Counted from the stretch's first letter, positions 1 through 64,000 are shown. The stretch: DNA of 64,000 nucleotides from Spirochaetia bacterium (GCA_963662795.1 OY759746.1:1664001-1728000); one strand, 5' to 3'. The notes: a model not told the origin generated them from the sequence alone. Numbers and translations are program-made.

Positions 1-1
1 G

Positions 2-334
2 ATAAATATAAATAGTGTAATTACAGTTACGTTTATAATCGGTTCTGCAACCGCTGCAATCGGAGGAATACTTATCTGCTCCTATATGGGACAGATAAAT
101 TATTATATAGGTTTTATAGCCGGCATAAAGGCTTTTGTTGCTGCCGTGCTCGGAGGAATAGGAAGTATTCCAGGGGCAGTTCTGGGGAGTTTTGTTCTCG
201 GATGGACTGAAAGCCTTGGTACAGGCTACATCTCAAGTGATTATGAAGACTCTTTCGCTTTTATAATTCTGATATTGATTCTTACAGTCAAACCATCAGG
301 TATTCTGGGACGAAAAGAGAACCAAAAGGTGTGA
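2..334 (+). CDS. livH: Branched-chain amino acid ABC permease LivH, 5'-truncated by window edge
   Basis: Frame open from base 2; C-terminal motifs KAFVAAVLGGIGSIPGAVLG and KPSGILG; first gene of livHMGF run. Confidence 0.9.
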   Translation: MNINSVITVTFIIGSATAAIGGILICSYMGQINYYIGFIAGIKAFVAAVLGGIGSIPGAVLGSFVLGWTESLGTGYISSDYEDSFAFIILILILTVKPSGILGRKENQKV

Positions 335-337
335 CAC

Positions 338-1621
338 ATGGAAGATTTTAACTGGAAAGAATATTTAAAAAATTCTTTTATATCAATGATATGGTTTTCT
401 CTTCTTCTTTTTCCCATGCTTGTAATGAAGATAAATGTAAAAGGCGGTATGGCAGATGTAACATACAGGTGGGGGTATCTGGTTATTGTGCCGGTCTCTG
501 CCTTTATACTTTCCGCTCTCTGGAAATATTTCAGGGAAAGACAGCAGGGTGGAGAAAAAACCGATAAAAGAGGAGAAATTGCAGCATTATTCCGCAGGAC
601 TTTTATTGAAAACAATACAATTAAGAAAGTCTTAATAATTTCTGCAGTCCTGATCATGGCGTTTTATCCGATTTTCTCCGGTATGTACAACACAAATGTC
701 ATGATTTCGGCACTTATTTATATTATGCTCGGCCTTGGTCTCAATATAGTACTTGGTCTTGGCGGAATGCTCCATCTCGGCCATGCTGCGTTTTTCGCAG
801 TAGGTGCATATACTTACGGTCTCTTTTTCCGGTATGCGGGGCAGTTTTTTGTTGACGCAGGAATCAGCACCGGATGGATGTTCTGGATTGCCCTTCCAGC
901 CGGCGGAATAATGGCCGCAGTTTTCGGTGTGCTTTTAAGTCTTCCTGTTTTAAGGCTCCGCGGAGATTATCTTGCTATAGTAACACTTGCATTCGGAGAG
1001 ATAATGAGGATGGTCCTTCAGAACTGGGGCAATGTAACGGGAGGCGCAACAGGAATAAGCCTTATTCCCCGTCCATGGCTTTTCGGCATAAATGTTACTC
1101 CAAGACTTGCCGCAGTTTACATATATTATATTGTTTTTGCATTTGTCATTATAAGCATAATAACGGTCAGCAGACTTGAGAATTCAAGAATCGGCAGGGC
1201 CTGGGAAGCAATGAGGGAAGACGAGATAGCCTGCCAGTCGGTGGGTATAGATCTTGTAAGAAACAAGCTTACCGCTTTTGTGCTCGGATCTGTCTGGGCA
1301 GGCGTTGCGGGAGTTCTTTTCGCATCCCAGACAACCTATATAAATCCCGACAGTTTTACAATCTGGGAATCCATACTGATATTATGTATTGTAGTTCTCG
1401 GCGGAACAGGTTCAATCTCCGGGGTTATTCTGGGTGCGCTTATAATCAAGCTGCTTCCTGAATATATGAGGGCATTCGCCCAGTACCGGATGCTTATATT
1501 CGGGCTTGCTCTTGTTTTAATGATGATTTTCAGACCCGGCGGTATAATTATGAAGGTGAGAAAAGTTTACCGGTTCCCCCTTGATGAAGAAAACGATGCA
1601 GCAGCAGAAGGACAGAATTGA
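338..1621 (+). CDS. livM: Branched-chain amino acid ABC permease LivM
   Basis: LGLNIVLGLGGMLHLGHAAFFAVGAY, LRLRGDYLAIVTLAFGEI, GRAWEAMREDE, FRPGG motifs. Confidence 0.92.
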   Translation: MEDFNWKEYLKNSFISMIWFSLLLFPMLVMKINVKGGMADVTYRWGYLVIVPVSAFILSALWKYFRERQQGGEKTDKRGEIAALFRRTFIENNTIKKVLIISAVLIMAFYPIFSGMYNTNVMISALIYIMLGLGLNIVLGLGGMLHLGHAAFFAVGAYTYGLFFRYAGQFFVDAGISTGWMFWIALPAGGIMAAVFGVLLSLPVLRLRGDYLAIVTLAFGEIMRMVLQNWGNVTGGATGISLIPRPWLFGINVTPRLAAVYIYYIVFAFVIISIITVSRLENSRIGRAWEAMREDEIACQSVGIDLVRNKLTAFVLGSVWAGVAGVLFASQTTYINPDSFTIWESILILCIVVLGGTGSISGVILGALIIKLLPEYMRAFAQYRMLIFGLALVLMMIFRPGGIIMKVRKVYRFPLDEENDAAAEGQN

Positions 1622-2400
1622 TGGTAAAGTTAATGGAAATAGATAACCTGTCCATGGTTTTCGGCGGCCTCAAGGCTATTGATAATGTAAACATGAGTAT
1701 CAATTCCGGTGCCATAACAGCTCTTATAGGCCCCAACGGAGCGGGGAAAACGACACTCTTTAACTGCATAACCGGGGTTTATAAACCGACGTCCGGCAGT
1801 GTCAGTATAAAGAAGCCGGGACAGAAGGAAAGTGAAAAAATCAGCGGGTTAAAGCCGCATATTATAAACAGAAAAGGACTTGCAAGAACTTTTCAGAATA
1901 TCAGGCTGTTCAGCAACATGTCTGTTCTTGAAAATGTTATGGTAGGACGCCATCATAAGCTTAACGCCAATATTATGGGTGCTCTTCTGCGCGACCGGAA
2001 AACAAGAGAGGAAGAAGAGAAGGTTGTAAATGACAGCTATGAAATACTGAAAAAAATCAACCTTCATAAATTTGTAAATGAGATGGCAAGGAATCTTCCT
2101 TACGGCGCCCAGAGGAGACTTGAGATTGCGCGCGCCCTGTCGACAGATCCTTTCCTGCTTCTTCTTGACGAGCCGGCTGCAGGGATGAACCCGCTTGAAA
2201 CAAGGGAACTGGAAGATACAATCAACAGGCTTCGCAGTGAAGAGAAAATAACAATCCTGCTTATTGAACATGATATGAGTCTTGTCATGAACATCTCTGA
2301 ACATATTTATGTTGTTGATTATGGAAAAATGATAGCAGAAGGATCTCCTGACGAAGTCAAAAGAAATCCGGATGTAATTAAAGCCTATCTCGGAGAATGA
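1621..2400 (+). CDS. livG: Branched-chain amino acid ABC ATPase LivG
   Basis: Walker A GPNGAGKTT, ARTFQNIRLF, LPYGAQRRLEIARAL, LLLDEPAAG, C-terminal VIKAYLG. Confidence 0.93.
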   Translation: MVKLMEIDNLSMVFGGLKAIDNVNMSINSGAITALIGPNGAGKTTLFNCITGVYKPTSGSVSIKKPGQKESEKISGLKPHIINRKGLARTFQNIRLFSNMSVLENVMVGRHHKLNANIMGALLRDRKTREEEEKVVNDSYEILKKINLHKFVNEMARNLPYGAQRRLEIARALSTDPFLLLLDEPAAGMNPLETRELEDTINRLRSEEKITILLIEHDMSLVMNISEHIYVVDYGKMIAEGSPDEVKRNPDVIKAYLGE

Positions 2401-2403
2401 TTG

Positions 2404-3117
2404 ATGAGTATGTTAAAACTTGAAAATGTGGAAACATTTTACGGCAATATCAAAGCGTTAAAGTCTGTAAATATTGCGATAGATGAAGGGGAAATAATTA
2501 CACTTATAGGCGCCAACGGCGCGGGAAAATCGACTACCCTTATGTCTGTGTGCGGTATTGTTCACCCCAAGAGGGGGCATGTCTATTTCCAGGGCCAGGA
2601 TATAACACATTATGAGCCTGAAAAGATAGTATCCCTTGGTATTTCACAGGTGCCGGAGGGTCGGCGGATTTTCCCGCAGCTGACTGTTCTTGAAAATCTT
2701 GATATGGGCGCTTTCTTAAGAAAAGACAAAAAAAACATTAAAAATGATTTTGATGAAATATTCACCCTTTTTCCCCGGCTGGCTGAAAGGAGAACACAGC
2801 AGGGAGGCACCCTTTCGGGAGGCGAGCAGCAGATGCTGGCAATATCAAGGGCGCTGGTGGCTAAACCCAAACTTCTTCTTCTTGATGAGCCTTCTCTTGG
2901 TCTTGCTCCCATTATTGTTCACCAGATTTTTGAAATTATCGCAAGGATAAACCGTGATAACGGAACTACAATATTCCTTGTGGAACAGAACGCCAATATG
3001 GCTTTGAAAATCGCCAACAGGGGATATGTTCTCCAGAACGGTGCAATAAAAATTCATGATACGGCTGAAAACCTTCTGGCAAACGAGGAAGTGCGGAAAG
3101 CATATCTTGGGGTCTGA
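2404..3117 (+). CDS. livF: Branched-chain amino acid ABC ATPase LivF
   Basis: GANGAGKST, QVPEGRRIF, LSGGEQQMLA, LDEPSLGLAP, VEQN; start could be 2401, 2404 or 2410. Confidence 0.93.
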   Translation: MSMLKLENVETFYGNIKALKSVNIAIDEGEIITLIGANGAGKSTTLMSVCGIVHPKRGHVYFQGQDITHYEPEKIVSLGISQVPEGRRIFPQLTVLENLDMGAFLRKDKKNIKNDFDEIFTLFPRLAERRTQQGGTLSGGEQQMLAISRALVAKPKLLLLDEPSLGLAPIIVHQIFEIIARINRDNGTTIFLVEQNANMALKIANRGYVLQNGAIKIHDTAENLLANEEVRKAYLGV

Positions 3118-3136
3118 AAAAAAGTACCGGATGAAT

Positions 3137-3178
3137 AAAATGACCCCCATTAAGCAGAAACTTTATGGGGGTATTTTT
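3137..3178. terminator. Bidirectional intrinsic terminator between convergent livF and iolG-like gene
   Basis: Stem ACCCCCAT (3143-3150) / ATGGGGGT (3165-3172) flanked by A- and T-runs. Confidence 0.7.
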
Positions 3179-3207
3179 ATGTTTACCCTGCTGTTTAAAG
3201 CGGGATT

Positions 3208-4221
3208 TTAGAACCTGAGAAGTTCTCCCTTTTCAAATGATTCCTTGCAGCGGTAGGCAATTTCAGAAACCCGTGTTCCATCGTAAACTGTTACATGAGG
3301 CTTCCTGTTTTCAAGAATACAGTTTACAAATTCCTGGACCTCATTGAGATAAGAACTTTCAAATCTCTCAAGGAAATTTTCACTGCATTCCTTTCTTACC
3401 CCGGTATTATCAAAAATCTCTACAAGATTTTTCTGAGGCACTGATGCTATCCGGAGTGTCCCTTTTGTCCCTATAATCTCTGTTTCGACATTGTAGCCGT
3501 GCGGGGCAGTCCTTCCCGCAAAAAGGAATGCCATTGAATCATTTTTGAATTTCATGAGGCATGATACGTTATCACCATCGTTTGATTTTGCAAACTCAGG
3601 GTGAGCGTAACAGCCGCCTATAGCATATACCGTTTCAGGTTCTTCCCCGATAAACCACCTTGCAAGATCAATATCATGCACTGCCATATCGAGAAACTGC
3701 CCGCCGCTGTGAGGTGCAAACGCTATGGCCCCGTCTATGAATTTTTCAGGGTCCTGGCTGTATGATCTGAAAAGCACAACCTTGCCGATTTCACCTGCTG
3801 CGACTTTCTTTTTTGCGTACATGTAGGATTCATCAAACCGTCTCATGAAGCCGAGCATGAATATCTTGTCAGGATGTTTTTCAACTGCCTTTTCAGCCAT
3901 TCTGCATTCACCTACTGTAACTCCGAGGGGTTTTTCTGAAAATACATGAAGCCCCGCATCAAGCGCGGATGCGATTTGCCCTGTATGAAGGGCTGAAGGA
4001 GATACAATAACAACTGCGTCAAGTTCTTCGAGCCTGATCATTTCATTGAAGTCTGTAAACCTGTGTTTTACATTCAGGCGGTCTGCAGTCTTTGCCAGCA
4101 TCTCCCTGTTAAGATCACAGAGAGCTGTCAATTCAGCATTTTCAATTTTACCCGCAATATTTTCCGCGTGGCGGAGGCCGAGACGGCCAAGTCCTACTGA
4201 ACCGATTTTAATTTTTTTCAA
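3208..4221 (-). CDS. iolG: Gfo/Idh/MocA oxidoreductase, inositol 2-dehydrogenase (IolG)-like
   Basis: GLGRLG Rossmann motif, SEKP, GFMRRFD, SQDP, DMAVHDID; TTG start with GGAG RBS; downstream of IolI-like gene. Confidence 0.75.
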   Translation of the reverse strand: MKKIKIGSVGLGRLGLRHAENIAGKIENAELTALCDLNREMLAKTADRLNVKHRFTDFNEMIRLEELDAVVIVSPSALHTGQIASALDAGLHVFSEKPLGVTVGECRMAEKAVEKHPDKIFMLGFMRRFDESYMYAKKKVAAGEIGKVVLFRSYSQDPEKFIDGAIAFAPHSGGQFLDMAVHDIDLARWFIGEEPETVYAIGGCYAHPEFAKSNDGDNVSCLMKFKNDSMAFLFAGRTAPHGYNVETEIIGTKGTLRIASVPQKNLVEIFDNTGVRKECSENFLERFESSYLNEVQEFVNCILENRKPHVTVYDGTRVSEIAYRCKESFEKGELLRF

Positions 4222-4359
4222 GTTGTTCTCCAGTTTTTAAGAGCAATTACGCGCTTTGTCTGATTTTTTTAAATCTATCCATTTACTAAAATAAAAAATA
4301 AATTCAAATCTGGAATTTGTGCACTGCCGGATAGAAGTCAGTAAAAGACCGTTCAATTA

Positions 4360-5178
4360 TTAATCAAGTATGAACCTGATTGATTCAGTAACCGCTTTCT
4401 TTAGCGCAGTCTTATCTGTTTTTTGTATCACATTTGAAAATGGTTCAAAGGAAATAATTCCTTTATATCCTTCTGCATCCATTTCTTTAACCTGTTTTTT
4501 ATTTCCTATCCTGTCTTTGTTTGTTACCAGGACTCTATGGCTGTCTCTCATTTCATTGTCAGCAATTATATTTTCAACTCCTGATATGTGTATAAGCCCG
4601 GTTTCGTGCGGATATAATTTCTTGTCTGTTCCAAGGTAATGATGAAATGTGTCGTGAACAACCTTGTAGCATCCGTTTCCGGAGAGGCTGATTGCTTCGA
4701 CTGCCTCTTTTTTTCCCCTGATTGAACATTCACTGAAACCCAGAGGTTCTACAAGTCCTGTTATCCCGGTTGCTTTAAAAAAAGGCGCATAGAGAGACAG
4801 TGCTTTGGCAGTATCTGCTGTAAACTGTTCCTTAGTCCTTCTGTCATTTGTGTCATTGTTTGGGCATAGAATTATCGCTTTGCAGCCAATTTCCGCGCAC
4901 AATTCCGCTGTTTTTTTAATTTCCTCTTCCGCTTTCCTGAAATTGGAAGGGAGATTGAATTTTTGTATTGCATTTATGGCTGCAATTTCTATACCTGCAT
5001 CGCTGCACATTTTTTTAACTTCACCCGGTTTAAGTTGATCAATTATATTTCCATCGCCAAGATCATTGCGTAGTTCAATATATTTCAAACCACAGTCTGC
5101 TGTTAAATCAATGAATTCTTTTATAGACAGTGCCGGCGATATTATCCTGTTTAAAGAAAAACGGTTTATTGAGAGCAT
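4360..5178 (-). CDS. iolI: Xylose-isomerase-like TIM barrel, 2-keto-myo-inositol isomerase (IolI)-like
   Basis: FSLNRIISP, IELRNDL, INAIQKFN, LVEPLGF, VHDTFHH, HISG, SFEPFS resemble enterobacterial IolI (recalled). Confidence 0.7.
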   Translation of the reverse strand: MLSINRFSLNRIISPALSIKEFIDLTADCGLKYIELRNDLGDGNIIDQLKPGEVKKMCSDAGIEIAAINAIQKFNLPSNFRKAEEEIKKTAELCAEIGCKAIILCPNNDTNDRRTKEQFTADTAKALSLYAPFFKATGITGLVEPLGFSECSIRGKKEAVEAISLSGNGCYKVVHDTFHHYLGTDKKLYPHETGLIHISGVENIIADNEMRDSHRVLVTNKDRIGNKKQVKEMDAEGYKGIISFEPFSNVIQKTDKTALKKAVTESIRFILD

Positions 5179-5208
5179 CTATAAACTCCATGAATAGTAT
5201 TAATAATA

Positions 5209-5236
5209 ATTCTATCACATCTTTTCCGTAAGTCAA
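5209..5236 (-). promoter_or_regulatory. Sigma70-type promoter for iolI-iolG
   Basis: Minus strand TTGACT-16 bp-TAGAAT with extended -10 TG. Confidence 0.55.
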
Positions 5237-5242
5237 GAGATA

Positions 5243-5286
5243 TTTACAACAAAGTTGCGTAACATAGTTTTATAACAAAGTTTGCG
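5243..5286. promoter_or_regulatory. Imperfect direct repeat, candidate ROK operator
   Basis: TTTACAACAAAGTTGCG (5243-5259) and TTTATAACAAAGTTTGCG (5269-5286) in the divergent iolI/ROK gap; related sequence at 33426-33443. Confidence 0.45.
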
Positions 5287-5334
5287 AAATGAGATAAACC
5301 GTGCTATTATTAATAAGAATGGCGGACTGAATTT

Positions 5335-6645
5335 ATGACAAAAAAAACAGGAAACAGGCCCAGGACGATAAGAAACAGCAACCTCAAGCTGATGCTCAAT
5401 CTGTATGGTGAACAAAAGGCTCTTTCTGTTTCTGAAATAGCATCAAGAATAAATTTAAGCAGGACAACTGTTTCAAAGATAAATGAAAAGCTTCTTGCCC
5501 TTAATCTGGTTGCAGCCTGCGGAAAAGGCGACTCGACTGATGAAGGGGGAAAGAAGCCTGAACTATACTGCCTGAACCGGCAGTTCGGCCATATCATATG
5601 TTTTCATATTATAGAAGGCTTTATAAATGTAAAGATATTTGATCTTTCTCTCACTGCAATAAACAAAGAAAAAATACCGACCAGGGATGATGAGTCTCTT
5701 GAAAATATAATTTCTGTTATTGGAAAAAAAGTGGAGGAATATTTATCTGATTCAGCGGCTGATGAGGAAACGCAAATGCGCGCTGATTATAAATCCGGGG
5801 GCGGCTTAAACCGGGATGAAAAAAATAACAGGGGAAGCCGGCTCCTTGGAATATCTGTTTCGGTTCATGGAATTATTGATTCCGAGAAAGGGATATGCTA
5901 TACAGCTCCTCATTTCCCTTCCTGGGGGAGCAACAGGAATATAAAGAAAATGATTATTGAAAAACTCGGCCCGTCAATAACTGTTCACGTGGACAGCTGG
6001 ATCAGGTTTAAAGCCTACAGCGCAAAAATTGAGGGCGATGAGCCGGTATTTAAAAACTATGTGCTACTTGATGCCGGGCAGCACGGAATTGTTTCAGGTG
6101 TGGTAATAAACGGAGAACTTTTTTCGGGACATCACTATCTTTCCGGTGAAATCGGGCATACAATTGTTTCCGCGACAGATGTTAAACAGTGCTACTGCGG
6201 GGGATACGGCTGCCTTGAAACTTTTATAGACTGCAGGAGTCTTGTCGCTAAAGCAGTTTCCATGAAGAACAGATATCCCGAATCCCTGATTTTTAAAAAT
6301 AGTCAGAATGTTCCGGAACCGGAGATCTTTGATATTTTCAGGGCCTCCAATAATAACGATGAACTCGCCTGTCTTTTAATGGATGAAGCCGCCGGCTGGT
6401 TTGCCATCGGGCTTTCCAATGTTTTTCTCATGTTTGATCCTGAAGTCATATATTTTGAGGGCGACTATTCCAATGCCGGAGATTATTTTATCAACAGGCT
6501 TAATGAGAAAATTAATTCTGTTTCCCTTAACGGACTTGAAAAAAACTTCAGGATTATTTTTCAGGACTCAAGGCACAGTATGACCATGCTCGGCGCTGCA
6601 GCGTTTGCGCGGGATTACTATCTTTTCAATAAAATAGAAGCCTGA
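5335..6645 (+). CDS. ROK family transcriptional regulator
   Basis: N-terminal HTH (LSRTTVSKI), GGKKP, GEIGH, zinc motif CYCGGYGCLE. Confidence 0.9.
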   Translation: MTKKTGNRPRTIRNSNLKLMLNLYGEQKALSVSEIASRINLSRTTVSKINEKLLALNLVAACGKGDSTDEGGKKPELYCLNRQFGHIICFHIIEGFINVKIFDLSLTAINKEKIPTRDDESLENIISVIGKKVEEYLSDSAADEETQMRADYKSGGGLNRDEKNNRGSRLLGISVSVHGIIDSEKGICYTAPHFPSWGSNRNIKKMIIEKLGPSITVHVDSWIRFKAYSAKIEGDEPVFKNYVLLDAGQHGIVSGVVINGELFSGHHYLSGEIGHTIVSATDVKQCYCGGYGCLETFIDCRSLVAKAVSMKNRYPESLIFKNSQNVPEPEIFDIFRASNNNDELACLLMDEAAGWFAIGLSNVFLMFDPEVIYFEGDYSNAGDYFINRLNEKINSVSLNGLEKNFRIIFQDSRHSMTMLGAAAFARDYYLFNKIEA

Positions 6646-6704
6646 TGCGGGATTATCAAAAAAAACGGTTTCCAAAATAAAGCATTCTGTATCATAATAT
6701 ATAT

Positions 6705-7733
6705 ATGGGTACTCCTGAAAAACTTACAATCGATGATGTTGCGAAATACTGCGGATGTTCACGGGCTACTGTGTCCAGGGTGATGAATCATGATAAACGG
6801 GTAAGACCTGAGACTGCCGAAGCTGTAGAGGCTGCCATGGAGAAACTCGGTTATCATCCCAATTCCATGGCAAGGGCCCTTTCCGCCGGAAAGACAAACA
6901 CTGTAGCTGTTGTGGTCCCTGAAAAATGGCAGGATCAGCCTTATTATATAAAGCTGATCGATGCTATAGAAGATGTTGCAGATTCCAGAGGATATAATAT
7001 AATTTTAAAGAGACGCAAATATATCGACTCTGTTGCCGAACTTGTAAGCCGCAAGCAGGTTGACGGTGTTATTTTCAGGAATATGGAAGAAACGGGGAAG
7101 GAACTTGCCCTTTACGGAAAAATGGAAAGGATGGGGCTTCCTTTTATTCTTATAGGAAAACCGGTCTCAGCCTATCCTTTTATTAAGGTGGATAATGTCG
7201 GGGGGGCAAGGGCTGTCGCTTCATACCTCGCTGAACAGGGATATGAAAAAATCCTGTTTATAAAAGGGCCTGAAGATCATGTGGATTCAATTGACCGTCT
7301 TGCGGGACTTAAAATAGGTCTTTCAGAGAAAGGTTTTAACCTCGATAATCTGTTACTCTCTAACGGGGATTATTCAACAGAGAGCGGCTATCGCACGGCA
7401 AAAGAATATTTTACGAAAAACAGGGCTGATGCCGTATTTGCTGCCAATGACAGAATGGCGCTTGGAGTACTGCTTTACTGCAGGGAAAAAGGGATACAGG
7501 TGCCTGAAGAACTCGGCATAGTCGGGTTTGATGACAACTTCTTTGCCGAGTATTTAACCCCACCCCTTACAACTGTTAAACCGCCGATGTATGAAATCGG
7601 GATTGTCGCAATGGAATCACTGATCAGAATGATTGAAAACAGGGAGAGACCCAATATCCGGGTAATACTGCCGGCAGAGCTTATTATAAGGGAATCGTGC
7701 CGGACGGGGATGCGGCCGGAGAAAAAAACTTGA
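6705..7733 (+). CDS. LacI family transcriptional regulator
   Basis: TIDDVAKYCGCSRATVSRVMN HTH, YHPNSMARAL hinge, NDRMALG, VGFDD, PPLTTV. Confidence 0.95.
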   Translation: MGTPEKLTIDDVAKYCGCSRATVSRVMNHDKRVRPETAEAVEAAMEKLGYHPNSMARALSAGKTNTVAVVVPEKWQDQPYYIKLIDAIEDVADSRGYNIILKRRKYIDSVAELVSRKQVDGVIFRNMEETGKELALYGKMERMGLPFILIGKPVSAYPFIKVDNVGGARAVASYLAEQGYEKILFIKGPEDHVDSIDRLAGLKIGLSEKGFNLDNLLLSNGDYSTESGYRTAKEYFTKNRADAVFAANDRMALGVLLYCREKGIQVPEELGIVGFDDNFFAEYLTPPLTTVKPPMYEIGIVAMESLIRMIENRERPNIRVILPAELIIRESCRTGMRPEKKT

Positions 7734-7757
7734 CATCCTTTAATGTTAGGTTATAAT
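7730..7757 (+). promoter_or_regulatory. Consensus sigma70 promoter for ABC operon 1
   Basis: TTGACA (7730-7735, overlapping the lacI stop)-16 bp-TATAAT (7752-7757). Confidence 0.8.
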
Positions 7758-7773
7758 GGAGTTGTTACTAAAA

Positions 7774-7787
7774 TGTAATCGCTTCCA
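7774..7787. promoter_or_regulatory. LacI-type operator
   Basis: TGTAATCGCTTCCA fits the LacI-family TGNAANCGNTTNCA pattern, just downstream of the -10. Confidence 0.65.
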
Positions 7788-7817
7788 TAATTATAACATA
7801 AAAAAACAGGAGGAATT

Positions 7818-8972
7818 ATGAGAAAAAGTCTTATTATCATGCTTGTTCTGCTGCTGACGGCAGGACTGGTATTCGCGGGCGGAAAAAAAGAAGCCGGAAA
7901 GATTGTTCTGATGACAGCTGGAGACACCAACATGCTTGCTATCCAACAGAATGTTTTAGGTCCCCAGTTTGCGGCATTGAACCCCGGCACAGGGCTGATC
8001 TCTGTTCATACCGGCCCGGGAAACGCCGGTTCCCAGAGAATTTATGAAAAACTTCTTGCGGAAAGTGAATCAAAGAAAGAAGTATGGGATATTGATGTGG
8101 CAATTGTTCATGAAATCTTCATGAAATGGGCAATGGACAAAGATCTTCTTCTCCCATACGCAAAAGAGAATGATTCCTGGAAATATGTAACATCGCCTTT
8201 TGCGAAAAATACTCTCGGAGTTAATATTGAAGGTTATGCCATTCCCATGTTCCACAGCCAGACCGCTATAGCCTACAATCCGCAGTTTGTGAAAAACCCG
8301 CCGAAAACCTATGCTGAACTTGAGAAATGGGTTAAAGAGAACCCAGGAAAATTCGGATACAACGGAGTCAAGGGCGGAGCTTCGGGCGTTTCATTTGTTG
8401 TCGGATGGGTTTACTGGAAAACCGGGAGATATGAAAAACTTGCCGTTACAGGTCCTGTAGAGCAGTCGGAAATAGCATCCTGGGAAGGAGCATACAAAGC
8501 TCTTGAGGATTTCAACCAGAATGTTACCTATACTGCCGGTAATGTCGGAACACTTGACGCGCTTAACAGGGGCGAAATATGGATGGGCCCGGTCTGGGTT
8601 GATATGTTTTTTACATTCATGAAGGAAGGAAAACTTAATCCTGAAACAAGAATGATACTTCCTGATCCGGGTATGCCTGGACAGCCGATGTATTATGTAA
8701 TACCAAAAAAAGCCGCCAATCCGGAACTTGCAAAAAAATATATAGCATTCGCAACTTCACCTGAAGTACAGGGAAAGGAAATTGTTGAGAAATTCAACTG
8801 GTATCCCGGTATTGACGGATCTTTCCTTGAAGGAAAAGTTCCGCCGGAAGTCTATAAAAAGATTTACAGTGATGTAACTCCGGCAGATTTGCAGAAAAAA
8901 GGCCTTTCATTTCCGCTTGCTGATTATCACACAGCAATGCTTGAATCATACGAGAAATGGGTCAGGAAATAA
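7818..8972 (+). CDS. ABC transporter solute-binding protein (PotD/YnjB-like cluster); possible inositol-phosphate ligand
   Basis: Signal peptide ending VFAGGKKE; AYNP, PPKTYAEL, NPGKFGYN motifs; GGAGG RBS; followed by two permeases and an ATPase. Confidence 0.85.
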   Translation: MRKSLIIMLVLLLTAGLVFAGGKKEAGKIVLMTAGDTNMLAIQQNVLGPQFAALNPGTGLISVHTGPGNAGSQRIYEKLLAESESKKEVWDIDVAIVHEIFMKWAMDKDLLLPYAKENDSWKYVTSPFAKNTLGVNIEGYAIPMFHSQTAIAYNPQFVKNPPKTYAELEKWVKENPGKFGYNGVKGGASGVSFVVGWVYWKTGRYEKLAVTGPVEQSEIASWEGAYKALEDFNQNVTYTAGNVGTLDALNRGEIWMGPVWVDMFFTFMKEGKLNPETRMILPDPGMPGQPMYYVIPKKAANPELAKKYIAFATSPEVQGKEIVEKFNWYPGIDGSFLEGKVPPEVYKKIYSDVTPADLQKKGLSFPLADYHTAMLESYEKWVRK

Positions 8973-9841
8973 TGGATAGTTCCGTAATCGGAAGGAAGGG
9001 AGCCTTTCGTCTCCCTTCCTATGTATTCCTTCTGTTTCCTGCAGTAGCATTTATTCTTATAATGTACGCTTATCCCTTTATCCTTTCTTTTGTTAAAAGC
9101 TTTGAACTGGACGGGGCTTTTTCTACAGCTAACTACAAAAAAGCTGTTGACCTTTATTATAAGGATATTACTTTTACCTTTCTGGTTACCCTGTTTAACA
9201 GTACTCTCGCGACATTGTTCGGTGTTCTGCTTTCTGTTTATTTCAGGCTGAACGATTCAGTAATTTCACGGACACTTATCAAGCTGTACAGGATTCCGAT
9301 TTTTATTCCGTTTGTTGTTGTTGCCCAGATGATGAACAGCTTCCTTGCTCCCCACGGAATATTGAATCTGTTCCTGGGAAAGGCCGGGCTTGTAAACCTT
9401 GATAATCCATTGCAGCTGTTTAACTTCGCAGGTCTTTCTTTCGGATTTGCATGGAAGCTTATTCCTTTTACCGTGATGATAATATTCGGCGGGTTTCAGA
9501 TGATAGACAACAGCTATATTGAGGCTGCAAGAAGCGCCGGCGCTAAACTGCATCAGATAATCATAAAAATACTTATTCCGATGAACAGTTCAAGCATTCT
9601 TGTCGCGCTTGTGCTTGTCTATTCACAGATTGTCGGCACTTTTACACTGCCCTATATGCTTATAGGGGGTAAAATACCTACAACCATTACTGTTGATATT
9701 GCACACAGGGTTAACTATTACAGGGATTTCGGGGTAGCAAATGCACTCGGGGTCTTTTCCTATATTATGGTTATAATTACCGCGGTTTATTATTTGAAAA
9801 TGAATATGAGGGATGCAAAGATTTCGCATCCCCAGGGCTGA
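8972..9841 (+). CDS. ABC transporter permease (PotB-like)
   Basis: Multiple TM segments, EAA loop YIEAARSAGA; ATG overlaps upstream stop. Confidence 0.88.
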   Translation: MDSSVIGRKGAFRLPSYVFLLFPAVAFILIMYAYPFILSFVKSFELDGAFSTANYKKAVDLYYKDITFTFLVTLFNSTLATLFGVLLSVYFRLNDSVISRTLIKLYRIPIFIPFVVVAQMMNSFLAPHGILNLFLGKAGLVNLDNPLQLFNFAGLSFGFAWKLIPFTVMIIFGGFQMIDNSYIEAARSAGAKLHQIIIKILIPMNSSSILVALVLVYSQIVGTFTLPYMLIGGKIPTTITVDIAHRVNYYRDFGVANALGVFSYIMVIITAVYYLKMNMRDAKISHPQG

Positions 9842-9851
9842 AAGGGAAAAA

Positions 9852-10682
9852 ATGAAGAGTAAAAAATATTATTTCAGATTTTCAATGGACCTGCTTCTGT
9901 TTGTGCTTTCACTATTAATACTTTTCGGGCCTATGTTAAGCCTTGCTCTCTGGTCTGTCGCAGAACAGTGGTACTGGCCCAATCTGCTTCCGCAGAAGGT
10001 GGGTTTTTCTTACTGGGCACAGGCCATGGGCTTGAAAATGAGTTATGCGATAGGAGCTGTAAGCATCGTCCCCGCATTCTTGAGAAGTATCGCAATCGCG
10101 GTTGTAACAGTTGTCATTTCAATGTCGATAGCCATCCCGGCAGGTTATGCCCTTGCCAAATTCAAGGTGCCGTTCGCAAGCCTGCTTCTGCTGCTGTTTC
10201 TGATGCCCAACGCGTTTCCGCAGCAGCCGATATTTGTAAACCTCTTAAGTATTTTTACCAAATGGGGGCTTGCCGGAACTGTTACAGGGGTAATTTTAGT
10301 CCACGTCCTTGTAGGGCTTGTGTACGGGATATGGATAACAAGTTCAACCTTCAAGGCAATACCGAACCATCTTATTGAGGCAGCCCGGAGTGTCGGGGCA
10401 GGCAGCAGAACTGCTTTTCTTAAAATTACACTGCCGCTTGCCGCGCCGGGGCTGCTTGCAAGTTCTGTATTTGTTTTTATAACATCGCTCGATGAATTTA
10501 CAGGAACGTTTTTTATCGGTCTTCCATTTGTAAATACCCTTCCGCTTACGCTTTATTCGGCAAGCGGAACAAACATGCAGTTTGCATCGGTAATAGGGGT
10601 ACTGCTCCTTATACCCAGTATTATATTTATGTCATTGGTCCAGAAGCTTCTTAAGGCAGAATATGTCGGGGGAATGGGTTAA
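9852..10682 (+). CDS. ABC transporter permease (PotC-like)
   Basis: LIEAARSVGA EAA loop, FITSLDEF, TLPL; start 9852 preferred over 9813. Confidence 0.88.
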   Translation: MKSKKYYFRFSMDLLLFVLSLLILFGPMLSLALWSVAEQWYWPNLLPQKVGFSYWAQAMGLKMSYAIGAVSIVPAFLRSIAIAVVTVVISMSIAIPAGYALAKFKVPFASLLLLLFLMPNAFPQQPIFVNLLSIFTKWGLAGTVTGVILVHVLVGLVYGIWITSSTFKAIPNHLIEAARSVGAGSRTAFLKITLPLAAPGLLASSVFVFITSLDEFTGTFFIGLPFVNTLPLTLYSASGTNMQFASVIGVLLLIPSIIFMSLVQKLLKAEYVGGMG

Positions 10683-10700
10683 TGCAATCCGGAGAAAAAA

Positions 10701-11759
10701 ATGTCTGAGCTCAGATTAAAAAATATATATAAAAGTTACGGAAAAACAGCAGTTATAAACGGCCTCAGCCTTGATGTAAAGGACGGGGAGCTTGTTACGC
10801 TTCTCGGACCGTCAGGCTGCGGCAAGACAACAACGCTTCGCTGTGTCACAGGATTTTTAAATCCGGAAAAGGGAGATATTTTTATAGGTGAAAAAAATAT
10901 CACTGAAATTCCTCCGGAGAAAAGGGGGATCGGCCTTGTTTTTCAGAATTACGCACTCTGGCCGCATATGACAATATTTGAAAACCTGGCTTTCGGTCTG
11001 CGGCTGAGAAAAATGAAGGAAGGCGTGATTCAAAAAAAAGTTATGGAAGGACTTTCGATTGTTAAGCTTGAAGCATTCGGGGACAGATATCCGAGGCAGC
11101 TTTCGGGCGGCCAGCAGCAGAGAGTTGCGCTCGCGAGGGCTATTGTGCTTGAACCTGATATTCTTCTCCTTGATGAACCTCTATCCAATCTTGATGCTCT
11201 CCTCAGGGAGCAGATGAGGTTTGAAATCGGACAGATCCATAAAAATTTCAAAATTACAACAATATATGTTACACATGATCAGACAGAGGCAATGGTTATT
11301 TCCGACAGGATAGTTATCCTTAATAAGGGAATAATAATGCAGCAGGGATCTCCGACCGAGGTATATTCAAAACCTGAAAATAAATTTGTCGCAGGGTTCA
11401 TGGGGACAACAAACTTTATTCCGGGAGAAATTTCTGAAACGAGGGGTGAACGCCTTTTAATGACAACAGGGGGAGGCAGAAAACTGCTGTGCAGCGGGCC
11501 GGAAACAGAAAAAGGGAAAAAATGTGAAGCCGCAGTAAGGCCGGAAAACATCTTTTTTTGTCCGTCAGGCGAAACCGGCGAAAATATATTTCCGGCCCTT
11601 GTTACAAGGGCATCCTATACGGGTGACATGATTGATTATGAAATAGAATTCGACGGCATCAGGCTGAGGGCAAGGGGAAGCGTAAAAGAGAGAGCTGAAG
11701 CCGGGGATAAAATCAATATTAAAATTGATCCTGATCACACTCCAGTTCTCTTTGAATAG
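10701..11759 (+). CDS. ABC transporter ATP-binding protein (PotA/MalK-like, TOBE domain)
   Basis: GPSGCGKTT, LSGGQQQRVALARA, LDEPLSNLDA, YVTHDQ. Confidence 0.93.
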   Translation: MSELRLKNIYKSYGKTAVINGLSLDVKDGELVTLLGPSGCGKTTTLRCVTGFLNPEKGDIFIGEKNITEIPPEKRGIGLVFQNYALWPHMTIFENLAFGLRLRKMKEGVIQKKVMEGLSIVKLEAFGDRYPRQLSGGQQQRVALARAIVLEPDILLLDEPLSNLDALLREQMRFEIGQIHKNFKITTIYVTHDQTEAMVISDRIVILNKGIIMQQGSPTEVYSKPENKFVAGFMGTTNFIPGEISETRGERLLMTTGGGRKLLCSGPETEKGKKCEAAVRPENIFFCPSGETGENIFPALVTRASYTGDMIDYEIEFDGIRLRARGSVKERAEAGDKINIKIDPDHTPVLFE

Positions 11760-11764
11760 TTCAT

Positions 11765-12415
11765 ATGTACAGCAACAGCACAACACTCAATTCTCTTGAT
11801 GACATAATAAAAATTTCATATTCCGGGGAGATTGAGAAAATATCCCCGGAAATAGCGCAGCTTTCGGACATCCGGGAAAATGACGGGTTTCACGACAATG
11901 ATCCGGTGCTTGATCATGTTAAGCGTGTTGTGGAAAATATTATTCTGCTTCTGGAAAACAGTCAGCATAAAGGTGATTATTTTAACTCATTTATCGGAAG
12001 CTGCAGAAGAAGGGATCTTCTGGTTGTTTCTGCTGTTTTTCATGATATAGCCAAGGTAAAAGTATTCAGGGAAGATGACGGTATAACATCATGTCCAGGA
12101 CACGAGAGTGCGGGTGTTGAAATGATAAGGGAGTTCTTTGCGGACAGGCTTCCAGGGGACGCGGAACTTGATTATATCCTTCGTGTTGTTGAGGCCCACG
12201 GGATCCCTCATGTTTATCTTAAGCCGGATAACGTAAATATCGACAGGGATTTTGATATGCTTGCAGCAAGGTATTCCGGTATTTACCCCGATCTTCTTCT
12301 TTTTCTGAAAGCTGATGTTGCCGGTTCCCAGCTTGAAGCAAAAAACAGGAAGCTGTTTGATTTTATAAACAATTATCTTGACAAGAGAATTGAATCTTTT
12401 TTCAGCCTGAAATGA
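11765..12415 (+). CDS. HD-domain phosphohydrolase
   Basis: H..HD..H..H..D metal ligands (LDHV, FHDIAK, GHE, AH, AD); last gene of ABC operon 1. Confidence 0.8.
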   Translation: MYSNSTTLNSLDDIIKISYSGEIEKISPEIAQLSDIRENDGFHDNDPVLDHVKRVVENIILLLENSQHKGDYFNSFIGSCRRRDLLVVSAVFHDIAKVKVFREDDGITSCPGHESAGVEMIREFFADRLPGDAELDYILRVVEAHGIPHVYLKPDNVNIDRDFDMLAARYSGIYPDLLLFLKADVAGSQLEAKNRKLFDFINNYLDKRIESFFSLK

Positions 12416-13118
12416 TTTCGAGCAGTTTTTTTACATTTCTTGTAGTTACTGAATAAACACCTGATTTAGCATAAGCCTTCATAAGGCCGATGTCATCAAT
12501 CGTCCAGAGGGAAACCGGTACATATCTTTTCCGGAGTATATCAACAATCTCTGCGTCACAGAAATCAAATCCCATATTAAGGCAGATGCCTCCGGACCTC
12601 CTGTATATATCTGTCAGATAATCTATATAGGATTTTTTATCAGATTTATAAAGCGCAATAACATTTTCAGGGATAAATTCCTCTGAAATGTTAACCATGA
12701 AGCCGGCGTCGGGGTAAAGGGTTTTAAGGGATGCCGCCTGCTGAGCTGTATATCCTGAAAATACGCACCTTCGCTCTGAACCTGTTTTTGCTAATATTCC
12801 CATCACTTCAGCGATACAGCTGAAATCCTTGATGTCCAGGTTTAACTGGATATTCTTCCCGGCTGTTTTTCCAAGTGCATCAGACAGTGAAACAATTCCC
12901 TTTAAATCAGCATAGCCGGTTTCTGCTATTGATTTTACTCCGGTAAAGTATGATGTCTTGTAATAGTTATCGTGGGACAATACCGGAATCCGGTCCTTTG
13001 TAATCCTCACATCAATTTCCGCGGCATCAGCCCCGCAGTCAATTGCGGCAAGAATAAATTCAAGTGAATTAGGTTTTGTATTTTCACATCCTGAGTGTGC
13101 AGTTACAAGCGGTCTCAT
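12402..13118 (-). CDS. Glycerophosphodiester phosphodiesterase (GDPD) family protein
   Basis: TAHSG..PNSL, AEIDVR, LSHD, NLDIK, WTIDD motifs; 3' end overlaps HD gene by 14 bp. Confidence 0.85.
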   Translation of the reverse strand: MRPLVTAHSGCENTKPNSLEFILAAIDCGADAAEIDVRITKDRIPVLSHDNYYKTSYFTGVKSIAETGYADLKGIVSLSDALGKTAGKNIQLNLDIKDFSCIAEVMGILAKTGSERRCVFSGYTAQQAASLKTLYPDAGFMVNISEEFIPENVIALYKSDKKSYIDYLTDIYRRSGGICLNMGFDFCDAEIVDILRKRYVPVSLWTIDDIGLMKAYAKSGVYSVTTRNVKKLLEIISG

Positions 13119-13120
13119 TT

Positions 13121-13990
13121 TTATTTCATTCTTGCAAGGACATCTTCGATAGTCCCTGTAAATCTTCCGGGTTTCTCCATTTTTATGCTTGTAAGGGCTG
13201 CAGCATATCTAACCGCTTCTTCCGGGCCATGGGTAAGGTGTCTCGCAAGATATGACGCAAAACATGTGTCGCCCCGTCCTGTTCTTCCTGAAAGATTTTC
13301 AGGATTAAAGGGAGCCCTGTGGATTTTGCCTTCTGCAAGGACAAGTACTTCTGTGTTATGTGTTACCATTACCTCTTTTGCCCCGAGTTCTGCAAGTATC
13401 CTTGCGGCTTTTTCCCTGTCATCAGTGTCGGTCAGAATCTCGGCTTCAGCCGCGTCTGTTTTGAGAAATGTTATCATTGGAAGATATGTCTTTTTATTAT
13501 CCCAGTCGCGGAAAAGCAGTTTCCCGCCGTCGCTGCATCTTAATAGTCCCTGCGCGTCAATCGCAACAGCCGCTTTTTTTGAAAGGGGGGTAATAAGTGT
13601 TTCCGGCAGCTCATCCCTGAACAGCCCGGCAAGGTGGAATATTTTTGTTTCTTCATCTGGTATGTCTTTTTCTGTAAACGGCTGGGCACTTGAGAGCAGG
13701 GTAACTTTTCTTTTTTCCCTGTCTGCGGAGAGGTAAACATTTTCAATTGATGTTGATAAAGGGGACTCAATTATTTTAAGATCAATATTCTTCCCCCTGA
13801 TATATTCAATATCTTTCCAGTCTTCTCTGGCTGCCTTTGTTACAACCAGGACTTCTGCTCCTGTCTGCGATGCTGATGCTGAAGAATATACCACAGGACC
13901 AGCCGTAAACCTCTGTTCCTCGTTTATATCGGGGTAAATCATTATATCTTTTGAAACATGACCCATCATGATAATGTCATACTTTTTCAT
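13121..13990 (-). CDS. PfkB/ribokinase-family kinase, probable pyrophosphate-dependent myo-inositol kinase (TM0415/IolK-like)
   Basis: GHVSKD, SIEN, DAQG, LKTD, GRTGRGDT, TSIKM motifs recalled from Thermotoga TM0415. Confidence 0.75.
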   Translation of the reverse strand: MKKYDIIMMGHVSKDIMIYPDINEEQRFTAGPVVYSSASASQTGAEVLVVTKAAREDWKDIEYIRGKNIDLKIIESPLSTSIENVYLSADREKRKVTLLSSAQPFTEKDIPDEETKIFHLAGLFRDELPETLITPLSKKAAVAIDAQGLLRCSDGGKLLFRDWDNKKTYLPMITFLKTDAAEAEILTDTDDREKAARILAELGAKEVMVTHNTEVLVLAEGKIHRAPFNPENLSGRTGRGDTCFASYLARHLTHGPEEAVRYAAALTSIKMEKPGRFTGTIEDVLARMK

Positions 13991-14078
13991 AAATGCCTCT
14001 TTTATTTGTTTACTGTTTTCAATGATACATGCAAATATTATTATAGTAAATATTCAATGATTTAAAATGTTAAAATAA

Positions 14079-14092
14079 TGTAACCGCGTACA
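14079..14092. promoter_or_regulatory. LacI-type operator candidate upstream of kinase-GDPD operon
   Basis: TGTAACCGCGTACA, pseudo-palindrome with central CG, similar to the 7774 site. Confidence 0.45.
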
Positions 14093-14163
14093 TGAGCTGC
14101 AGTTTTAAATTTATACAAAATCCAATATACCTGATTTCATAAATTTTCAGTATTCGATTATTA

Positions 14164-14192
14164 TGAAACTTATTTGTCTTTTTTGCATATAT
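14164..14192 (+). promoter_or_regulatory. ECF-sigma-type promoter P1 (autoregulatory candidate)
   Basis: TGAAACTT-N13-G-N2-TATAT, same spacing as P2 at 14853; TGAAAC-N16-CATA vs SigW-type TGAAAC-N16-CGTA. Confidence 0.6.
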
Positions 14193-14264
14193 TCTGATGT
14201 AGAATGGTAAAAGAAAGGATATGTATGAATAAAATTTTTGATCATCAATTATAAAATATATTTT

Positions 14265-14855
14265 ATGGATACAAGTACCCGAATGAATGATGACGAACAG
14301 GATGTTAAAAGTATTCAGGCAGTACTCAATGGAGAGAGGAATGCATTTGCATCAATAGTATCCCGCTATACTCAGGTATTATTTTCCCTGAGTTATCATA
14401 TGACTGGCAACAGAGAAGAAGCCGAGGAAGCTGTTCAGGAAATATTTATTCTTATTTTTAGAAAACTGCATAAATATAATCAGGGAAAACGGTTTTATAC
14501 CTGGATGTTTACGGTTGCTGTAAACTATCTTAAAACACTTGTCAGAAAAAGAAATAGATTCCCGCAGCATCCGGATCAGCGCTTTGATGATTCTTTTCAA
14601 TACGAATTGAATACCCTGCCGGAAAGCACTCCTGAAAATGATTTAATCCGCAGAGAATCCGGAAAAGTTCTCCAGTCCGCCCTTAACCGCCTGCCGCTGA
14701 AGTACAGGGCTGTTTTCATACTCCGGGAAGTCGAGGGAATATCAATAAAAGAGACAGCCTTAATTCTGAGAATCCCTGAAAATACGGTTAAGACATTCAG
14801 CAGACGCGGTAAAGAGGAATTAAAAAAAATCATTGTTTCAATGAACTGGAATTGA
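14265..14855 (+). CDS. ECF (group 4) RNA polymerase sigma factor
   Basis: Region 2 EAEEAVQEIFI...FYTWMFTVAVN; region 4 LPLKYRAVFILREVEGISIKETALILRIPENTVKT; start uncertain (14238/14265/14283). Confidence 0.93.
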   Translation: MDTSTRMNDDEQDVKSIQAVLNGERNAFASIVSRYTQVLFSLSYHMTGNREEAEEAVQEIFILIFRKLHKYNQGKRFYTWMFTVAVNYLKTLVRKRNRFPQHPDQRFDDSFQYELNTLPESTPENDLIRRESGKVLQSALNRLPLKYRAVFILREVEGISIKETALILRIPENTVKTFSRRGKEELKKIIVSMNWN

Positions 14856-14881
14856 AACTTTATCATTTAAAGCGAGTATAT
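14853..14881 (+). promoter_or_regulatory. ECF-sigma-type promoter P2 overlapping the sigma stop codon
   Basis: TGAAACTT-N13-G-N2-TATAT; the TGA of the -35 is the sigma stop codon. Confidence 0.6.
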
Positions 14882-14898
14882 ATATTTAAGGGGTTAAA

Positions 14899-15483
14899 AT
14901 GGAATGTGATAAGGTCAGAAAGATTATTTATGAATATCATAATCTGAAACCGGCATTTCCTGAGATATACAGGGAGCATCTTGATAATTGCATTTCATGC
15001 AGAACTTTTAAAAAAGCATTGGACATGGTTGAAGGCGGCGGCGAATTTAATTTACCGGTCACTGAAGGTCTTGAGGAGAAATGTTTGCGGGGTGTTGATT
15101 CTATCCGCGCAAATTCCCGGGGATTCTTTATAAACCGGACACTTCTGGCCGCGGCAGCTGTTCTTCTTGTGGTTTTAACAGTTTCGATCACGCTGCTGGC
15201 TGTTGGAAATACTGAAAAGTCTGTTGTCGTTTATCTGCAGTTTTATGCCCCTGATGCCGGTGAGGTCGCAGTTGTCGGCGACTGGAACGACTGGGACCCC
15301 GCCTCGGATGTACTTCAGGACAGGGACGGGGACGGAAGATGGGATATCCGAATCAAAGTACAACCCGGAAGGGAATACAGATATCAGTTCCTGATTGACG
15401 GTGAGCAGTGGGTCCCAGACCCGAATGCTCCGATCAGTTTAAATGACGGATTCGGGGGAGAAAACTCAATCCTGAATATTTAG
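14899..15483 (+). CDS. Zinc-binding anti-sigma factor with one TM helix and C-terminal CBM48/AMPK-beta glycogen-binding domain
   Basis: C3 and H27xxxC31xxC34 ZAS motif; hydrophobic aa ~82-103; VAVVGDWNDW...GRW...YRYQFLIDGEQWVPDP...DGFGGENS. Confidence 0.85.
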   Translation: MECDKVRKIIYEYHNLKPAFPEIYREHLDNCISCRTFKKALDMVEGGGEFNLPVTEGLEEKCLRGVDSIRANSRGFFINRTLLAAAAVLLVVLTVSITLLAVGNTEKSVVVYLQFYAPDAGEVAVVGDWNDWDPASDVLQDRDGDGRWDIRIKVQPGREYRYQFLIDGEQWVPDPNAPISLNDGFGGENSILNI

Positions 15484-15513
15484 ATAAATATTATTTTTTA
15501 CAGGAGACAGAAT

Positions 15514-16077
15514 ATGAAAATTAAAAATGCTTTGCTGATTCTGACAGTTCTGCTTTTGCTTGCAGGAAAAATCCCGGCACAGGAAAATGAATTTCCTGAA
15601 AAACTGCAGCTTGAACTTCAGCAGAGAAACTGGAACAGGGAAGAGGTCCGTAATATGATTCAAATATGCCGGACGCTTGATTGGGAAGGGACAAATCCCG
15701 TTCATGCCGAGATATCAGCGCTGGCTTTACAGATGGGATTGGAAAAGAATGAGAATTTAAGTTTAAATGAACAGGCTCAGCTTGCTCTCCATGTCGCACT
15801 CCAGTCAAGAGAAATGGAAAGGGCAGGCCTTTCAGACCGGGAGATCGCAGGTGTTGTAATGCGCAGCACAAGAGAGATGTACCAGGAAATTAACCGCAAC
15901 AGGCATATGTATAATCCGGAAAATATCGGTGAGAATATTGACCAGTGTGTCAAGGCGGCAATACAAAATCAGCTGCGTATATCCAATAGCAACATTGTTC
16001 AGAAGAGGAACGGCAACAGTTCGGATACTTCCGCGTCACTGAACAGCGGAAGCGGAATGAAAAGGAAAAAGCCGTAA
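15514..16077 (+). CDS. Hypothetical secreted, predicted helical protein
   Basis: AGGAG RBS; signal peptide MKIKNALLILTVLLLLAGKIPA; Q/E/N-rich helical body; low-complexity basic tail. Confidence 0.7.
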   Translation: MKIKNALLILTVLLLLAGKIPAQENEFPEKLQLELQQRNWNREEVRNMIQICRTLDWEGTNPVHAEISALALQMGLEKNENLSLNEQAQLALHVALQSREMERAGLSDREIAGVVMRSTREMYQEINRNRHMYNPENIGENIDQCVKAAIQNQLRISNSNIVQKRNGNSSDTSASLNSGSGMKRKKP

Positions 16078-16089
16078 TAAGATAAAATT

Positions 16090-16830
16090 ATGTCAGGAAC
16101 CCTGAAGCATGAAGAGGAACATGAAGTGGCCGGCGGTTTTATAAAAATGCCGGCCATGATTTGTTTCTTATTATTAATTGTGTATTACTCTCCGCAGGCA
16201 GCATGGACTCAGGAGCCGGAAAACAATGTTCTTAATACAGTTGTTGCAATGATGGAAAAATCAGGTTACAGCAGGAGTCTTATGGAGATTATATTGATAC
16301 CCTGCAGAGAAGCTGTTGATAATGGTATCCCGCTGGATTTTATTGAACCGCGTATCCAGGAAGGACTTGTGAAAGATATTTCAGCTCAGGGAATTGCAAA
16401 GGTGGTTCATAATGAAATTTTTCTTTATAGCCAATCCCGGACAGTAATTCAGAATATACAGGGAGCTGAAATATTTATTGAAAGGCATAATCTCTGGAGC
16501 AGAACAGCCAATCTTCTGTCTTCCGGTGTTTCAGTATCTGATATTGAAAAGCTGATTAAAATGACTCTCTCCGTGCCGGAGAATTATAATCAGTCAACCA
16601 GTCTGTACATCAGCCTTACAAAGTGGGGGCTGACAGAAACCCAATCGCTTCAAATTGTAGAGTCTGTTATTGGTTCTTCAATTTCTTCCGCCGAATATAG
16701 TGATTTAACTTCTTTATTTACTAAAGGACGGAGCAGTAATATACCCCCTGAGAAACTCATCAGCAGGATAGTAGATGAGCTTCCTAATGTGAGAACGCTG
16801 AGGCAGCTTGAAAAACGTGTATTACGATAA
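16090..16830 (+). CDS. Hypothetical exported helical-repeat protein
   Basis: Hydrophobic N-terminal segment ending QAAWT; recurring G-(hydrophobic)-S/P helical-hairpin units; start uncertain. Confidence 0.7.
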   Translation: MSGTLKHEEEHEVAGGFIKMPAMICFLLLIVYYSPQAAWTQEPENNVLNTVVAMMEKSGYSRSLMEIILIPCREAVDNGIPLDFIEPRIQEGLVKDISAQGIAKVVHNEIFLYSQSRTVIQNIQGAEIFIERHNLWSRTANLLSSGVSVSDIEKLIKMTLSVPENYNQSTSLYISLTKWGLTETQSLQIVESVIGSSISSAEYSDLTSLFTKGRSSNIPPEKLISRIVDELPNVRTLRQLEKRVLR

Positions 16831-16841
16831 AGGATGTTGTA

Positions 16842-17903
16842 ATGTGCAATAAAATAGTTCTTTTTTTTATCCCTCTCATTCTGACTGTAATGAAAGCAGA
16901 AGCTTATGAACCGTCATATTCTTTTGGAACTTACGGTCAAATAGAGAAATATTCAGATACCGGCGGGGCAGATTATCCGGCGGGAATATCAGCCGATGCA
17001 TTCCAGCGTAATACTCTTCCGTCCGGATATTACTCATGGTACGCCGCGGCACTTTTTGAGTATTATCTGAATGATACTGATAAATACGAAGACAGGGAAA
17101 ATCTTGCAGCCGACCTTCATCTGGAAGGTGATTTATTTGCATATGAAGCAGGTTCTTCTTTAAGTTTTTCATTTAACAGTATTGATTATTCAACATATAT
17201 TCAGCCGGACTGGAGCGCCTCAATCCTTATGAATCCTTATGATTCCCCTTATTCAGCACGTCTGAACTACATCGGTTCCTGGATATATCAGGAGAGTTAT
17301 TTCGAAGACAGAATTATTAACAGGCTGCTGCTCTCGGGTGCATATGATCCGTCACTTGGATTTGGTGTGGAAATTTCCATCGAAGCTGCATTGGAGGATT
17401 ATTCCGAGTATTTTGTACTGGATAATAAAGGCGAAGATACTTCAGAAGAACGCAGGGATTACCTTTTATCAGCAGGTTTGTCCTTTGAGGGTTTGGCCGG
17501 ATATTTTGTCAACTGGAAGTTGTCGTCCAGAATGAAATTCCAGGACTCAAATGCAAACCGATGGCTTGAAACAAATGAACTGGAGAAAGACAGTGAAGAT
17601 TTAAAAAGTTTATTGCTGCAATCTGAAATAAACTGGTCTCCATTTATATCTTTTAAATTCGGGGCAGAATACTTTCTGGAGTATGTAATATATACATACA
17701 GAAAGGCTATTGACGGCAGCGGATTTATTACAGATGATAACCTTGTTGTCGTATACACAGGGGGATCCCTTGATCTTGGATGGACATTTAACAGTTCACT
17801 CTTTTACAATACATCATTTTTGCTGAACAGGGCATATTCATCAGATCCTGAATTTGATGAATGGAACTTCAGCATTAAAGGATGGCTCCAGTATTCATTC
17901 TAA
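16842..17903 (+). CDS. Putative outer-membrane beta-barrel protein
   Basis: Signal peptide ending AEA; Y/F/W/S/D-rich alternating strands; C-terminal beta-signal-like GWLQYSF with terminal Phe. Confidence 0.7.
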   Translation: MCNKIVLFFIPLILTVMKAEAYEPSYSFGTYGQIEKYSDTGGADYPAGISADAFQRNTLPSGYYSWYAAALFEYYLNDTDKYEDRENLAADLHLEGDLFAYEAGSSLSFSFNSIDYSTYIQPDWSASILMNPYDSPYSARLNYIGSWIYQESYFEDRIINRLLLSGAYDPSLGFGVEISIEAALEDYSEYFVLDNKGEDTSEERRDYLLSAGLSFEGLAGYFVNWKLSSRMKFQDSNANRWLETNELEKDSEDLKSLLLQSEINWSPFISFKFGAEYFLEYVIYTYRKAIDGSGFITDDNLVVVYTGGSLDLGWTFNSSLFYNTSFLLNRAYSSDPEFDEWNFSIKGWLQYSF

Positions 17904-18082
17904 CAGTTTGCACTGAATTTTGCTGCTCCGGGTTGTTATAAAGACAGAGGAAGACCGGGTTAAACAAATATCGCAGCGATTGTAAAAAAAGCGAAAATTA
18001 TTCCAGGCTGCCTCTATCCTGCCTGAGAACATCAAGGGCGTAAGTACTGTCCCCCCTTATCTCTTTTGCTGTCTGTTTCATC

Positions 18083-18952
18083 TTATGGCTGATCCCTTGT
18101 TTTTTTTATTAAAGATTCAATATCCTGTCTGATCTGTTTGAGGAAAGGCCTGTATAACTCTGAGTTGAATTCGCATAACACAATACCGTCATAGTCTTTA
18201 AGTATTTTAAATATCTCTTCATAGGGGATCCTTCCCCAGAGCGGCGGAATATGTATGTCGCCTCTGCCGAGTGCAATCCGGTAACCCATCGGTAGACTGT
18301 CATAAACACTGCGGTTTGTTATCCTGAGCGGCTCGAAAATACCGGTATTGTCTGAAATGTGAAGGTGTCCGAGTAAAGGGGCGGATTTTCTTATTGAATC
18401 AAGGTAGTCAAAGCCGATATGTGATGATGCGAGAAATCCATGGCCGGTATCATAATTAAGGACAAAGTTTTTCCTGTTTACTTTTTTTACGAATTCCATT
18501 ACAGGATCGGCGTACTCAACTTCTATATTTTCCATGGCAAGTGTTATGCCGAGTTTTTCAGCATATTCCGCTGCTTCTATATGAGATTCAAGAAATCTTT
18601 TTTCAATCTCCGCTGAATTGCTCTGTTTCTCATAATGAAGATTCAAAAGCACACATCCTGATTCCGCCGCCGCTTCGATTGATGAGAATAAAGTATTTCT
18701 GTGGGTGTCAAAATCATCTTCCGAGCGGAGGTCAACACCGTATCCGATATGCATAGTGTATGTAAAACTGTAATCCGCGAGAAGATTTTTCAAAACAGGA
18801 AGCCATCTTCTTTCAAGTTTTCCTCCGGTTATGAGGGGGAACATGTCAGCGTCAAATTCGACTGCCTGATATCCGGCATCCGAAAAGTCAGAAAGCCATT
18901 TTGAGGCAGTCTCCGGTCTTGTTACAGGTGGAAGGTTTATACCTATTTTCAT
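18083..18952 (-). CDS. Sugar phosphate isomerase/epimerase (AP endonuclease 2-type TIM barrel)
   Basis: MENI, YDTGHG, HLHISDN, GDIHIP, CE metal motifs; ATG at 18952 has AAGGAG RBS. Confidence 0.8.
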   Translation of the reverse strand: MKIGINLPPVTRPETASKWLSDFSDAGYQAVEFDADMFPLITGGKLERRWLPVLKNLLADYSFTYTMHIGYGVDLRSEDDFDTHRNTLFSSIEAAAESGCVLLNLHYEKQSNSAEIEKRFLESHIEAAEYAEKLGITLAMENIEVEYADPVMEFVKKVNRKNFVLNYDTGHGFLASSHIGFDYLDSIRKSAPLLGHLHISDNTGIFEPLRITNRSVYDSLPMGYRIALGRGDIHIPPLWGRIPYEEIFKILKDYDGIVLCEFNSELYRPFLKQIRQDIESLIKKTRDQP

Positions 18953-19195
18953 GTTTTTCTCCTTGCAGTTATCTTTTTCTCCGAATAAAAGATTTAGCAT
19001 TTAACGGAGGAATTGTAAATCAGCTGCGGCAGACTGCTGACATTAAGACTGGTTTTTGTGATAGAATAATTTTATTTTCAAAAATAAAACACTGTATCAT
19101 ACAGGGACTTTGTATTATATTCATTTGTGTTTTTTCAATATTGATTTAATTTTTATTTGATTGGATACTGTTTAAACGCAGATGGAGAGGAAAAT

Positions 19196-20050
19196 ATGGA
19201 ACTTACTTTTCTGGGAACAGGTGCAAGTGAAGGTATTCCGGCATTCAGATGCGTCTGCCCTGTTTGCCGCGAGGCGAGGGAACGGGGAGGCCGGCATATA
19301 AGGCAGAACGCCTCTTTACACCTGCAGTCAGACAGCGGGATAAATGTTCTGATTGACATGCCTCCCCAGATCAAGATGATGCTTGAAAAATACTCTTTAA
19401 GCGATACGGCGCTTGATATTATTCTTTTTACACACTACCACATTGACCATACAGGCGGGATTTTTCATCTTCTTGAGTCGATGCAGGAAAACGGCCATGC
19501 ATCAGGCAGGCCTGTAAGCGTTTACCTGCCTGAAGATTTTTATAAAACCATAATGGACGGAACGTATGCAGACCAGCCTGATATGGGTAAAACTGATTAC
19601 AGGGCATTTTACTCGCTTGAAATTTTACGCAGCCTTGAAAAAATATCGCGCGGTGAGCTTAAAATTTTGGCGCTTGATACGAATCACCTTACCGGCCATC
19701 CTGCCGTCCCCTATAAAAGGGAATGCCACGGCTACCTTTTTACAGAAAACGGTAAGAGCGCAGCTTATATGGTAGACTCATCCGCAACGCTTCCGCCTGC
19801 AACAGTTGAGGCTCTCCTCAGTCAGAACCTTGACTGCCTTATTTATGAATGCACATTTGACCGGTTCCCGGGAAATGGAAGGGGACATAGCGACCATGAG
19901 GGAGTGCTTGGTATCCGCGACCTGCTCAGGCCGGAGAGAATGATCATCACCCACATCAGCCACAGAAATTTCAGCCATGACAGGCTTGCCTCCTTTATGG
20001 AAAAACACGGTATTGAAACTGCTTATGACGGTATGACAGCTGAAATCTAA
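19196..20050 (+). CDS. Metallo-beta-lactamase fold phosphodiesterase, PhnP-like
   Basis: LTFLGTGASEGIP..CVCPVC, THYHIDH, GHS, THISH, AYDGM. Confidence 0.85.
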   Translation: MELTFLGTGASEGIPAFRCVCPVCREARERGGRHIRQNASLHLQSDSGINVLIDMPPQIKMMLEKYSLSDTALDIILFTHYHIDHTGGIFHLLESMQENGHASGRPVSVYLPEDFYKTIMDGTYADQPDMGKTDYRAFYSLEILRSLEKISRGELKILALDTNHLTGHPAVPYKRECHGYLFTENGKSAAYMVDSSATLPPATVEALLSQNLDCLIYECTFDRFPGNGRGHSDHEGVLGIRDLLRPERMIITHISHRNFSHDRLASFMEKHGIETAYDGMTAEI

Positions 20051-20195
20051 TCTGATGACATGAGTCATGTTATTTGTTCATCTGCGTGTGCAGGAATAAA
20101 GTATTAGAATAAAATAATATTCAGTCTTCATCTCTCCTTCAGGGGCTATTAAAATGCTAATTGTCAGATTTTAACTATAAGACAAGGAGCTATTA

Positions 20196-21269
20196 ATGGC
20201 ACGATTAAGGCTGGTTAATATCCATAAACAATTCGGAAACCAGAAGGTCATTGAGGGAATCAGTCTTGACGTGGCAGAAGGTGAATTCCTGACCCTTTTA
20301 GGGCCTTCGGGATGCGGAAAGACGACAACGCTCAAGATAATAGCGGGATTTGTCCAGCCCGATGACGGTGAAATATATTTTGATGATGATCTTGTAAACA
20401 CTGTTCCTCCAAATAAAAGATTTGCCTCAATGTGCTTTCAAACCTACGCGCTTTTCCCTCACATGAGTGTCCGGGACAATGTTGCGTTCGGTCTTAAAAT
20501 GCAGAAAGTAAATGAAGAAGAACAGAAGGAAAGGGTTTTCAGCGCCCTTAAAATTGTCGGACTTGAAAGCCTTGGAGAGAGAAAACCATCACAGCTTTCA
20601 GGCGGACAGCAGCAGCGGGTTGCTCTTGCAAGGGCTATTGTTACAAGACCCAGGATTCTCCTGTTTGATGAACCGCTTTCAAATCTTGATGCGAAACTCA
20701 GGGACAGGGTGCGTGTTGAGATCAGGGAACTCCAGAGGGAACTGGGAATTACAAGCATATACGTAACACACGATCAGGCAGAAGCGCTTGTAATCTCAGA
20801 CAGAATTGTGGTGTTGAATGCCGGAAAGATAGAACAGATAGATGAACCATATGAAATATACCGCAGGCCGGCCAACAGCTTTGTCGCTGATTTCATTGGG
20901 GCCGCAAATATTGGAAAAGGTAAAGTGCTGGAGGTCTTTGAAAAATTATACAGGGTTGAAACGGAATACGGGATTTTTAATATGGAGAAGAATGAAGCGC
21001 TGCCGGACAAGAAAACAGGGGAAAATATTTCTTTTTCATGGCGCCCGGAAGATGTGGAATTTTATAAGGAAGGGGAAACAAACAGGATTGACGGAGTTAT
21101 TGATCAGGCCATATTTATGGGTAACATGACAGACCTTTTCCTGAGTGTTCAGGGTAAAAGACTGCGGGCACAGATGGCAGGCCGGATATATTTAAAAGAG
21201 GCTGAGAAGATTGTAATCAGGGTAGATGAAACTAATTTCCGTATTCTCGGAGGTTCGTCAGATGTCTAG
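20196..21269 (+). CDS. ABC transporter ATP-binding protein (PotA-like)
   Basis: GPSGCGKTT, LSGGQQQRVALARA, FDEPLSNLDAKLR; AAGGAG RBS. Confidence 0.93.
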   Translation: MARLRLVNIHKQFGNQKVIEGISLDVAEGEFLTLLGPSGCGKTTTLKIIAGFVQPDDGEIYFDDDLVNTVPPNKRFASMCFQTYALFPHMSVRDNVAFGLKMQKVNEEEQKERVFSALKIVGLESLGERKPSQLSGGQQQRVALARAIVTRPRILLFDEPLSNLDAKLRDRVRVEIRELQRELGITSIYVTHDQAEALVISDRIVVLNAGKIEQIDEPYEIYRRPANSFVADFIGAANIGKGKVLEVFEKLYRVETEYGIFNMEKNEALPDKKTGENISFSWRPEDVEFYKEGETNRIDGVIDQAIFMGNMTDLFLSVQGKRLRAQMAGRIYLKEAEKIVIRVDETNFRILGGSSDV

Positions 21270-22122
21270 AAAACCTGTCGGTGAAAAGATGAGTAATTTT
21301 CTTTTACTGCTCCCGGGGGCCGGTTTTATTTTTATTTTTCTCTCCTTTGCTTTTCTCCTCACAATTCTTCAAAGTTTCGGCCTTTTTTCCCTGATCGGAG
21401 AATCCCGTTTTACCTTTCGTTACTGGGGTATAATATTTGAACAGGAATTTATAGATTCCTTTCTCTTTTCACTTAAAGTCGGTATCGGAAGCGCTTTCGG
21501 TACACTTTTATTCAGCTATCCTATAGCGCTTTTTTTAAGGAAAAAAGGTTTTGGAAAAAAGACCCTCGGGTCACTCATAAAAATACCGCTTTTTATTCCG
21601 GCCCTTGTCGTAGCTTTTTTAATTGTCAATCTTATCTCTTATCACGGTCTGCTTAATTCCGCACTTGTTGCTGCCGGAATTATTAAGGAACCGTTAAGGC
21701 TGCTTAACGATCAGTTCGGATGGGGTGTTCTCTTTATTCAGATATGGAAAAACATCCCTTTTCAGCTGCTGATAATTTCATCATCCCTTGCCGTTATCAG
21801 GGATGACCTTGAAGACGCGGCGCTCAACCTCGGCGCAAACAAGCTCCAGGTTATAATGCGCATAATAATTCCGCTGTCAATTCCCGGAATTCTGGTTTCT
21901 GTAATACTGGTGTTCATAATGACATTCGGTGATTTTGCAATAACAAAAATTGCAGGCCCGGTATATCCCAACTCCATGAGTGTCCGGATGCTCACGGAAG
22001 CTATAGTGTTCCAGGAGTGGAACAGGGCTGCGGTAATGGGTGTGATTATCATGTCAACAGCTTTGATATTTGTTGCTTTCTATTCAAAGATCGCGAAAGT
22101 TATTCAGGAGAACAAACTGTGA
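21262..22122 (+). CDS. ABC transporter permease
   Basis: TM segments, LEDAALNLGA EAA loop; GGAGG RBS before 21262. Confidence 0.88.
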   Translation: MSRKPVGEKMSNFLLLLPGAGFIFIFLSFAFLLTILQSFGLFSLIGESRFTFRYWGIIFEQEFIDSFLFSLKVGIGSAFGTLLFSYPIALFLRKKGFGKKTLGSLIKIPLFIPALVVAFLIVNLISYHGLLNSALVAAGIIKEPLRLLNDQFGWGVLFIQIWKNIPFQLLIISSSLAVIRDDLEDAALNLGANKLQVIMRIIIPLSIPGILVSVILVFIMTFGDFAITKIAGPVYPNSMSVRMLTEAIVFQEWNRAAVMGVIIMSTALIFVAFYSKIAKVIQENKL

Positions 22123-22970
22123 ATTTAATTACAGAAAGAATATTAAAAAAAAGAAGGCTTTTTTTTGGAATAATTACCGCCTTTTTTATTATCATGCAGC
22201 TTATCTGGATATTCACTCCAGTCATGTTTGCAGTGCTCTGGTCGCTTGTTGATCCTGACCATCCATGGTCATATCCGGACGCTTTTCCAAAAGTGCTCTC
22301 TCTTGCCCAGTGGAAATATGTATTTGATTATACCAATATCATAAGGGCACTGGCGACAAGCTATTCAATTGCTCCGCTGGCATCGCTGCTTGCCTTTATC
22401 CTCGCTCTTCCGACTTCCTATGTCCTCGGGAGAAAAAATTTCGCAGGAAAATCTATTATTTCAAATTTTATTCTCCTTCCCATAATTCTTCCGGGAATGG
22501 TTGTTGCTCTTTTTCTGAGCAGGGTTTTCGCAGTTTTCGGCCTTGCCCAGACCTATGCCGGCCTGGTAATAGGGCACTGCCTGATGGGTATTCCGTTCAT
22601 GATCAGAATATTGACAACAAGCTTCGCTTCCATACCGCAGGATGTGATTGATGCCGCGGAAAACCTGGGTGCGGGAGTATGGGAAAAGATAAGGTATGTT
22701 TTTATCCCCATGGTACTTCCCGGTCTTTTTGCCGGTACTATTTTTACGTTTATTACAAGCCTTGAAGAGTTTAACCTGACCTTTATCATAGGTACTCCGA
22801 CATTCGAGACTGTTCCGACAATACTGTATTCATTCCTCGGATATCATTTTATAAGAACAAACGCCGCTGTTGTCTCCCTTATTCTTATGGTTCCTAATAT
22901 TATCATGCTGCTTCTGGCTGAAAGACTTATGAAAACAGATTACTTGTCTGCTTCACTCGGTAAAATGTGA
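22119..22970 (+). CDS. ABC transporter permease
   Basis: GTG start overlapping upstream TGA with AGGAG RBS; IDAAENLGA EAA loop; FITSLEEF. Confidence 0.88.
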   Translation: MNLITERILKKRRLFFGIITAFFIIMQLIWIFTPVMFAVLWSLVDPDHPWSYPDAFPKVLSLAQWKYVFDYTNIIRALATSYSIAPLASLLAFILALPTSYVLGRKNFAGKSIISNFILLPIILPGMVVALFLSRVFAVFGLAQTYAGLVIGHCLMGIPFMIRILTTSFASIPQDVIDAAENLGAGVWEKIRYVFIPMVLPGLFAGTIFTFITSLEEFNLTFIIGTPTFETVPTILYSFLGYHFIRTNAAVVSLILMVPNIIMLLLAERLMKTDYLSASLGKM

Positions 22971-23059
22971 CAGAGGAGTTTTAATAAATAAACCCGGCAG
23001 AACCTGACCTGGTAAAAAACAGATGTTTTTTGGATATCTGTAAATAATATATGGAGGAA

Positions 23060-24217
23060 ATGATGAAAAAAAGAATTTTTCTTGTGTTAATCGGCATTTT
23101 GCTTTGCAGCCTTGCTTTCGCGGGGGGCTCAAAAGAGAAAGCTTCCGTGGAAAAAGATTACCTGTCCATGTCATGGGACAAAATAATTGAGGAAGCAAAA
23201 GCCGAAGGCGAGCTTGTTTTTTATACCTGGTGGGGAGAAGAACACTGGATAGAAGCAGGCAAGAGTTTTGAGAAAAAATACGGCATCAAAACCAAAATTA
23301 TTGTCGGTGATGCGGCTGCTAACGCAAACAAGGTTGTTGCCGAAGGAAAACAGGAAACAGGGACTATTGATGCGATCATGATCGGCGGCGATTATCTTAA
23401 GCCTGTTATGGACCTTGGTTTGTTTATGAAACCGATAACCAGGGTAATACCTGATGTAGACAAACTTGATCCCAAACTTCTCCAATTTGTTGAAGGGCTT
23501 AAAAATAACGGTGAGCTTATTCCTCTTTACAGAAACCAGACAGGCCTTCTCTATAATCCTGCAAAAGTACCTAATCCGCCGCAGACCTGGGCTGAACTAA
23601 CAGCATGGATAAAGGCAAATCCGAAGAGATTCGGCTTTAACGATCCCTCAAAGGGAGGGTCCGGGCAGTCTTTTGTGCATGCAGCCATTGGTGAGATTAC
23701 AGGAGGTCTTGATCAGTACAGGGGCGATCTTGAAGCAGTACCTGCCAAGATGGAGAGCTGGGGCAAAGTCTGGGACTGGATGAACAGTATGGAAGAATAC
23801 TGGACATATACGACATCCAATAACGATTCCATATCCAGGGTTAATTCGGGCGAATTCTGGATGACAGTAGCCTGGGACGATGATATGCAGGTAAACCTTA
23901 AAAAAGGAAGCCTCTTCAAGGACGCTGTCCTTTATATTCCTGAATTCGGGCTCGCAGGCGGAGGCGACTGCGCGGGTGTGCTTAAAAACGCGAAGCACAA
24001 GGCGGCAGGACTTCTCTTTCTGTCATTTCTCACACAACCTGACCAGCAGCTGTTAATGAATGAAAGGATTGGAAGCTATCTTGCAAGAACAGATGTCAGC
24101 GGAAAAATGCAGCTGCTTCCGGAAGAGCAGAGGCAGAAATACGGAGTACCATGGATTCCTGCTCCCTACAAGAGAGCGTTTATCGACCAGTTTGTAAAAA
24201 ATGTTTTAATGAAATAG
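23060..24217 (+). CDS. ABC transporter solute-binding protein (YnjB/PotD-like)
   Basis: Signal peptide ending AFAGGSKE; WDKIIEEAKAEG, LYNP, PPQTWAEL, NPKRFGFN. Confidence 0.88.
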   Translation: MMKKRIFLVLIGILLCSLAFAGGSKEKASVEKDYLSMSWDKIIEEAKAEGELVFYTWWGEEHWIEAGKSFEKKYGIKTKIIVGDAAANANKVVAEGKQETGTIDAIMIGGDYLKPVMDLGLFMKPITRVIPDVDKLDPKLLQFVEGLKNNGELIPLYRNQTGLLYNPAKVPNPPQTWAELTAWIKANPKRFGFNDPSKGGSGQSFVHAAIGEITGGLDQYRGDLEAVPAKMESWGKVWDWMNSMEEYWTYTTSNNDSISRVNSGEFWMTVAWDDDMQVNLKKGSLFKDAVLYIPEFGLAGGGDCAGVLKNAKHKAAGLLFLSFLTQPDQQLLMNERIGSYLARTDVSGKMQLLPEEQRQKYGVPWIPAPYKRAFIDQFVKNVLMK

Positions 24218-24221
24218 GAAA

Positions 24222-24252
24222 AAAGAGCGGAACCGTCGCTGGTTCCGCTTTT
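24222..24252 (+). terminator. Intrinsic terminator after ABC operon 2
   Basis: AGCGGAACC-gtcgct-GGTTCCGCT followed by TTT. Confidence 0.75.
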
Positions 24253-24292
24253 AAATTTATTGTATTCTGGAAAACAGGGGATATTTATTTTT

Positions 24293-25468
24293 ATGAGCAT
24301 CAGGTATTTTCTGGTTGTCATTATTATTGTCTCACTTTTGGCCGGAATAATGGTTATAATCGGCAATGTAGACGGCCGTATTGATGAAAAGGAAGACGGA
24401 ATAACTGATATCAGTTCCATGAGCTGGGATGAAATAAAGGCAGAGGCTTTATCGGAAGGTAATGTGATAATTACAACCTGGTGGGCGGAATCATATTTCA
24501 ACCATATTGCCGGGCTGTTTGAAGATAAATACGGCATACATGCAGAGGTTGTAGTTCAGCAGAATGAAACAACACTCCAAAAGATAATTCTTGAGAAAAA
24601 ACTCAAGACAGGGAGTATAGATATATTTATAGCGGGTTTTGCCGGCCATCTGCAGAAGGCTCTTGATGAGAATATTTTTTTACCGGGACTGAAAAAAATT
24701 CCTGACTGGGATAAGCTTCTTTATCCTGACAGAAGCTACCAGAAAAACATGTTTATCGAAGATTTAATGATTCCAATTTACAGAAACCAGGTCGGGTTTT
24801 TATATAACCCCGCTTTTGTGCCTGACCCTCCCCGCAGCTGGGAAGATTTCAACAGATGGATCAATGAAAACCCCAGGAAATTTGTTTTCAGCGCAAAAAA
24901 TGACGGGTCCGGGGAGGCATTCAAGCATTCAGTTGTCTACAGGCTTACCGGCGGGGCAGCACAGTACAGAACAGGCAGCAGGCATCTTGATAATGAAAAA
25001 GTAAAAAACTGGAACATCGCCTGGGACTGGTTTAACAGTAACAGGGCCGTACTGGGATTCAGCTGTTCCAACCATGACTCGCTTAAAAGAATTCATTATA
25101 AAGATGCATGGATAACTCCGGCGTTTGTTGATGATACAATTATTGCGATGAACAATGGACTCCTTGATAACACTCTTAAGATGTATATTCCCGATTTCGG
25201 CCTGTTCAAGGGGGGTGACGGCGCAGGTATTGTTGCAAATGCACCGCACAAGGCAGCAGCTATTCTTTTTCTCTCGTTTTTGGTCGACAGGGATATACAG
25301 CTTTTGATGAAAGAGCTTATAGGATCAGACTGCATCAGGAGTGATATTGAAAAACCTGACAGTCCGTTTCTGACCGGAGCCGAGAGGACTCACGCAATTG
25401 CCCACACTGATCCGGTTTATTACATATACCTTGATTCAGAATTTAAAAAACATGTTCTTAAGGAATAG
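24293..25468 (+). CDS. Solute-binding protein paralog with N-terminal membrane anchor; probable sensory SBP of adjacent two-component system
   Basis: Shares SMSWD, TWW, YRNQ.G.LYNP, YIP.FGL..GGD and HKAA blocks with 23060 SBP; lacks the AGGxKE junction. Confidence 0.8.
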   Translation: MSIRYFLVVIIIVSLLAGIMVIIGNVDGRIDEKEDGITDISSMSWDEIKAEALSEGNVIITTWWAESYFNHIAGLFEDKYGIHAEVVVQQNETTLQKIILEKKLKTGSIDIFIAGFAGHLQKALDENIFLPGLKKIPDWDKLLYPDRSYQKNMFIEDLMIPIYRNQVGFLYNPAFVPDPPRSWEDFNRWINENPRKFVFSAKNDGSGEAFKHSVVYRLTGGAAQYRTGSRHLDNEKVKNWNIAWDWFNSNRAVLGFSCSNHDSLKRIHYKDAWITPAFVDDTIIAMNNGLLDNTLKMYIPDFGLFKGGDGAGIVANAPHKAAAILFLSFLVDRDIQLLMKELIGSDCIRSDIEKPDSPFLTGAERTHAIAHTDPVYYIYLDSEFKKHVLKE

Positions 25469-25470
25469 AA

Positions 25471-26739
25471 CTATATCTTTCTGATGTCATTTCTGTAATC
25501 TGACGGCCTCTTCCCTGTAAGTTTCCGGAATATACGGCTGAAGTAGCTTGGATTTTCATATCCGATCTGATAGGAAATTTCATAATTTTTCATGTCGGAA
25601 CCTGCGAGGAGCTCTTTTGCTTTTTCGATTCTGTATTCGGTCAGGAATTCCCAGATGCTTATGCCGGTTTCACTTCTGAACAGATGACAGAAATAATTTT
25701 TGCTTATGCCGGCATAGCTGCATATATCATCAAGATTTATATTTTCGCTGTAATGGCTGCCTATATATTTTTTAGCGCTTCTTATATATCTGGACCTGTC
25801 TCCCCCCGGATTAAAATCTGCCGGCTGGCCGTTCTTTGACCTGAACATTTCCGGTTTTAGAATCAGTGTATTCTCAAACAGGTATTTTTTTGAAATATAT
25901 GAGCACACCTCTTCATAGGCGCTGTGAAGGTTGAAACAGCTGTTGTATAAACTGCTAAGTGCTATAACCACTGAAATATCCTTTTCCTTCTGTACCGCCT
26001 CAAGACAGCCGGCAATAACTTTGTCCCTGGTAAGATTGCTGCATTCAGCAAGCAGCATAATGTACTCATCAGGCGTGTTTTCAAAGAAATAGGTTTTTCC
26101 TTCATAGTAAGTTTTCAGTATCCCGGTTATCTGTGTAATCATATCAACCGGTTTCCTGTTTTCAGTAGATGTAATGTAGTTGTTATAATCAAGTCTTGTT
26201 ATGGAAAGCAGAACCATCTGAAAATTGCCAAGGTCTAAATTTATTTCCAGCATGTTCATTATTTTCCTGTATTCCTCAAAGTCATTCCTTGGATAAAGAA
26301 GATTCCTTAACAGCCTTTCTGCAGCATAATCAAGAGATTTTTGATGGACAAGTTTTCTCGACATATCTGACTGAATTTCTTCAACAGATTCAATTATCAG
26401 CTGCTCAAGTTTATCTTCATCAAGCGGTTTAAGCAGATACCCTCTGACCCCGTAACTTATTGCTTTCTGGGCATATTTAAATTCATTGTACGCGCTTAAA
26501 ATTATTATCTGGATTTCAATTTCATCTTCCCTGATTCTGCTAATCAGTTCGAGGCCGTCCATTTCCGGCATTATGATGTCGGTTATCAAAATATCAGGAC
26601 TATAATCTTTAATAATTGATAAGGCTTCAGCACCGTCAGATGCTTTTCTTATTTCGTTGATTCCCAATGATTTCCAGTCGAGTATATTTTCAAGAAGCCT
26701 GAGCGTAGGCTCTTCGTCATCGCATATCAGCATCTTCAT
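25471..26739 (-). CDS. YesN-type response regulator (REC + AraC HTH)
   Basis: ICDDE, TDIIMPEMDG, YLLKP; C-terminal SKNYFCHLF...GYENPSYFSRIFRKLTG. Confidence 0.93.
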   Translation of the reverse strand: MKMLICDDEEPTLRLLENILDWKSLGINEIRKASDGAEALSIIKDYSPDILITDIIMPEMDGLELISRIREDEIEIQIIILSAYNEFKYAQKAISYGVRGYLLKPLDEDKLEQLIIESVEEIQSDMSRKLVHQKSLDYAAERLLRNLLYPRNDFEEYRKIMNMLEINLDLGNFQMVLLSITRLDYNNYITSTENRKPVDMITQITGILKTYYEGKTYFFENTPDEYIMLLAECSNLTRDKVIAGCLEAVQKEKDISVVIALSSLYNSCFNLHSAYEEVCSYISKKYLFENTLILKPEMFRSKNGQPADFNPGGDRSRYIRSAKKYIGSHYSENINLDDICSYAGISKNYFCHLFRSETGISIWEFLTEYRIEKAKELLAGSDMKNYEISYQIGYENPSYFSRIFRKLTGKRPSDYRNDIRKI

Positions 26740-28529
26740 ATTATCTCCTCCTCATTTTTTATGTCCGGCAGGAGGAGTTCAATCCTGAATCCCTTACCTT
26801 CTTCTGAAAACACGCTTGCTCCGAATGGCGAACCGAATTTGAGAACAATTCTGTTGTGAACATTTTTAAGTCCTATGTTTTCCCCTTTATCTTCCATTGA
26901 CTGATCTTTCATATAGTTCCTTATATACCTTAGTCTTTCTTCCGACACACCGCTGCCGTTATCATCAATAGAAATATTTAGTTTGTTGTCAGAGCCTGAT
27001 ATCCTGATACTTATATCAATGGCTTTTACCTTTAATTTGTTATGATTGATGGAATTTTCAACTATAGGCTGGAGTATGAGTTTTATGGTTTTCCTGTTTA
27101 AAAGTTCATCCGGACATTCGATGGAACAGCTGATAAGAGAGGGAAATCTTTTGGACTGGATATCGAGATAATTACCGAGATGATTTAATTCATCTTTCAG
27201 GTTAACAAGCTCTTCCTGATGATAGATACCGTATCTGAGCATGTTCCCGAGACTTGTTATGATATGTCCTGTTTCCTTGTTCCCTTCGCTTACAGCAGAG
27301 GATTTAAGCAGCTGTAAAGTGTTGAAGAGGAAATGAGGATTTATCTGAGCCTGCAGTGCTTTTATCTGTGCTTCCTTGTTCTGCAGCTGGAAAGAATATA
27401 TTTTCCTGTTGAGGGTAACGAGGTTCGTAACGAGGCTGTTGATCTTTGAGCTTAAAAGCCCTGTTTCTGTAGTTTCATTTTCATTGACGGTAATATCAAA
27501 ATTACCCTTTTCGATTTTTTCCATTACTCCGATAATATTTTCTATCGGTTTGGTAATCAGTCTGTTCATAAAGCTGTATGATACGTAAAGCATGAAAGCC
27601 AGAAACGCGACAATCACGGCAAATATATATTTAAGAGGAGTTATGTGGGAGACAAGTTCATCCCTTGGAATTACTGCAATTATTGACCACCCTGAAATAC
27701 GTGAGATGGTATGTACAACTGCCATTTCCCTTCCTCCAATAATTGTGAAAAAAGGATTATGTGTTTTTGTGATTTTTTCTTTAAGACTTTCTACTTCCCG
27801 GATATAAGAAGGAGTGTAATTGTTTCTGAATATTGATCTGCCGGTTCCGTCAAGCAGTATTATCTGTCCGTTTTTTTCAAGTGTAATATTCCTGAGTGCG
27901 TCAAACAGTTCATAGATATTCAGGTTGCATATAATTGACTCTCCATAAACCCAGTCCATGTTGAGAAAATTAAATACCGGTATGACCGCTGACACTGTTT
28001 CGTTGGAGCCGCCATAGTTCTCATAATAATAATTCTGATGGTGCATCCCGGTGAAGATAATTGATTTTTCATCTGCAGGCCTGGGATACCAGGGCTGTTC
28101 GAAAAAATTAAAGGAAGGAACGACCCCTTTACCTGAAGCCGCTATTGAGTGTCCTGATTTGTCTATTAAAATTATATCCCTGATCTTACTGTTGAATTTA
28201 ACAAGGTCCTGCAGATAATACTCTACCTTCCAGAGATTTTCCGCCGCAAGAGTGCTTTGCGTTCCGAGTATGTCGAGATGTGACAGTATTATCTGATTAG
28301 TCGCGGCTGAAGAACATATCATATTAATCTGCCACAGGTATGAATCAATATTCCGGCCTGTCTCAATAACAAGTTTGTTGGTGTAGGAGAAAATGTTGTT
28401 CATGAAAATGTTTGAAAATACTTTATAGCCGCCAAGGCCGAAAATTGAGAAGAAAAGAAATATGTAAAAAAAGTAGAAAAGGATAATTTTACCCTTGATC
28501 GACCTGTAGTGGTGCAGGATGCGGAACAT
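26736..28529 (-). CDS. YesM/LytS-type sensor histidine kinase (Cache, HAMP, His_kinase, HATPase)
   Basis: Two TM helices; LQAQINPHFLFNTL; LQPIVENSINH; DNGSG; IGLKNVHNRI. Confidence 0.93.
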   Translation of the reverse strand: MFRILHHYRSIKGKIILFYFFYIFLFFSIFGLGGYKVFSNIFMNNIFSYTNKLVIETGRNIDSYLWQINMICSSAATNQIILSHLDILGTQSTLAAENLWKVEYYLQDLVKFNSKIRDIILIDKSGHSIAASGKGVVPSFNFFEQPWYPRPADEKSIIFTGMHHQNYYYENYGGSNETVSAVIPVFNFLNMDWVYGESIICNLNIYELFDALRNITLEKNGQIILLDGTGRSIFRNNYTPSYIREVESLKEKITKTHNPFFTIIGGREMAVVHTISRISGWSIIAVIPRDELVSHITPLKYIFAVIVAFLAFMLYVSYSFMNRLITKPIENIIGVMEKIEKGNFDITVNENETTETGLLSSKINSLVTNLVTLNRKIYSFQLQNKEAQIKALQAQINPHFLFNTLQLLKSSAVSEGNKETGHIITSLGNMLRYGIYHQEELVNLKDELNHLGNYLDIQSKRFPSLISCSIECPDELLNRKTIKLILQPIVENSINHNKLKVKAIDISIRISGSDNKLNISIDDNGSGVSEERLRYIRNYMKDQSMEDKGENIGLKNVHNRIVLKFGSPFGASVFSEEGKGFRIELLLPDIKNEEEII

Positions 28530-28658
28530 GATGATATAGTAGCATTAAAAGTTTTGAAAATAAATTATTGAAATAATATATTCGCAGAAAAAGATAATAT
28601 CTTTCCTTCTTCGAAAGTACTTAAAGGGAATATAAATAATATTCAGGACGGTGATCAT

Positions 28659-29540
28659 ATGAGCGGTAAATACAGTGTTAATACGGATATTGAAAATGAT
28701 AAGGGATATCCGTTCGGGGTATTCAGGCAGATAGCAGAAGCGGGGTTCACTCATATACACTGGGGGCATCAGTGGAACACCGATTTTATTTATACCTCAC
28801 CTGAAATCGATGAAATAAAAAAACATTTGAATATTTTCGGACTATCCCTTAGCGATACACATGCCAGCAGCGGTGTAGAGAAATGCTGGTATTCACCTGT
28901 CGAGCATGAAAGACTTGCAGGAGTTGAGCTCGTAAAAAACAGAATATTCCTGACCGCTGTTCTCGGCGGTGATGCGGTTGTCCTTCATCCGTTTGTACTG
29001 TACAACAGGGAGCTTTTGCCGGGGTTCAGGGAACAGGGGTTGAAAAGCCTTGGAGAAATTGAAAGTTTTGCTAGAAGCTGCGGTGTAAGGATTGCTCTTG
29101 AGAACCTCTTCCAGGCCGATGCTTCCGGTATAAAGGACTGCGAACTTGAAAATATTGATACACTTGAGTATTTTTTTGCCCGCTTTTCTTCTGATTATCT
29201 CGGTTTTTGCTGGGATATAGGACACAGTATTCTTCTTGGTGAAAAATCATTCATGAGATGCGAAAAACTTGCAAAAGAGAGACTTGCAGTAATGCATTTA
29301 AATGACAACAGGGGGGATTTTGATCAGCATTCAGCCCCTTTTACCTGGTGCGGACGATGGGCCTGGATAGCTGAGGTAATTGCCTCTTCTCCCTATCCGC
29401 CGGATAAACCTGTTTTAATTGAGGTTGATGTGAATAAAAATCCGGATTATTCACTTGTTGAATTTCTTGAAGTGAATTTCTCTGCCGGGGAAAAATTCAG
29501 TCGGCTTGTCGAAAGCTGCAGGATAAAAAATCAGGACTAA
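28659..29540 (+). CDS. Sugar phosphate isomerase/epimerase family TIM barrel
   Basis: VVLHP, ALENL, CWDIGHS, HLNDN, DQHSAP motifs. Confidence 0.8.
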   Translation: MSGKYSVNTDIENDKGYPFGVFRQIAEAGFTHIHWGHQWNTDFIYTSPEIDEIKKHLNIFGLSLSDTHASSGVEKCWYSPVEHERLAGVELVKNRIFLTAVLGGDAVVLHPFVLYNRELLPGFREQGLKSLGEIESFARSCGVRIALENLFQADASGIKDCELENIDTLEYFFARFSSDYLGFCWDIGHSILLGEKSFMRCEKLAKERLAVMHLNDNRGDFDQHSAPFTWCGRWAWIAEVIASSPYPPDKPVLIEVDVNKNPDYSLVEFLEVNFSAGEKFSRLVESCRIKNQD

Positions 29541-30964
29541 GCTTTATCCTGTTCCGAGCCTTTTTTCCCTGCAATTCTTCCAATAACAATGCATTCAGTT
29601 ATTGCACAGCTGCCGAGGCGTGAAGCACCGTGTACTCCTCCTGTGACTTCACCTGCCGCATAAAGCCCTTCAACGGGCCTGCCGTCAAGATCAAGCACCT
29701 GTGCGTTTTTGTTTATCAAAAGGCCCCCCATCGTAAAGTGCACCTTGGGCCAGAGCCTGATGCCGTATAAGGGGGGAGTTTTAATTTCTGATGCGGTTTC
29801 AATAATCGGTTTTCTAAAGTCAGCATCGATTTTTTCCAAAACAAATGAATTGAAGCGGTCAATTGTATTTTCAAGGGATAAAAGATTGATTCCGTAATTC
29901 GCAGCAAGTCCCGCAGGTGATGCAAACTGCTTTACAATTCCTTTTTTAAGGCATTTATCAATATTCCATCCGGAGTTCTTAACTGCTGTTGAGTCGGCGA
30001 TACCTATGCACGGGTGCCCTGCCGCAAGTATCGCATCCGAAAGTGTTTTCCTGTCTGCAAGTTCATTGGCAAATCTTTTTCCGGTATCGGGGTCTATTAC
30101 TATTCCTCTCTGAAAGACTATGTACTCTGAAAAGGATGGGCCGTCTCCGTATCCTTTTTCATCGGGAGATGCCCATGGCCCGAGCTGGATATGCGAAAGA
30201 TGGACGGGGCATGAGCCGATCTGCAGGGCTGCCTTAAGGCTTTCTGATGTTGCCGAAGGCTGGTTTGTTGTATCTATTTTTTCTGTCAGCCTCGGGTCCT
30301 GGGAAGATCTGAAATCAATATCACTTCCGAATCCTCCTGCTGCGAGAATAACGGCCTTGTCTGCCATGATATGCTTTACACTTCCTGTATCCCCTTTTTT
30401 ATAATTATAGTTTTCAGTAACTTTTACCCCGGTTACTTTTCCGCCGGTATCCCTGATGAAACCGGTGAAGTGTGTGTGAAACATAATTTTAATATTCTTT
30501 TCTTTTATCTTCTGCATCAGTTTTTTTACAATTACGGCGCCTGAAATTCCTTCAGGGGTGAAGCATCTCGGGACAGAGTGTCCGCCGAATATCTCGATCT
30601 TTTCGAGGAATGGAACGCCGATATAATCACGCAGCCATTCATAGGCTTCTTTTGAATTACCAGTTACAGTTTTTACAAGTTCAGGATGATTGATTTCAAG
30701 CCCTGCTTTCATCATGTCTTTGTAAAAGAGTCCTGGTGAATCAGTTATATCTGCTTTCTTCTGCTCTTCGGTGCCGGCAGCTGCAATACCGCCGTCGCTG
30801 ATCAGGGAGTTGCCGCCGGGGGCATGCATTTTTTCTATGATTACAACAGATGAGCCGGCATTATGTGCTTCTATGGCGGCGCTTAAGCCTGCAAATCCGC
30901 TTCCTATTACTACTACATCAGCCCTGACTGCAGAAACTGTTCCACCTGAAATCTGATTAGTCAA
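29537..30964 (-). CDS. Flavocytochrome c flavin subunit (fumarate reductase superfamily), probably non-fumarate enoate reductase
   Basis: DVVVIGSGFAGLSAA, GGNS, GGHSVPR, VHFTMGG, GEVTGGVHGASRLGSCA; no CxxCH; TTG start at 30964 inferred from AAGGAG. Confidence 0.85.
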   Translation of the reverse strand: MTNQISGGTVSAVRADVVVIGSGFAGLSAAIEAHNAGSSVVIIEKMHAPGGNSLISDGGIAAAGTEEQKKADITDSPGLFYKDMMKAGLEINHPELVKTVTGNSKEAYEWLRDYIGVPFLEKIEIFGGHSVPRCFTPEGISGAVIVKKLMQKIKEKNIKIMFHTHFTGFIRDTGGKVTGVKVTENYNYKKGDTGSVKHIMADKAVILAAGGFGSDIDFRSSQDPRLTEKIDTTNQPSATSESLKAALQIGSCPVHLSHIQLGPWASPDEKGYGDGPSFSEYIVFQRGIVIDPDTGKRFANELADRKTLSDAILAAGHPCIGIADSTAVKNSGWNIDKCLKKGIVKQFASPAGLAANYGINLLSLENTIDRFNSFVLEKIDADFRKPIIETASEIKTPPLYGIRLWPKVHFTMGGLLINKNAQVLDLDGRPVEGLYAAGEVTGGVHGASRLGSCAITECIVIGRIAGKKGSEQDKA

Positions 30965-31099
30965 AATAATGCGCTTCTCCTTTTGTCCTGATATGCAAAT
31001 CAGCATAAATAAATATTTATTAACCGCTTTAATTATAGTACTATTTATTTTTTAGATGTACCCTTAATCAAGTTGAGCCTTAAAAAAAGGATGGAGAAA

Positions 31100-32116
31100 A
31101 TGGAAAAAAGGATTATAGATTTCAGAAGCGACACTGTAACTAAGCCTGATGCAGGTATGAGGAAGGCGATGTACGAAGCTGAGGTCGGGGATGATGTGCT
31201 GGGCGACGATCCCACTGTCAAAAAACTTGAGGGGCGGATATGCTCCATGCTCGGCACGGAAAGCGCGCTGTTTGTCTCAAGCGGGACGCAGTCTAATCTC
31301 CTTTCCATAATGAGCCACTGCGGGAGAGGCGATGAATACATTTCCGGACAGAGCGCCCACTGTTATAACCACGAGGGGGGAGGGGCCGCCGTCCTTGGAA
31401 GCATTCAGCCGCAGCCGATAGAGTTTAAAAGCGACGGAACGCTTGATCTTGATGAAGTTGCCGCAAAGATAAAGCCTGATGATTTTCATTTTGCCAGGAC
31501 AAGACTTATGTGTCTTGAGAATACGCAGGACGGAAAAGCACTCCCTTTTGATTATATGAAAGAAGCCTCCCGCTTCAGCCGGGAGAGAGGGCTTTCCATC
31601 CATCTTGACGGTGCAAGGCTTTTTAACGCCGCAGTCTCTGCCTGCAAACCTGCATCAGAGATTGCAGCTCTTTTTGACACTGTTTCCGTATGTCTTTCCA
31701 AAGGGCTTGGCGCCCCTATCGGCTCACTTATGTGCGGGAAAAAGGAAAATGTGGAGACTGCCAGGCGGTGGAGGAAGGTCCTCGGCGGCGGGATGAGGCA
31801 GGCCGGTATTATTGCTGCGGCAGGGCTTTACGCGCTTGAGAATAATATTGAAAGGCTTGAAGAGGACCATCGGAATTTACAGCTTTTAAGGGAAAAATTT
31901 GAAGGGATTAAAGAGTTTGAAATTATTTCTGCAGCGACAAATATGCTTTTTGTAAAACTTCTTAAGGGAGACCCGGCATCTCTTGCCGGCGCCCTCAGGA
32001 ATGACGGTATATTGATTCTGCCCGGCAGAATAATAAGATTTGTCACACATCTTGATATAAATAAACCGGATATATTAAAAACAGCAGAAGTGATCGGGAA
32101 ATATTTTATATCCTGA
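31100..32116 (+). CDS. ltaE: Low-specificity L-threonine aldolase
   Basis: DFRSDTVTKP, GDDVLGDDPTV, SGTQSN, HLDGARLFNAA, CLSKGLGAPIGS, GGGMRQAG. Confidence 0.93.
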   Translation: MEKRIIDFRSDTVTKPDAGMRKAMYEAEVGDDVLGDDPTVKKLEGRICSMLGTESALFVSSGTQSNLLSIMSHCGRGDEYISGQSAHCYNHEGGGAAVLGSIQPQPIEFKSDGTLDLDEVAAKIKPDDFHFARTRLMCLENTQDGKALPFDYMKEASRFSRERGLSIHLDGARLFNAAVSACKPASEIAALFDTVSVCLSKGLGAPIGSLMCGKKENVETARRWRKVLGGGMRQAGIIAAAGLYALENNIERLEEDHRNLQLLREKFEGIKEFEIISAATNMLFVKLLKGDPASLAGALRNDGILILPGRIIRFVTHLDINKPDILKTAEVIGKYFIS

Positions 32117-32144
32117 TTAAACGGGAATTATATTAACCTGACTG

Positions 32145-33362
32145 TCAAAAAAAACAATTATCAAAATAATTGTTTATCGAATGGATTGCTCCGCCTAAAA
32201 TACTTCCGTTTTTATTAAAAGAGGTGTATTGAATATCATAATATTTCTTCATATTGTTCAGCGAAATGTCAGATATTTTTTCCCTTAATTTTCCAATAAA
32301 AAAATCTCCTGCGTCTGCAATTTCTCCTGCAATAATGATCAGTTCAGGATCAATCATCATGCATCCGTTTGATATTCCTATGGCATATAGTTCTGCAAAC
32401 TCTTCCATTACCTTCATGGCAGCATGATTTCCATTATTCGAGTCATTAAAAATATCTGAAATTGTAAGTGAATCAGATTCTCCTCTTTTACCGCTTTTAT
32501 TGTATAATTTTTTCGCTCTGGAAATAATCCTGTCATACGATATGATATTCTCAAAACACCCTCTTCCTCCGCAGTGACATATTTCTTTTGAAGTAGGGTC
32601 AATTCTGATATGGCCAATTTCACCTGCAAGATAATTATTGCCGATGTACATATTCCCTTTTATTATTATTCCGCCACCAACACCTTCAGAACCTGCGGAA
32701 AACACAAAAAAATTTTTTGTGTTTCTGGCTTTCCCGATTGCCTGTTCCGCCAGACAGATAAAACGCACCTGGTTATCAAGCCGAAAATTAAAATTCTCTG
32801 AAGTTTTTTCTTTGAGTATTTTTATAATCGGTGTTTTATATTTCCAGGAAGGAAACCGCGAAGCAGTGAGTATTTCACCATTTTCAGGATCTGCAACTCC
32901 AGGGACTGCAATGGATAGCCCAAGTAATTTTCGTGACTTATGAACAGTATCGGCAGTTACTTCATTAATAAAACCGGCAATTATGGAAGTTACTTTTCCT
33001 ATTGATTCATTTCCGGCAATGGGAATTATCCTGTTAATTTCAATATTTGCGCTTGTATCAGTGGTTGCCAGGCGGATTTTTGTATCTAAAATATGAACAG
33101 ATATTGTATAGCCGTATAAATTGTTTAATCCATAGAGATCAGGTTTTTTCCCGCCTTTATTACTGGAAATTCCTTTGCCTTTAAAAATAATAAGATTATT
33201 CTGAATTAAATGCTCAAATATCTTTATAACTGTTGTTTTACTGAGTTTTATTTTTATTGCCGCTTCGGTAATGGATAAATTTTCATTTTCTCGGAACAGC
33301 TTTAATACCAGTTTCTGATTTTTATTTTTAAGTGACTGCGGTTTTGCTCCGATTGGACTCAT
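32145..33362 (-). CDS. ROK family transcriptional regulator
   Basis: HTH LSKTTVIKI, GGKKP, GEIGH, CHCGGRGCFE; paralog of 5335 gene; divergent from sugar ABC-iolG operon. Confidence 0.9.
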   Translation of the reverse strand: MSPIGAKPQSLKNKNQKLVLKLFRENENLSITEAAIKIKLSKTTVIKIFEHLIQNNLIIFKGKGISSNKGGKKPDLYGLNNLYGYTISVHILDTKIRLATTDTSANIEINRIIPIAGNESIGKVTSIIAGFINEVTADTVHKSRKLLGLSIAVPGVADPENGEILTASRFPSWKYKTPIIKILKEKTSENFNFRLDNQVRFICLAEQAIGKARNTKNFFVFSAGSEGVGGGIIIKGNMYIGNNYLAGEIGHIRIDPTSKEICHCGGRGCFENIISYDRIISRAKKLYNKSGKRGESDSLTISDIFNDSNNGNHAAMKVMEEFAELYAIGISNGCMMIDPELIIIAGEIADAGDFFIGKLREKISDISLNNMKKYYDIQYTSFNKNGSILGGAIHSINNYFDNCFF

Positions 33363-33425
33363 TCCTGACCTCGTTCAATCTTGATATTATTCAGCATAAA
33401 GCTAAAATTGCAATACGTAAAGACA

Positions 33426-33466
33426 TTTATAAATAAAGTTGACAAACTAAAAAGCTGTGTTATACT
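33426..33466 (+). promoter_or_regulatory. Sigma70 promoter of sugar ABC-iolG operon with overlapping candidate ROK site
   Basis: TTGACA (33439-33444)-16 bp-TATACT (33461-33466) with extended TG; TTTATAAATAAAGTTGAC overlaps the -35. Confidence 0.7.
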
Positions 33467-33496
33467 TATTTTAATAATTCAAATATGGAGGAATTT

Positions 33497-34456
33497 ATGA
33501 AAAAGAAAGTGTTGCTTGTTGCGCTTATCATTTGCGTTCTTATGCCATTTGCAATTTTTGCAGGCGGTAAAAAAGAAGCTGCTGGCGGGAAAATGAAAAT
33601 CGGGTATGTTGTTAAGGATAACACCGGCGATTACTGGAAAATAGTTCAGGCAGGTGCAATGGCTGCAGGAAAAGATTTTGACGTTGAAGTCTTATATAAT
33701 GGACCAAACGCAGAGACAGAAGTAATGCAGCAGGTCGCGATGATGGAAGATATGATTACAAAAAAAGTATCTGCACTTGTAATCGCCCCTTCACAGCCGA
33801 AAGCTGCAATTTCAGTATTCGACAAGGCAGATGCGGCAGGAATACCTGTTCTTCTTGCAGATACTGATGCTGACTGGAGTAAAAAAGTAACATTCCTTGG
33901 AACAGGGAATGAAGCAGCCGGTAAAATCGGCGGTGAATATATTGCAAAAAAACTTGGCCCAGGTGCTGAAATTGTTATCGTAAGAGGAGCTCTCGGCGAC
34001 CTTACACATGACCAGAGAAGCAATGGCGCTGCAAATGCTGCAAAAGCTGCAGGATGTAAAGTAGTAGATATTCAGCCTGCTGACAGCGATATGGCAAAAG
34101 CCATGGATGTTATGGAGAATCTGATTCAGGCAAATCCCAACATCAAGGGTGTATTCTGTACCAGCGATGCCATGGCAATTGGCGCCAACAGGGCTGTGGA
34201 AAAATCAGGCAAGAATATTGTGGTAATCGGTTTTGATGCTATACCTGTTGCGGTTGAAGAAATTATGAAAGGTAAAACATTTATAGGTTCAGTTGCCCAG
34301 AGTCCTTATAATATCGGCTATATGGGTGTTGAAAATGCCATTAAGGCGGCCAAAGGCGAAACTGTTGAAAAGAGAATTGATACAGGCGCGAAAATGATTG
34401 ATGCATCAAACGTACAGGCTTACAGTGACGATCTTAAGAAAATGCTTGGCAAATAA
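33497..34456 (+). CDS. Sugar ABC transporter binding protein (RbsB-like), probably inositol
   Basis: Signal peptide ending IFAGGKKE; YWKIV, GTGNEAAG, SDAMAIGA, GFDA, VAQSPY. Confidence 0.9.
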   Translation: MKKKVLLVALIICVLMPFAIFAGGKKEAAGGKMKIGYVVKDNTGDYWKIVQAGAMAAGKDFDVEVLYNGPNAETEVMQQVAMMEDMITKKVSALVIAPSQPKAAISVFDKADAAGIPVLLADTDADWSKKVTFLGTGNEAAGKIGGEYIAKKLGPGAEIVIVRGALGDLTHDQRSNGAANAAKAAGCKVVDIQPADSDMAKAMDVMENLIQANPNIKGVFCTSDAMAIGANRAVEKSGKNIVVIGFDAIPVAVEEIMKGKTFIGSVAQSPYNIGYMGVENAIKAAKGETVEKRIDTGAKMIDASNVQAYSDDLKKMLGK

Positions 34457-34485
34457 TAGTAAATTAAGTTACTGATTTAATTTAA

Positions 34486-34515
34486 AAATACCCTTTCCGC
34501 AAGGAAAGGGTATTT
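34486..34515 (+). terminator. Strong stem-loop after SBP gene (mRNA stabiliser or attenuating terminator)
   Basis: Perfect 13-bp stem AAATACCCTTTCC-GCAA-GGAAAGGGTATTT with GNRA tetraloop. Confidence 0.7.
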
Positions 34516-34537
34516 AAAATAATCATGGGAGAAAATA

Positions 34538-36046
34538 ATGACTCAACCATTTATTAAACTGGAAAGCATAACGAAAAAATTTCCAGGGGTTGTTGCTCTT
34601 AATAATGTATCTTTGGATCTTTATCAGGGAGAGATTCATGGTCTCATTGGTGAGAATGGCGCCGGTAAATCAACATTTATAAAAGTTCTTACAGGTGTCC
34701 ATACTCCTGAAAAGGGTGAAATAATTTTAAAAGGGAATCCAATAAAAATTGAAAACACAAAGCACGCTATTGATCTTGAGATTGGTTGTATTTATCAGGA
34801 ACTCAATAATATACCGCAGCTTTCTGTAACTGATAATATTTTTCTGGGATGCCAGTTGAAAAAAAAATCCGGATTACTCGATTATGAGACAATGCATAAA
34901 AAAGCAAGAGAACTTCTAAATGATCTGGGACAGGATATTGATCCTACTTTGCCTATTGAAAAACTCGGTATGGGACATCAGCAGATGGTTGAGATTGTCA
35001 AGGCCATTACTAAAGATATTAAAATGCTGATTATGGATGAACCTACTTCCAGTCTTAGTGAGACAGAGGTTAAAGAACTTGTTGACGCTGTCCGGAAACT
35101 GAAGAGCAAGGGAGTTGGTATTCTTTTTGTTTCCCACAAACTGGAAGAGATATTTGAATTATGCGACAAAGTTACTGTCTTCAGGGATGGGCAGCATGTA
35201 ATAACGGGAAATGTTTCTGATTTTACAAATGATCTTCTTATCCAGAATATGGTCGGACGGGAGATAACCCAGCAGTTCCCGAAAATAGAATTTAAAAAAG
35301 GCGAGGAAATACTCAGGGTAGAAAACTTTACACGCTACGGGGTATACCGGAAAATTAATTTTTCTCTTTCAAGAGGTGAAATACTTGGTTTTTCAGGTCT
35401 TGTAGGCGCCGGGCGGACAGAACTTATCCGCGGAATATTTGGCGCGGATCCTATAGATGAAGGTAAATTGTATTTAAACGGAAAGGAAGTGAACATCAAC
35501 AGCCCTGAAACTGCTGTCCGGAATAGATTCGCACTTTTGACAGAAGACAGAAAAACTCAGGGGCTGGTGCTTGGTGCATCAATTCTTTCAAATTTAATAA
35601 TTACCTGCCTTTGCAAATTTAAAAAAGGCCTCTTCCTTGACAACGCCAAAATATGCAAAGCAGTTGATCATAATATTAAATCATTGCAAATCAAGACACC
35701 TGGTCCTGATACACTCGCAGAACAGTTGAGCGGCGGTAATCAGCAGAAAGTTGTTGTCGGTAAATGGCTTAACAGTGATGCGGAAATATATATATTTGAT
35801 GAACCTACCCGGGGCATTGATGTCGGGGCAAAGGTTGAAGTTTATAATCTGATGAATAAAATACTCGAAGAGGATAAAGCTATCATAATGATTTCTTCGG
35901 AGTTGCCTGAGATTCTGGGGATGAGCGACAGGATTATCGTTATGAGAAACGGGAATATTACTGCTGAAATAAAAAGAGGCAGTAAGCAGTTTAATCAGGA
36001 AGATATTATGCATGCATCCTGGGATGACAGCGCCATAAAGGAGTAA
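34538..36046 (+). CDS. Sugar ABC transporter ATPase (RbsA-like, two ABC domains)
   Basis: GENGAGKST, MDEPTSSL, GLVGAGRTE, LSGGNQQKV, DEPTRGIDVGAK. Confidence 0.93.
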   Translation: MTQPFIKLESITKKFPGVVALNNVSLDLYQGEIHGLIGENGAGKSTFIKVLTGVHTPEKGEIILKGNPIKIENTKHAIDLEIGCIYQELNNIPQLSVTDNIFLGCQLKKKSGLLDYETMHKKARELLNDLGQDIDPTLPIEKLGMGHQQMVEIVKAITKDIKMLIMDEPTSSLSETEVKELVDAVRKLKSKGVGILFVSHKLEEIFELCDKVTVFRDGQHVITGNVSDFTNDLLIQNMVGREITQQFPKIEFKKGEEILRVENFTRYGVYRKINFSLSRGEILGFSGLVGAGRTELIRGIFGADPIDEGKLYLNGKEVNINSPETAVRNRFALLTEDRKTQGLVLGASILSNLIITCLCKFKKGLFLDNAKICKAVDHNIKSLQIKTPGPDTLAEQLSGGNQQKVVVGKWLNSDAEIYIFDEPTRGIDVGAKVEVYNLMNKILEEDKAIIMISSELPEILGMSDRIIVMRNGNITAEIKRGSKQFNQEDIMHASWDDSAIKE

Positions 36047-36049
36047 AAG

Positions 36050-37045
36050 ATGAAAAATGCGAATGGTAAAAATATTGATTATAAAGAAGTGCTGTCCAAG
36101 CTTGGACCGCTTCTTGCCCTTGTTCTGGTTAGTATGGCTTTATCGCTTGGTACTGAACAGTTTATGACAGTTGGCAATATCACAAATATTATGAGACAGG
36201 CTTCCATTAACAGCCTGATTGCCGCCGGTATGATGATGGTCATTCTGACAGGCGGTATTGACCTTTCTGTAGGTTCGATAACCGCATTTGCAGCCTGCGT
36301 AATGGGGGTAATGATTAAAAACGGCATAATGAATCCTGTTCTGCTGATTGTGAGCGGATTCGGTGCCGGTACTTTTGTAGGCTATATCAACGGTATTCTT
36401 CTTACAAAGTTAAGATTACCTCATCCTTTTATATCTACAATTGGAACCAGAAATATTTTCAGAGGATTGGCTCTTCTCATAACTGCTGCCTCTCCGATAT
36501 CAGGATTTCCCAAAGCTGTACAGTATCCTGGTACAGGTGACATTTTTTTGGGAATACCGGTAAGTTTTTTAATTGTTATTGTAATGTATATCGGGATACA
36601 TATTTTTTTAAATAATACAGCTTTAGGCCGGCATATTTACGCAGTCGGAGGAAACAAGGAGGCAGCAAGGCTTTCAGGACTCAATGTCAATAAGATTTTG
36701 ATAATAGTATACGCAATATGCGGTTTTATGTGTGCTTTTGCCGCGCTTGTTATGATCGGCCGTCTCAATACAGCTTTCCCTCTTGCCGGTTCAACTGCTG
36801 ACATGGATGCAATTGCTTCCTGCATTATCGGGGGAGTTTCCTTCCTTGGTGGAAAAGGGACAATCTGGGGAACATTGATCGGTTCTCTTCTGATTACAGT
36901 CTTAAGAAACGGCTTGAACCTTATTGGTGCATCTGCAGATATGCAGCTTGTTGTAATTGGACTTGTAATTATTGTTGCGGTTTATGTTGACGTACTTAGA
37001 GCAAGTGCGGAAGCCAAATCAAAAAGACTTGCTGCAAAAAAATAA
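36050..37045 (+). CDS. Sugar ABC transporter permease (RbsC-like)
   Basis: ILTGGIDLSVGS, GRHIYAVGGNKEAARLSG, DAIASCIIGG. Confidence 0.93.
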   Translation: MKNANGKNIDYKEVLSKLGPLLALVLVSMALSLGTEQFMTVGNITNIMRQASINSLIAAGMMMVILTGGIDLSVGSITAFAACVMGVMIKNGIMNPVLLIVSGFGAGTFVGYINGILLTKLRLPHPFISTIGTRNIFRGLALLITAASPISGFPKAVQYPGTGDIFLGIPVSFLIVIVMYIGIHIFLNNTALGRHIYAVGGNKEAARLSGLNVNKILIIVYAICGFMCAFAALVMIGRLNTAFPLAGSTADMDAIASCIIGGVSFLGGKGTIWGTLIGSLLITVLRNGLNLIGASADMQLVVIGLVIIVAVYVDVLRASAEAKSKRLAAKK

Positions 37046-37101
37046 AAAACAGTGTCCGGCATTTTTTGTGCCGGCTTTATGAATTAACAGGAGATAAGAT
37101 T

Positions 37102-38118
37102 GTGGATAAAATAAAATTAGGTATAATAGGCGCCGGAAGAATTGGCCGTGTACACGCGGAAAGTGTGACATTCCATATTCCTGATGCTGAGGTAGCAGCT
37201 GTTGCTGATCCTTTTATTACTGAGGAAGGTAAAAAGTTTTTTAATAATCTTGGAGTAAAAGAAATTTTCAAAGATTACACGGATATCCTTGCAAGGAAAG
37301 AAATAGACGCAGTCCTGATCTGCTCGTCAACTGATACACATGCAAAGATTACAATCGAGGCTGCAAAAGCTGGAAAGGATATTTTTTGTGAAAAACCGAT
37401 AGATCTTGATATAAGCAGGATAAAAGAAACCTTAAAAGCTGTTAAAGAGGCCGGTGTAAAATTCCAGGTTGGCTTCAACAGGAGGTTTGACCGCAACTTC
37501 AGCGCTTTAAAAAAGAGTGTTGCTGACGGAAAGGTCGGCGATGTACATATAGTGAAAATAACATCCAGGGATCCGGCTCCGCCTCCTGTAGAATATATAA
37601 AAGTTTCAGGAGGGCTCTTCTGCGACATGATGATACATGATTTTGATCTTGCAGGATATCTGTCTGGAAGTGAAGTTGTTGAGGTTTTTGCCAGTGGAGC
37701 TGTTCTTGTTGACCCTGCCATCGGTAAAGCCGGAGATATTGATACAGCAATTGTCACTCTTAAATTCGCCAATGGCGCAATTGGTGTTATTGATAACTCA
37801 AGGCAGGCTGTTTACGGATATGACCAGAGGGCGGAAGTTTTCGGATCGAAAGGATGTGCTGCTGTAGAAAACGAAAAACCTTCAACAAATAAAATCAGCA
37901 ATAAAGACGCAGTATGTGAAGAGAAACCGCTTTATTTCTTTCTTGAAAGATATATGCAGGCTTATGCTGCTGAGGTAGGTGAATTTGTCTCAGCAATAAA
38001 GAACGGAAAGGATGTTCCGGTTGGAGGGGATGCCGGTCTTGCATCAGTTGTAATAGCAAAAGCGGCAATGAAATCACTTAAGGAAAACAGGCCTGTCAAA
38101 ATAAGCGAGATGGAGTAG
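37102..38118 (+). CDS. iolG: Myo-inositol 2-dehydrogenase
   Basis: GAGRIG, STDTHA, CEKP, GFNRRFD, TSRDP, SGGLFCDMMIHDFD, YGYDQRAEVFG, FFLERY; GTG start with AGGAG RBS. Confidence 0.88.
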   Translation: MDKIKLGIIGAGRIGRVHAESVTFHIPDAEVAAVADPFITEEGKKFFNNLGVKEIFKDYTDILARKEIDAVLICSSTDTHAKITIEAAKAGKDIFCEKPIDLDISRIKETLKAVKEAGVKFQVGFNRRFDRNFSALKKSVADGKVGDVHIVKITSRDPAPPPVEYIKVSGGLFCDMMIHDFDLAGYLSGSEVVEVFASGAVLVDPAIGKAGDIDTAIVTLKFANGAIGVIDNSRQAVYGYDQRAEVFGSKGCAAVENEKPSTNKISNKDAVCEEKPLYFFLERYMQAYAAEVGEFVSAIKNGKDVPVGGDAGLASVVIAKAAMKSLKENRPVKISEME

Positions 38119-38122
38119 GTTG

Positions 38123-38911
38123 ATGAAATATTCGTTATGTACTGAAATGATGTACGGAAAACTTGATTTTACAGACAGGTTCAAAGCCGCAGCTGATGAT
38201 GGATTTGAATATTGTGAATTCTGGAGATGGGAAGGAAGAGACTGGAATGCAATTACAAAAGCAGTAAAACAATCAGGTCTTAAAGTATCTTCCTTCTCTG
38301 GTGATGACAAATACTCACTTGTTGATCCTGAAGATTCATCTTCCTATCTTGATTTTTTAGGGCAGTCAATTGAGAAGGCTGTATCAATAGGGTGTCCGAA
38401 TCTTGTAATACATACAGATGCTCTAAATCCTGCTGACGGGAGTGCAAAAAAAACCAAATCCGATTTAAGCCCTGAACAGAAACTCATGAATGCTTATGAT
38501 ATGCTTAAAAAGTGTGCGCCCCTTGCTGCTAAGGGCGGGGTTACCCTGGTTCTTGAGCCACTTAATACTTTGGTTGATCATAAAAATTATTTTCTCTCGG
38601 ACCCTGATGTATCTTTTGATCTGATTGAAGCAGTTGCATCCAGAAATATCAAATTATTATTTGATATCTATCATATGCAGATCATGAAAGGGAATATAAT
38701 TGACCGGCTTCAGAAGAATATCGATAAAATCGGGTATATACATGCGGCCGATGTACCAGGGAGGCACGAACCCGGTACGGGAGAGCTTTCATATGGAAAT
38801 ATTTTCATAGCTCTGAAAGAATCCGGATACGCAGGTTTTGTGGGATTTGAACTTTCTCCAATGAGTGACAACGGGAAGGCAATAGAAGCAATCAAACGGA
38901 GTATGGTCTGA
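38123..38911 (+). CDS. Hydroxypyruvate isomerase (Hyi) family TIM barrel
   Basis: LEPLN, DIYHMQI, HAADVPGRHEPGTGEL, VGFE. Confidence 0.85.
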   Translation: MKYSLCTEMMYGKLDFTDRFKAAADDGFEYCEFWRWEGRDWNAITKAVKQSGLKVSSFSGDDKYSLVDPEDSSSYLDFLGQSIEKAVSIGCPNLVIHTDALNPADGSAKKTKSDLSPEQKLMNAYDMLKKCAPLAAKGGVTLVLEPLNTLVDHKNYFLSDPDVSFDLIEAVASRNIKLLFDIYHMQIMKGNIIDRLQKNIDKIGYIHAADVPGRHEPGTGELSYGNIFIALKESGYAGFVGFELSPMSDNGKAIEAIKRSMV

Positions 38912-38936
38912 TAATTTAAAAATAGCTTTTACGTAA

Positions 38937-38966
38937 AGGGCGGTTTTTCGCCGCCCTGATTTTTTG
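38937..38966 (+). terminator. Intrinsic terminator after Hyi-family gene
   Basis: AGGGCGG-tttttcg-CCGCCCT followed by GATTTTTT. Confidence 0.65.
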
Positions 38967-39018
38967 GATTCTGACAGGTATTAAGATGCCGGGCTGCTCA
39001 TGTAAAATCTTATTGTTC

Positions 39019-39047
39019 TTGACAAAACGGTATACCAGTGGCATAAT
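39019..39047 (+). promoter_or_regulatory. Sigma70 promoter of oxidoreductase-iolN-iolO-iolM operon with GntR/FadR-type operator in the spacer
   Basis: TTGACA-17 bp-CATAAT; GGTATACCAGTGGCATA at 39029-39045, near copy upstream of gntR. Confidence 0.75.
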
Positions 39048-39092
39048 ATTATTAAAGGGCTTTATCTGAAGTCAGATTTCGGGGAGGGTTAA

Positions 39093-40211
39093 ATGCTTAA
39101 GTATGCGATGATCGGAGGCGGCGAAGGCTCATTCATTGGGGATGTCCACAGAAGAGCCATAAGATTTGACGGAAGGGCCAGCCTGGTTGCAGGGTGCTTT
39201 TCAAGGGATGCGGCGAATAATAAAAAAACAGGTGAGTCTCTTTTTTTAAACCCAAAGAGGGTTTATTCCAGCTACGAAGAACTTATCAGAAGCGAAAAAG
39301 AACTTGATTTCATAGCAATTGTAACTCCAAATTATCTGCATTATCCAATTGCCAAAAAATGTCTGGAAAATGGAATTAATGTAGTTTGTGAAAAACCGGT
39401 TACAGTTGCACTTGAGGAAGCACTGGAACTGAAAAAATTAAGTGAAAAAAATAACTGTCATTTTGCTGTTACCTATACATATACAGGGTATCCAATGGTT
39501 AAAGAGATGAAAGTGCTTATTGATGAGGGCAGACTTGGAAAATTACGGTTTGTCAAAGCCGATTGCCCTGAAGCATGGATGGCGGAAAAAGTTGAAGATA
39601 AGGGGAACAGACAGGCACTGTGGAGGGCCGACCCGGCACAGGGTGGAAAAACCAACTGCCTTGGTGACATCGGTATCCATATCGAAAATCTGGTCAGTTA
39701 TGTTACAGGTTTAAAAATCAAAAAAGTGTGTGCTGTTGTTGATAAATTTGTTGAAGGAAGAAAACTGGATGATAATGCAGTTGTTATGGTTGAATATGAG
39801 GAGGGCGCAAAGGGTTTATACTGGCTGTCATATATCGCAATCGGTCAGGGTAATGGCATGAAAATAGAGATCTATGGATCGAAAGGATCTGTTGTGTGGG
39901 TACAGGAGCAGCCGAATGAGCTTATTTATACAGCATTGAATGAACCATCGAGTATTTTAAAAAGGGGTGCCGCCTATTTATCCTCACTGCAGAAGGAAAA
40001 CACCCGTTTACCGGAAGGTCACCCTGAAGGGTATTATGAAGCATTATCAAACATTTATAATTATTTTTTTGATGAGCTGCTGAGGAAAAGCCCCCCTGTC
40101 AGTAATGGGAAATATAAATACCCAACTTTAAGGGATGGCGTGGAAAGTCTTCTTTTTGTAAAGAGGTCACTTGAAAGCGCTGATAACAATTCATGTTGGG
40201 TGAATATATAA
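39093..40211 (+). CDS. Gfo/Idh/MocA family oxidoreductase
   Basis: MIGGGEGSFIGDVHR, VTPNYLH, CEKP, WRADP, GDIGIH, LPEGHPEGY. Confidence 0.9.
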   Translation: MLKYAMIGGGEGSFIGDVHRRAIRFDGRASLVAGCFSRDAANNKKTGESLFLNPKRVYSSYEELIRSEKELDFIAIVTPNYLHYPIAKKCLENGINVVCEKPVTVALEEALELKKLSEKNNCHFAVTYTYTGYPMVKEMKVLIDEGRLGKLRFVKADCPEAWMAEKVEDKGNRQALWRADPAQGGKTNCLGDIGIHIENLVSYVTGLKIKKVCAVVDKFVEGRKLDDNAVVMVEYEEGAKGLYWLSYIAIGQGNGMKIEIYGSKGSVVWVQEQPNELIYTALNEPSSILKRGAAYLSSLQKENTRLPEGHPEGYYEALSNIYNYFFDELLRKSPPVSNGKYKYPTLRDGVESLLFVKRSLESADNNSCWVNI

Positions 40212-40243
40212 AAAAATATAAGTTTTATAAGGAGAATAGAGTT

Positions 40244-41215
40244 ATGGGTAAATGGACAATTCCGCCTGAAGGCGGGCACATGGAAAGACCAACAGGTGTT
40301 TATTATCAGACCATGAATGGTCACGAGATTGAGGAGCGGCTTAAGAAGAGTGATATGCTTATTCTTCCTATAGGCAGCACGGAAAATCACGGAAAAAATG
40401 CATGTTCCGGTGAAGATACTTTTCTGGTTACGCGTCTTGCTGAGGCTGTCGCGCAAAAAACAGGATGTACAGTAGCTGAACCTATTTGGTACGGTTCACA
40501 CCCTTTTCATCATCTGGGGATGCCGGGTACAATTGTTATTCCTGAAGAGGATTTATCCGCCTATATTCGTGCAGTTGTAGCAGGATTCTGGAACACGGGG
40601 TTTCGAAAAATCATATTATTAAACGGACATGGTCAGGATTATGTAATTCCTCTGGCAATTCATCAGTTTGCAAAAAAATATCAGGTTCCTGCCATTCTTG
40701 TAAATGTTAACTGGTGGTTTGTTATTCCGGATCATTTAAGAGACAAAGCCCATGGCGGTGTTTTTGAAACTCCGTTTATCCATGCTGATGAAGTTGAGAC
40801 TTCTTTTTCTATGGCGCTTTTCCCGGAACTTATCAATCAGGAATATGCAGAAAAATCCGTACCTGCAAAGATTTTTCCGGAAGGTCATATAAACAAATCA
40901 GGAAGTGTTTACAAAGAAGAATCTCCTATAGATTTCTGGTGTCAGGTCGGCGCTTCAGCGATAGAAGTTGTTTCAACTCCCGAAGGTGTTGTTGGTGATG
41001 CAACACTTGCCGACCCCGAAAAAGCCAAACCAGGAGTGTATGCTATACTTGATTATCTTGAAAAATTGATAAACGATATCATGAAAATGTATCCTGCCGG
41101 AAAACTTCCACCAATTGAATTAATGACAATGAGAGATAAAAAAGAAATTGAAGATGTGATTAAAGGGCCGATTAATGGCGGAAAGCATATTTATACATTA
41201 GGATATCCTACATAG
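40244..41215 (+). CDS. iolN: 3-dehydro-scyllo-inosose hydrolase (creatininase family)
   Basis: PIGSTENHG, GEDT, YGSHPFHHLGMPGT, NGHGQ, FIHADEVETS; clustered with iolO and iolM; ATG 40244 has AAGGAG RBS. Confidence 0.8.
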   Translation: MGKWTIPPEGGHMERPTGVYYQTMNGHEIEERLKKSDMLILPIGSTENHGKNACSGEDTFLVTRLAEAVAQKTGCTVAEPIWYGSHPFHHLGMPGTIVIPEEDLSAYIRAVVAGFWNTGFRKIILLNGHGQDYVIPLAIHQFAKKYQVPAILVNVNWWFVIPDHLRDKAHGGVFETPFIHADEVETSFSMALFPELINQEYAEKSVPAKIFPEGHINKSGSVYKEESPIDFWCQVGASAIEVVSTPEGVVGDATLADPEKAKPGVYAILDYLEKLINDIMKMYPAGKLPPIELMTMRDKKEIEDVIKGPINGGKHIYTLGYPT

Positions 41216-41223
41216 GGGAAAAA

Positions 41224-42045
41224 ATGAAAATAGCAGCCAGCGTTACACCAAATAAGACGAAATTCGGCCCCCTTTTATATCCCGGCGATATTGAGAGGGG
41301 ACTGAAAGAGCTTTCGGAAATGGGTTATGACGGAATTGAATTAAGCCTCAGAACGCCTGACGATATGGAAAAGAAAGAGTTGTTTGGGTTGCTTGATAAA
41401 TATGATATGGAATTGTTGTCTGTTGCAACAGGACAAAGTTTTATTGAGGACTCAGTTTCTCTCTTTACTTTAGACACAGAAAAAAGAAATGAAGCTGTGC
41501 GGAGGATCAGGGGTTATATCGATCTAGTATCTGAGACTGAAGGATGTGTTATTCTTGGCGGAATTAAAGGAAAACTGGAAGGTGCTGATGACAAAAAGCA
41601 ATTTGAGTCAGGCAGCTGCGCTATCGCCGACTGTTTATCCTATGCCGAAAAGGCTGGAGCTGTTCTGCTTCTGGAAGCTATAAACCGGTATGAAACCAAT
41701 TTATTCAATACGGTCGCCTCATGCAATGAATATGTCAAGGCTATGAAGTCTTCACATCTGAAGATTCTTCCTGACACATATCATATGAATATTGAGGAAA
41801 GGTCTTTTCATGATGCCCTGCATGAGGTATCTGATGCTGTAGGTGCGATACATTGTGCAGACAACAACCGTCTGGCCCCGGGGATGGGGCATATTGACTT
41901 TAGAAGTATCCTGAGTCAGGTTAAAACATTTAAAAATCTGAAATACATAGGGGTAGAGGTTCTGCCTCTGCCGGAGAGTAAAGAGTGTGCGCAGACAGCC
42001 ATTAATACAATCAGAGGTTGTTTAAATGAGGAGGTGGTCAAATGA
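41224..42045 (+). CDS. iolO: 5-keto-L-gluconate epimerase-like TIM barrel
   Basis: GYDGIEL, ATGQ, EAINRYET, DTYHMNIEE, HCADNNRLAPGMGHIDF, VEVLPLP; lies between iolN and iolM. Confidence 0.72.
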   Translation: MKIAASVTPNKTKFGPLLYPGDIERGLKELSEMGYDGIELSLRTPDDMEKKELFGLLDKYDMELLSVATGQSFIEDSVSLFTLDTEKRNEAVRRIRGYIDLVSETEGCVILGGIKGKLEGADDKKQFESGSCAIADCLSYAEKAGAVLLLEAINRYETNLFNTVASCNEYVKAMKSSHLKILPDTYHMNIEERSFHDALHEVSDAVGAIHCADNNRLAPGMGHIDFRSILSQVKTFKNLKYIGVEVLPLPESKECAQTAINTIRGCLNEEVVK

Positions 42046-43238
42046 GAGCATTTTATGTAGAAGCGGACTGGGCGCCCAAGAAAGATTATGTCCTTTCCAG
42101 AAGAGAAGAGGAAACACACAGGTCTGCCAGGGGAAACTCAATCTGGAAAAATATCCGTGGATCTGTAATAGACAGGCCTGAGCCTGTGGCCGGAGATGAA
42201 GAGGTTCTTTTGAAAGTGGGAGCTGCGGGTATTTGCGGTACAGATGCACATCTTCTCCAAATGGATGAGGATGGTTATACAAAATATGATGGACATTCCA
42301 AATACCCGATTATTACTGGACATGAATTTTCAGGTGAAGTAGTCTCGACAGGAAAAAATGTAAAAACTTTAAGAATCGGTGATCTGGTAAGCGTTGAGTC
42401 AATGCACTGGTGCGGCGAATGCGATCCCTGCCGTACCGGCATGTTCAATCAGTGTCAGATGCTTGAAGAGCCGGGCCTTACCTATGACGGCGGATTTGCG
42501 GAATATGTTACTGTAAAAGCGAAGTACTGTTATTTACTGAATGATATCATGAATCTCTACGGGGATAAAATGTCAGCACTGGAGCTTGGATCGATGATTG
42601 AGCCGACAGGTGTGGCATATAACGGATTGTTTGTGAGGGCCGGAGGGGTAAGACCGGGCGGACATACTGTTGTTTTCGGCGGCGGACCGGTAGGACTTGC
42701 TGCTGTTGCTCTTATGAAAACCAGCGGAGCCGGAAAACTGATCTGCTTCGAAACAACTCCTGAAAGAAGGGCTTTGGCAAAAAAAATGGGGGCAGATTAT
42801 GTTTATGATCCGATTGAACTTTCCAATAAATCAGTAAATCCATCGGAATTGCTTATGGATCTGACAAACGGCCGCGGTATATCTCTTTTTGCTGAATGTT
42901 CAGGAGCTACCAATGCGACATACCCTGTAATGGCAGGTTCTATGGCTATCGGCGGAAAAATTGTGCAGATTGGGCATTCAATAGGCAAGACAAGTATTGA
43001 TTTATATCCGATCCAGTTCAATGCCGGTATGCTGTGCGGGTCAAATGGACAATCCGGCCAGGGTATATACACAGATGTAATCGCTTTAATGGCAAGCGGC
43101 CGCATTGATATGAGAAAAATGGTTACATCAAGGGTCCCTCTGGAAAACATTATGGATGGAATGGCTCTTGCCGGTAATCGTGTAGCAGGAAAAGTTCTTG
43201 TCAGTACACAGTATAAAAAAATAGAGCATGTTAAGTAA
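42042..43238 (+). CDS. iolM: Scyllo-inosose 3-dehydrogenase (Zn-dependent MDR)
   Basis: N-terminal extension ADWAPKKDY characteristic of IolM (recalled); GICGTD, GHEFSG, WCGECDPC..C, EPTGVAYNGLF. Confidence 0.8.
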   Translation: MRAFYVEADWAPKKDYVLSRREEETHRSARGNSIWKNIRGSVIDRPEPVAGDEEVLLKVGAAGICGTDAHLLQMDEDGYTKYDGHSKYPIITGHEFSGEVVSTGKNVKTLRIGDLVSVESMHWCGECDPCRTGMFNQCQMLEEPGLTYDGGFAEYVTVKAKYCYLLNDIMNLYGDKMSALELGSMIEPTGVAYNGLFVRAGGVRPGGHTVVFGGGPVGLAAVALMKTSGAGKLICFETTPERRALAKKMGADYVYDPIELSNKSVNPSELLMDLTNGRGISLFAECSGATNATYPVMAGSMAIGGKIVQIGHSIGKTSIDLYPIQFNAGMLCGSNGQSGQGIYTDVIALMASGRIDMRKMVTSRVPLENIMDGMALAGNRVAGKVLVSTQYKKIEHVK

Positions 43239-43255
43239 TAGAGGAGAAAAATAAT

Positions 43256-44311
43256 ATGAAAGCTAAAATTGCTTTTCTATACGGTCCGAAGGATTTAAGG
43301 GTTGAAGAAGTGGATCTTCCCGCATTGAGGGATGATCAGGTCTTGATTAAAATGCATGCTGTCGGTATTTGCGGGTCTGATGTTGAATGCTTCGAAGGGG
43401 CATCTGCCGAAGGCCGATATGATATTGCTCCCTATACGCCGGGGCATGAATGGGCGGGAGAGGTAGTCGAGACAGGAAGCAAGGTAACGAGCGTAAAGAA
43501 AGGGATGAAAGTTACCGGTGACTGTGTTATGGCCTGCGGTAAATGTGAAAACTGTAAAAACGGACTTATGCCTTCGGCATGTCTTAATATGCGCGAACTG
43601 GGGTTCAGGCCTGATTCCCCCGGAGCAATGGGTGAATATATGATTCTGGAAGAACAGTATACCCATCCGATTCCTGATGACTGGGATTATGAGCTTGGAG
43701 CCTGGGTTGAAACTTTTTCAGTCGGCTATTGGGGGGTATGGGGAAATGGAGGATATCTTGATGCAAGTGATGATGTTGTTGTATTGGGGGCCGGACCGAT
43801 TGGCCTCTCTGCGACCATGACTGCAAAGGCGTCAAATGCCATGGTTATTGTTGTTGATCCCCTGGCAAGCCGCCGGGAAACAGCGCTGAAATATGGTGCA
43901 GATCATGTTGTGGATCCGTCCGACGGAAAAGTAGTTGAATCAATAAATAAACTGACAAACGGGAAAGGACCCTCTGTGCTTGTTGAATGCTCGGGTAATG
44001 ACAAAGGTATTGCCTCAGTCTTTGATATTGCCGGCCATAGCTGCCGTGTCGGATTTATCGGACACTCGATAGGCCGGAAGGTTTCAGCTGAACTTGGAAA
44101 GGTTATCTGGAAAAACTTAAGGATAGTCGGATCAGGCGGAACAAAAACCTTTATGCCGAGGACAATAAAATTCTTAAGCAGAATTAAGGACAACTATGAC
44201 TTTAAGGCCTTGAATACTCACAGATTCAAATTTGCCGATATTCACAAGGCATTTGATGTCGCATGTCATGATAAGGCTAACGCAAGAAAAGTAATGATTA
44301 AATTTGATTAA
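43256..44311 (+). CDS. Zn-dependent alcohol/polyol dehydrogenase (MDR)
   Basis: GICGSD, GHEWAG, CGKCENC..C, GAGPIG. Confidence 0.88.
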   Translation: MKAKIAFLYGPKDLRVEEVDLPALRDDQVLIKMHAVGICGSDVECFEGASAEGRYDIAPYTPGHEWAGEVVETGSKVTSVKKGMKVTGDCVMACGKCENCKNGLMPSACLNMRELGFRPDSPGAMGEYMILEEQYTHPIPDDWDYELGAWVETFSVGYWGVWGNGGYLDASDDVVVLGAGPIGLSATMTAKASNAMVIVVDPLASRRETALKYGADHVVDPSDGKVVESINKLTNGKGPSVLVECSGNDKGIASVFDIAGHSCRVGFIGHSIGRKVSAELGKVIWKNLRIVGSGGTKTFMPRTIKFLSRIKDNYDFKALNTHRFKFADIHKAFDVACHDKANARKVMIKFD

Positions 44312-44318
44312 TTATTGA

Positions 44319-44343
44319 AAAAGGGGGGAATGACCCCCCTTTT
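44319..44343. terminator. Bidirectional terminator between iol operon and gntR
   Basis: AAAAGGGGGG-aatga-CCCCCCTTTT. Confidence 0.75.
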
Positions 44344-44417
44344 AAATTTTAAGATGAAAGGAATGCGTATTCCCGGCGGCAGTTACAATCATCAGGTGAT
44401 TGCAGTTGAACAGGTAA

Positions 44418-45074
44418 TTACTGTTTTACTTTTATCCATTGTTCGAGCTGATGTTTTTTACTGGTACGCGAATGTTTTCTCATCGATTTTTCCGCACCGC
44501 TGACATCTTTCTTAAGAATGCATTCGAATATTAAATTATGCTGATCAAGTGATTCATGTGCCCAGTCATCCGTGTAATTTGTCAAATTGATTATTCGTCT
44601 TATATGATCAAATATGGAAATTAAAATACTTTGCAGGAGTTCATTTTTTGATTCTTCAATTATAAATTTATGGAAAACCAGATCAACATTTAAAGCCTCT
44701 TCATACTGCTTCTGGTTTATGGCAGCCATGAGGTTCATGTGAATCTTTTTGATTGTTTCAATTTGCTGATCGTTTATTGACTGGGTAAATGAACGTACTG
44801 CAAGGGCTTCAAGCATTTCTCTGATATCATAGATTTGTGATACCTGCTCAAAGGTAACCATGGAAACAAAGGCGCCGTAATCAGGTTTCAGTTCTACAAA
44901 ATGATCGTTGTAGAGTTTTCGTAATGCTTCCCTGATGGGGGTTCTGCTTGCATTAAGCAAAACACACAATTTCCTTTCTGAAAGGGGAGCTCCCTGTTTG
45001 AGTTTATTCGTGATTATCATTTCTTTAAGCTCACGAAACAGCTTATCTGATATTACTTCTTTTTTTTCAAACAT
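44418..45074 (-). CDS. GntR (FadR/FCD) family transcriptional regulator
   Basis: LSERKL, SRTPIREAL, FCD-type IREMLE, FH..I, N, H, H; start 45074 preferred because the longer ORF start lies in the operator/promoter. Confidence 0.9.
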   Translation of the reverse strand: MFEKKEVISDKLFRELKEMIITNKLKQGAPLSERKLCVLLNASRTPIREALRKLYNDHFVELKPDYGAFVSMVTFEQVSQIYDIREMLEALAVRSFTQSINDQQIETIKKIHMNLMAAINQKQYEEALNVDLVFHKFIIEESKNELLQSILISIFDHIRRIINLTNYTDDWAHESLDQHNLIFECILKKDVSGAEKSMRKHSRTSKKHQLEQWIKVKQ

Positions 45075-45109
45075 AATATGATAACCCGATGTTTTCTTTG
45101 TTTTAACTA

Positions 45110-45148
45110 TATGCCATTTGTATACCATAAATTATGTACAAACGTCAA
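45110..45148 (-). promoter_or_regulatory. gntR promoter with autoregulatory operator
   Basis: Minus strand TTGACG (45143-45148) then GGTATACAAATGGCATA (45110-45126), 15/17 identical to 39029-39045. Confidence 0.65.
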
Positions 45149-45348
45149 TTATTTATAAATCATTATCCTTGAAGAGAGGGCCTGAATATCAGGACAAAGG
45201 TTTTTGAATTTATATTCCATAAACAGGGCTTGCAAAATTAAAGTAAAAAAACAAGAATATCGTTAACAAATTAAAAATTATCTGTTGTGCAGAATCATCC
45301 GCACAAATGCTGAAAAAGCAAGAACCATTGGAGTGAAAAAAAAGCACA

Positions 45349-46731
45349 GTGAAAAAAAATTTAACCCCGGGTGAGAAAAACATAAGGCATTATTTTAATT
45401 ACGCTTTCTACAACGGGTTCGGAGCCGGGTTTATTGCAAAAGGGCCTGTTATGCTGCTTGCCCTTTACTTCGGTGCATCCAATATTCAGCTCGGGTATCT
45501 TTCCTCCATAATCCACAGCGCAGGTATTTCCCTGCTTCTCCTTCCTGTTATTTTCGGCGGGAAAAATACCGTAAGGGTACATGCGACCATCTGGGTTGTC
45601 CGGGGTATGATATGCATGCTCTATTTTATTCTCCCTTTTGTCGATAAAGGATTTGCCGTATATACGATCATGATTGTATATACCATTTATTGTTTTGCCA
45701 GGGAAATAGGAAGTGTTTTAAATCAGATTACAAGAAAATACATTTCTTCTGCAGATAACACCGGAGAAATTATCGGACTGAGCTCTGTCAGGTTTCACAG
45801 GTCTTCGCTTATCGCACGGGCGGCTTCTTTTTTCTTTACCTCGGTTGAGAAAATCGGAACGCTTACCGCGCTCCTTGTTCTGCAGTTTGTCGGGATAATT
45901 GCAAACACCGCCGCAGCGATGCAGCTTTTTAAACTTAGGTGCCCGGAGAGGATTGAGCCTTATTCAGGCAGAAATATGCTTGATATCCTTAAAGAGTCTG
46001 TCCTCGACAGGGAAAAAAGACTGATTCTGATCCTTAAATGGCTGATCCTCTCTGCCGACATAATGATGGGACTTCTTGTCGCATTTTACAGCAGGGAACT
46101 GCTTTTTGAGACAAATCTTGTTTTCGCTTTTTTAATTCTGCAGAGTTTTGCTGCCATTGCCGCCGCAAAATCGCTTGCCGTGTTCAGTGACAGGACAGGA
46201 AGCTCTCCCCTTATTCTCTTTTCCTCTTCCTCGCTTGCCTGCCTTTCAATACTGTGGATCTTTATATCATCAGGCATTATTTTCCCTCTGTTACTTGGGT
46301 TCATAACCTGTTTCTTTCTTCATTTCAACAACTACCTTGTTATGAGGCTTATAATTAACAAAATGCTTCCCGGAAAGGAAGTTACTTTCATGTCAATGAT
46401 AAATTTTACGGCATCGTTTTTTTCCTTTTTTATCGGCCTTTACAGCGGAGCATTGATAGATCTTTACGATCATTTCTTTCACGGAGCGGGGAACAGTTTT
46501 TCCTTTGTTTTTATTTCAACAGCGGTTATTTCGGTTGTCAATGCGGTGCTTGCTTTAAAACTCTTAAGGATGAAAACGGAAAACCGGGCAGCCGGTTCAG
46601 GTCCACGGAATAGAGCATATGGATTTTCACGGAATGCGGAAGTATCGCCGGAATTGAATGATTCCTCTGCAATTATAAAAAAGAAAAAAAGCCGTAATGT
46701 TGAGTGGTGGGAGCTTACCGGGTACCTTTAA
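45349..46731 (+). CDS. MFS-like membrane transporter
   Basis: About 12 hydrophobic segments; LALYFGASNIQLG, SDRTGS loop motif; GTG start. Confidence 0.7.
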   Translation: MKKNLTPGEKNIRHYFNYAFYNGFGAGFIAKGPVMLLALYFGASNIQLGYLSSIIHSAGISLLLLPVIFGGKNTVRVHATIWVVRGMICMLYFILPFVDKGFAVYTIMIVYTIYCFAREIGSVLNQITRKYISSADNTGEIIGLSSVRFHRSSLIARAASFFFTSVEKIGTLTALLVLQFVGIIANTAAAMQLFKLRCPERIEPYSGRNMLDILKESVLDREKRLILILKWLILSADIMMGLLVAFYSRELLFETNLVFAFLILQSFAAIAAAKSLAVFSDRTGSSPLILFSSSSLACLSILWIFISSGIIFPLLLGFITCFFLHFNNYLVMRLIINKMLPGKEVTFMSMINFTASFFSFFIGLYSGALIDLYDHFFHGAGNSFSFVFISTAVISVVNAVLALKLLRMKTENRAAGSGPRNRAYGFSRNAEVSPELNDSSAIIKKKKSRNVEWWELTGYL

Positions 46732-46766
46732 ACCAGCCCTTTTTTGAAGGGGAAAGGGGCGCAGTT

Positions 46767-47594
46767 CTAAAGTTTTGAAAGCCAGTTAATTACTAATTTT
46801 TCAAATAATTTTTCCTGCTCTATCTGAAGCATGTGTCCCGCGCTGTCCAGAATCACGAAATCTGCCCTCGGATAGTTTTCTATCAGGACAAGGGCGTCCC
46901 TGTAGCCGACTGCCGTATCCTGCCTGCCGGTAATAATGAGGACAGGCTTTCTGAAAGGAGTCCGCTGGACATCAGCATTTTCCCGTAACGGATAGCCGTA
47001 TCTTTTAATTTTTTTGAGCAGTGAAATATCAGCCTTTCTTACACCGCATCTTACCTCGTTTATATACCGCTCCCAGTTTTCCCTGCTCTGGATGGTCAGC
47101 ATGTTGTTGCATGTGTCCTGGTCGTTGGCTGAAAGTGTGTTATAAAAATCAGCATCCCTGTAAAGGATGTTCCTGAAAGGGAGGTCCCGTTCTTCCGGCA
47201 GAGGCACTGTAACCGGGCAGAGCATCATTATCCCCCCGATCCTGTCCTGATGTTTTTTGACAAGCGCCTGCGCGATGTAAGAGCCGTAGGATTCAGAAGC
47301 AATGTAAAAACTCTCTTCCTGTATTGTTTTTCTGATAAAGGCATCGACTATATCTACAATATCATCAGTTGTTGAAATCTCTTTTTTAAGAACCGTGCTG
47401 CCCATCCCCGGCAGATCGAAATAAATTCGTTTAAACTTTTCAGCTTTTCCGGATGTTCCCTGTGATGTGAACATCCTTTCCATGCAGCCGCTCATCAGCC
47501 TGTGGTCGCACCAGTTGCCGTGAATCATGAGCAGGGGCTTACCGCTGCCAATAACTTCTGTATAAACTTCTGCCTGCTCAAGCTTCACAAACAT
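46767..47594 (-). CDS. Alpha/beta hydrolase
   Basis: GSGKPLLMIHG, DLPGMG, nucleophile elbow SESYG, GRQD, AGH. Confidence 0.88.
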   Translation of the reverse strand: MFVKLEQAEVYTEVIGSGKPLLMIHGNWCDHRLMSGCMERMFTSQGTSGKAEKFKRIYFDLPGMGSTVLKKEISTTDDIVDIVDAFIRKTIQEESFYIASESYGSYIAQALVKKHQDRIGGIMMLCPVTVPLPEERDLPFRNILYRDADFYNTLSANDQDTCNNMLTIQSRENWERYINEVRCGVRKADISLLKKIKRYGYPLRENADVQRTPFRKPVLIITGRQDTAVGYRDALVLIENYPRADFVILDSAGHMLQIEQEKLFEKLVINWLSKL

Positions 47595-47600
47595 GACGTG

Positions 47601-47948
47601 TTATTTATCGCCTTCTTCCGGTACAATACAGATAAATGAGAGGTTTCCGCTTCCTGTATTTGTAAACTGGTGTTCCTCACCGGCAGGTATATATGCAGTA
47701 TCGCCTGCCTTGACCGGATTTTCCTTTCCATCAAGGTAGAGGTTTCCGCTTCCTTCTATTACATAATTTACATGGGGCCAGTCATGTATGTGTCTGGGCG
47801 AGAATCCGTCCTTCCCGAGGGTGAAAATCCTCATTACCCAGCCGTCCCAGCCCTGCTGCGGTGAAATTGCAACCTGTTTTGTCACGTTTTTAAGACCCGG
47901 AGCTTTAAGCGGGATTTTCTTCATATCGCTGTTTTTAAGTATTGGCAT
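47601..47948 (-). CDS. Cupin domain protein
   Basis: HIHDWPHVNYVIEGSG and YIPAGEEHQFTN cupin motifs. Confidence 0.88.
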   Translation of the reverse strand: MPILKNSDMKKIPLKAPGLKNVTKQVAISPQQGWDGWVMRIFTLGKDGFSPRHIHDWPHVNYVIEGSGNLYLDGKENPVKAGDTAYIPAGEEHQFTNTGSGNLSFICIVPEEGDK

Positions 47949-48047
47949 TTTTTCTCCCTTATCATCAAGATATTAGCATTTTTCATACTTTATAAGTATT
48001 ATTAAACAAGATTTCATCATTCTTCAAGTGAAGATGGCAAAAATTCC

Positions 48048-48101
48048 TTGACAAAATAAAGCATACAGACATAAAATAGTACAGTCTAATTGTCATACAA
48101 T
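48048..48101 (+). promoter_or_regulatory. Promoter with palindromic operator ATTGTCATACAAT
   Basis: TTGACA (48048-48053)-18 bp-TAAAAT; palindrome at 48089-48101 shared with 56803 and 62025. Confidence 0.6.
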
Positions 48102-48129
48102 AAGAAAATCAATAATATGGGGGAATTCG

Positions 48130-49197
48130 ATGAATGTACCTGAAAAAATGAAGGCTGCGGTTCTTTTTGACTGGAATGACGTAAGAGTGGTCGAAAGGCC
48201 TGTTCCGTCACCCGGTGCGGATGAAGTTCTGATTAAAGTTGAGTCTTGTTCTATATGCGGCGGCGACGTGAAAATAATAACAAGGGGAATGCTTAAACAG
48301 CCTCCCATGGGAGATTTCATCATCGGACATGAATATGCCGGGATTATAGTGAAGAAAGGATCTTCAGTTGATGAGTTTAATATCGGAGACAGGGTAACGG
48401 TTGAGGTTCACAAGGGCTGCGGAAGATGCAAGAACTGTCTCGACGGAAAGCAGACTGCCTGTTTAAACTACGGCAATAAGGAGAAGGGGCATATTGCCAA
48501 CGGTTTTACAACAAACGGCGGTTTTGCCGAATATGCGGTGAATCATGTCAATACAGTAAGTCTTATCCCTGATAATATTTCATTTGACGAGGCTACCATG
48601 ATTACGACCATTGGTACGCCTCTTTTCGGTATTTCACGGAACGGCGGATTTATTGCAGGTGATTCAGTCCTTGTAATAGGGCCCGGTTCCATTGGCCTGA
48701 TGGCTGTTCAGTGCGCAAAAGCGCTCGGCGCCGGAAAAGTAATACTTGCCGGAACCAGAAAGGAAAGACTGGCCCTTGGGAAAAAACTCGGGGCGGAATA
48801 CACAGTCAATGTGAGAGAGGAAGATGCAATCGCATATGTCAAATCCCTTACGGGCGGACACGGCGCAGACCTTGTTCTTATTGCTTCCGGTACAACAGAT
48901 GCATTCCAGCTTGCCTTAAGGACAGTAAGAAAAGGGGGAGATATAACAATTCTCGCCCATTTTGAGGATCCTGTCACTATTGATGTAGGGCTTGCTGTTC
49001 AGAATATGAACAACATTTTTACCATCAGGGGCGAAGGCCGCCAGTGTGTTCACAGGGGACTTGAGCTTATGAGAGAAGGTAAGGTCAGCGGCAAGGAAAT
49101 TATTACCCACTCATTCAGGCTTGATCAGATAAAGGAAGCTTTTGAAGTATTTATGGGAAGAAAAGAAGGCGCCATCAAGGTTGTAGTTCATCCATAA
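48130..49197 (+). CDS. Zn-dependent dehydrogenase, HpsP (sulfopropanediol dehydrogenase)-like
   Basis: GHEYAG, VTVEVHKGCGRCKNC..CLNYG, GHIANGFTTNGGFAEY, GPGSIG, TIRGEG. Confidence 0.8.
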   Translation: MNVPEKMKAAVLFDWNDVRVVERPVPSPGADEVLIKVESCSICGGDVKIITRGMLKQPPMGDFIIGHEYAGIIVKKGSSVDEFNIGDRVTVEVHKGCGRCKNCLDGKQTACLNYGNKEKGHIANGFTTNGGFAEYAVNHVNTVSLIPDNISFDEATMITTIGTPLFGISRNGGFIAGDSVLVIGPGSIGLMAVQCAKALGAGKVILAGTRKERLALGKKLGAEYTVNVREEDAIAYVKSLTGGHGADLVLIASGTTDAFQLALRTVRKGGDITILAHFEDPVTIDVGLAVQNMNNIFTIRGEGRQCVHRGLELMREGKVSGKEIITHSFRLDQIKEAFEVFMGRKEGAIKVVVHP

Positions 49198-49239
49198 CCG
49201 TCGGATTAAAAAATTTATTATTATTCAGGAGTAAAAAAC

Positions 49240-50160
49240 ATGAGTGATATTTATAGATATATGGATCTTGGTATAGTTCATTTTAAGGCTTTCCCTGAGA
49301 TTGTTGACGGCGGCGGTGCGATTATCGATTCGCTGAAAAAACTTGTCGAAGATGAATTCTGGACTGCTGTAGAGATAGGCTGGATCAAGGATGATAAGAA
49401 AAGAAGCGAAGTCAGAAAACTTCTTGAAATATCGGCCATGAAAGTATGTTATGCCTGCCAGCCGAGGGTATTATCCCAGAAACTTAATTTAAACTCTTTT
49501 GACAAGGCGGAAAGGCGCAAGGCAATTGAGGGTGTGAAAAAAGGTATTGATGAGGCATACCATATCGGTGCGACATCAATCCGCGTACTTTCCGGAAAAG
49601 ACCCGGGAGATGAAAAACGGGAAGAGGCAAAAAAGATTTTTGTTGATTCTCTGTCGGAACTGTGTGAATACAACCGTGACTTTGGCGATGCAATGCTTTA
49701 TATGAAAATTTTTGACAGGGATATTGATAAAAAGGCCCTGATCGGACATTTCAGTGACGCGGCAGATGTAGCGGAAGCGGTTTACTCGAAATACAAAAAC
49801 TTCGGAGTGCTTGCAGATCTTTCCCATTTTCCTCTTTTGAGGGAAAAACCCGAAGAAGCAATTCCTCTTGTTGAGAAATTCCCTATGCATTTTCATCTCG
49901 GCAATTGTATAATGAGAGACCGAAAACATCCCCTGTACGGAGATCTTCAGCCCAGGTTCGGAATTCCCGGCGGCGAGACTGATGTTAAAGAGGTTGCGGA
50001 CTTTTTCAGGCTTCTGCTTAAGAGGAAGCTTGTTTCTCCCGAAAAACGCCCTGTTGTAAGTGTAGAGGTGAGGCCGCTATTGATGGAAGAATACTCCGAA
50101 GCCATTATTGCACAGGCAAAAAGGGTAATTAAGCTTGCATGGGCGGCAGCACAGGAATAA
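49240..50160 (+). CDS. Xylose-isomerase-like TIM barrel protein
   Basis: VHFKAFP, LSGKDPG, FDRDIDKKALIG, DLSHFPLL, HLGNC, SVEV. Confidence 0.75.
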   Translation: MSDIYRYMDLGIVHFKAFPEIVDGGGAIIDSLKKLVEDEFWTAVEIGWIKDDKKRSEVRKLLEISAMKVCYACQPRVLSQKLNLNSFDKAERRKAIEGVKKGIDEAYHIGATSIRVLSGKDPGDEKREEAKKIFVDSLSELCEYNRDFGDAMLYMKIFDRDIDKKALIGHFSDAADVAEAVYSKYKNFGVLADLSHFPLLREKPEEAIPLVEKFPMHFHLGNCIMRDRKHPLYGDLQPRFGIPGGETDVKEVADFFRLLLKRKLVSPEKRPVVSVEVRPLLMEEYSEAIIAQAKRVIKLAWAAAQE

Positions 50161-50261
50161 AAATATTAAGATACCCTTAAATAAACAGAAATTTATGTTT
50201 ATAATAAATAGAAGATAAGCAATATATAAATATTACAATAAACTAACAAAGGAGTTTTTTA

Positions 50262-51260
50262 ATGAAAAATTTTATGAAAATAACAGTTGCAGCAGTTTTA
50301 TTGATTGCATCTGTTTCCTTCGTTTTCGCGGCAGGCGGTAGTGAAGCTGCGTCTGAAGCTGCAGAAACAAGTGTTAAGTTTCCTGAAAAGCCGATAAGCT
50401 TTCTTATCCCGTTCGGAGCAGGCGGAGATGCCGACCTTCTCGGAAGGGCACTTGTAAGTTCAATGGATAAGATAGTAGGCCAGCCGGTTGTTCCTGTAAA
50501 CAGGCCTGGCGCGGGCGGCGGTATAATGTACGGCGAACTTCACAAAGCAGCACCGGACGGATACACAGCCGGATGGAGCTCTACTTCAATTCTTACGACA
50601 ACTATCATGGGCAATGTTCCTTTCCCCTATACCGATTTTGAAAATCTCTGTGTTGTTGGATATACATCCATGCCGATTGCAGTTCTTGCAGACTCACCGT
50701 GGAAAACCACAGATGAACTTGTCGCATGGGCAAAAAAGAACCCCGGCAAGCTTAAAATCGGTAACGCCGGTACAGGAAGCGGAACACACCTTACAGCGGT
50801 AATGTTTCAGCAGGCAACAGGTGTTCAGGCAATCCATGTTCCGCTTGGGGCAGAAAGAAGAATTGCAAGCCTCCTCGGAGGAGAAGTTGAAGCTGTATGC
50901 GTACCTCTTCCTGAAATTGCTCCCCAGGTAAATGCCGGCAAAGCAAGAATCCTCGGAGTATCAACTGCAAAAAGAGATCCGTCATTTCCCGATGTTCCTT
51001 CATTTAAAGAACAGGGCTATGATGTTGTAATGGACCTTTTCAGGGGTGTAAGTCTTCCCAAGGGAACAGACCCTGCTGTCGTAGCCATTCTCGAAAAAGC
51101 TTTCAAGGCTGCTTCAGAGAGCAAGGAATTCCAGGACCTTTCAAACAAAACCGGTTTTGTTGTTGATTTCAAGGGCAAGGCTGATTTTGAAGTAGTCCTC
51201 GCTGATCAGTATAAGAGAGTTTACGCCGCAATGGATGCCGGCGGGTTGATTAAAAAATAA
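50262..51260 (+). CDS. tctC: Tripartite tricarboxylate transporter binding protein
   Basis: FPEKPI, PFGAGGDAD..R, NRPGAGG, APDGYT, AGTGSGTHL, PDVPSFKEQG. Confidence 0.9.
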   Translation: MKNFMKITVAAVLLIASVSFVFAAGGSEAASEAAETSVKFPEKPISFLIPFGAGGDADLLGRALVSSMDKIVGQPVVPVNRPGAGGGIMYGELHKAAPDGYTAGWSSTSILTTTIMGNVPFPYTDFENLCVVGYTSMPIAVLADSPWKTTDELVAWAKKNPGKLKIGNAGTGSGTHLTAVMFQQATGVQAIHVPLGAERRIASLLGGEVEAVCVPLPEIAPQVNAGKARILGVSTAKRDPSFPDVPSFKEQGYDVVMDLFRGVSLPKGTDPAVVAILEKAFKAASESKEFQDLSNKTGFVVDFKGKADFEVVLADQYKRVYAAMDAGGLIKK

Positions 51261-51400
51261 TAACCACAATAAATAATTCCGGTTTCAGCACTGTTTAAGC
51301 TTTAAGCTGCCGCAGTGCCGGGCCGGGGATATTTCAGGTTTATGTCATACAGGCTGAAAAATGCAGTTTTCTTTAAACAGCTTTATATCGGATTATAATA

Positions 51401-51856
51401 ATGAAAAAAATTAATATTATCTTGTCTGCCGTTATTTACCTCTTCGCAATCTTTTATTTCTGGCAGATTCTTATGCTTCCTGACAGAAACATGCCGGGAA
51501 CTTTAAAAAGCAGTTTTATGCCTACCCTGCTTTTTGTATTATTGATGATAGTAAACACAGTTTTCCTTGTTGTTTCTTTAGTCAAACCGTGTCTTGAGAA
51601 ATGTGATTATTTTATACATAAATACGAAATATTGGGTATTTTAAAGGTTGTTTCTCTTATCATCGGCTATATCTTTATGATGCGAATTGTAGGATTTGCC
51701 ATAATCACCCCTGTTATTGTTTTTCTTCTCATGAAAATGATGGGGGCGGTAAAATTAAAAGAGATGATCCTTACGTCTGTCCTGGTCTCTGCGTCAGTAT
51801 ATTTGTTGTTTGTCGTTGTTTTCAGGGTGCAGCTGCCTGGCGGAATGATCATATAG
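51401..51856 (+). CDS. tctB: Tripartite tricarboxylate transporter small membrane subunit
   Basis: Four TM helices, C-terminal VQLPGG, between tctC and tctA. Confidence 0.85.
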   Translation: MKKINIILSAVIYLFAIFYFWQILMLPDRNMPGTLKSSFMPTLLFVLLMIVNTVFLVVSLVKPCLEKCDYFIHKYEILGILKVVSLIIGYIFMMRIVGFAIITPVIVFLLMKMMGAVKLKEMILTSVLVSASVYLLFVVVFRVQLPGGMII

Positions 51857-51920
51857 ATAATAATCATATAAATATTTCTGTATGATTATTCCGAATACAA
51901 ATTAATTTAGGTGATAATAC

Positions 51921-53450
51921 ATGTTAGAATATATCTTGGCTTCAATGTTTGAAGTATTGAAATGGCAAAACCTTTTAGCGTCTTTGCTGGGGGTCGCGTT
52001 CGGACTGTTTATCGGGGCAACCCCCGGACTCACAATATCCCTGGGAATGGTGCTGCTGCTTCCAATAACTTTTTCTCTTGATCCTGTTACATCTGTCTGC
52101 CTTCTTCTGGGCCTTTACGCGGCCGGAATGACGGGCGGTTCATTTTCTGCGATACTTCTCAATATTCCGGGAACACCTTCGGCATCGGCGACAGCTATTG
52201 ACGGGCATATTATGGCTCAGCAGGGGAAAGCAGGTCAGGCCCTGGGAACCGCAATTATCGCGTCTTTCATCGGAGGGATAATCGGGCTTTTCTGTCTTTC
52301 AGCGATATCCCCTTTTCTCGCGAAAGCTGCGCTCAAATTCGGAGCGCCTGAACTTTTCGCCCTTGTTCTGCTGGGAATTACACTGATATGCAGCTTCGGA
52401 CAGCAGTCTCTGTCGAAAAGCGTGATAGCAGGACTGATAGGTTTGATAATTATGACAGCGGGTCTTGATTCAATGACGGGAACGCCCCGGTTTACATTCG
52501 GTATGATGGACCTTCAGGCAGGGATCCCTTTCCTTCCTGCAATGATAGGGCTGTTTGCGATTCCTCAGATAATTGCAGGATTGACAAGCAAGTTGAGCGT
52601 CATTCCGAAGTATGATAAAAAAATAACAGGTATACTGCCGAAATTTTCAGATATCGGAAAAAGAATGAGAGCAATACTGACCGGGGCCTTTATCGGAACA
52701 GGTATAGGGGCAATTCCGGGAGCGGGCGGGGCTATCGCTGTTTTTCTCGCTTACGACGCATCAAAAAAGATTTCAAAGGATAAGGAAAATTACGGCAACG
52801 GCTCAGCTGATGGAATTGCGGCGCCTGAGGCTGCCAATAACGCGGTAGGGGGCGGAGCCCTTATACCGATGCTTACGCTCGGAATACCCGGGGATCCCAT
52901 CACCGCGATACTTCTCGGATCACTTATGATTCACGGTCTTATACCGGGTCCCCTTCTTTTTGAAACAAATCCCCAGTTTGTATTTTCAATCTTCTGGGCA
53001 TTTTTAATTGCAAATATTTTTAATCTTGTTGTTTCATTTACCAGCATTAATTTCTGGGTAAGAATCCTGAAAGTACCGCAAAGGATACTCCTTCCAATAA
53101 TTCTTGTTCTCTGTGTTGTCGGTTCCTATTCACTCAGAAATACTTTTTTTGATACAGGTATAATGATATTTTTCGGAATCCTTGCTTTCTTTATGAAAAA
53201 ATACGGATTTCCGGTTGTTCCTTTGCTTCTGGCGCTGATTCTCGGGCCTAACCTTGAAGAACACCTCAGGATGTCTCTTATAATAAGCCAGGGCAATCCG
53301 ATGGTCTTTGTAAGACATCCGATAAGTCTTTTCTTTATTATTGTATCACTAATCTCACTTACCGCTCCTTTTCTCGTGCCTGCCATTAAAAAAGAACTGG
53401 CAAAGGGCGCGGAGAAATGTACGCCGAAGAGTGATGATATAAATAAATAA
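51921..53450 (+). CDS. tctA: Tripartite tricarboxylate transporter large membrane subunit
   Basis: GATPGL, GGSFSAILLNIPGTP, APEAANNA, PMLTLGIPG. Confidence 0.93.
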   Translation: MLEYILASMFEVLKWQNLLASLLGVAFGLFIGATPGLTISLGMVLLLPITFSLDPVTSVCLLLGLYAAGMTGGSFSAILLNIPGTPSASATAIDGHIMAQQGKAGQALGTAIIASFIGGIIGLFCLSAISPFLAKAALKFGAPELFALVLLGITLICSFGQQSLSKSVIAGLIGLIIMTAGLDSMTGTPRFTFGMMDLQAGIPFLPAMIGLFAIPQIIAGLTSKLSVIPKYDKKITGILPKFSDIGKRMRAILTGAFIGTGIGAIPGAGGAIAVFLAYDASKKISKDKENYGNGSADGIAAPEAANNAVGGGALIPMLTLGIPGDPITAILLGSLMIHGLIPGPLLFETNPQFVFSIFWAFLIANIFNLVVSFTSINFWVRILKVPQRILLPIILVLCVVGSYSLRNTFFDTGIMIFFGILAFFMKKYGFPVVPLLLALILGPNLEEHLRMSLIISQGNPMVFVRHPISLFFIIVSLISLTAPFLVPAIKKELAKGAEKCTPKSDDINK

Positions 53451-53478
53451 TTCTTAAAAATATTGTGGAGGATGAAAA

Positions 53479-53937
53479 ATGAGCTGTGATAAATGTGATG
53501 AATGCCTGAAATACTACAACAGCGGAAGTACCGGAGGGTATAACTGTGCTGAATCAACCCTGTACGGGCTTGCAAAATATCTGGAAATTGACAGTACCCT
53601 GATTCCCAGAATTGCCACCCCCTTCGGCGGCGGTTTCGGCAGGAACGGTATGATGTGCGGAAGTCTTGCCGCAGGCGGAATGGCCCTCGGTATTGTATAC
53701 GGCCGCGACAGTATTGATGAAGAAAGGGCGCCTGCCTATGAAGCTGTCGACAGGCTTCTTGCGAAATTCAGGGATAATATCGGGAATATAAACTGTCTTG
53801 ATATTACAGGCCTTGACCTCAAGAAAACTCAGCCGACCGATGATGAAAAACTTAAAGTCCATGAAAACATATGCAAACCGCTTGTCCGGAAAGTCTGCGA
53901 ATGGGTAATCGAAGATATTGAGGAACACCGTAAATGA
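53479..53937 (+). CDS. C_GCAxxG_C_C family putative redox protein
   Basis: YNCAES, FGGGFG..MCGSLAAG, INC, IC conserved cysteines. Confidence 0.85.
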   Translation: MSCDKCDECLKYYNSGSTGGYNCAESTLYGLAKYLEIDSTLIPRIATPFGGGFGRNGMMCGSLAAGGMALGIVYGRDSIDEERAPAYEAVDRLLAKFRDNIGNINCLDITGLDLKKTQPTDDEKLKVHENICKPLVRKVCEWVIEDIEEHRK

Positions 53938-55655
53938 AAAGAGAAAAGCTGCTTGTAATCGGAGGTGTCGCCGCGGGGGCAAAAACCGCGGCAAAAGCCA
54001 GGAGAGAAAATCAGTCGCTTGATATTACAATCCTGTCCAATGAAGATATGATCTCCTATGCCGGGTGCGGGCTTCCTTATTATATCGGCGGTGTTATTGA
54101 GACAGAAGAAGCGCTTAAAATTGTCAAAGCCGAATCTTTTGAAAAAGTGCGGGATATAAAGGTAGAGCTTAATACAGAAGCAAAAGATATTGATCCGGTT
54201 AACAAGACAGTAGCCGCCATTGATTTACTAACAGGTAAAAATAAAAAATATGAATATGATACTCTGGTCATTGCCACCGGTGCAATTCCTTTTCCTCTTC
54301 CGCTCCCGGGGGCAGACCTCCCCGGGATATTTAATCTCAGAACTATCAGGGACTCCAATAAGATAAAAGACGCGGCGGTAAAGACAGCTGCAAAAAAAGG
54401 CCGGGCCCTTGTGATAGGTTCCGGTTTTATAGGAATTGAAACCGCGGAAAACCTTTTTGATATGGGAATTGAGACTGTTATTGTTGAGATGAAGGACCAG
54501 ATTCTGCCGGGTTTTGATTACGATGTATCCCTTTACATCAGGTATTTCATGGAGCAGAAAGGTGTACAGATAAAGACAGACGAAATGGTTACCGGTTTTA
54601 TTTCCCTGGGAAATGGAAAATTAAGAGTATCACTTCGTGATTCAGATGATATTGATGTGGATTTTGTCGTTTCAGCAGCCGGTGTTAAAGCCAATACATC
54701 AATTGCGGTCAATTGCGGAATAAAAACAGGTATTGCCGGCGCCATCAAGGTTGATGATAATTTTGAAACAAATATCAAAGACATATTTGCTGTAGGCGAT
54801 TGTGTTGAAATGAAAAACCGTATTACCGGTAAAGAGTGCTGGGTCCCGCTCGGTTCTACTGCAAACAAGATGGGCAGGATCATGGCGGAGAAACGGTTCG
54901 GAGGGTCTTCAGAGATTTTCCCCGGAGTCCTTGGCACAATGATAATCAAGGTTTTCGAAATGACAGCAGGAAAAACCGGTCTGACCGAAAGGGATGCCAA
55001 AGCCGCGGGATTCGATTATGATACTGTAATAGTTCCCGGAAACGACAGCGCCGGATACTATCCGGGATTCAAAGAGATAATAACCAAACTTATATATGAG
55101 AAAAAAAGCGGAAGGGTTCTCGGCGGGCAGGTGTTCGGCTGGGGAGTTGTTGATAAACCGGTAGATATCCTTGTTACGGCAATAAGCTTTAACGCTACAA
55201 TATTTGATCTTTCAAATCTTGATCTTGCCTATGCCCCCCCGTTTTCCAACGCTATGGCATCAACTATCGCATCCTCCAATACCGGAAGAAATAAACTTAC
55301 GGGAAGGGTTAAAACAATACATCCTGTAGATCTTTTTTCAGCTGAGAAAAACAGAAGTGTTACAATCCTTGATATCAGAACAGATGATGAGGTTGCTGAA
55401 TGGTCCATACCGGGTTCAATCCATATTGAAAATACTTACCTCACGGAAAGAATCGGCGAACTTGATAAAAATAAAGAATATGCCATCCTCTGCAGAAGGG
55501 GAATAAGGGCGTATAACGCCTATAAGATTCTTGAAAAAGCAGGTTTTGAAAAAATTGCGGTTTTATCCGGAGGAACTGTGTTTTCCGCACACTTCTGGGA
55601 AAAACTCAGGCAGGATACAGTGCTGCAAAAAGGCACCCCTTCGGGTAAAGGATGA
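53934..55655 (+). CDS. CoA-disulfide/persulfide reductase with C-terminal rhodanese domain
   Basis: GGVAAG, SYAGCGLPYYIG redox Cys, GSGFIG, AVGDC, YAPPFS, rhodanese LDIR...CRRGIRA. Confidence 0.9.
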   Translation: MKREKLLVIGGVAAGAKTAAKARRENQSLDITILSNEDMISYAGCGLPYYIGGVIETEEALKIVKAESFEKVRDIKVELNTEAKDIDPVNKTVAAIDLLTGKNKKYEYDTLVIATGAIPFPLPLPGADLPGIFNLRTIRDSNKIKDAAVKTAAKKGRALVIGSGFIGIETAENLFDMGIETVIVEMKDQILPGFDYDVSLYIRYFMEQKGVQIKTDEMVTGFISLGNGKLRVSLRDSDDIDVDFVVSAAGVKANTSIAVNCGIKTGIAGAIKVDDNFETNIKDIFAVGDCVEMKNRITGKECWVPLGSTANKMGRIMAEKRFGGSSEIFPGVLGTMIIKVFEMTAGKTGLTERDAKAAGFDYDTVIVPGNDSAGYYPGFKEIITKLIYEKKSGRVLGGQVFGWGVVDKPVDILVTAISFNATIFDLSNLDLAYAPPFSNAMASTIASSNTGRNKLTGRVKTIHPVDLFSAEKNRSVTILDIRTDDEVAEWSIPGSIHIENTYLTERIGELDKNKEYAILCRRGIRAYNAYKILEKAGFEKIAVLSGGTVFSAHFWEKLRQDTVLQKGTPSGKG

Positions 55656-56041
55656 AAATATTTTCCGCGCTTGCGCTTGCCTCGGTAATTGCTTTTGCAA
55701 GTGAACTGTTATCCGGATTGCTGCTTCCCATGATACCGGGAAGCGTAATCGGGATTATAATTATGACAATCCTCCTTTATTCAAAGAGTATAAAGTATAA
55801 AACCATTGAGGAAGTCTCGGGATTTTTTCTTGATAATCTGGTTTTTTTTCTGATTCCTGTTGTTGTAAGCTGCGCTGATATAGGCAGATATGCCGGCAAA
55901 TATCTTTTTAAAATATTACTGCTGATAGCTGCCGGAACAATTATCGTAATGCTGGTTACCGGAATAACATCCCAGATTTTAATGAAGCTTTTTCACGGGC
56001 ATGAGACAGCGGGCCCCGGACGCGGAACGGACGGGAAATGA
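55652..56041 (+). CDS. lrgA: CidA/LrgA family membrane protein
   Basis: IPGSVIG, FFLDNLVFFLIP; paired with LrgB. Confidence 0.8.
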   Translation: MKIFSALALASVIAFASELLSGLLLPMIPGSVIGIIIMTILLYSKSIKYKTIEEVSGFFLDNLVFFLIPVVVSCADIGRYAGKYLFKILLLIAAGTIIVMLVTGITSQILMKLFHGHETAGPGRGTDGK

Positions 56042-56730
56042 AAGCTGTATCATCCGACCCTTTGTTCGGTCTGTTTATAACCATTACTATGTATGTTTTA
56101 TTTAAAAAATTATATCTGAAGACAGGGAAAATATATCTTCAGCCGGTAATCACGGCAAGCGCATCGATTATAATTATCCTTTATATTACGGGAATTTCTG
56201 TAGACAGTTATATGAAAGGGGGAGGAATAATTTTCGCTTTTCTTCCAATGGCAACGCTTTTTCTTTCAGTTCCGCTCTATCTTAAACTGGCCTCTGTACG
56301 AAGATACCTGGCTGTAATGATTATTTCCATTGTTCTTGGAAGCGCCTCCGGAATTGTCGCGGTAGTGTGGCTCGGCAGGATTATGGATATTCCTTTAGAT
56401 ATCTATATATCGCTTGTCCCTAAATCAGTAACAATGCCCCTTGCTGTCGGAATTGCTGAAAAAATCGGCGGTTTAAAGGAGCTTGCCGCGGCCGGGGTTG
56501 TATTTACCGGTATGACAGGACTTTTTATAGCTGATCTGATGTTTAAAATATTCAGAATAAAAAATCCTGCAGCGAAAGGACTTGCACTTGGTACTTCGGC
56601 CCATATCCTCGGTACCGGCCGTGCTGTGGAGATGGGGATGCTTGAAGGATCTGTCAGCAGCATGGCTATGGTAATAGCCGGTATAATTACAGCCCTTATA
56701 ACTCCGGTAATCCTCTATTTTCTTCTTTAA
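56038..56730 (+). CDS. lrgB: LrgB/CidB family membrane protein
   Basis: YMKGG, LSVPLY, PKSVTMPLA, GLALGTSAHILGTGRA. Confidence 0.88.
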   Translation: MKAVSSDPLFGLFITITMYVLFKKLYLKTGKIYLQPVITASASIIIILYITGISVDSYMKGGGIIFAFLPMATLFLSVPLYLKLASVRRYLAVMIISIVLGSASGIVAVVWLGRIMDIPLDIYISLVPKSVTMPLAVGIAEKIGGLKELAAAGVVFTGMTGLFIADLMFKIFRIKNPAAKGLALGTSAHILGTGRAVEMGMLEGSVSSMAMVIAGIITALITPVILYFLL

Positions 56731-56771
56731 ATAATTTATTCCTCAGTAACTACTCCTTTCTTTTTTTATTC

Positions 56772-56821
56772 TTGACATCCGGTAAAGCCGTGCTAAAATA
56801 ATATTGTAATACAATCTAACA
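56772..56821 (+). promoter_or_regulatory. Promoter with palindromic operator ATTGTAATACAAT
   Basis: TTGACA-16 bp-TAAAAT (extended TG); palindrome 56803-56815 followed by CTAACA. Confidence 0.7.
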
Positions 56822-56839
56822 GACTAAAAGGAGAAATTT

Positions 56840-58102
56840 ATGAGGAGACATGTGAAATTTCAATCTCTTCTTCTGACAGCAGTGATGCTGCTTACTGCAG
56901 TATTTAATGTATCTGCAGGAGGGAAAAAGGAAGCTGATAATCCGACAGAATTTAAAATGGGATTCATGACTTCACTAAGCGGTACTTTTGCTGCGGTAGG
57001 TGAGACACAGAGAATGGGTACGCTTCTTGCTGTTGAAGAAATCAACGCGAAAGGCGGCCTTGACATGCCATGGGGAAAAGTAAAAGTCACAACAAGCATT
57101 AAAGATGATGAGGCCAAGCTTGATGTTGGTGTCAGAAGATACAGAGAGCTTATGGGTGAAGGGATAAATGCGCTTACAGGTACAGCATGGAACCCTATGG
57201 CGGCGGCTATCAATGAAGAAGGAAAAATTACCCCGATTCCATATCTTGCCGGATGCGTTCCTGCTCTTGATTCTTTTAAAAAGGGTAATCCTGCAATAGG
57301 AACATTCTCAGTAGCATTTACTCCATGGAGTATCGGCTATCTGGCAGGAGCTTCGGTTATCAAGCAGATGGGCAAAAAAACCATCTTCTATGTATCAAGA
57401 GCTGATTCATGGGGAAGCACAATATATGAAGGACTTAAAGCTGCAATTGCTGAATACGGCGGGGAGATTGTAGGCTTTGCTGAATATCCTCTCGGGAATG
57501 TGGACTTTTCAGCCGCAATAAACAAAGCGCTGGAAGTTAAACCCGATGTATTCATGGCCTGCCAGTTTGGAGGAGATGCCATTGCGATATTCAAACAGGC
57601 TTATGATATGGGTCTTCACAAAGAGTCTCTTATGTTTAATACATGGACAACAAATGTAGTAGGGAAAGGAATTCCTCCAGCCGCTCTTAAAGAACTTTAT
57701 GCTCTTAATTTCTATTATTACAATCTTGAAGGTTTCGGAAATCCGGAACTTGAGAAGAAAGCAAAAGCATATACTGACGCTCACGTGAAAATGTTTAACC
57801 AGCCGCCTGATGCATACGGAACAATCTCCTACATGGCTGCCAAAATTATTTTTGAGGCAGTAGAAAAAACCGGTACATTTGATCCTGTAAAAGTATCAGA
57901 ATATATTAAAACTGCAACATTCGATACTGTAAAGGGCAAGATGGCATTCAGGGAGGATAATGAACTTCTCGGTGATTACATGGCATTCATAGTAAAGGGA
58001 AAGGCTAAAGAGGAAATGAAAGATCCCAGCGATGTATGGAAAGTAACCGGTTCTTTCGGCGGACCCACAACTCTGCCGTCGCTTAAATCACTTGGTTATT
58101 AA
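56840..58102 (+). CDS. Liv-type (periplasmic binding protein type I) ABC binding protein
   Basis: Signal peptide ending VSAGGKKE; TSLSGTFA, LAVEEINAKGG, DDEAK, FGGDAI. Confidence 0.88.
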   Translation: MRRHVKFQSLLLTAVMLLTAVFNVSAGGKKEADNPTEFKMGFMTSLSGTFAAVGETQRMGTLLAVEEINAKGGLDMPWGKVKVTTSIKDDEAKLDVGVRRYRELMGEGINALTGTAWNPMAAAINEEGKITPIPYLAGCVPALDSFKKGNPAIGTFSVAFTPWSIGYLAGASVIKQMGKKTIFYVSRADSWGSTIYEGLKAAIAEYGGEIVGFAEYPLGNVDFSAAINKALEVKPDVFMACQFGGDAIAIFKQAYDMGLHKESLMFNTWTTNVVGKGIPPAALKELYALNFYYYNLEGFGNPELEKKAKAYTDAHVKMFNQPPDAYGTISYMAAKIIFEAVEKTGTFDPVKVSEYIKTATFDTVKGKMAFREDNELLGDYMAFIVKGKAKEEMKDPSDVWKVTGSFGGPTTLPSLKSLGY

Positions 58103-58215
58103 TTCCCGGTACTGGCCGGATTTTACGGATATGTAAAACTTTTTAAAACAGCATTCCGTAGTTTATCGGGATGCTGTTTTTTTTACTTTGCTTAAAAATT
58201 ATTTCAGGAGGAAAT

Positions 58216-59463
58216 ATGAAGAAAATACTTATTTTTTCACTTGCTCTTTTATTGACTGCTGCTGTGCTATTCGGCGGCGGCAAAAAAGAAACTGAAAATC
58301 CTTCAGTTTTCAAGATCGGATTTTCATCATCACTCAGCGGAACATTTGCCGGCGTAGCTGAAACACAGCGCAAGTCATTTGTCCTTGCAGTTGAAGAAAT
58401 CAATGCTGCCGGGGGTCTGAAGATGCCGTGGGGTAAAGTTCCTGTTGAATCCTTAATTGAAGATGACCAGGCAAAACTTGATGTGGGGGTGAGAAAATTC
58501 AGGGAAATGATGGACCAGGGAATGGATGCTCTTACAGGCGGAATCTGGAACCCGATGTCTGCCGCGCTTAATGAAGAGACAAAAATCAATCCTGTTATTT
58601 ATGTTCCCGGCTTTGTTCCGTCAAAAGATGCTTTCCTTGAAGGAAATCCTTCTGTCTGCACATATACTCCTACATTTACGCCCTGGAGCATCGGATATAT
58701 CACAGGAAAATCCATTGCCAAAAATCTCGGTAAAAAAACAATTTTTTATCTGAAGAGGGCGGATTCCTGGGGCACTGTAATCCAGGAAGGACTTGAGGCT
58801 GCATGCAAAGAATACGGAGCGCAGATTATAGCTGTTGAAGAGCTCCCTGCCGGTACAGTTGATTATTCAGCTGTTATAAATAAGGCGCTCAGAGCAAAAC
58901 CGGATGTGTTTGTAACTACAATGTTCGGGGGCGATGCAATCGCAAACCTTAAACAGGCATATGATATGGGCCTTTATGATGTAACTACAATCTTTAATGT
59001 ATGGACAGCCAATATTGTTGCCAAAGGAATTCCTGAGAATGCACTTGCCGGCCACTATGCTCTTGCGTGGTTTTACTATGACCTGACAGGATTCAAGGAT
59101 AAGGAAGTAGCTGATAAAACAAAAAAATATACTGATGACTACAGGGCAAGATGGAACGAGCCGCCTGATAACATGGGAACAGCCGCTTATCTGGCTGCAA
59201 AACTGATTTTCGGCGCGGTTGAAGAGGCAGGCACATTTGACCCTGCAAAGGTGAGCAAGGTTTTTGAAACCAAAAAAATTGACACAATAAAAGGAAGTTA
59301 CATATTCAGAAAGGACAGGCAGCCGCTTAATGATCACACAGCTTTCCTTTTAAAAGGGAAAACACCTTCAGAGAAAAAAGATGCATGGGATTTTTTCACA
59401 GTTGTTGATTCCTTCGGCGGAGAAGAAGTCCTGCCGCCGCTTTCTGTAATGGGTTACAAATAA
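58216..59463 (+). CDS. Liv-type ABC binding protein, tandem paralog
   Basis: Signal peptide ending LFGGGKKE; shares MPWGKV, AKLDVGVR, FTPWSIGY, RADSWG, KQAYDMGL with upstream gene; GGAGG RBS. Confidence 0.88.
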   Translation: MKKILIFSLALLLTAAVLFGGGKKETENPSVFKIGFSSSLSGTFAGVAETQRKSFVLAVEEINAAGGLKMPWGKVPVESLIEDDQAKLDVGVRKFREMMDQGMDALTGGIWNPMSAALNEETKINPVIYVPGFVPSKDAFLEGNPSVCTYTPTFTPWSIGYITGKSIAKNLGKKTIFYLKRADSWGTVIQEGLEAACKEYGAQIIAVEELPAGTVDYSAVINKALRAKPDVFVTTMFGGDAIANLKQAYDMGLYDVTTIFNVWTANIVAKGIPENALAGHYALAWFYYDLTGFKDKEVADKTKKYTDDYRARWNEPPDNMGTAAYLAAKLIFGAVEEAGTFDPAKVSKVFETKKIDTIKGSYIFRKDRQPLNDHTAFLLKGKTPSEKKDAWDFFTVVDSFGGEEVLPPLSVMGYK

Positions 59464-59474
59464 GGAGTTTTAGT

Positions 59475-59852
59475 ATGGTACCAAAATATGAGGTCAGGAA
59501 AAAAATCAGTGATGTTCCATGGGAAGAGCATTTCATGGATGACGGCGGAAGTAAAATTAAATGGATATATACCCGGGAAAAGGACGGAACACCTATAACT
59601 GTAATGCTTATAGAACTCAGGGAAGGACTTTCGCTCCCTGAGCATGTACACCGTGACCAGCCTGACCTGATTCATGTACTTGAAGGCGAGGCAACAATGT
59701 TTATTGAAGGCGAAGGGGAATTCCCCCTTGAAGCAGGAATGGTAATCATGGTGCCGCCAAATACCAGGCATACAATAAAAAACATTAAAAAAACTGTAAG
59801 GCTTTACAATGTTTTTGCACCGGCCATGCCGTATATGCCGGCAAAAAAATAG
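59475..59852 (+). CDS. Cupin domain protein
   Basis: PEHVH...VLEGEA and VPPNTRH motifs. Confidence 0.85.
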   Translation: MVPKYEVRKKISDVPWEEHFMDDGGSKIKWIYTREKDGTPITVMLIELREGLSLPEHVHRDQPDLIHVLEGEATMFIEGEGEFPLEAGMVIMVPPNTRHTIKNIKKTVRLYNVFAPAMPYMPAKK

Positions 59853-59855
59853 TTT

Positions 59856-60884
59856 ATGAATGCAATGGTCCTGAGGGAGTATAATAATTCCCTCGTAATG
59901 GAAAAAGTTTCTGATCCCTGTCCCCTTCCGGACGAAGTGGTCGTTAAGGTTCACGGGGCGGGGATGTGTTATACAGACATCAAAATTGTTGCGGGTCAGC
60001 TTTCGAAATTTATAAAGCTTCCGCATATTCCTGGACATGAAATAGCCGGTGAGATTGTTGAAACCGGTAAAAACGTGAAGAATTTAAAACCGGGGCATAA
60101 GGGGGTTGTCTATTCCATAATTGGATGCGGCGACTGTCTTTACTGCCGCAGCGGCAAAGAGAATCTATGCATTAATACCAGGAGGATAGGATTTGAGGAA
60201 AACGGAGGATTTGCCGAATATGTAAAACTTCCCGCCTATAATTTCTGCCCGTTTAACAGCAGTATGCCTTTTGAAAAAATGGCAATACTGCCGGATGCTG
60301 TAGGAACTCCGTATCATGCATTCAAGGAAATTGCAAATCCCGGTTCGGCTCAGTCTGTGTTGATTGTAGGTGCCGGAGGTCTGGGTATACATGCTGTTCA
60401 GCTTGCAAAACATAAAGGATCATATGTCATTGTATGTGATATAAAAAATGATGCGCTCGAACTTGCAAAAAAATACGGGGCAGATGTATGTTTTAATCTG
60501 AAAAATGAAAACGATATAGTAAGTGCTGTTTATAACGCTACTGCCGGTCTTGGGGCGGATATTGTTCTTGAGGGAGTCGGGAAGGAGATAACCTTCTCGT
60601 GGTCGTTAAGATGTCTTAAAAAAGGGGGAACTTTAATTGTTATGGGCTATGATCCTGTCAATAAAGTTCCTGTTCCCTTCATTGATATGCATAATAATGA
60701 ATGGAAAATAGCAGGGACAAAGATTACGACAAAGCAGGATCTGCTTGAAGTAATTGATCTTGTGGATAACGGTATTATAGATCCGGTTGTTACCAGGGTG
60801 ATAAATCTTGGTGAAATCAACAGCGGCCTTGATCTTGTCCGTAATCATGAAATACCCGGCAGGGTTTGTGTGAAAATTGAATAA
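59856..60884 (+). CDS. Zn-dependent alcohol dehydrogenase (MDR)
   Basis: GMCYTD, GHEIAG, CGDCLYC..C, GAGGLG. Confidence 0.9.
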   Translation: MNAMVLREYNNSLVMEKVSDPCPLPDEVVVKVHGAGMCYTDIKIVAGQLSKFIKLPHIPGHEIAGEIVETGKNVKNLKPGHKGVVYSIIGCGDCLYCRSGKENLCINTRRIGFEENGGFAEYVKLPAYNFCPFNSSMPFEKMAILPDAVGTPYHAFKEIANPGSAQSVLIVGAGGLGIHAVQLAKHKGSYVIVCDIKNDALELAKKYGADVCFNLKNENDIVSAVYNATAGLGADIVLEGVGKEITFSWSLRCLKKGGTLIVMGYDPVNKVPVPFIDMHNNEWKIAGTKITTKQDLLEVIDLVDNGIIDPVVTRVINLGEINSGLDLVRNHEIPGRVCVKIE

Positions 60885-60903
60885 AACTATTCAAAGAGGA
60901 AAA

Positions 60904-61971
60904 ATGAAAACACCGGTTTATATGGCTGCCGCAATAGTTAAAAGCTCTAATAACGTTCAAATTGAAAAAATACCTGTTCCCGTTCCGGGACCGGAGGAAG
61001 TCCTGATAAAGGTTGAATCCTGCGCAGTATGCAGCACAGATTTAAGTCTTATAACTCAGCCGGGTCCGGGGCAGCCTGCATTCGGATCTTTTATCCCCGG
61101 CCATGAATATTCCGGTACAATAGCCGCAAAGGGAGAATCTGTTGATGAAGTTGAGATAGGTGACCGGGTCGCGGTTGAAGTCCACAAAGGGTGCGGAAGG
61201 TGCATTAACTGCAGAAACGGTTATTATACATGCTGTCTGAACTGGGGAAATAAAAAAAGGGGACACAGGGCAAACGGAATGACTACATATGGAGGATTTG
61301 CCCAGTATGCAGTCAATCATATCAGTACTGTTTATAAAATATCTGAAAATGTATCATTTGATGAAGCTTCACTGATTACAAATGCCGGTTGTGTATTATA
61401 CGGTTTTGAAATAAGCGGAGGTTATTTTGTAGGTGATCAGGTTGCTGTTATCGGAGATGGTCCGCTTGGCCTTATTTCTCTTCAGATTGCAAAAACTCTT
61501 GGCGCGGATAATGTTTCGCTTGTCGGCCTTGACGATTTCAAGATGGATATTGCCAGAAATCTTGGGGCCGATAGTGTAATTGATGTTAAAAAAAACGATC
61601 CGGTAAGCATATTGAAACCTGCCTTTAATCTGGGTGTAGACCTTGCAATTGAAGCTTCAGGATCCGAAGCCGGCATCAGAACCGCTCTTAAAATACCGAA
61701 GTGGGCGGGAAAGGTCCTTCTTCTGGGTATCCCGTCAGGTGAAATCAGGACTGACCTCAGGGAATTTGCCCGCGGAAACAAATATCTCTTTACTGTCAGG
61801 GGCGAGGGGTTGTCCAATTGCGGGAAAGCTGTCTCTCTTCTTAAAAATAAAAAACTTTCACTTGAAAGTCTGATTACGCACAGGTTTGATCTTAAGGATT
61901 TAAATAAAGCCCTTGAAGTGCATAATTCATCTGAAATAAAATCAATTAAAGTCGTAGTCAACCCATCCTGA
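60904..61971 (+). CDS. Zn-dependent dehydrogenase, HpsP-like paralog of 48130 gene
   Basis: PGHEYSG, VAVEVHKGCGRCINC..CLNWG, GHRANGMTTYGGFAQY, TVRGEG. Confidence 0.8.
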   Translation: MKTPVYMAAAIVKSSNNVQIEKIPVPVPGPEEVLIKVESCAVCSTDLSLITQPGPGQPAFGSFIPGHEYSGTIAAKGESVDEVEIGDRVAVEVHKGCGRCINCRNGYYTCCLNWGNKKRGHRANGMTTYGGFAQYAVNHISTVYKISENVSFDEASLITNAGCVLYGFEISGGYFVGDQVAVIGDGPLGLISLQIAKTLGADNVSLVGLDDFKMDIARNLGADSVIDVKKNDPVSILKPAFNLGVDLAIEASGSEAGIRTALKIPKWAGKVLLLGIPSGEIRTDLREFARGNKYLFTVRGEGLSNCGKAVSLLKNKKLSLESLITHRFDLKDLNKALEVHNSSEIKSIKVVVNPS

Positions 61972-61993
61972 AAAAATGATAAAAATCATTTGA

Positions 61994-62043
61994 TTGACAT
62001 TGTATATAACTATGCTATAATTTTACTGTATTACAATCTGACA
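61994..62043 (+). promoter_or_regulatory. Promoter with operator ACTGTATTACAAT
   Basis: TTGACA-16 bp-TATAAT (extended TG); operator 62025-62037 followed by CTGACA, same offset from -10 as at 56803. Confidence 0.7.
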
Positions 62044-62085
62044 AATGAATAATGATTCTTTATAATTTTATATCGGGAGCATTAG

Positions 62086-62847
62086 ATGAGCGATGTGTTA
62101 ATAGAAACAAAAGGTGTATCCAAGATTTTCGGCCTGTTCAGGGCAGTCCATGATGTTGATTTCAGTGTCAGGGAATATGATGCTGTCGGCATTATCGGCC
62201 CTAACGGGGCAGGCAAAACTACATTTATCAATATCCTGACCGGCGAGTATGTTCCGGAAGAAGGAACTGTTTTATTCCGGGGAGAAGATATTACGAATCT
62301 GAAGAGCGAAAAAAGGGTTGCAAAAGGGATTATCAGAACATTTCAGCTTGTTCATGTTTTTGACAGCATAACAGTCTTTGAAAACCTGGCACTTTCAGTA
62401 TACAGAAAAAGAGAAGGAAAAGCTTTTCCTTCTAATCTTTATACTACAGTATTCAGTAAAAACAGGGCGATTACTGATGCTGCCGAAAAAGCGCTTGAAG
62501 TTTTTGACCTTAAGAAAGACAGGAACCAGCTGGTAGGAAATCTTTCGCTCGGCAGCCAGAAAAGGCTTGAAATAGCGATGGTCTGGGCTGCAGACCCTGA
62601 GGTTTTTATTCTTGATGAACCTTTTGCAGGAATCAGTGATCATGAAATTGATGATATTATTGCGATTCTTAAAAAACTTGTGCATAAAAAAACCATTATC
62701 ATAGTAGAGCATAAGCTTTCAAAGCTTACGGAAATTGTTGATACATTATGTGTAATGCATGAAGGAAAAATGATTGCTTCAGGACCATGCGAGGAAACAT
62801 TAAATAACCCGATAGTGAGAAAATCCTACTGGAAAATCGAAGAGTGA
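62086..62847 (+). CDS. Liv-type ABC ATPase (LivG-like)
   Basis: GPNGAGKTT, RTFQ, LSLGSQKRLEIA, LDEPFAG, VEH. Confidence 0.9.
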   Translation: MSDVLIETKGVSKIFGLFRAVHDVDFSVREYDAVGIIGPNGAGKTTFINILTGEYVPEEGTVLFRGEDITNLKSEKRVAKGIIRTFQLVHVFDSITVFENLALSVYRKREGKAFPSNLYTTVFSKNRAITDAAEKALEVFDLKKDRNQLVGNLSLGSQKRLEIAMVWAADPEVFILDEPFAGISDHEIDDIIAILKKLVHKKTIIIVEHKLSKLTEIVDTLCVMHEGKMIASGPCEETLNNPIVRKSYWKIEE

Positions 62848-62879
62848 TTTTTGATATATAATTATTCATGGAGTGATAG

Positions 62880-63575
62880 ATGAATCAGGAAAATAAACTT
62901 CTTAATGTTGATAAATTGAATGTCTGTTACGGAAAACTTGCTGTAGTATTTGATGTTTCTGTAAATGTTAACGCCGGAGAGGTTGTTTTTCTTGTCGGCA
63001 GAAACGGGGCAGGCAAGACAACGCTATTAAGAACGATTGCCGGGTTTCTCCAGCCAGCCTCCGGAGAAATTGAATTTAACGGTAAAAATCTCAATAAAAC
63101 AGGTGCCTATAAAACAGCCAGAATGGGACTCAAATATATCCACCAGGATAAACAGGTTTTCGGTGATCTTACAATCAGGGAAAATCTTGAGTTAAGCAGT
63201 TATGCGACAAAGGATTATGACTGGGAACCGGTGTTTAAAATGTTTCCTAAACTTAAAACAATTATTGAAAGAAAAGCAGGTAATTTAAGCGGCGGAGAAA
63301 AACAGATGCTCCTGATAGCAATGGCAATGATAGGAAAACCAGCTCTTGTTATGCTGGATGAGCCGACAGAAGGTCTTGCTCCTCATGTTATCAAGGATCT
63401 TGCTGAAATTTTTAAGGAAATAAGCAAAACCACAACATTGTTTATTGTTGAACAGAATCTGCCTCTGATCGCTGCGATTGCTGACAGGGTTTACTGCATG
63501 AAGGAAGGTAAAGTTGTAAATGAGATTACCAGCAGGGACGATATCGGCAACCTGTGTTTTGAACAATACTTATAA
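62880..63575 (+). CDS. Liv-type ABC ATPase (LivF-like)
   Basis: GRNGAGKTT, LSGGEKQML, LDEPTEGLAP, VEQN. Confidence 0.9.
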   Translation: MNQENKLLNVDKLNVCYGKLAVVFDVSVNVNAGEVVFLVGRNGAGKTTLLRTIAGFLQPASGEIEFNGKNLNKTGAYKTARMGLKYIHQDKQVFGDLTIRENLELSSYATKDYDWEPVFKMFPKLKTIIERKAGNLSGGEKQMLLIAMAMIGKPALVMLDEPTEGLAPHVIKDLAEIFKEISKTTTLFIVEQNLPLIAAIADRVYCMKEGKVVNEITSRDDIGNLCFEQYL

Positions 63576-63592
63576 AGGTAACAGGAGCTTTT

Positions 63593-64000
63593 ATGAAACT
63601 AAAAAAACTTGAAATACTAGGGCCGGTTTTTATAATACTCGGTCTTTTGATTAGCCGTTATCTGTTTCCAAACAAGATAACCTTTTTTACAGAAATTTCA
63701 ATTTATACAATCTATGTTATGGGAAATAACATCCTGATGGGTTATATGGGATATACCTCGTTCGGGCAGCCGTTTTATTTAAGCTGCGGTGCGTATTCCG
63801 CTGCCATTTATCTTGCATATATCGGCGGCAATGTATTTATCGCGATATTTATTGCATTTCTGGTCGGACTTGCTCTTTCTTTTATTCTGGGGCCAAGTCT
63901 TATGAGGCTGAAAGGGAGCTACTTTACCCTGATAAACGCGTCACTTTGCGCAATAGGAGTCTTTATGTTTGAAAGACTTCTTATCGATATTACCAACGGC
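63593..64000 (+). CDS. Liv-type ABC permease (LivM-like), 3'-truncated by window edge; not in ORF track
   Basis: AGGAG RBS; my translation gives MGNNILMGYMGYTSFGQ..GAY and MRLKGSYFTL; open to window end. Confidence 0.85.
   Translation, partial: MKLKKLEILGPVFIILGLLISRYLFPNKITFFTEISIYTIYVMGNNILMGYMGYTSFGQPFYLSCGAYSAAIYLAYIGGNVFIAIFIAFLVGLALSFILGPSLMRLKGSYFTLINASLCAIGVFMFERLLIDITNG

Follow-up and report, generated by a model that had tools for sequence, protein, structure and literature searches.

The five genes located within positions 14164-17903 of the analysed DNA form a real, conserved spirochaete switch that, as judged from sequence comparison and structure models, more likely monitors the cell envelope than senses starch. 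The most probable reading, to which we assign a probability of about 0.55, is an autoregulated ECF sigma switch resembling sigmaE-RseA-RseB, in which the CBM48 domain of the anti-sigma factor would have been repurposed as a docking site for the exported protein P4.

The module was found in a 64,000-nt window (the whole stretch of DNA that was analysed) of Spirochaetia bacterium GCA_963662795.1 OY759746.1:1664001-1728000 (Table 1). One DNA sequencing run covers the entire window with no differences and may be where it comes from. All five ORFs have the same direction and are separated by gaps of only 43, 30, 12 and 11 nt, as the first-pass annotation had described. The AT-rich gap that it noted ahead of the module was likewise found, with a GC content of 21.9% vs 41.7% for the whole window. 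The module had also been placed inside an inositol region, which is true only in part: iolG genes (3211-4221 and 37066-38115) and iolN/iolO/iolM (40193-43235) lie on both sides of it in the window, but its direct neighbours, namely a PfkB kinase, GDPD, an HD protein, an AP-endonuclease-2-fold protein and a PhnP-like hydrolase, are non-iol and the flanks vary among relatives. Since conservation of the flanks stops at the closest relative, a tie of the module to the metabolism of inositol or phosphoesters was rejected. As previously stated, no FecR, TonB or glycoside hydrolase is encoded in the module.

Table 1. Features of the sigma/anti-sigma module and their positions in the window.
Feature	Position	Strand	Remarks
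AT-rich intergenic region	13991..14264	.	divergent PfkB gene on one side, sigma gene on the other
Predicted ECF promoter 1	14164..14191	+	TGAAAC, 16 nt, CATATA
P1, ECF sigma factor, 196 aa	14265..14855	+	Pfam Sigma70_r2 and r4_2, TIGR02937
Predicted ECF promoter 2	14853..14880	+	TGAAAC, 16 nt, AGTATA; overlaps sigma stop codon
P2, anti-sigma, 194 aa	14899..15483	+	ZAS, one TM helix, periplasmic CBM48/AMPK-type domain
CBM48-fold domain of P2 (residues 105-194)	15211..15480	+	predicted docking site for P4
P3, exported, 187 aa, family-less, low-complexity tail	15514..16077	+	no Pfam family over cut-off
P4, exported all-helical protein, 246 aa	16090..16830	+	fold model, leader
P5, predicted 16-stranded outer-membrane beta-barrel, 353 aa	16842..17903	+	AF2 model

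The P1 protein matched both Pfam sigma domains and TIGR02937 over cut-off, and its gene has a TTG in the same frame, at 14238, as a second candidate start codon. The best NCBIfam equivalog was SigW, with a score of 134 bits that is well under the cut-off of 209. In a quick tree, P1 was placed in a 32-row spirochaete clade (SH-aLRT 99).

A family promoter consensus, TGAAAC-N16/17-CGTATA, was obtained, its CGTATA element being built over 53 sites. The motif was found in 23/55 sigma-upstream windows vs 5/900 control windows and at 34/59 sigma/anti-sigma junctions. The 64-kb window contains two matches only, at 14164 and 14853, with the -10 elements CATATA and GTATA, respectively; both had been overlooked in the first-pass annotation. 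Promoter 2 is predicted to drive the genes from the anti-sigma through P5, and the twin promoters point to autoregulation of the module. In 5 of 62 loci the module is flanked by a DUF4382 lipoprotein gene, and in four of these the lipoprotein gene has a promoter copy to itself; no DUF4382 match was found in the host genome. A genome-wide regulon scan gave no excess over shuffled sequences (27/11/5 real matches vs 21-27/9-12/4-6), and therefore the output gives no hint of the stress that is sensed. Scans for sigma-70 promoters and terminators were at or near chance (15 vs 12.6 and 6 vs 3.4, respectively).

All 194 residues of P2 are accounted for by a ZAS motif, a linker, a transmembrane helix and the CBM48 domain. 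The ZAS was recognized from the sequence as C3 followed by H27xxxC31xxC34. Pfam zf-HC2 did not match P2 of this locus and was over cut-off in the homologues L087 and L096, and HxxxCxxC is present in 52/62 full-length homologues, a set that includes L114, which is not an anti-sigma. A single hydrophobic stretch with a Kyte-Doolittle peak of 2.78 at residue 82 corresponds to a transmembrane helix at about residues 82-100, and both CBM_48 and AMPK1_CBM were over the Pfam cut-off. The Pfam matches, the motif and the hydrophobicity peak thus uphold the earlier identification of an ECF sigma and a single-pass ZAS anti-sigma with a CBM48 domain.

Comparison with the AMPK domain revealed that both tryptophans are kept in P2 (W132 = AMPK W100, W171 = AMPK W133). 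W132 was found in 69/69 sequences (again including the non-anti-sigma L114) and in 19/19, and W171 in 64/69. The residue F185, which we take to be the equivalent of AMPK L146, lies in the F185-G187 segment, whose invariance is built into the homologue search pattern. The position aligned with AMPK-beta K126 is occupied by Q163, i.e., Gln replaces Lys. According to a review (PMC6274970), K126Q abolishes glycogen binding by the AMPK CBM, a eukaryotic domain. Neither Lys nor Arg was found at this site in 68 anti-sigma CBMs of the genome scan (Q38, N18, A6, S3, M2, V1) or in 19 further ones from Desulfobacterota, 0/87 overall, these counts not being independent since the loci are related by descent. 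The result was the same (0/59) for anti-sigmas defined by an adjacent sigma only, and Lys or Arg occupies the site in 30/35 other CBM48 domains of the same scan. Gln at this position is also seen in an alpha-amylase domain (PDB 8xx9/8xxa) and in the CBM of L114. At least eight different residues occur at the site among the anti-sigma CBMs and W132 is invariant; this variety points to relaxed constraint. Residual glucan binding by the P2 domain is possible because W132, W171 and F185 are kept.

The proteins P3, P4 and P5 each carry a hydrophobic leader at the N-terminus and matched no family of Pfam or NCBIfam above its cut-off, in agreement with the earlier description of P3 and P4 as exported proteins of unknown family; a helical fold, also proposed at that time, was modelled for P4. 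The P4 model is all-helical (pLDDT 91.5) and contains an internal duplication and the motif E91-G92-x-x-K95; conservation across the protein is highest at E91 and K95 (97-98%). Translation of P4 may in fact begin at Met20 (16147). A Foldseek search with the model returned no match at E<=0.001, the best VIA match was a designed protein (Z 9.2) and no natural solved relative was found. The fold searches revealed no likeness to solute-binding proteins; 144 P4 members share no Pfam family, and no RseB family match was obtained. The family is large (1670 clusters at 50% identity), and P4 is present in 49/49 loci that were defined by their sigma and had 1.5 kb or more of downstream DNA, as well as in all 20 Desulfobacterota loci fetched.

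Prediction of a complex between the CBM and P4 gave a score of 0.87 vs 0.00 for the best of three controls. This mark was reached by 116/157 solved complexes and 2/215 mismatched pairs; the score, obtained with custom alignments as input, is a model confidence and describes neither affinity nor direction of control. The runs share at least 90% of contacts, with a partner pLDDT of at least 91. In the predicted interface, W132, D128, R161, D183 and F185 of the CBM are set against E91, G92 and K95 of P4, and W171 also lies inside. The EGxxK motif is thus predicted to dock on the sugar-binding face of the CBM. Recall of a solved complex by the predictor is unlikely, because P4 has no natural solved relative.

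For P3, no natural solved relative was found, and its origin as a P4 paralogue was unsupported, with profile comparison probabilities of at most 4%. One locus (L064) shows a P3-P4 fusion, but across a run of N; longer fused P3 forms were not found in the protein database, which is weak evidence. The AF2 model of P5 (pLDDT 86.7) has 16 long strands and a terminal Phe, and includes no plug, POTRA or CBM; the suggestion that this ORF encodes an outer-membrane-type barrel was thereby confirmed at the level of the model. Its structural matches are generic 16-strand barrels (Z 18-20, rmsd about 4 A, 6-12% identity), and assignment to one barrel family was dropped, as the top Z values were tied across unrelated 16-strand barrels. 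The Foldseek list is led by the cyclodextrin porin CymA, with a TM of about 0.45 and an rmsd of 10-12 A. In the nearest Atlas clusters (0.95-0.97), SlipAM or BBP2 is found in 11-50% of members; a 13-sequence P5 alignment gave no Pfam match to either.

The genes co-occur across genomes, as had been anticipated. All five are together in 30/40 spirochaete loci with enough flanking DNA, and the core, consisting of the ECF sigma, the ZAS-TM-CBM48 anti-sigma and P4, was also found in Desulfobacterota, Myxococcota, Atribacterota, Gemmatimonadota and Lentisphaerota. A homologue of the anti-sigma is present in the cultured spirochaete Spirochaeta dissipatitropha. In the scanned loci outside spirochaetes, neither P3 nor P5 was detected, save for one P3-like match (L097), and six spirochaete loci are without both. 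Versions of the core that have no barrel at all also exist, four Atribacterota loci being an example. We infer that P3 and P5 are spirochaete additions that serve as envelope outputs or inputs and do not belong to the core sensor. Alpha-glucan enzyme families, including GH13, were absent from the 86 ORFs scanned of the 113 flanking ORFs listed, and no conserved glucan cluster was found among 1564 neighbourhood ORFs. The host genome contains three GH13 matches, all away from the module. It also encodes an M50 (RseP-type) protease; no protease gene lies within the module. In several Desulfobacterota loci, multiheme cytochromes come after the module. A scan of viral contigs with the anti-sigma gave a lone 17-residue match, which was judged spurious.

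The module had been put forward as a candidate undescribed system. No experimental study of it was found in the literature searched (subscription papers were outside its coverage), but the sigma/anti-sigma architecture has already been described computationally as the subgroup ECF278s1 (Casas-Pastor et al. 2021, PMC7826278). The passage on this subgroup, which draws on Desulfovibrio and Syntrophobacter, reports an anti-sigma that crosses the membrane once and bears an AMPK glycogen-recognition domain in the periplasm; it proposes glycogen sensing and gives the promoter as GTGAC (-35) and GTATA (-10). The module shares the ECF sigma, the single-pass anti-sigma with an AMPK-type domain at position +1 and the GTATA element. 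However, the -35 element in this module and its clade is TGAAAC, and P4, P3 and the barrel, all three of which are present here, go unmentioned in the passage. GTGAC was found ahead of the sigma in 3/20 Desulfobacterota loci (L157, L158 and L162). In the quick tree, the sigmas with this promoter, which are linked to ECF278s1 by inference, form a clade (97) separate from that of P1 (99), with an unresolved backbone. The loss of the lysine and the P4 model would call the glycogen sensing proposed for ECF278s1 into question.

Among the characterized systems, the one that the module most likely works like, by analogy, is sigmaE-RseA-RseB (ECF02). The two have in common a single-pass anti-sigma, a co-encoded periplasmic binder (predicted here), autoregulation and an RseP-type protease in the genome. 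They differ in that P4 belongs to a new all-helical family without an RseB/MucB match, that the anti-sigma here has ZAS and a folded CBM48, and that no PDZ protease is present in the locus. The promoter of the module resembles the SigW consensus, TGAAAC-N16-CGTA, and Bacillus subtilis SigW-RsiW (ECF245) also has a ZAS anti-sigma with one TM helix; however, ECF245 is described as Bacillales-restricted and with a bactofilin extracytoplasmic domain, and P1 scores far below the SigW cut-off. The sensors of SigI-RsgI systems are CBMs. In Clostridium thermocellum (PMC10328401), the anti-sigma RsgI has an extracytoplasmic sugar-sensing role with release via regulated intramembrane proteolysis, but its periplasmic domain is autoproteolytic and the genes under its control encode glycoside hydrolases. 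The module, in contrast, has ZAS, no spacer domain, a lysine-less CBM48 and no hydrolase regulon, and no RsgI family match was found in P2. The ECF21 loci of Bacteroidetes combine an ECF sigma, a single-pass anti-sigma and an outer-membrane barrel; however, their description mentions no CBM or helical partner and gives the promoter as GCAACC/CGTCT. The same three components occur in one locus in FecI-FecR-FecA, but the module lacks a FecR match, and its 353-aa barrel is 16-stranded and plug-free, unlike a TonB-dependent 22-strand receptor.

The favoured mechanism would operate as follows. Judging by the family, the cytoplasmic ZAS of the anti-sigma would hold the sigma factor. The CBM48 domain would no longer be mainly a glucan binder and is predicted to dock P4, with EGxxK over the old sugar face; conservation and the constant co-occurrence of P4 support this prediction. 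By analogy, bound P4 would shield the anti-sigma from regulated proteolysis, and envelope damage or a competing binder would remove it, so that the anti-sigma would be cut, RseP-type proteolysis would follow and the sigma would be set free. The freed sigma would then use the two promoters to express both itself and the anti-sigma-P3-P4-P5 unit and, in some relatives, would probably also transcribe the divergent DUF4382 lipoprotein gene that bears the motif. A broader and more tentative version of this reading is a transferable sensor of the envelope: a glycogen-binding fold would have become a P4 receptor, with the level of unbound P4 acting as the signal. This level could depend on how much P4 leaks out of the periplasm or is titrated by a second CBM copy that lacks the lysine and that sits, in other phyla, on barrels (as in Gemmatimonadota) or lipoproteins (as in Desulfobacterota); here, P3/P5 may also influence it. 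Several ECF clades that differ in their -35 elements may have acquired the sensor pair, as may, in two spirochaete loci, a histidine kinase carrying a fused sigma-4 domain.

The alpha-glucan signal postulated in the first-pass annotation is weakened by the 87 lysine-less CBMs, by P4 on the predicted sugar face and by the flanks lacking glucan families. It would survive in a rather unlikely form, in which a periplasmic alpha-glucan (maltodextrin, cyclodextrin or glycogen fragments) competes with P4 for the same CBM face and displaces it, releasing the sigma, while the lost lysine only tunes affinity. The overlap of the predicted interface with the sugar face would make binding mutually exclusive, and this explanation would also suit the retained tryptophans, the proposal for ECF278s1 (PMC7826278), the GH13 matches elsewhere in the host genome and the place of CymA at the top of the P5 list, distant as that match is. 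However, the K126 equivalent is gone throughout, the 86 flanking ORFs scanned gave no alpha-glucan enzyme family and the 1564 neighbourhood ORFs no conserved glucan cluster, and the co-regulated genes seen encode DUF4382 lipoproteins, with multiheme cytochromes following several Desulfobacterota modules. The original relay, in which an alpha-glucan enters through the barrel, is carried or presented by P3 and P4 and serves as the signal once bound to the CBM48, appears quite improbable. It agrees with the tight five-gene linkage in spirochaetes, the porin-like P5 and the CBM48 match; nevertheless, P3 and the barrel cannot be an obligatory relay, because they are missing from many core versions, P4 is unlike any solute-binding protein, and the lysine and nearby glucan genes are lacking.

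It is also improbable, although less so than the relay and next after competition by a sugar, that P4 is an activating ligand. The module would then monitor export or assembly of surface proteins, with P5 as a Slam/BBP2-like translocon for P3 or the DUF4382 lipoprotein; stalled export would let P4 dock on the anti-sigma and cause release, as in cell-surface signalling. The complex model leaves the direction of control undefined, and the SlipAM/BBP2 members of the Atlas clusters and the promoter-bearing lipoprotein genes are consistent with this possibility. On the other hand, Slam barrels have 14 strands vs 16 in the P5 model, the P5 sequences gave no SlipAM/BBP2 match, DUF4382 is without a match in the host genome, and a barrel-free core exists.

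The shielding mechanism with P4 as the docked partner offers a specific mode of action for a widespread ECF class annotated in databases as "isoamylase early set domain". If true, it would correct this annotation and the glycogen-sensor proposal of one ECF classification, and would give a first function to the large unnamed P4 family. It would also mean that spirochaetes, along with anaerobes of several other phyla, employ a carbohydrate-binding fold as a receptor for a protein in their envelope signalling.

The module consists of five co-oriented ORFs separated by gaps of 11–43 nt and preceded by a spacer with a GC content of 21.9%, so the tight packing and the AT-rich gap described in the first-pass annotation were found in the same places. 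The first protein (P1) was classified as an ECF sigma factor using Pfam. In the second (P2), CBM_48 and AMPK1_CBM both exceeded the Pfam cut-offs, and its sequence contains a Cys...HxxxCxxC motif and one transmembrane helix, in line with the proposed ZAS anti-sigma factor carrying a CBM48 domain. Proteins P3, P4 and P5 have hydrophobic leaders in their sequences and matched no Pfam or NCBIfam family over the cut-off. P3 and P4 had been described as exported helical proteins of unknown family; the leaders and the family searches agree with this for both, and the helical fold was obtained in the model of P4 (all-helical, pLDDT 91.5). The P4 family comprises 1670 clusters at 50% identity, among which no common Pfam domain was found, and structure searches found no natural solved relative. 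Profile comparison revealed an internal duplication in P4 (probability 84%) and no detectable relationship between P3 and P4. The predicted fold of P5 contains 16 long strands (pLDDT 86.7, 13-row alignment). Its best structural matches were unrelated 16-strand barrels tied at Z 18–20, CymA was ranked first by Foldseek, though at a TM of only about 0.45, and some Atlas look-alikes carry SlipAM or BBP2. Modeling indicates that P5 is a barrel, with matches that single out no one family, and not a TonB-dependent receptor, as had been anticipated.

Labels of the homologues indicate that the host is a spirochaete. The module had been placed inside an inositol region. Inositol catabolism genes do occur in the window, but at distances of 10 kb and about 19–25 kb. 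Conservation of the direct flanks ends with the nearest relative. On either side of the module there is an ABC transporter cluster; together with GDPD, HD, PfkB and PhnP-like hydrolases, these two clusters resemble units for the uptake of phosphoesters or phosphonates. Just upstream of the sigma start, a Shine-Dalgarno-like AAGGA is followed by a 9-codon out-of-frame ORF (ATG at 14225, stop ending at 14254); a similar short ORF is present in the sister genome, and no separate ribosome site is obvious in front of the sigma start itself.

Features of the module, its surroundings and related loci fetched from other genomes (L-numbers)
Feature	Locus	Position	Remark
P1, ECF sigma	Window	14265–14855	+ strand
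P2, anti-sigma	Window	14899–15483	+ strand
P3	Window	15514–16077	+ strand
P4	Window	16090–16830	+ strand
P5	Window	16842–17903	+ strand
Two iolG, iolN, iolM	Window	3211–4221, 37066–43235	NCBIfam, over cut-offs
iolO-like, same inositol set	Window	within 37066–43235	NCBIfam, under cut-off
ABC transporter clusters	Window	7818–13990, 19157–24217	
AAGGA and 9-codon ORF	Window	14212–14254	
HisKA_2/HATPase histidine kinase replacing sigma gene	L087	6802–7794	spirochaete
HisKA_2/HATPase histidine kinase replacing sigma gene	L096	6841–7806	spirochaete
P3 and P4 as single ORF	L064	3127–4383	across run of N
Barrel and second P3 copy	L058	3246–8523	opposite strand
cNMP-binding and STAS genes in place of sigma	L053	5855–7957	extra P3 upstream
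Sigma and anti-sigma as single ORF	L051	7014–8273	possibly assembly error
DUF4382 lipoprotein gene	L042	179–1090	adjoins module
DUF4382 lipoprotein gene	L059	10862–11848	adjoins module
DUF4382 lipoprotein gene	L081	5955–6863	adjoins module
DUF4382 lipoprotein gene	L082	6345–7304	adjoins module
DUF4382 lipoprotein gene	L086	6067–6939	adjoins module
Second CBM on barrel C-terminus	L101	5636–6712	
CBM48-barrel protein	L032	6152–8176	
CBM48-barrel protein	L033	6349–8382	
Different ECF locus	L114	1399–5898	

The sigma gene adjoins the anti-sigma gene in 11 of 15 regions fetched from relatives, the other four containing unrelated CBM proteins. When species genomes were scanned using the alignment of the anti-sigma, 145 relatives were found, the best 80 of which were used; P3, P4 and P5 were assigned with local profiles, and L114 was excluded as misassigned. 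P4 was present in all 45 spirochaete loci that extend 2.7 kb or more downstream (the window and its close sister included; the grouping itself relied partly on P4), P3 in 38, P5 in 37 and the three together in 36. The full set of five was found in 30/40 spirochaete loci with upstream DNA as well, so the co-occurrence on which the first-pass annotation depended was borne out across genomes. In loci defined by an adjacent sigma alone, P4 was found in 54/59, and in 49/49 with at least 1.5 kb downstream. The distribution within Spirochaetota is patchy (P4 in 18 of 301 sampled genomes). Sigma, anti-sigma and P4 were also found together in Myxococcota, Desulfobacterota, Atribacterota, Gemmatimonadota and Lentisphaerota, where profile search detected neither P3 nor P5 in the core loci, apart from one P3-like match. 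Therefore, only sigma, anti-sigma and P4 form the core, to which P3 and P5 have been added as accessories of one lineage. From 301 searched genomes of Desulfobacterota, to which the Deferrisomatales and Thermodesulfobacteriota loci belong, 20 matches were fetched, picked by long coverage of the anti-sigma model and not by P4 (one duplicates L092). P4 with the EGxxK motif was present in all 20, and the sigma gene lay within the fetched stretch in 19.

Several loci are rearranged (see the table). In the two kinase loci, the kinase gene lies directly 5' of genes for the ZAS-TM-CBM48 anti-sigma, a P3-like protein, P4 and a barrel-position protein, and the kinases end in a sigma-70 region-4-like tail (Pfam E 3.6e-4 in L087 and 1.6e-5 in L096, just under the cut-off). 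Here the anti-sigma sensor may have been rewired to a kinase. In some of the loci L147–L166 (the Desulfobacterota sample), L075 and L092, the P4 gene separates the sigma gene from the anti-sigma gene, and the internal promoter is shifted to just ahead of the latter. Multiheme cytochrome genes continue several loci of this set (Pfam-confirmed in L147 and L075).

The pattern TGAAAC-N16/17-CGTATA precedes the sigma gene in 23/55 loci and occurs where sigma and anti-sigma genes meet in 34/59; of its 68 matches across 1.45 Mb of locus sequence, 57 are such sites. Since the pattern was derived from the same regions in which it was counted, control windows matter, and only 5 of 900 other upstream windows matched. 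In the 64-kb window the pattern occurs exactly twice, at 14164 and 14853. A second spirochaete clade has GCAAC instead (11 junctions), and Desulfobacterota loci have GTAAC or GTGAC with the GTA −10 unchanged. Genome-wide, matches were not in excess over shuffles; therefore, no clear target other than the module itself emerged in this genome. In five other loci, the module has a DUF4382 lipoprotein gene as its neighbour; four of them are divergent, each with its own promoter-motif copy, which makes these genes probable regulon members. DUF4382 had no match in the host genome, and the open full-text literature gave one unrelated paper only.

According to PMC7826278, ECF278s1 of Desulfovibrio and Syntrophobacter is paired with a single-pass anti-sigma carrying a periplasmic AMPK glycogen-recognition domain, has GTGAC/GTATA promoters and was proposed to sense glycogen. 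The module resembles ECF278s1, as presented there, in architecture and −10 element, whereas its −35 element differs from GTGAC. P1 falls into a separate, well-supported spirochaete clade of a quick tree with an unresolved backbone; its 78 rows exclude the fused sigma–anti-sigma ORF of L051, an over-long ORF of L098 and any sigma that was weak or partial. Therefore, membership in ECF278 is not established. The first-pass annotation knew of no characterised system with such an architecture: no paper on this system was found in the open-access full-text literature, but the sigma/anti-sigma architecture had been described computationally for ECF278s1 in that source.

The anatomy, co-occurrence, promoters and lysine loss were computed directly. 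Alignment to AMPK-beta2 placed W132, Q163 and W171 of the CBM at W100, K126 and W133 (numbering verified by counting from the tryptophan), and in a review (PMC6274970) W100G and K126Q are stated to abolish glycogen binding by the AMPK CBM. At the K126 site, which lies outside the search pattern, Lys or Arg occurs in 0/68 anti-sigma CBMs of the scan and 0/19 further Desulfobacterota ones (Q, N, A, S, M, V, T and L were found), compared with 30/35 other CBM48 domains of the same scan, the loci counted being kin. The retained aromatic residues count against a loss of glucan binding, as does Gln at this site in one alpha-amylase domain and one non-anti-sigma CBM. No alpha-glucan enzyme family was found in the 86 scanned of 113 listed flanking ORFs or among conserved neighbour clusters, and the three GH13 matches in the genome are far from the module. 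Judging from sequence, the anti-sigma CBM probably does not bind glucan. In L114, a different ECF locus, the anti-sigma lacks a CBM; this domain, with Gln at the K126 site, is instead part of another protein, exported and 437 aa long, and no P4 was found. Two spirochaete proteins of about 675 aa (L032, L033) combine an N-terminal CBM48 with a C-terminus that is barrel-like and has Phe as its last residue; the gene in L032 adjoins a probable amylase gene, and these are plausibly true starch-uptake outer-membrane proteins, distinct from the module.

Binding of P4 to the CBM is predicted. The suggested multimer modeling of the CBM with mature P4 gave a score of 0.87 against 0.00 for the best of three controls; this value was reached by 116/157 solved complexes and 2/215 mismatched pairs, a rough guide only with custom alignments. 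Runs shared at least 90% of contacts, with a partner pLDDT of at least 91. The surest predicted contacts join CBM W132, D128, R161, D183 and F185 to P4 E91, G92 and K95; W171 is also within the interface, and E91 and K95 are the most conserved P4 residues (97–98%). The P4 signature motif is thus predicted to cover the sugar face, which would account both for the retention of the aromatic residues and for the freedom of the lysine position to change. A second lysine-less CBM was found on the barrel-like protein of the same module in L101 and on small exported or lipoprotein-type genes in 7/20 Desulfobacterota loci (L157, L158, L161, L163–L166), and in none of the spirochaete loci. These copies are candidate competitors for P4, which suggests that P4 may be titrated between two CBM sites in other phyla.

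We propose, with a probability of about 0.55, that the module works like sigmaE-RseA-RseB, although P4 is not an RseB homologue. The ZAS domain would inhibit sigma, P4 on the CBM face would protect the anti-sigma, and regulated proteolysis of the latter would free sigma to act on its own promoters, the signal presumably being the envelope state. An M50 protease is present in the genome. The lysine lost in 68/68 and 19/19 domains, the scanned flanks free of glucan enzymes and the predicted P4 cover make alpha-glucan unlikely as the signal in its originally stated form. Competition between glucan and P4 for the CBM, with which the retained aromatic residues agree, is improbable as well, and it appears slightly more doubtful still that P4 is an activator tied to surface-protein export. 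The trans-envelope relay of glucan from barrel to CBM proposed earlier is very improbable: P5 is a barrel in the model, but P3 and P5 are accessories and the core occurs without them.

Thus, this is a real, conserved and uncharacterised ECF module. New here are its spirochaete five-gene form, the lysine loss counted across phyla, the predicted residue-level interface and the kinase-coupled variant.
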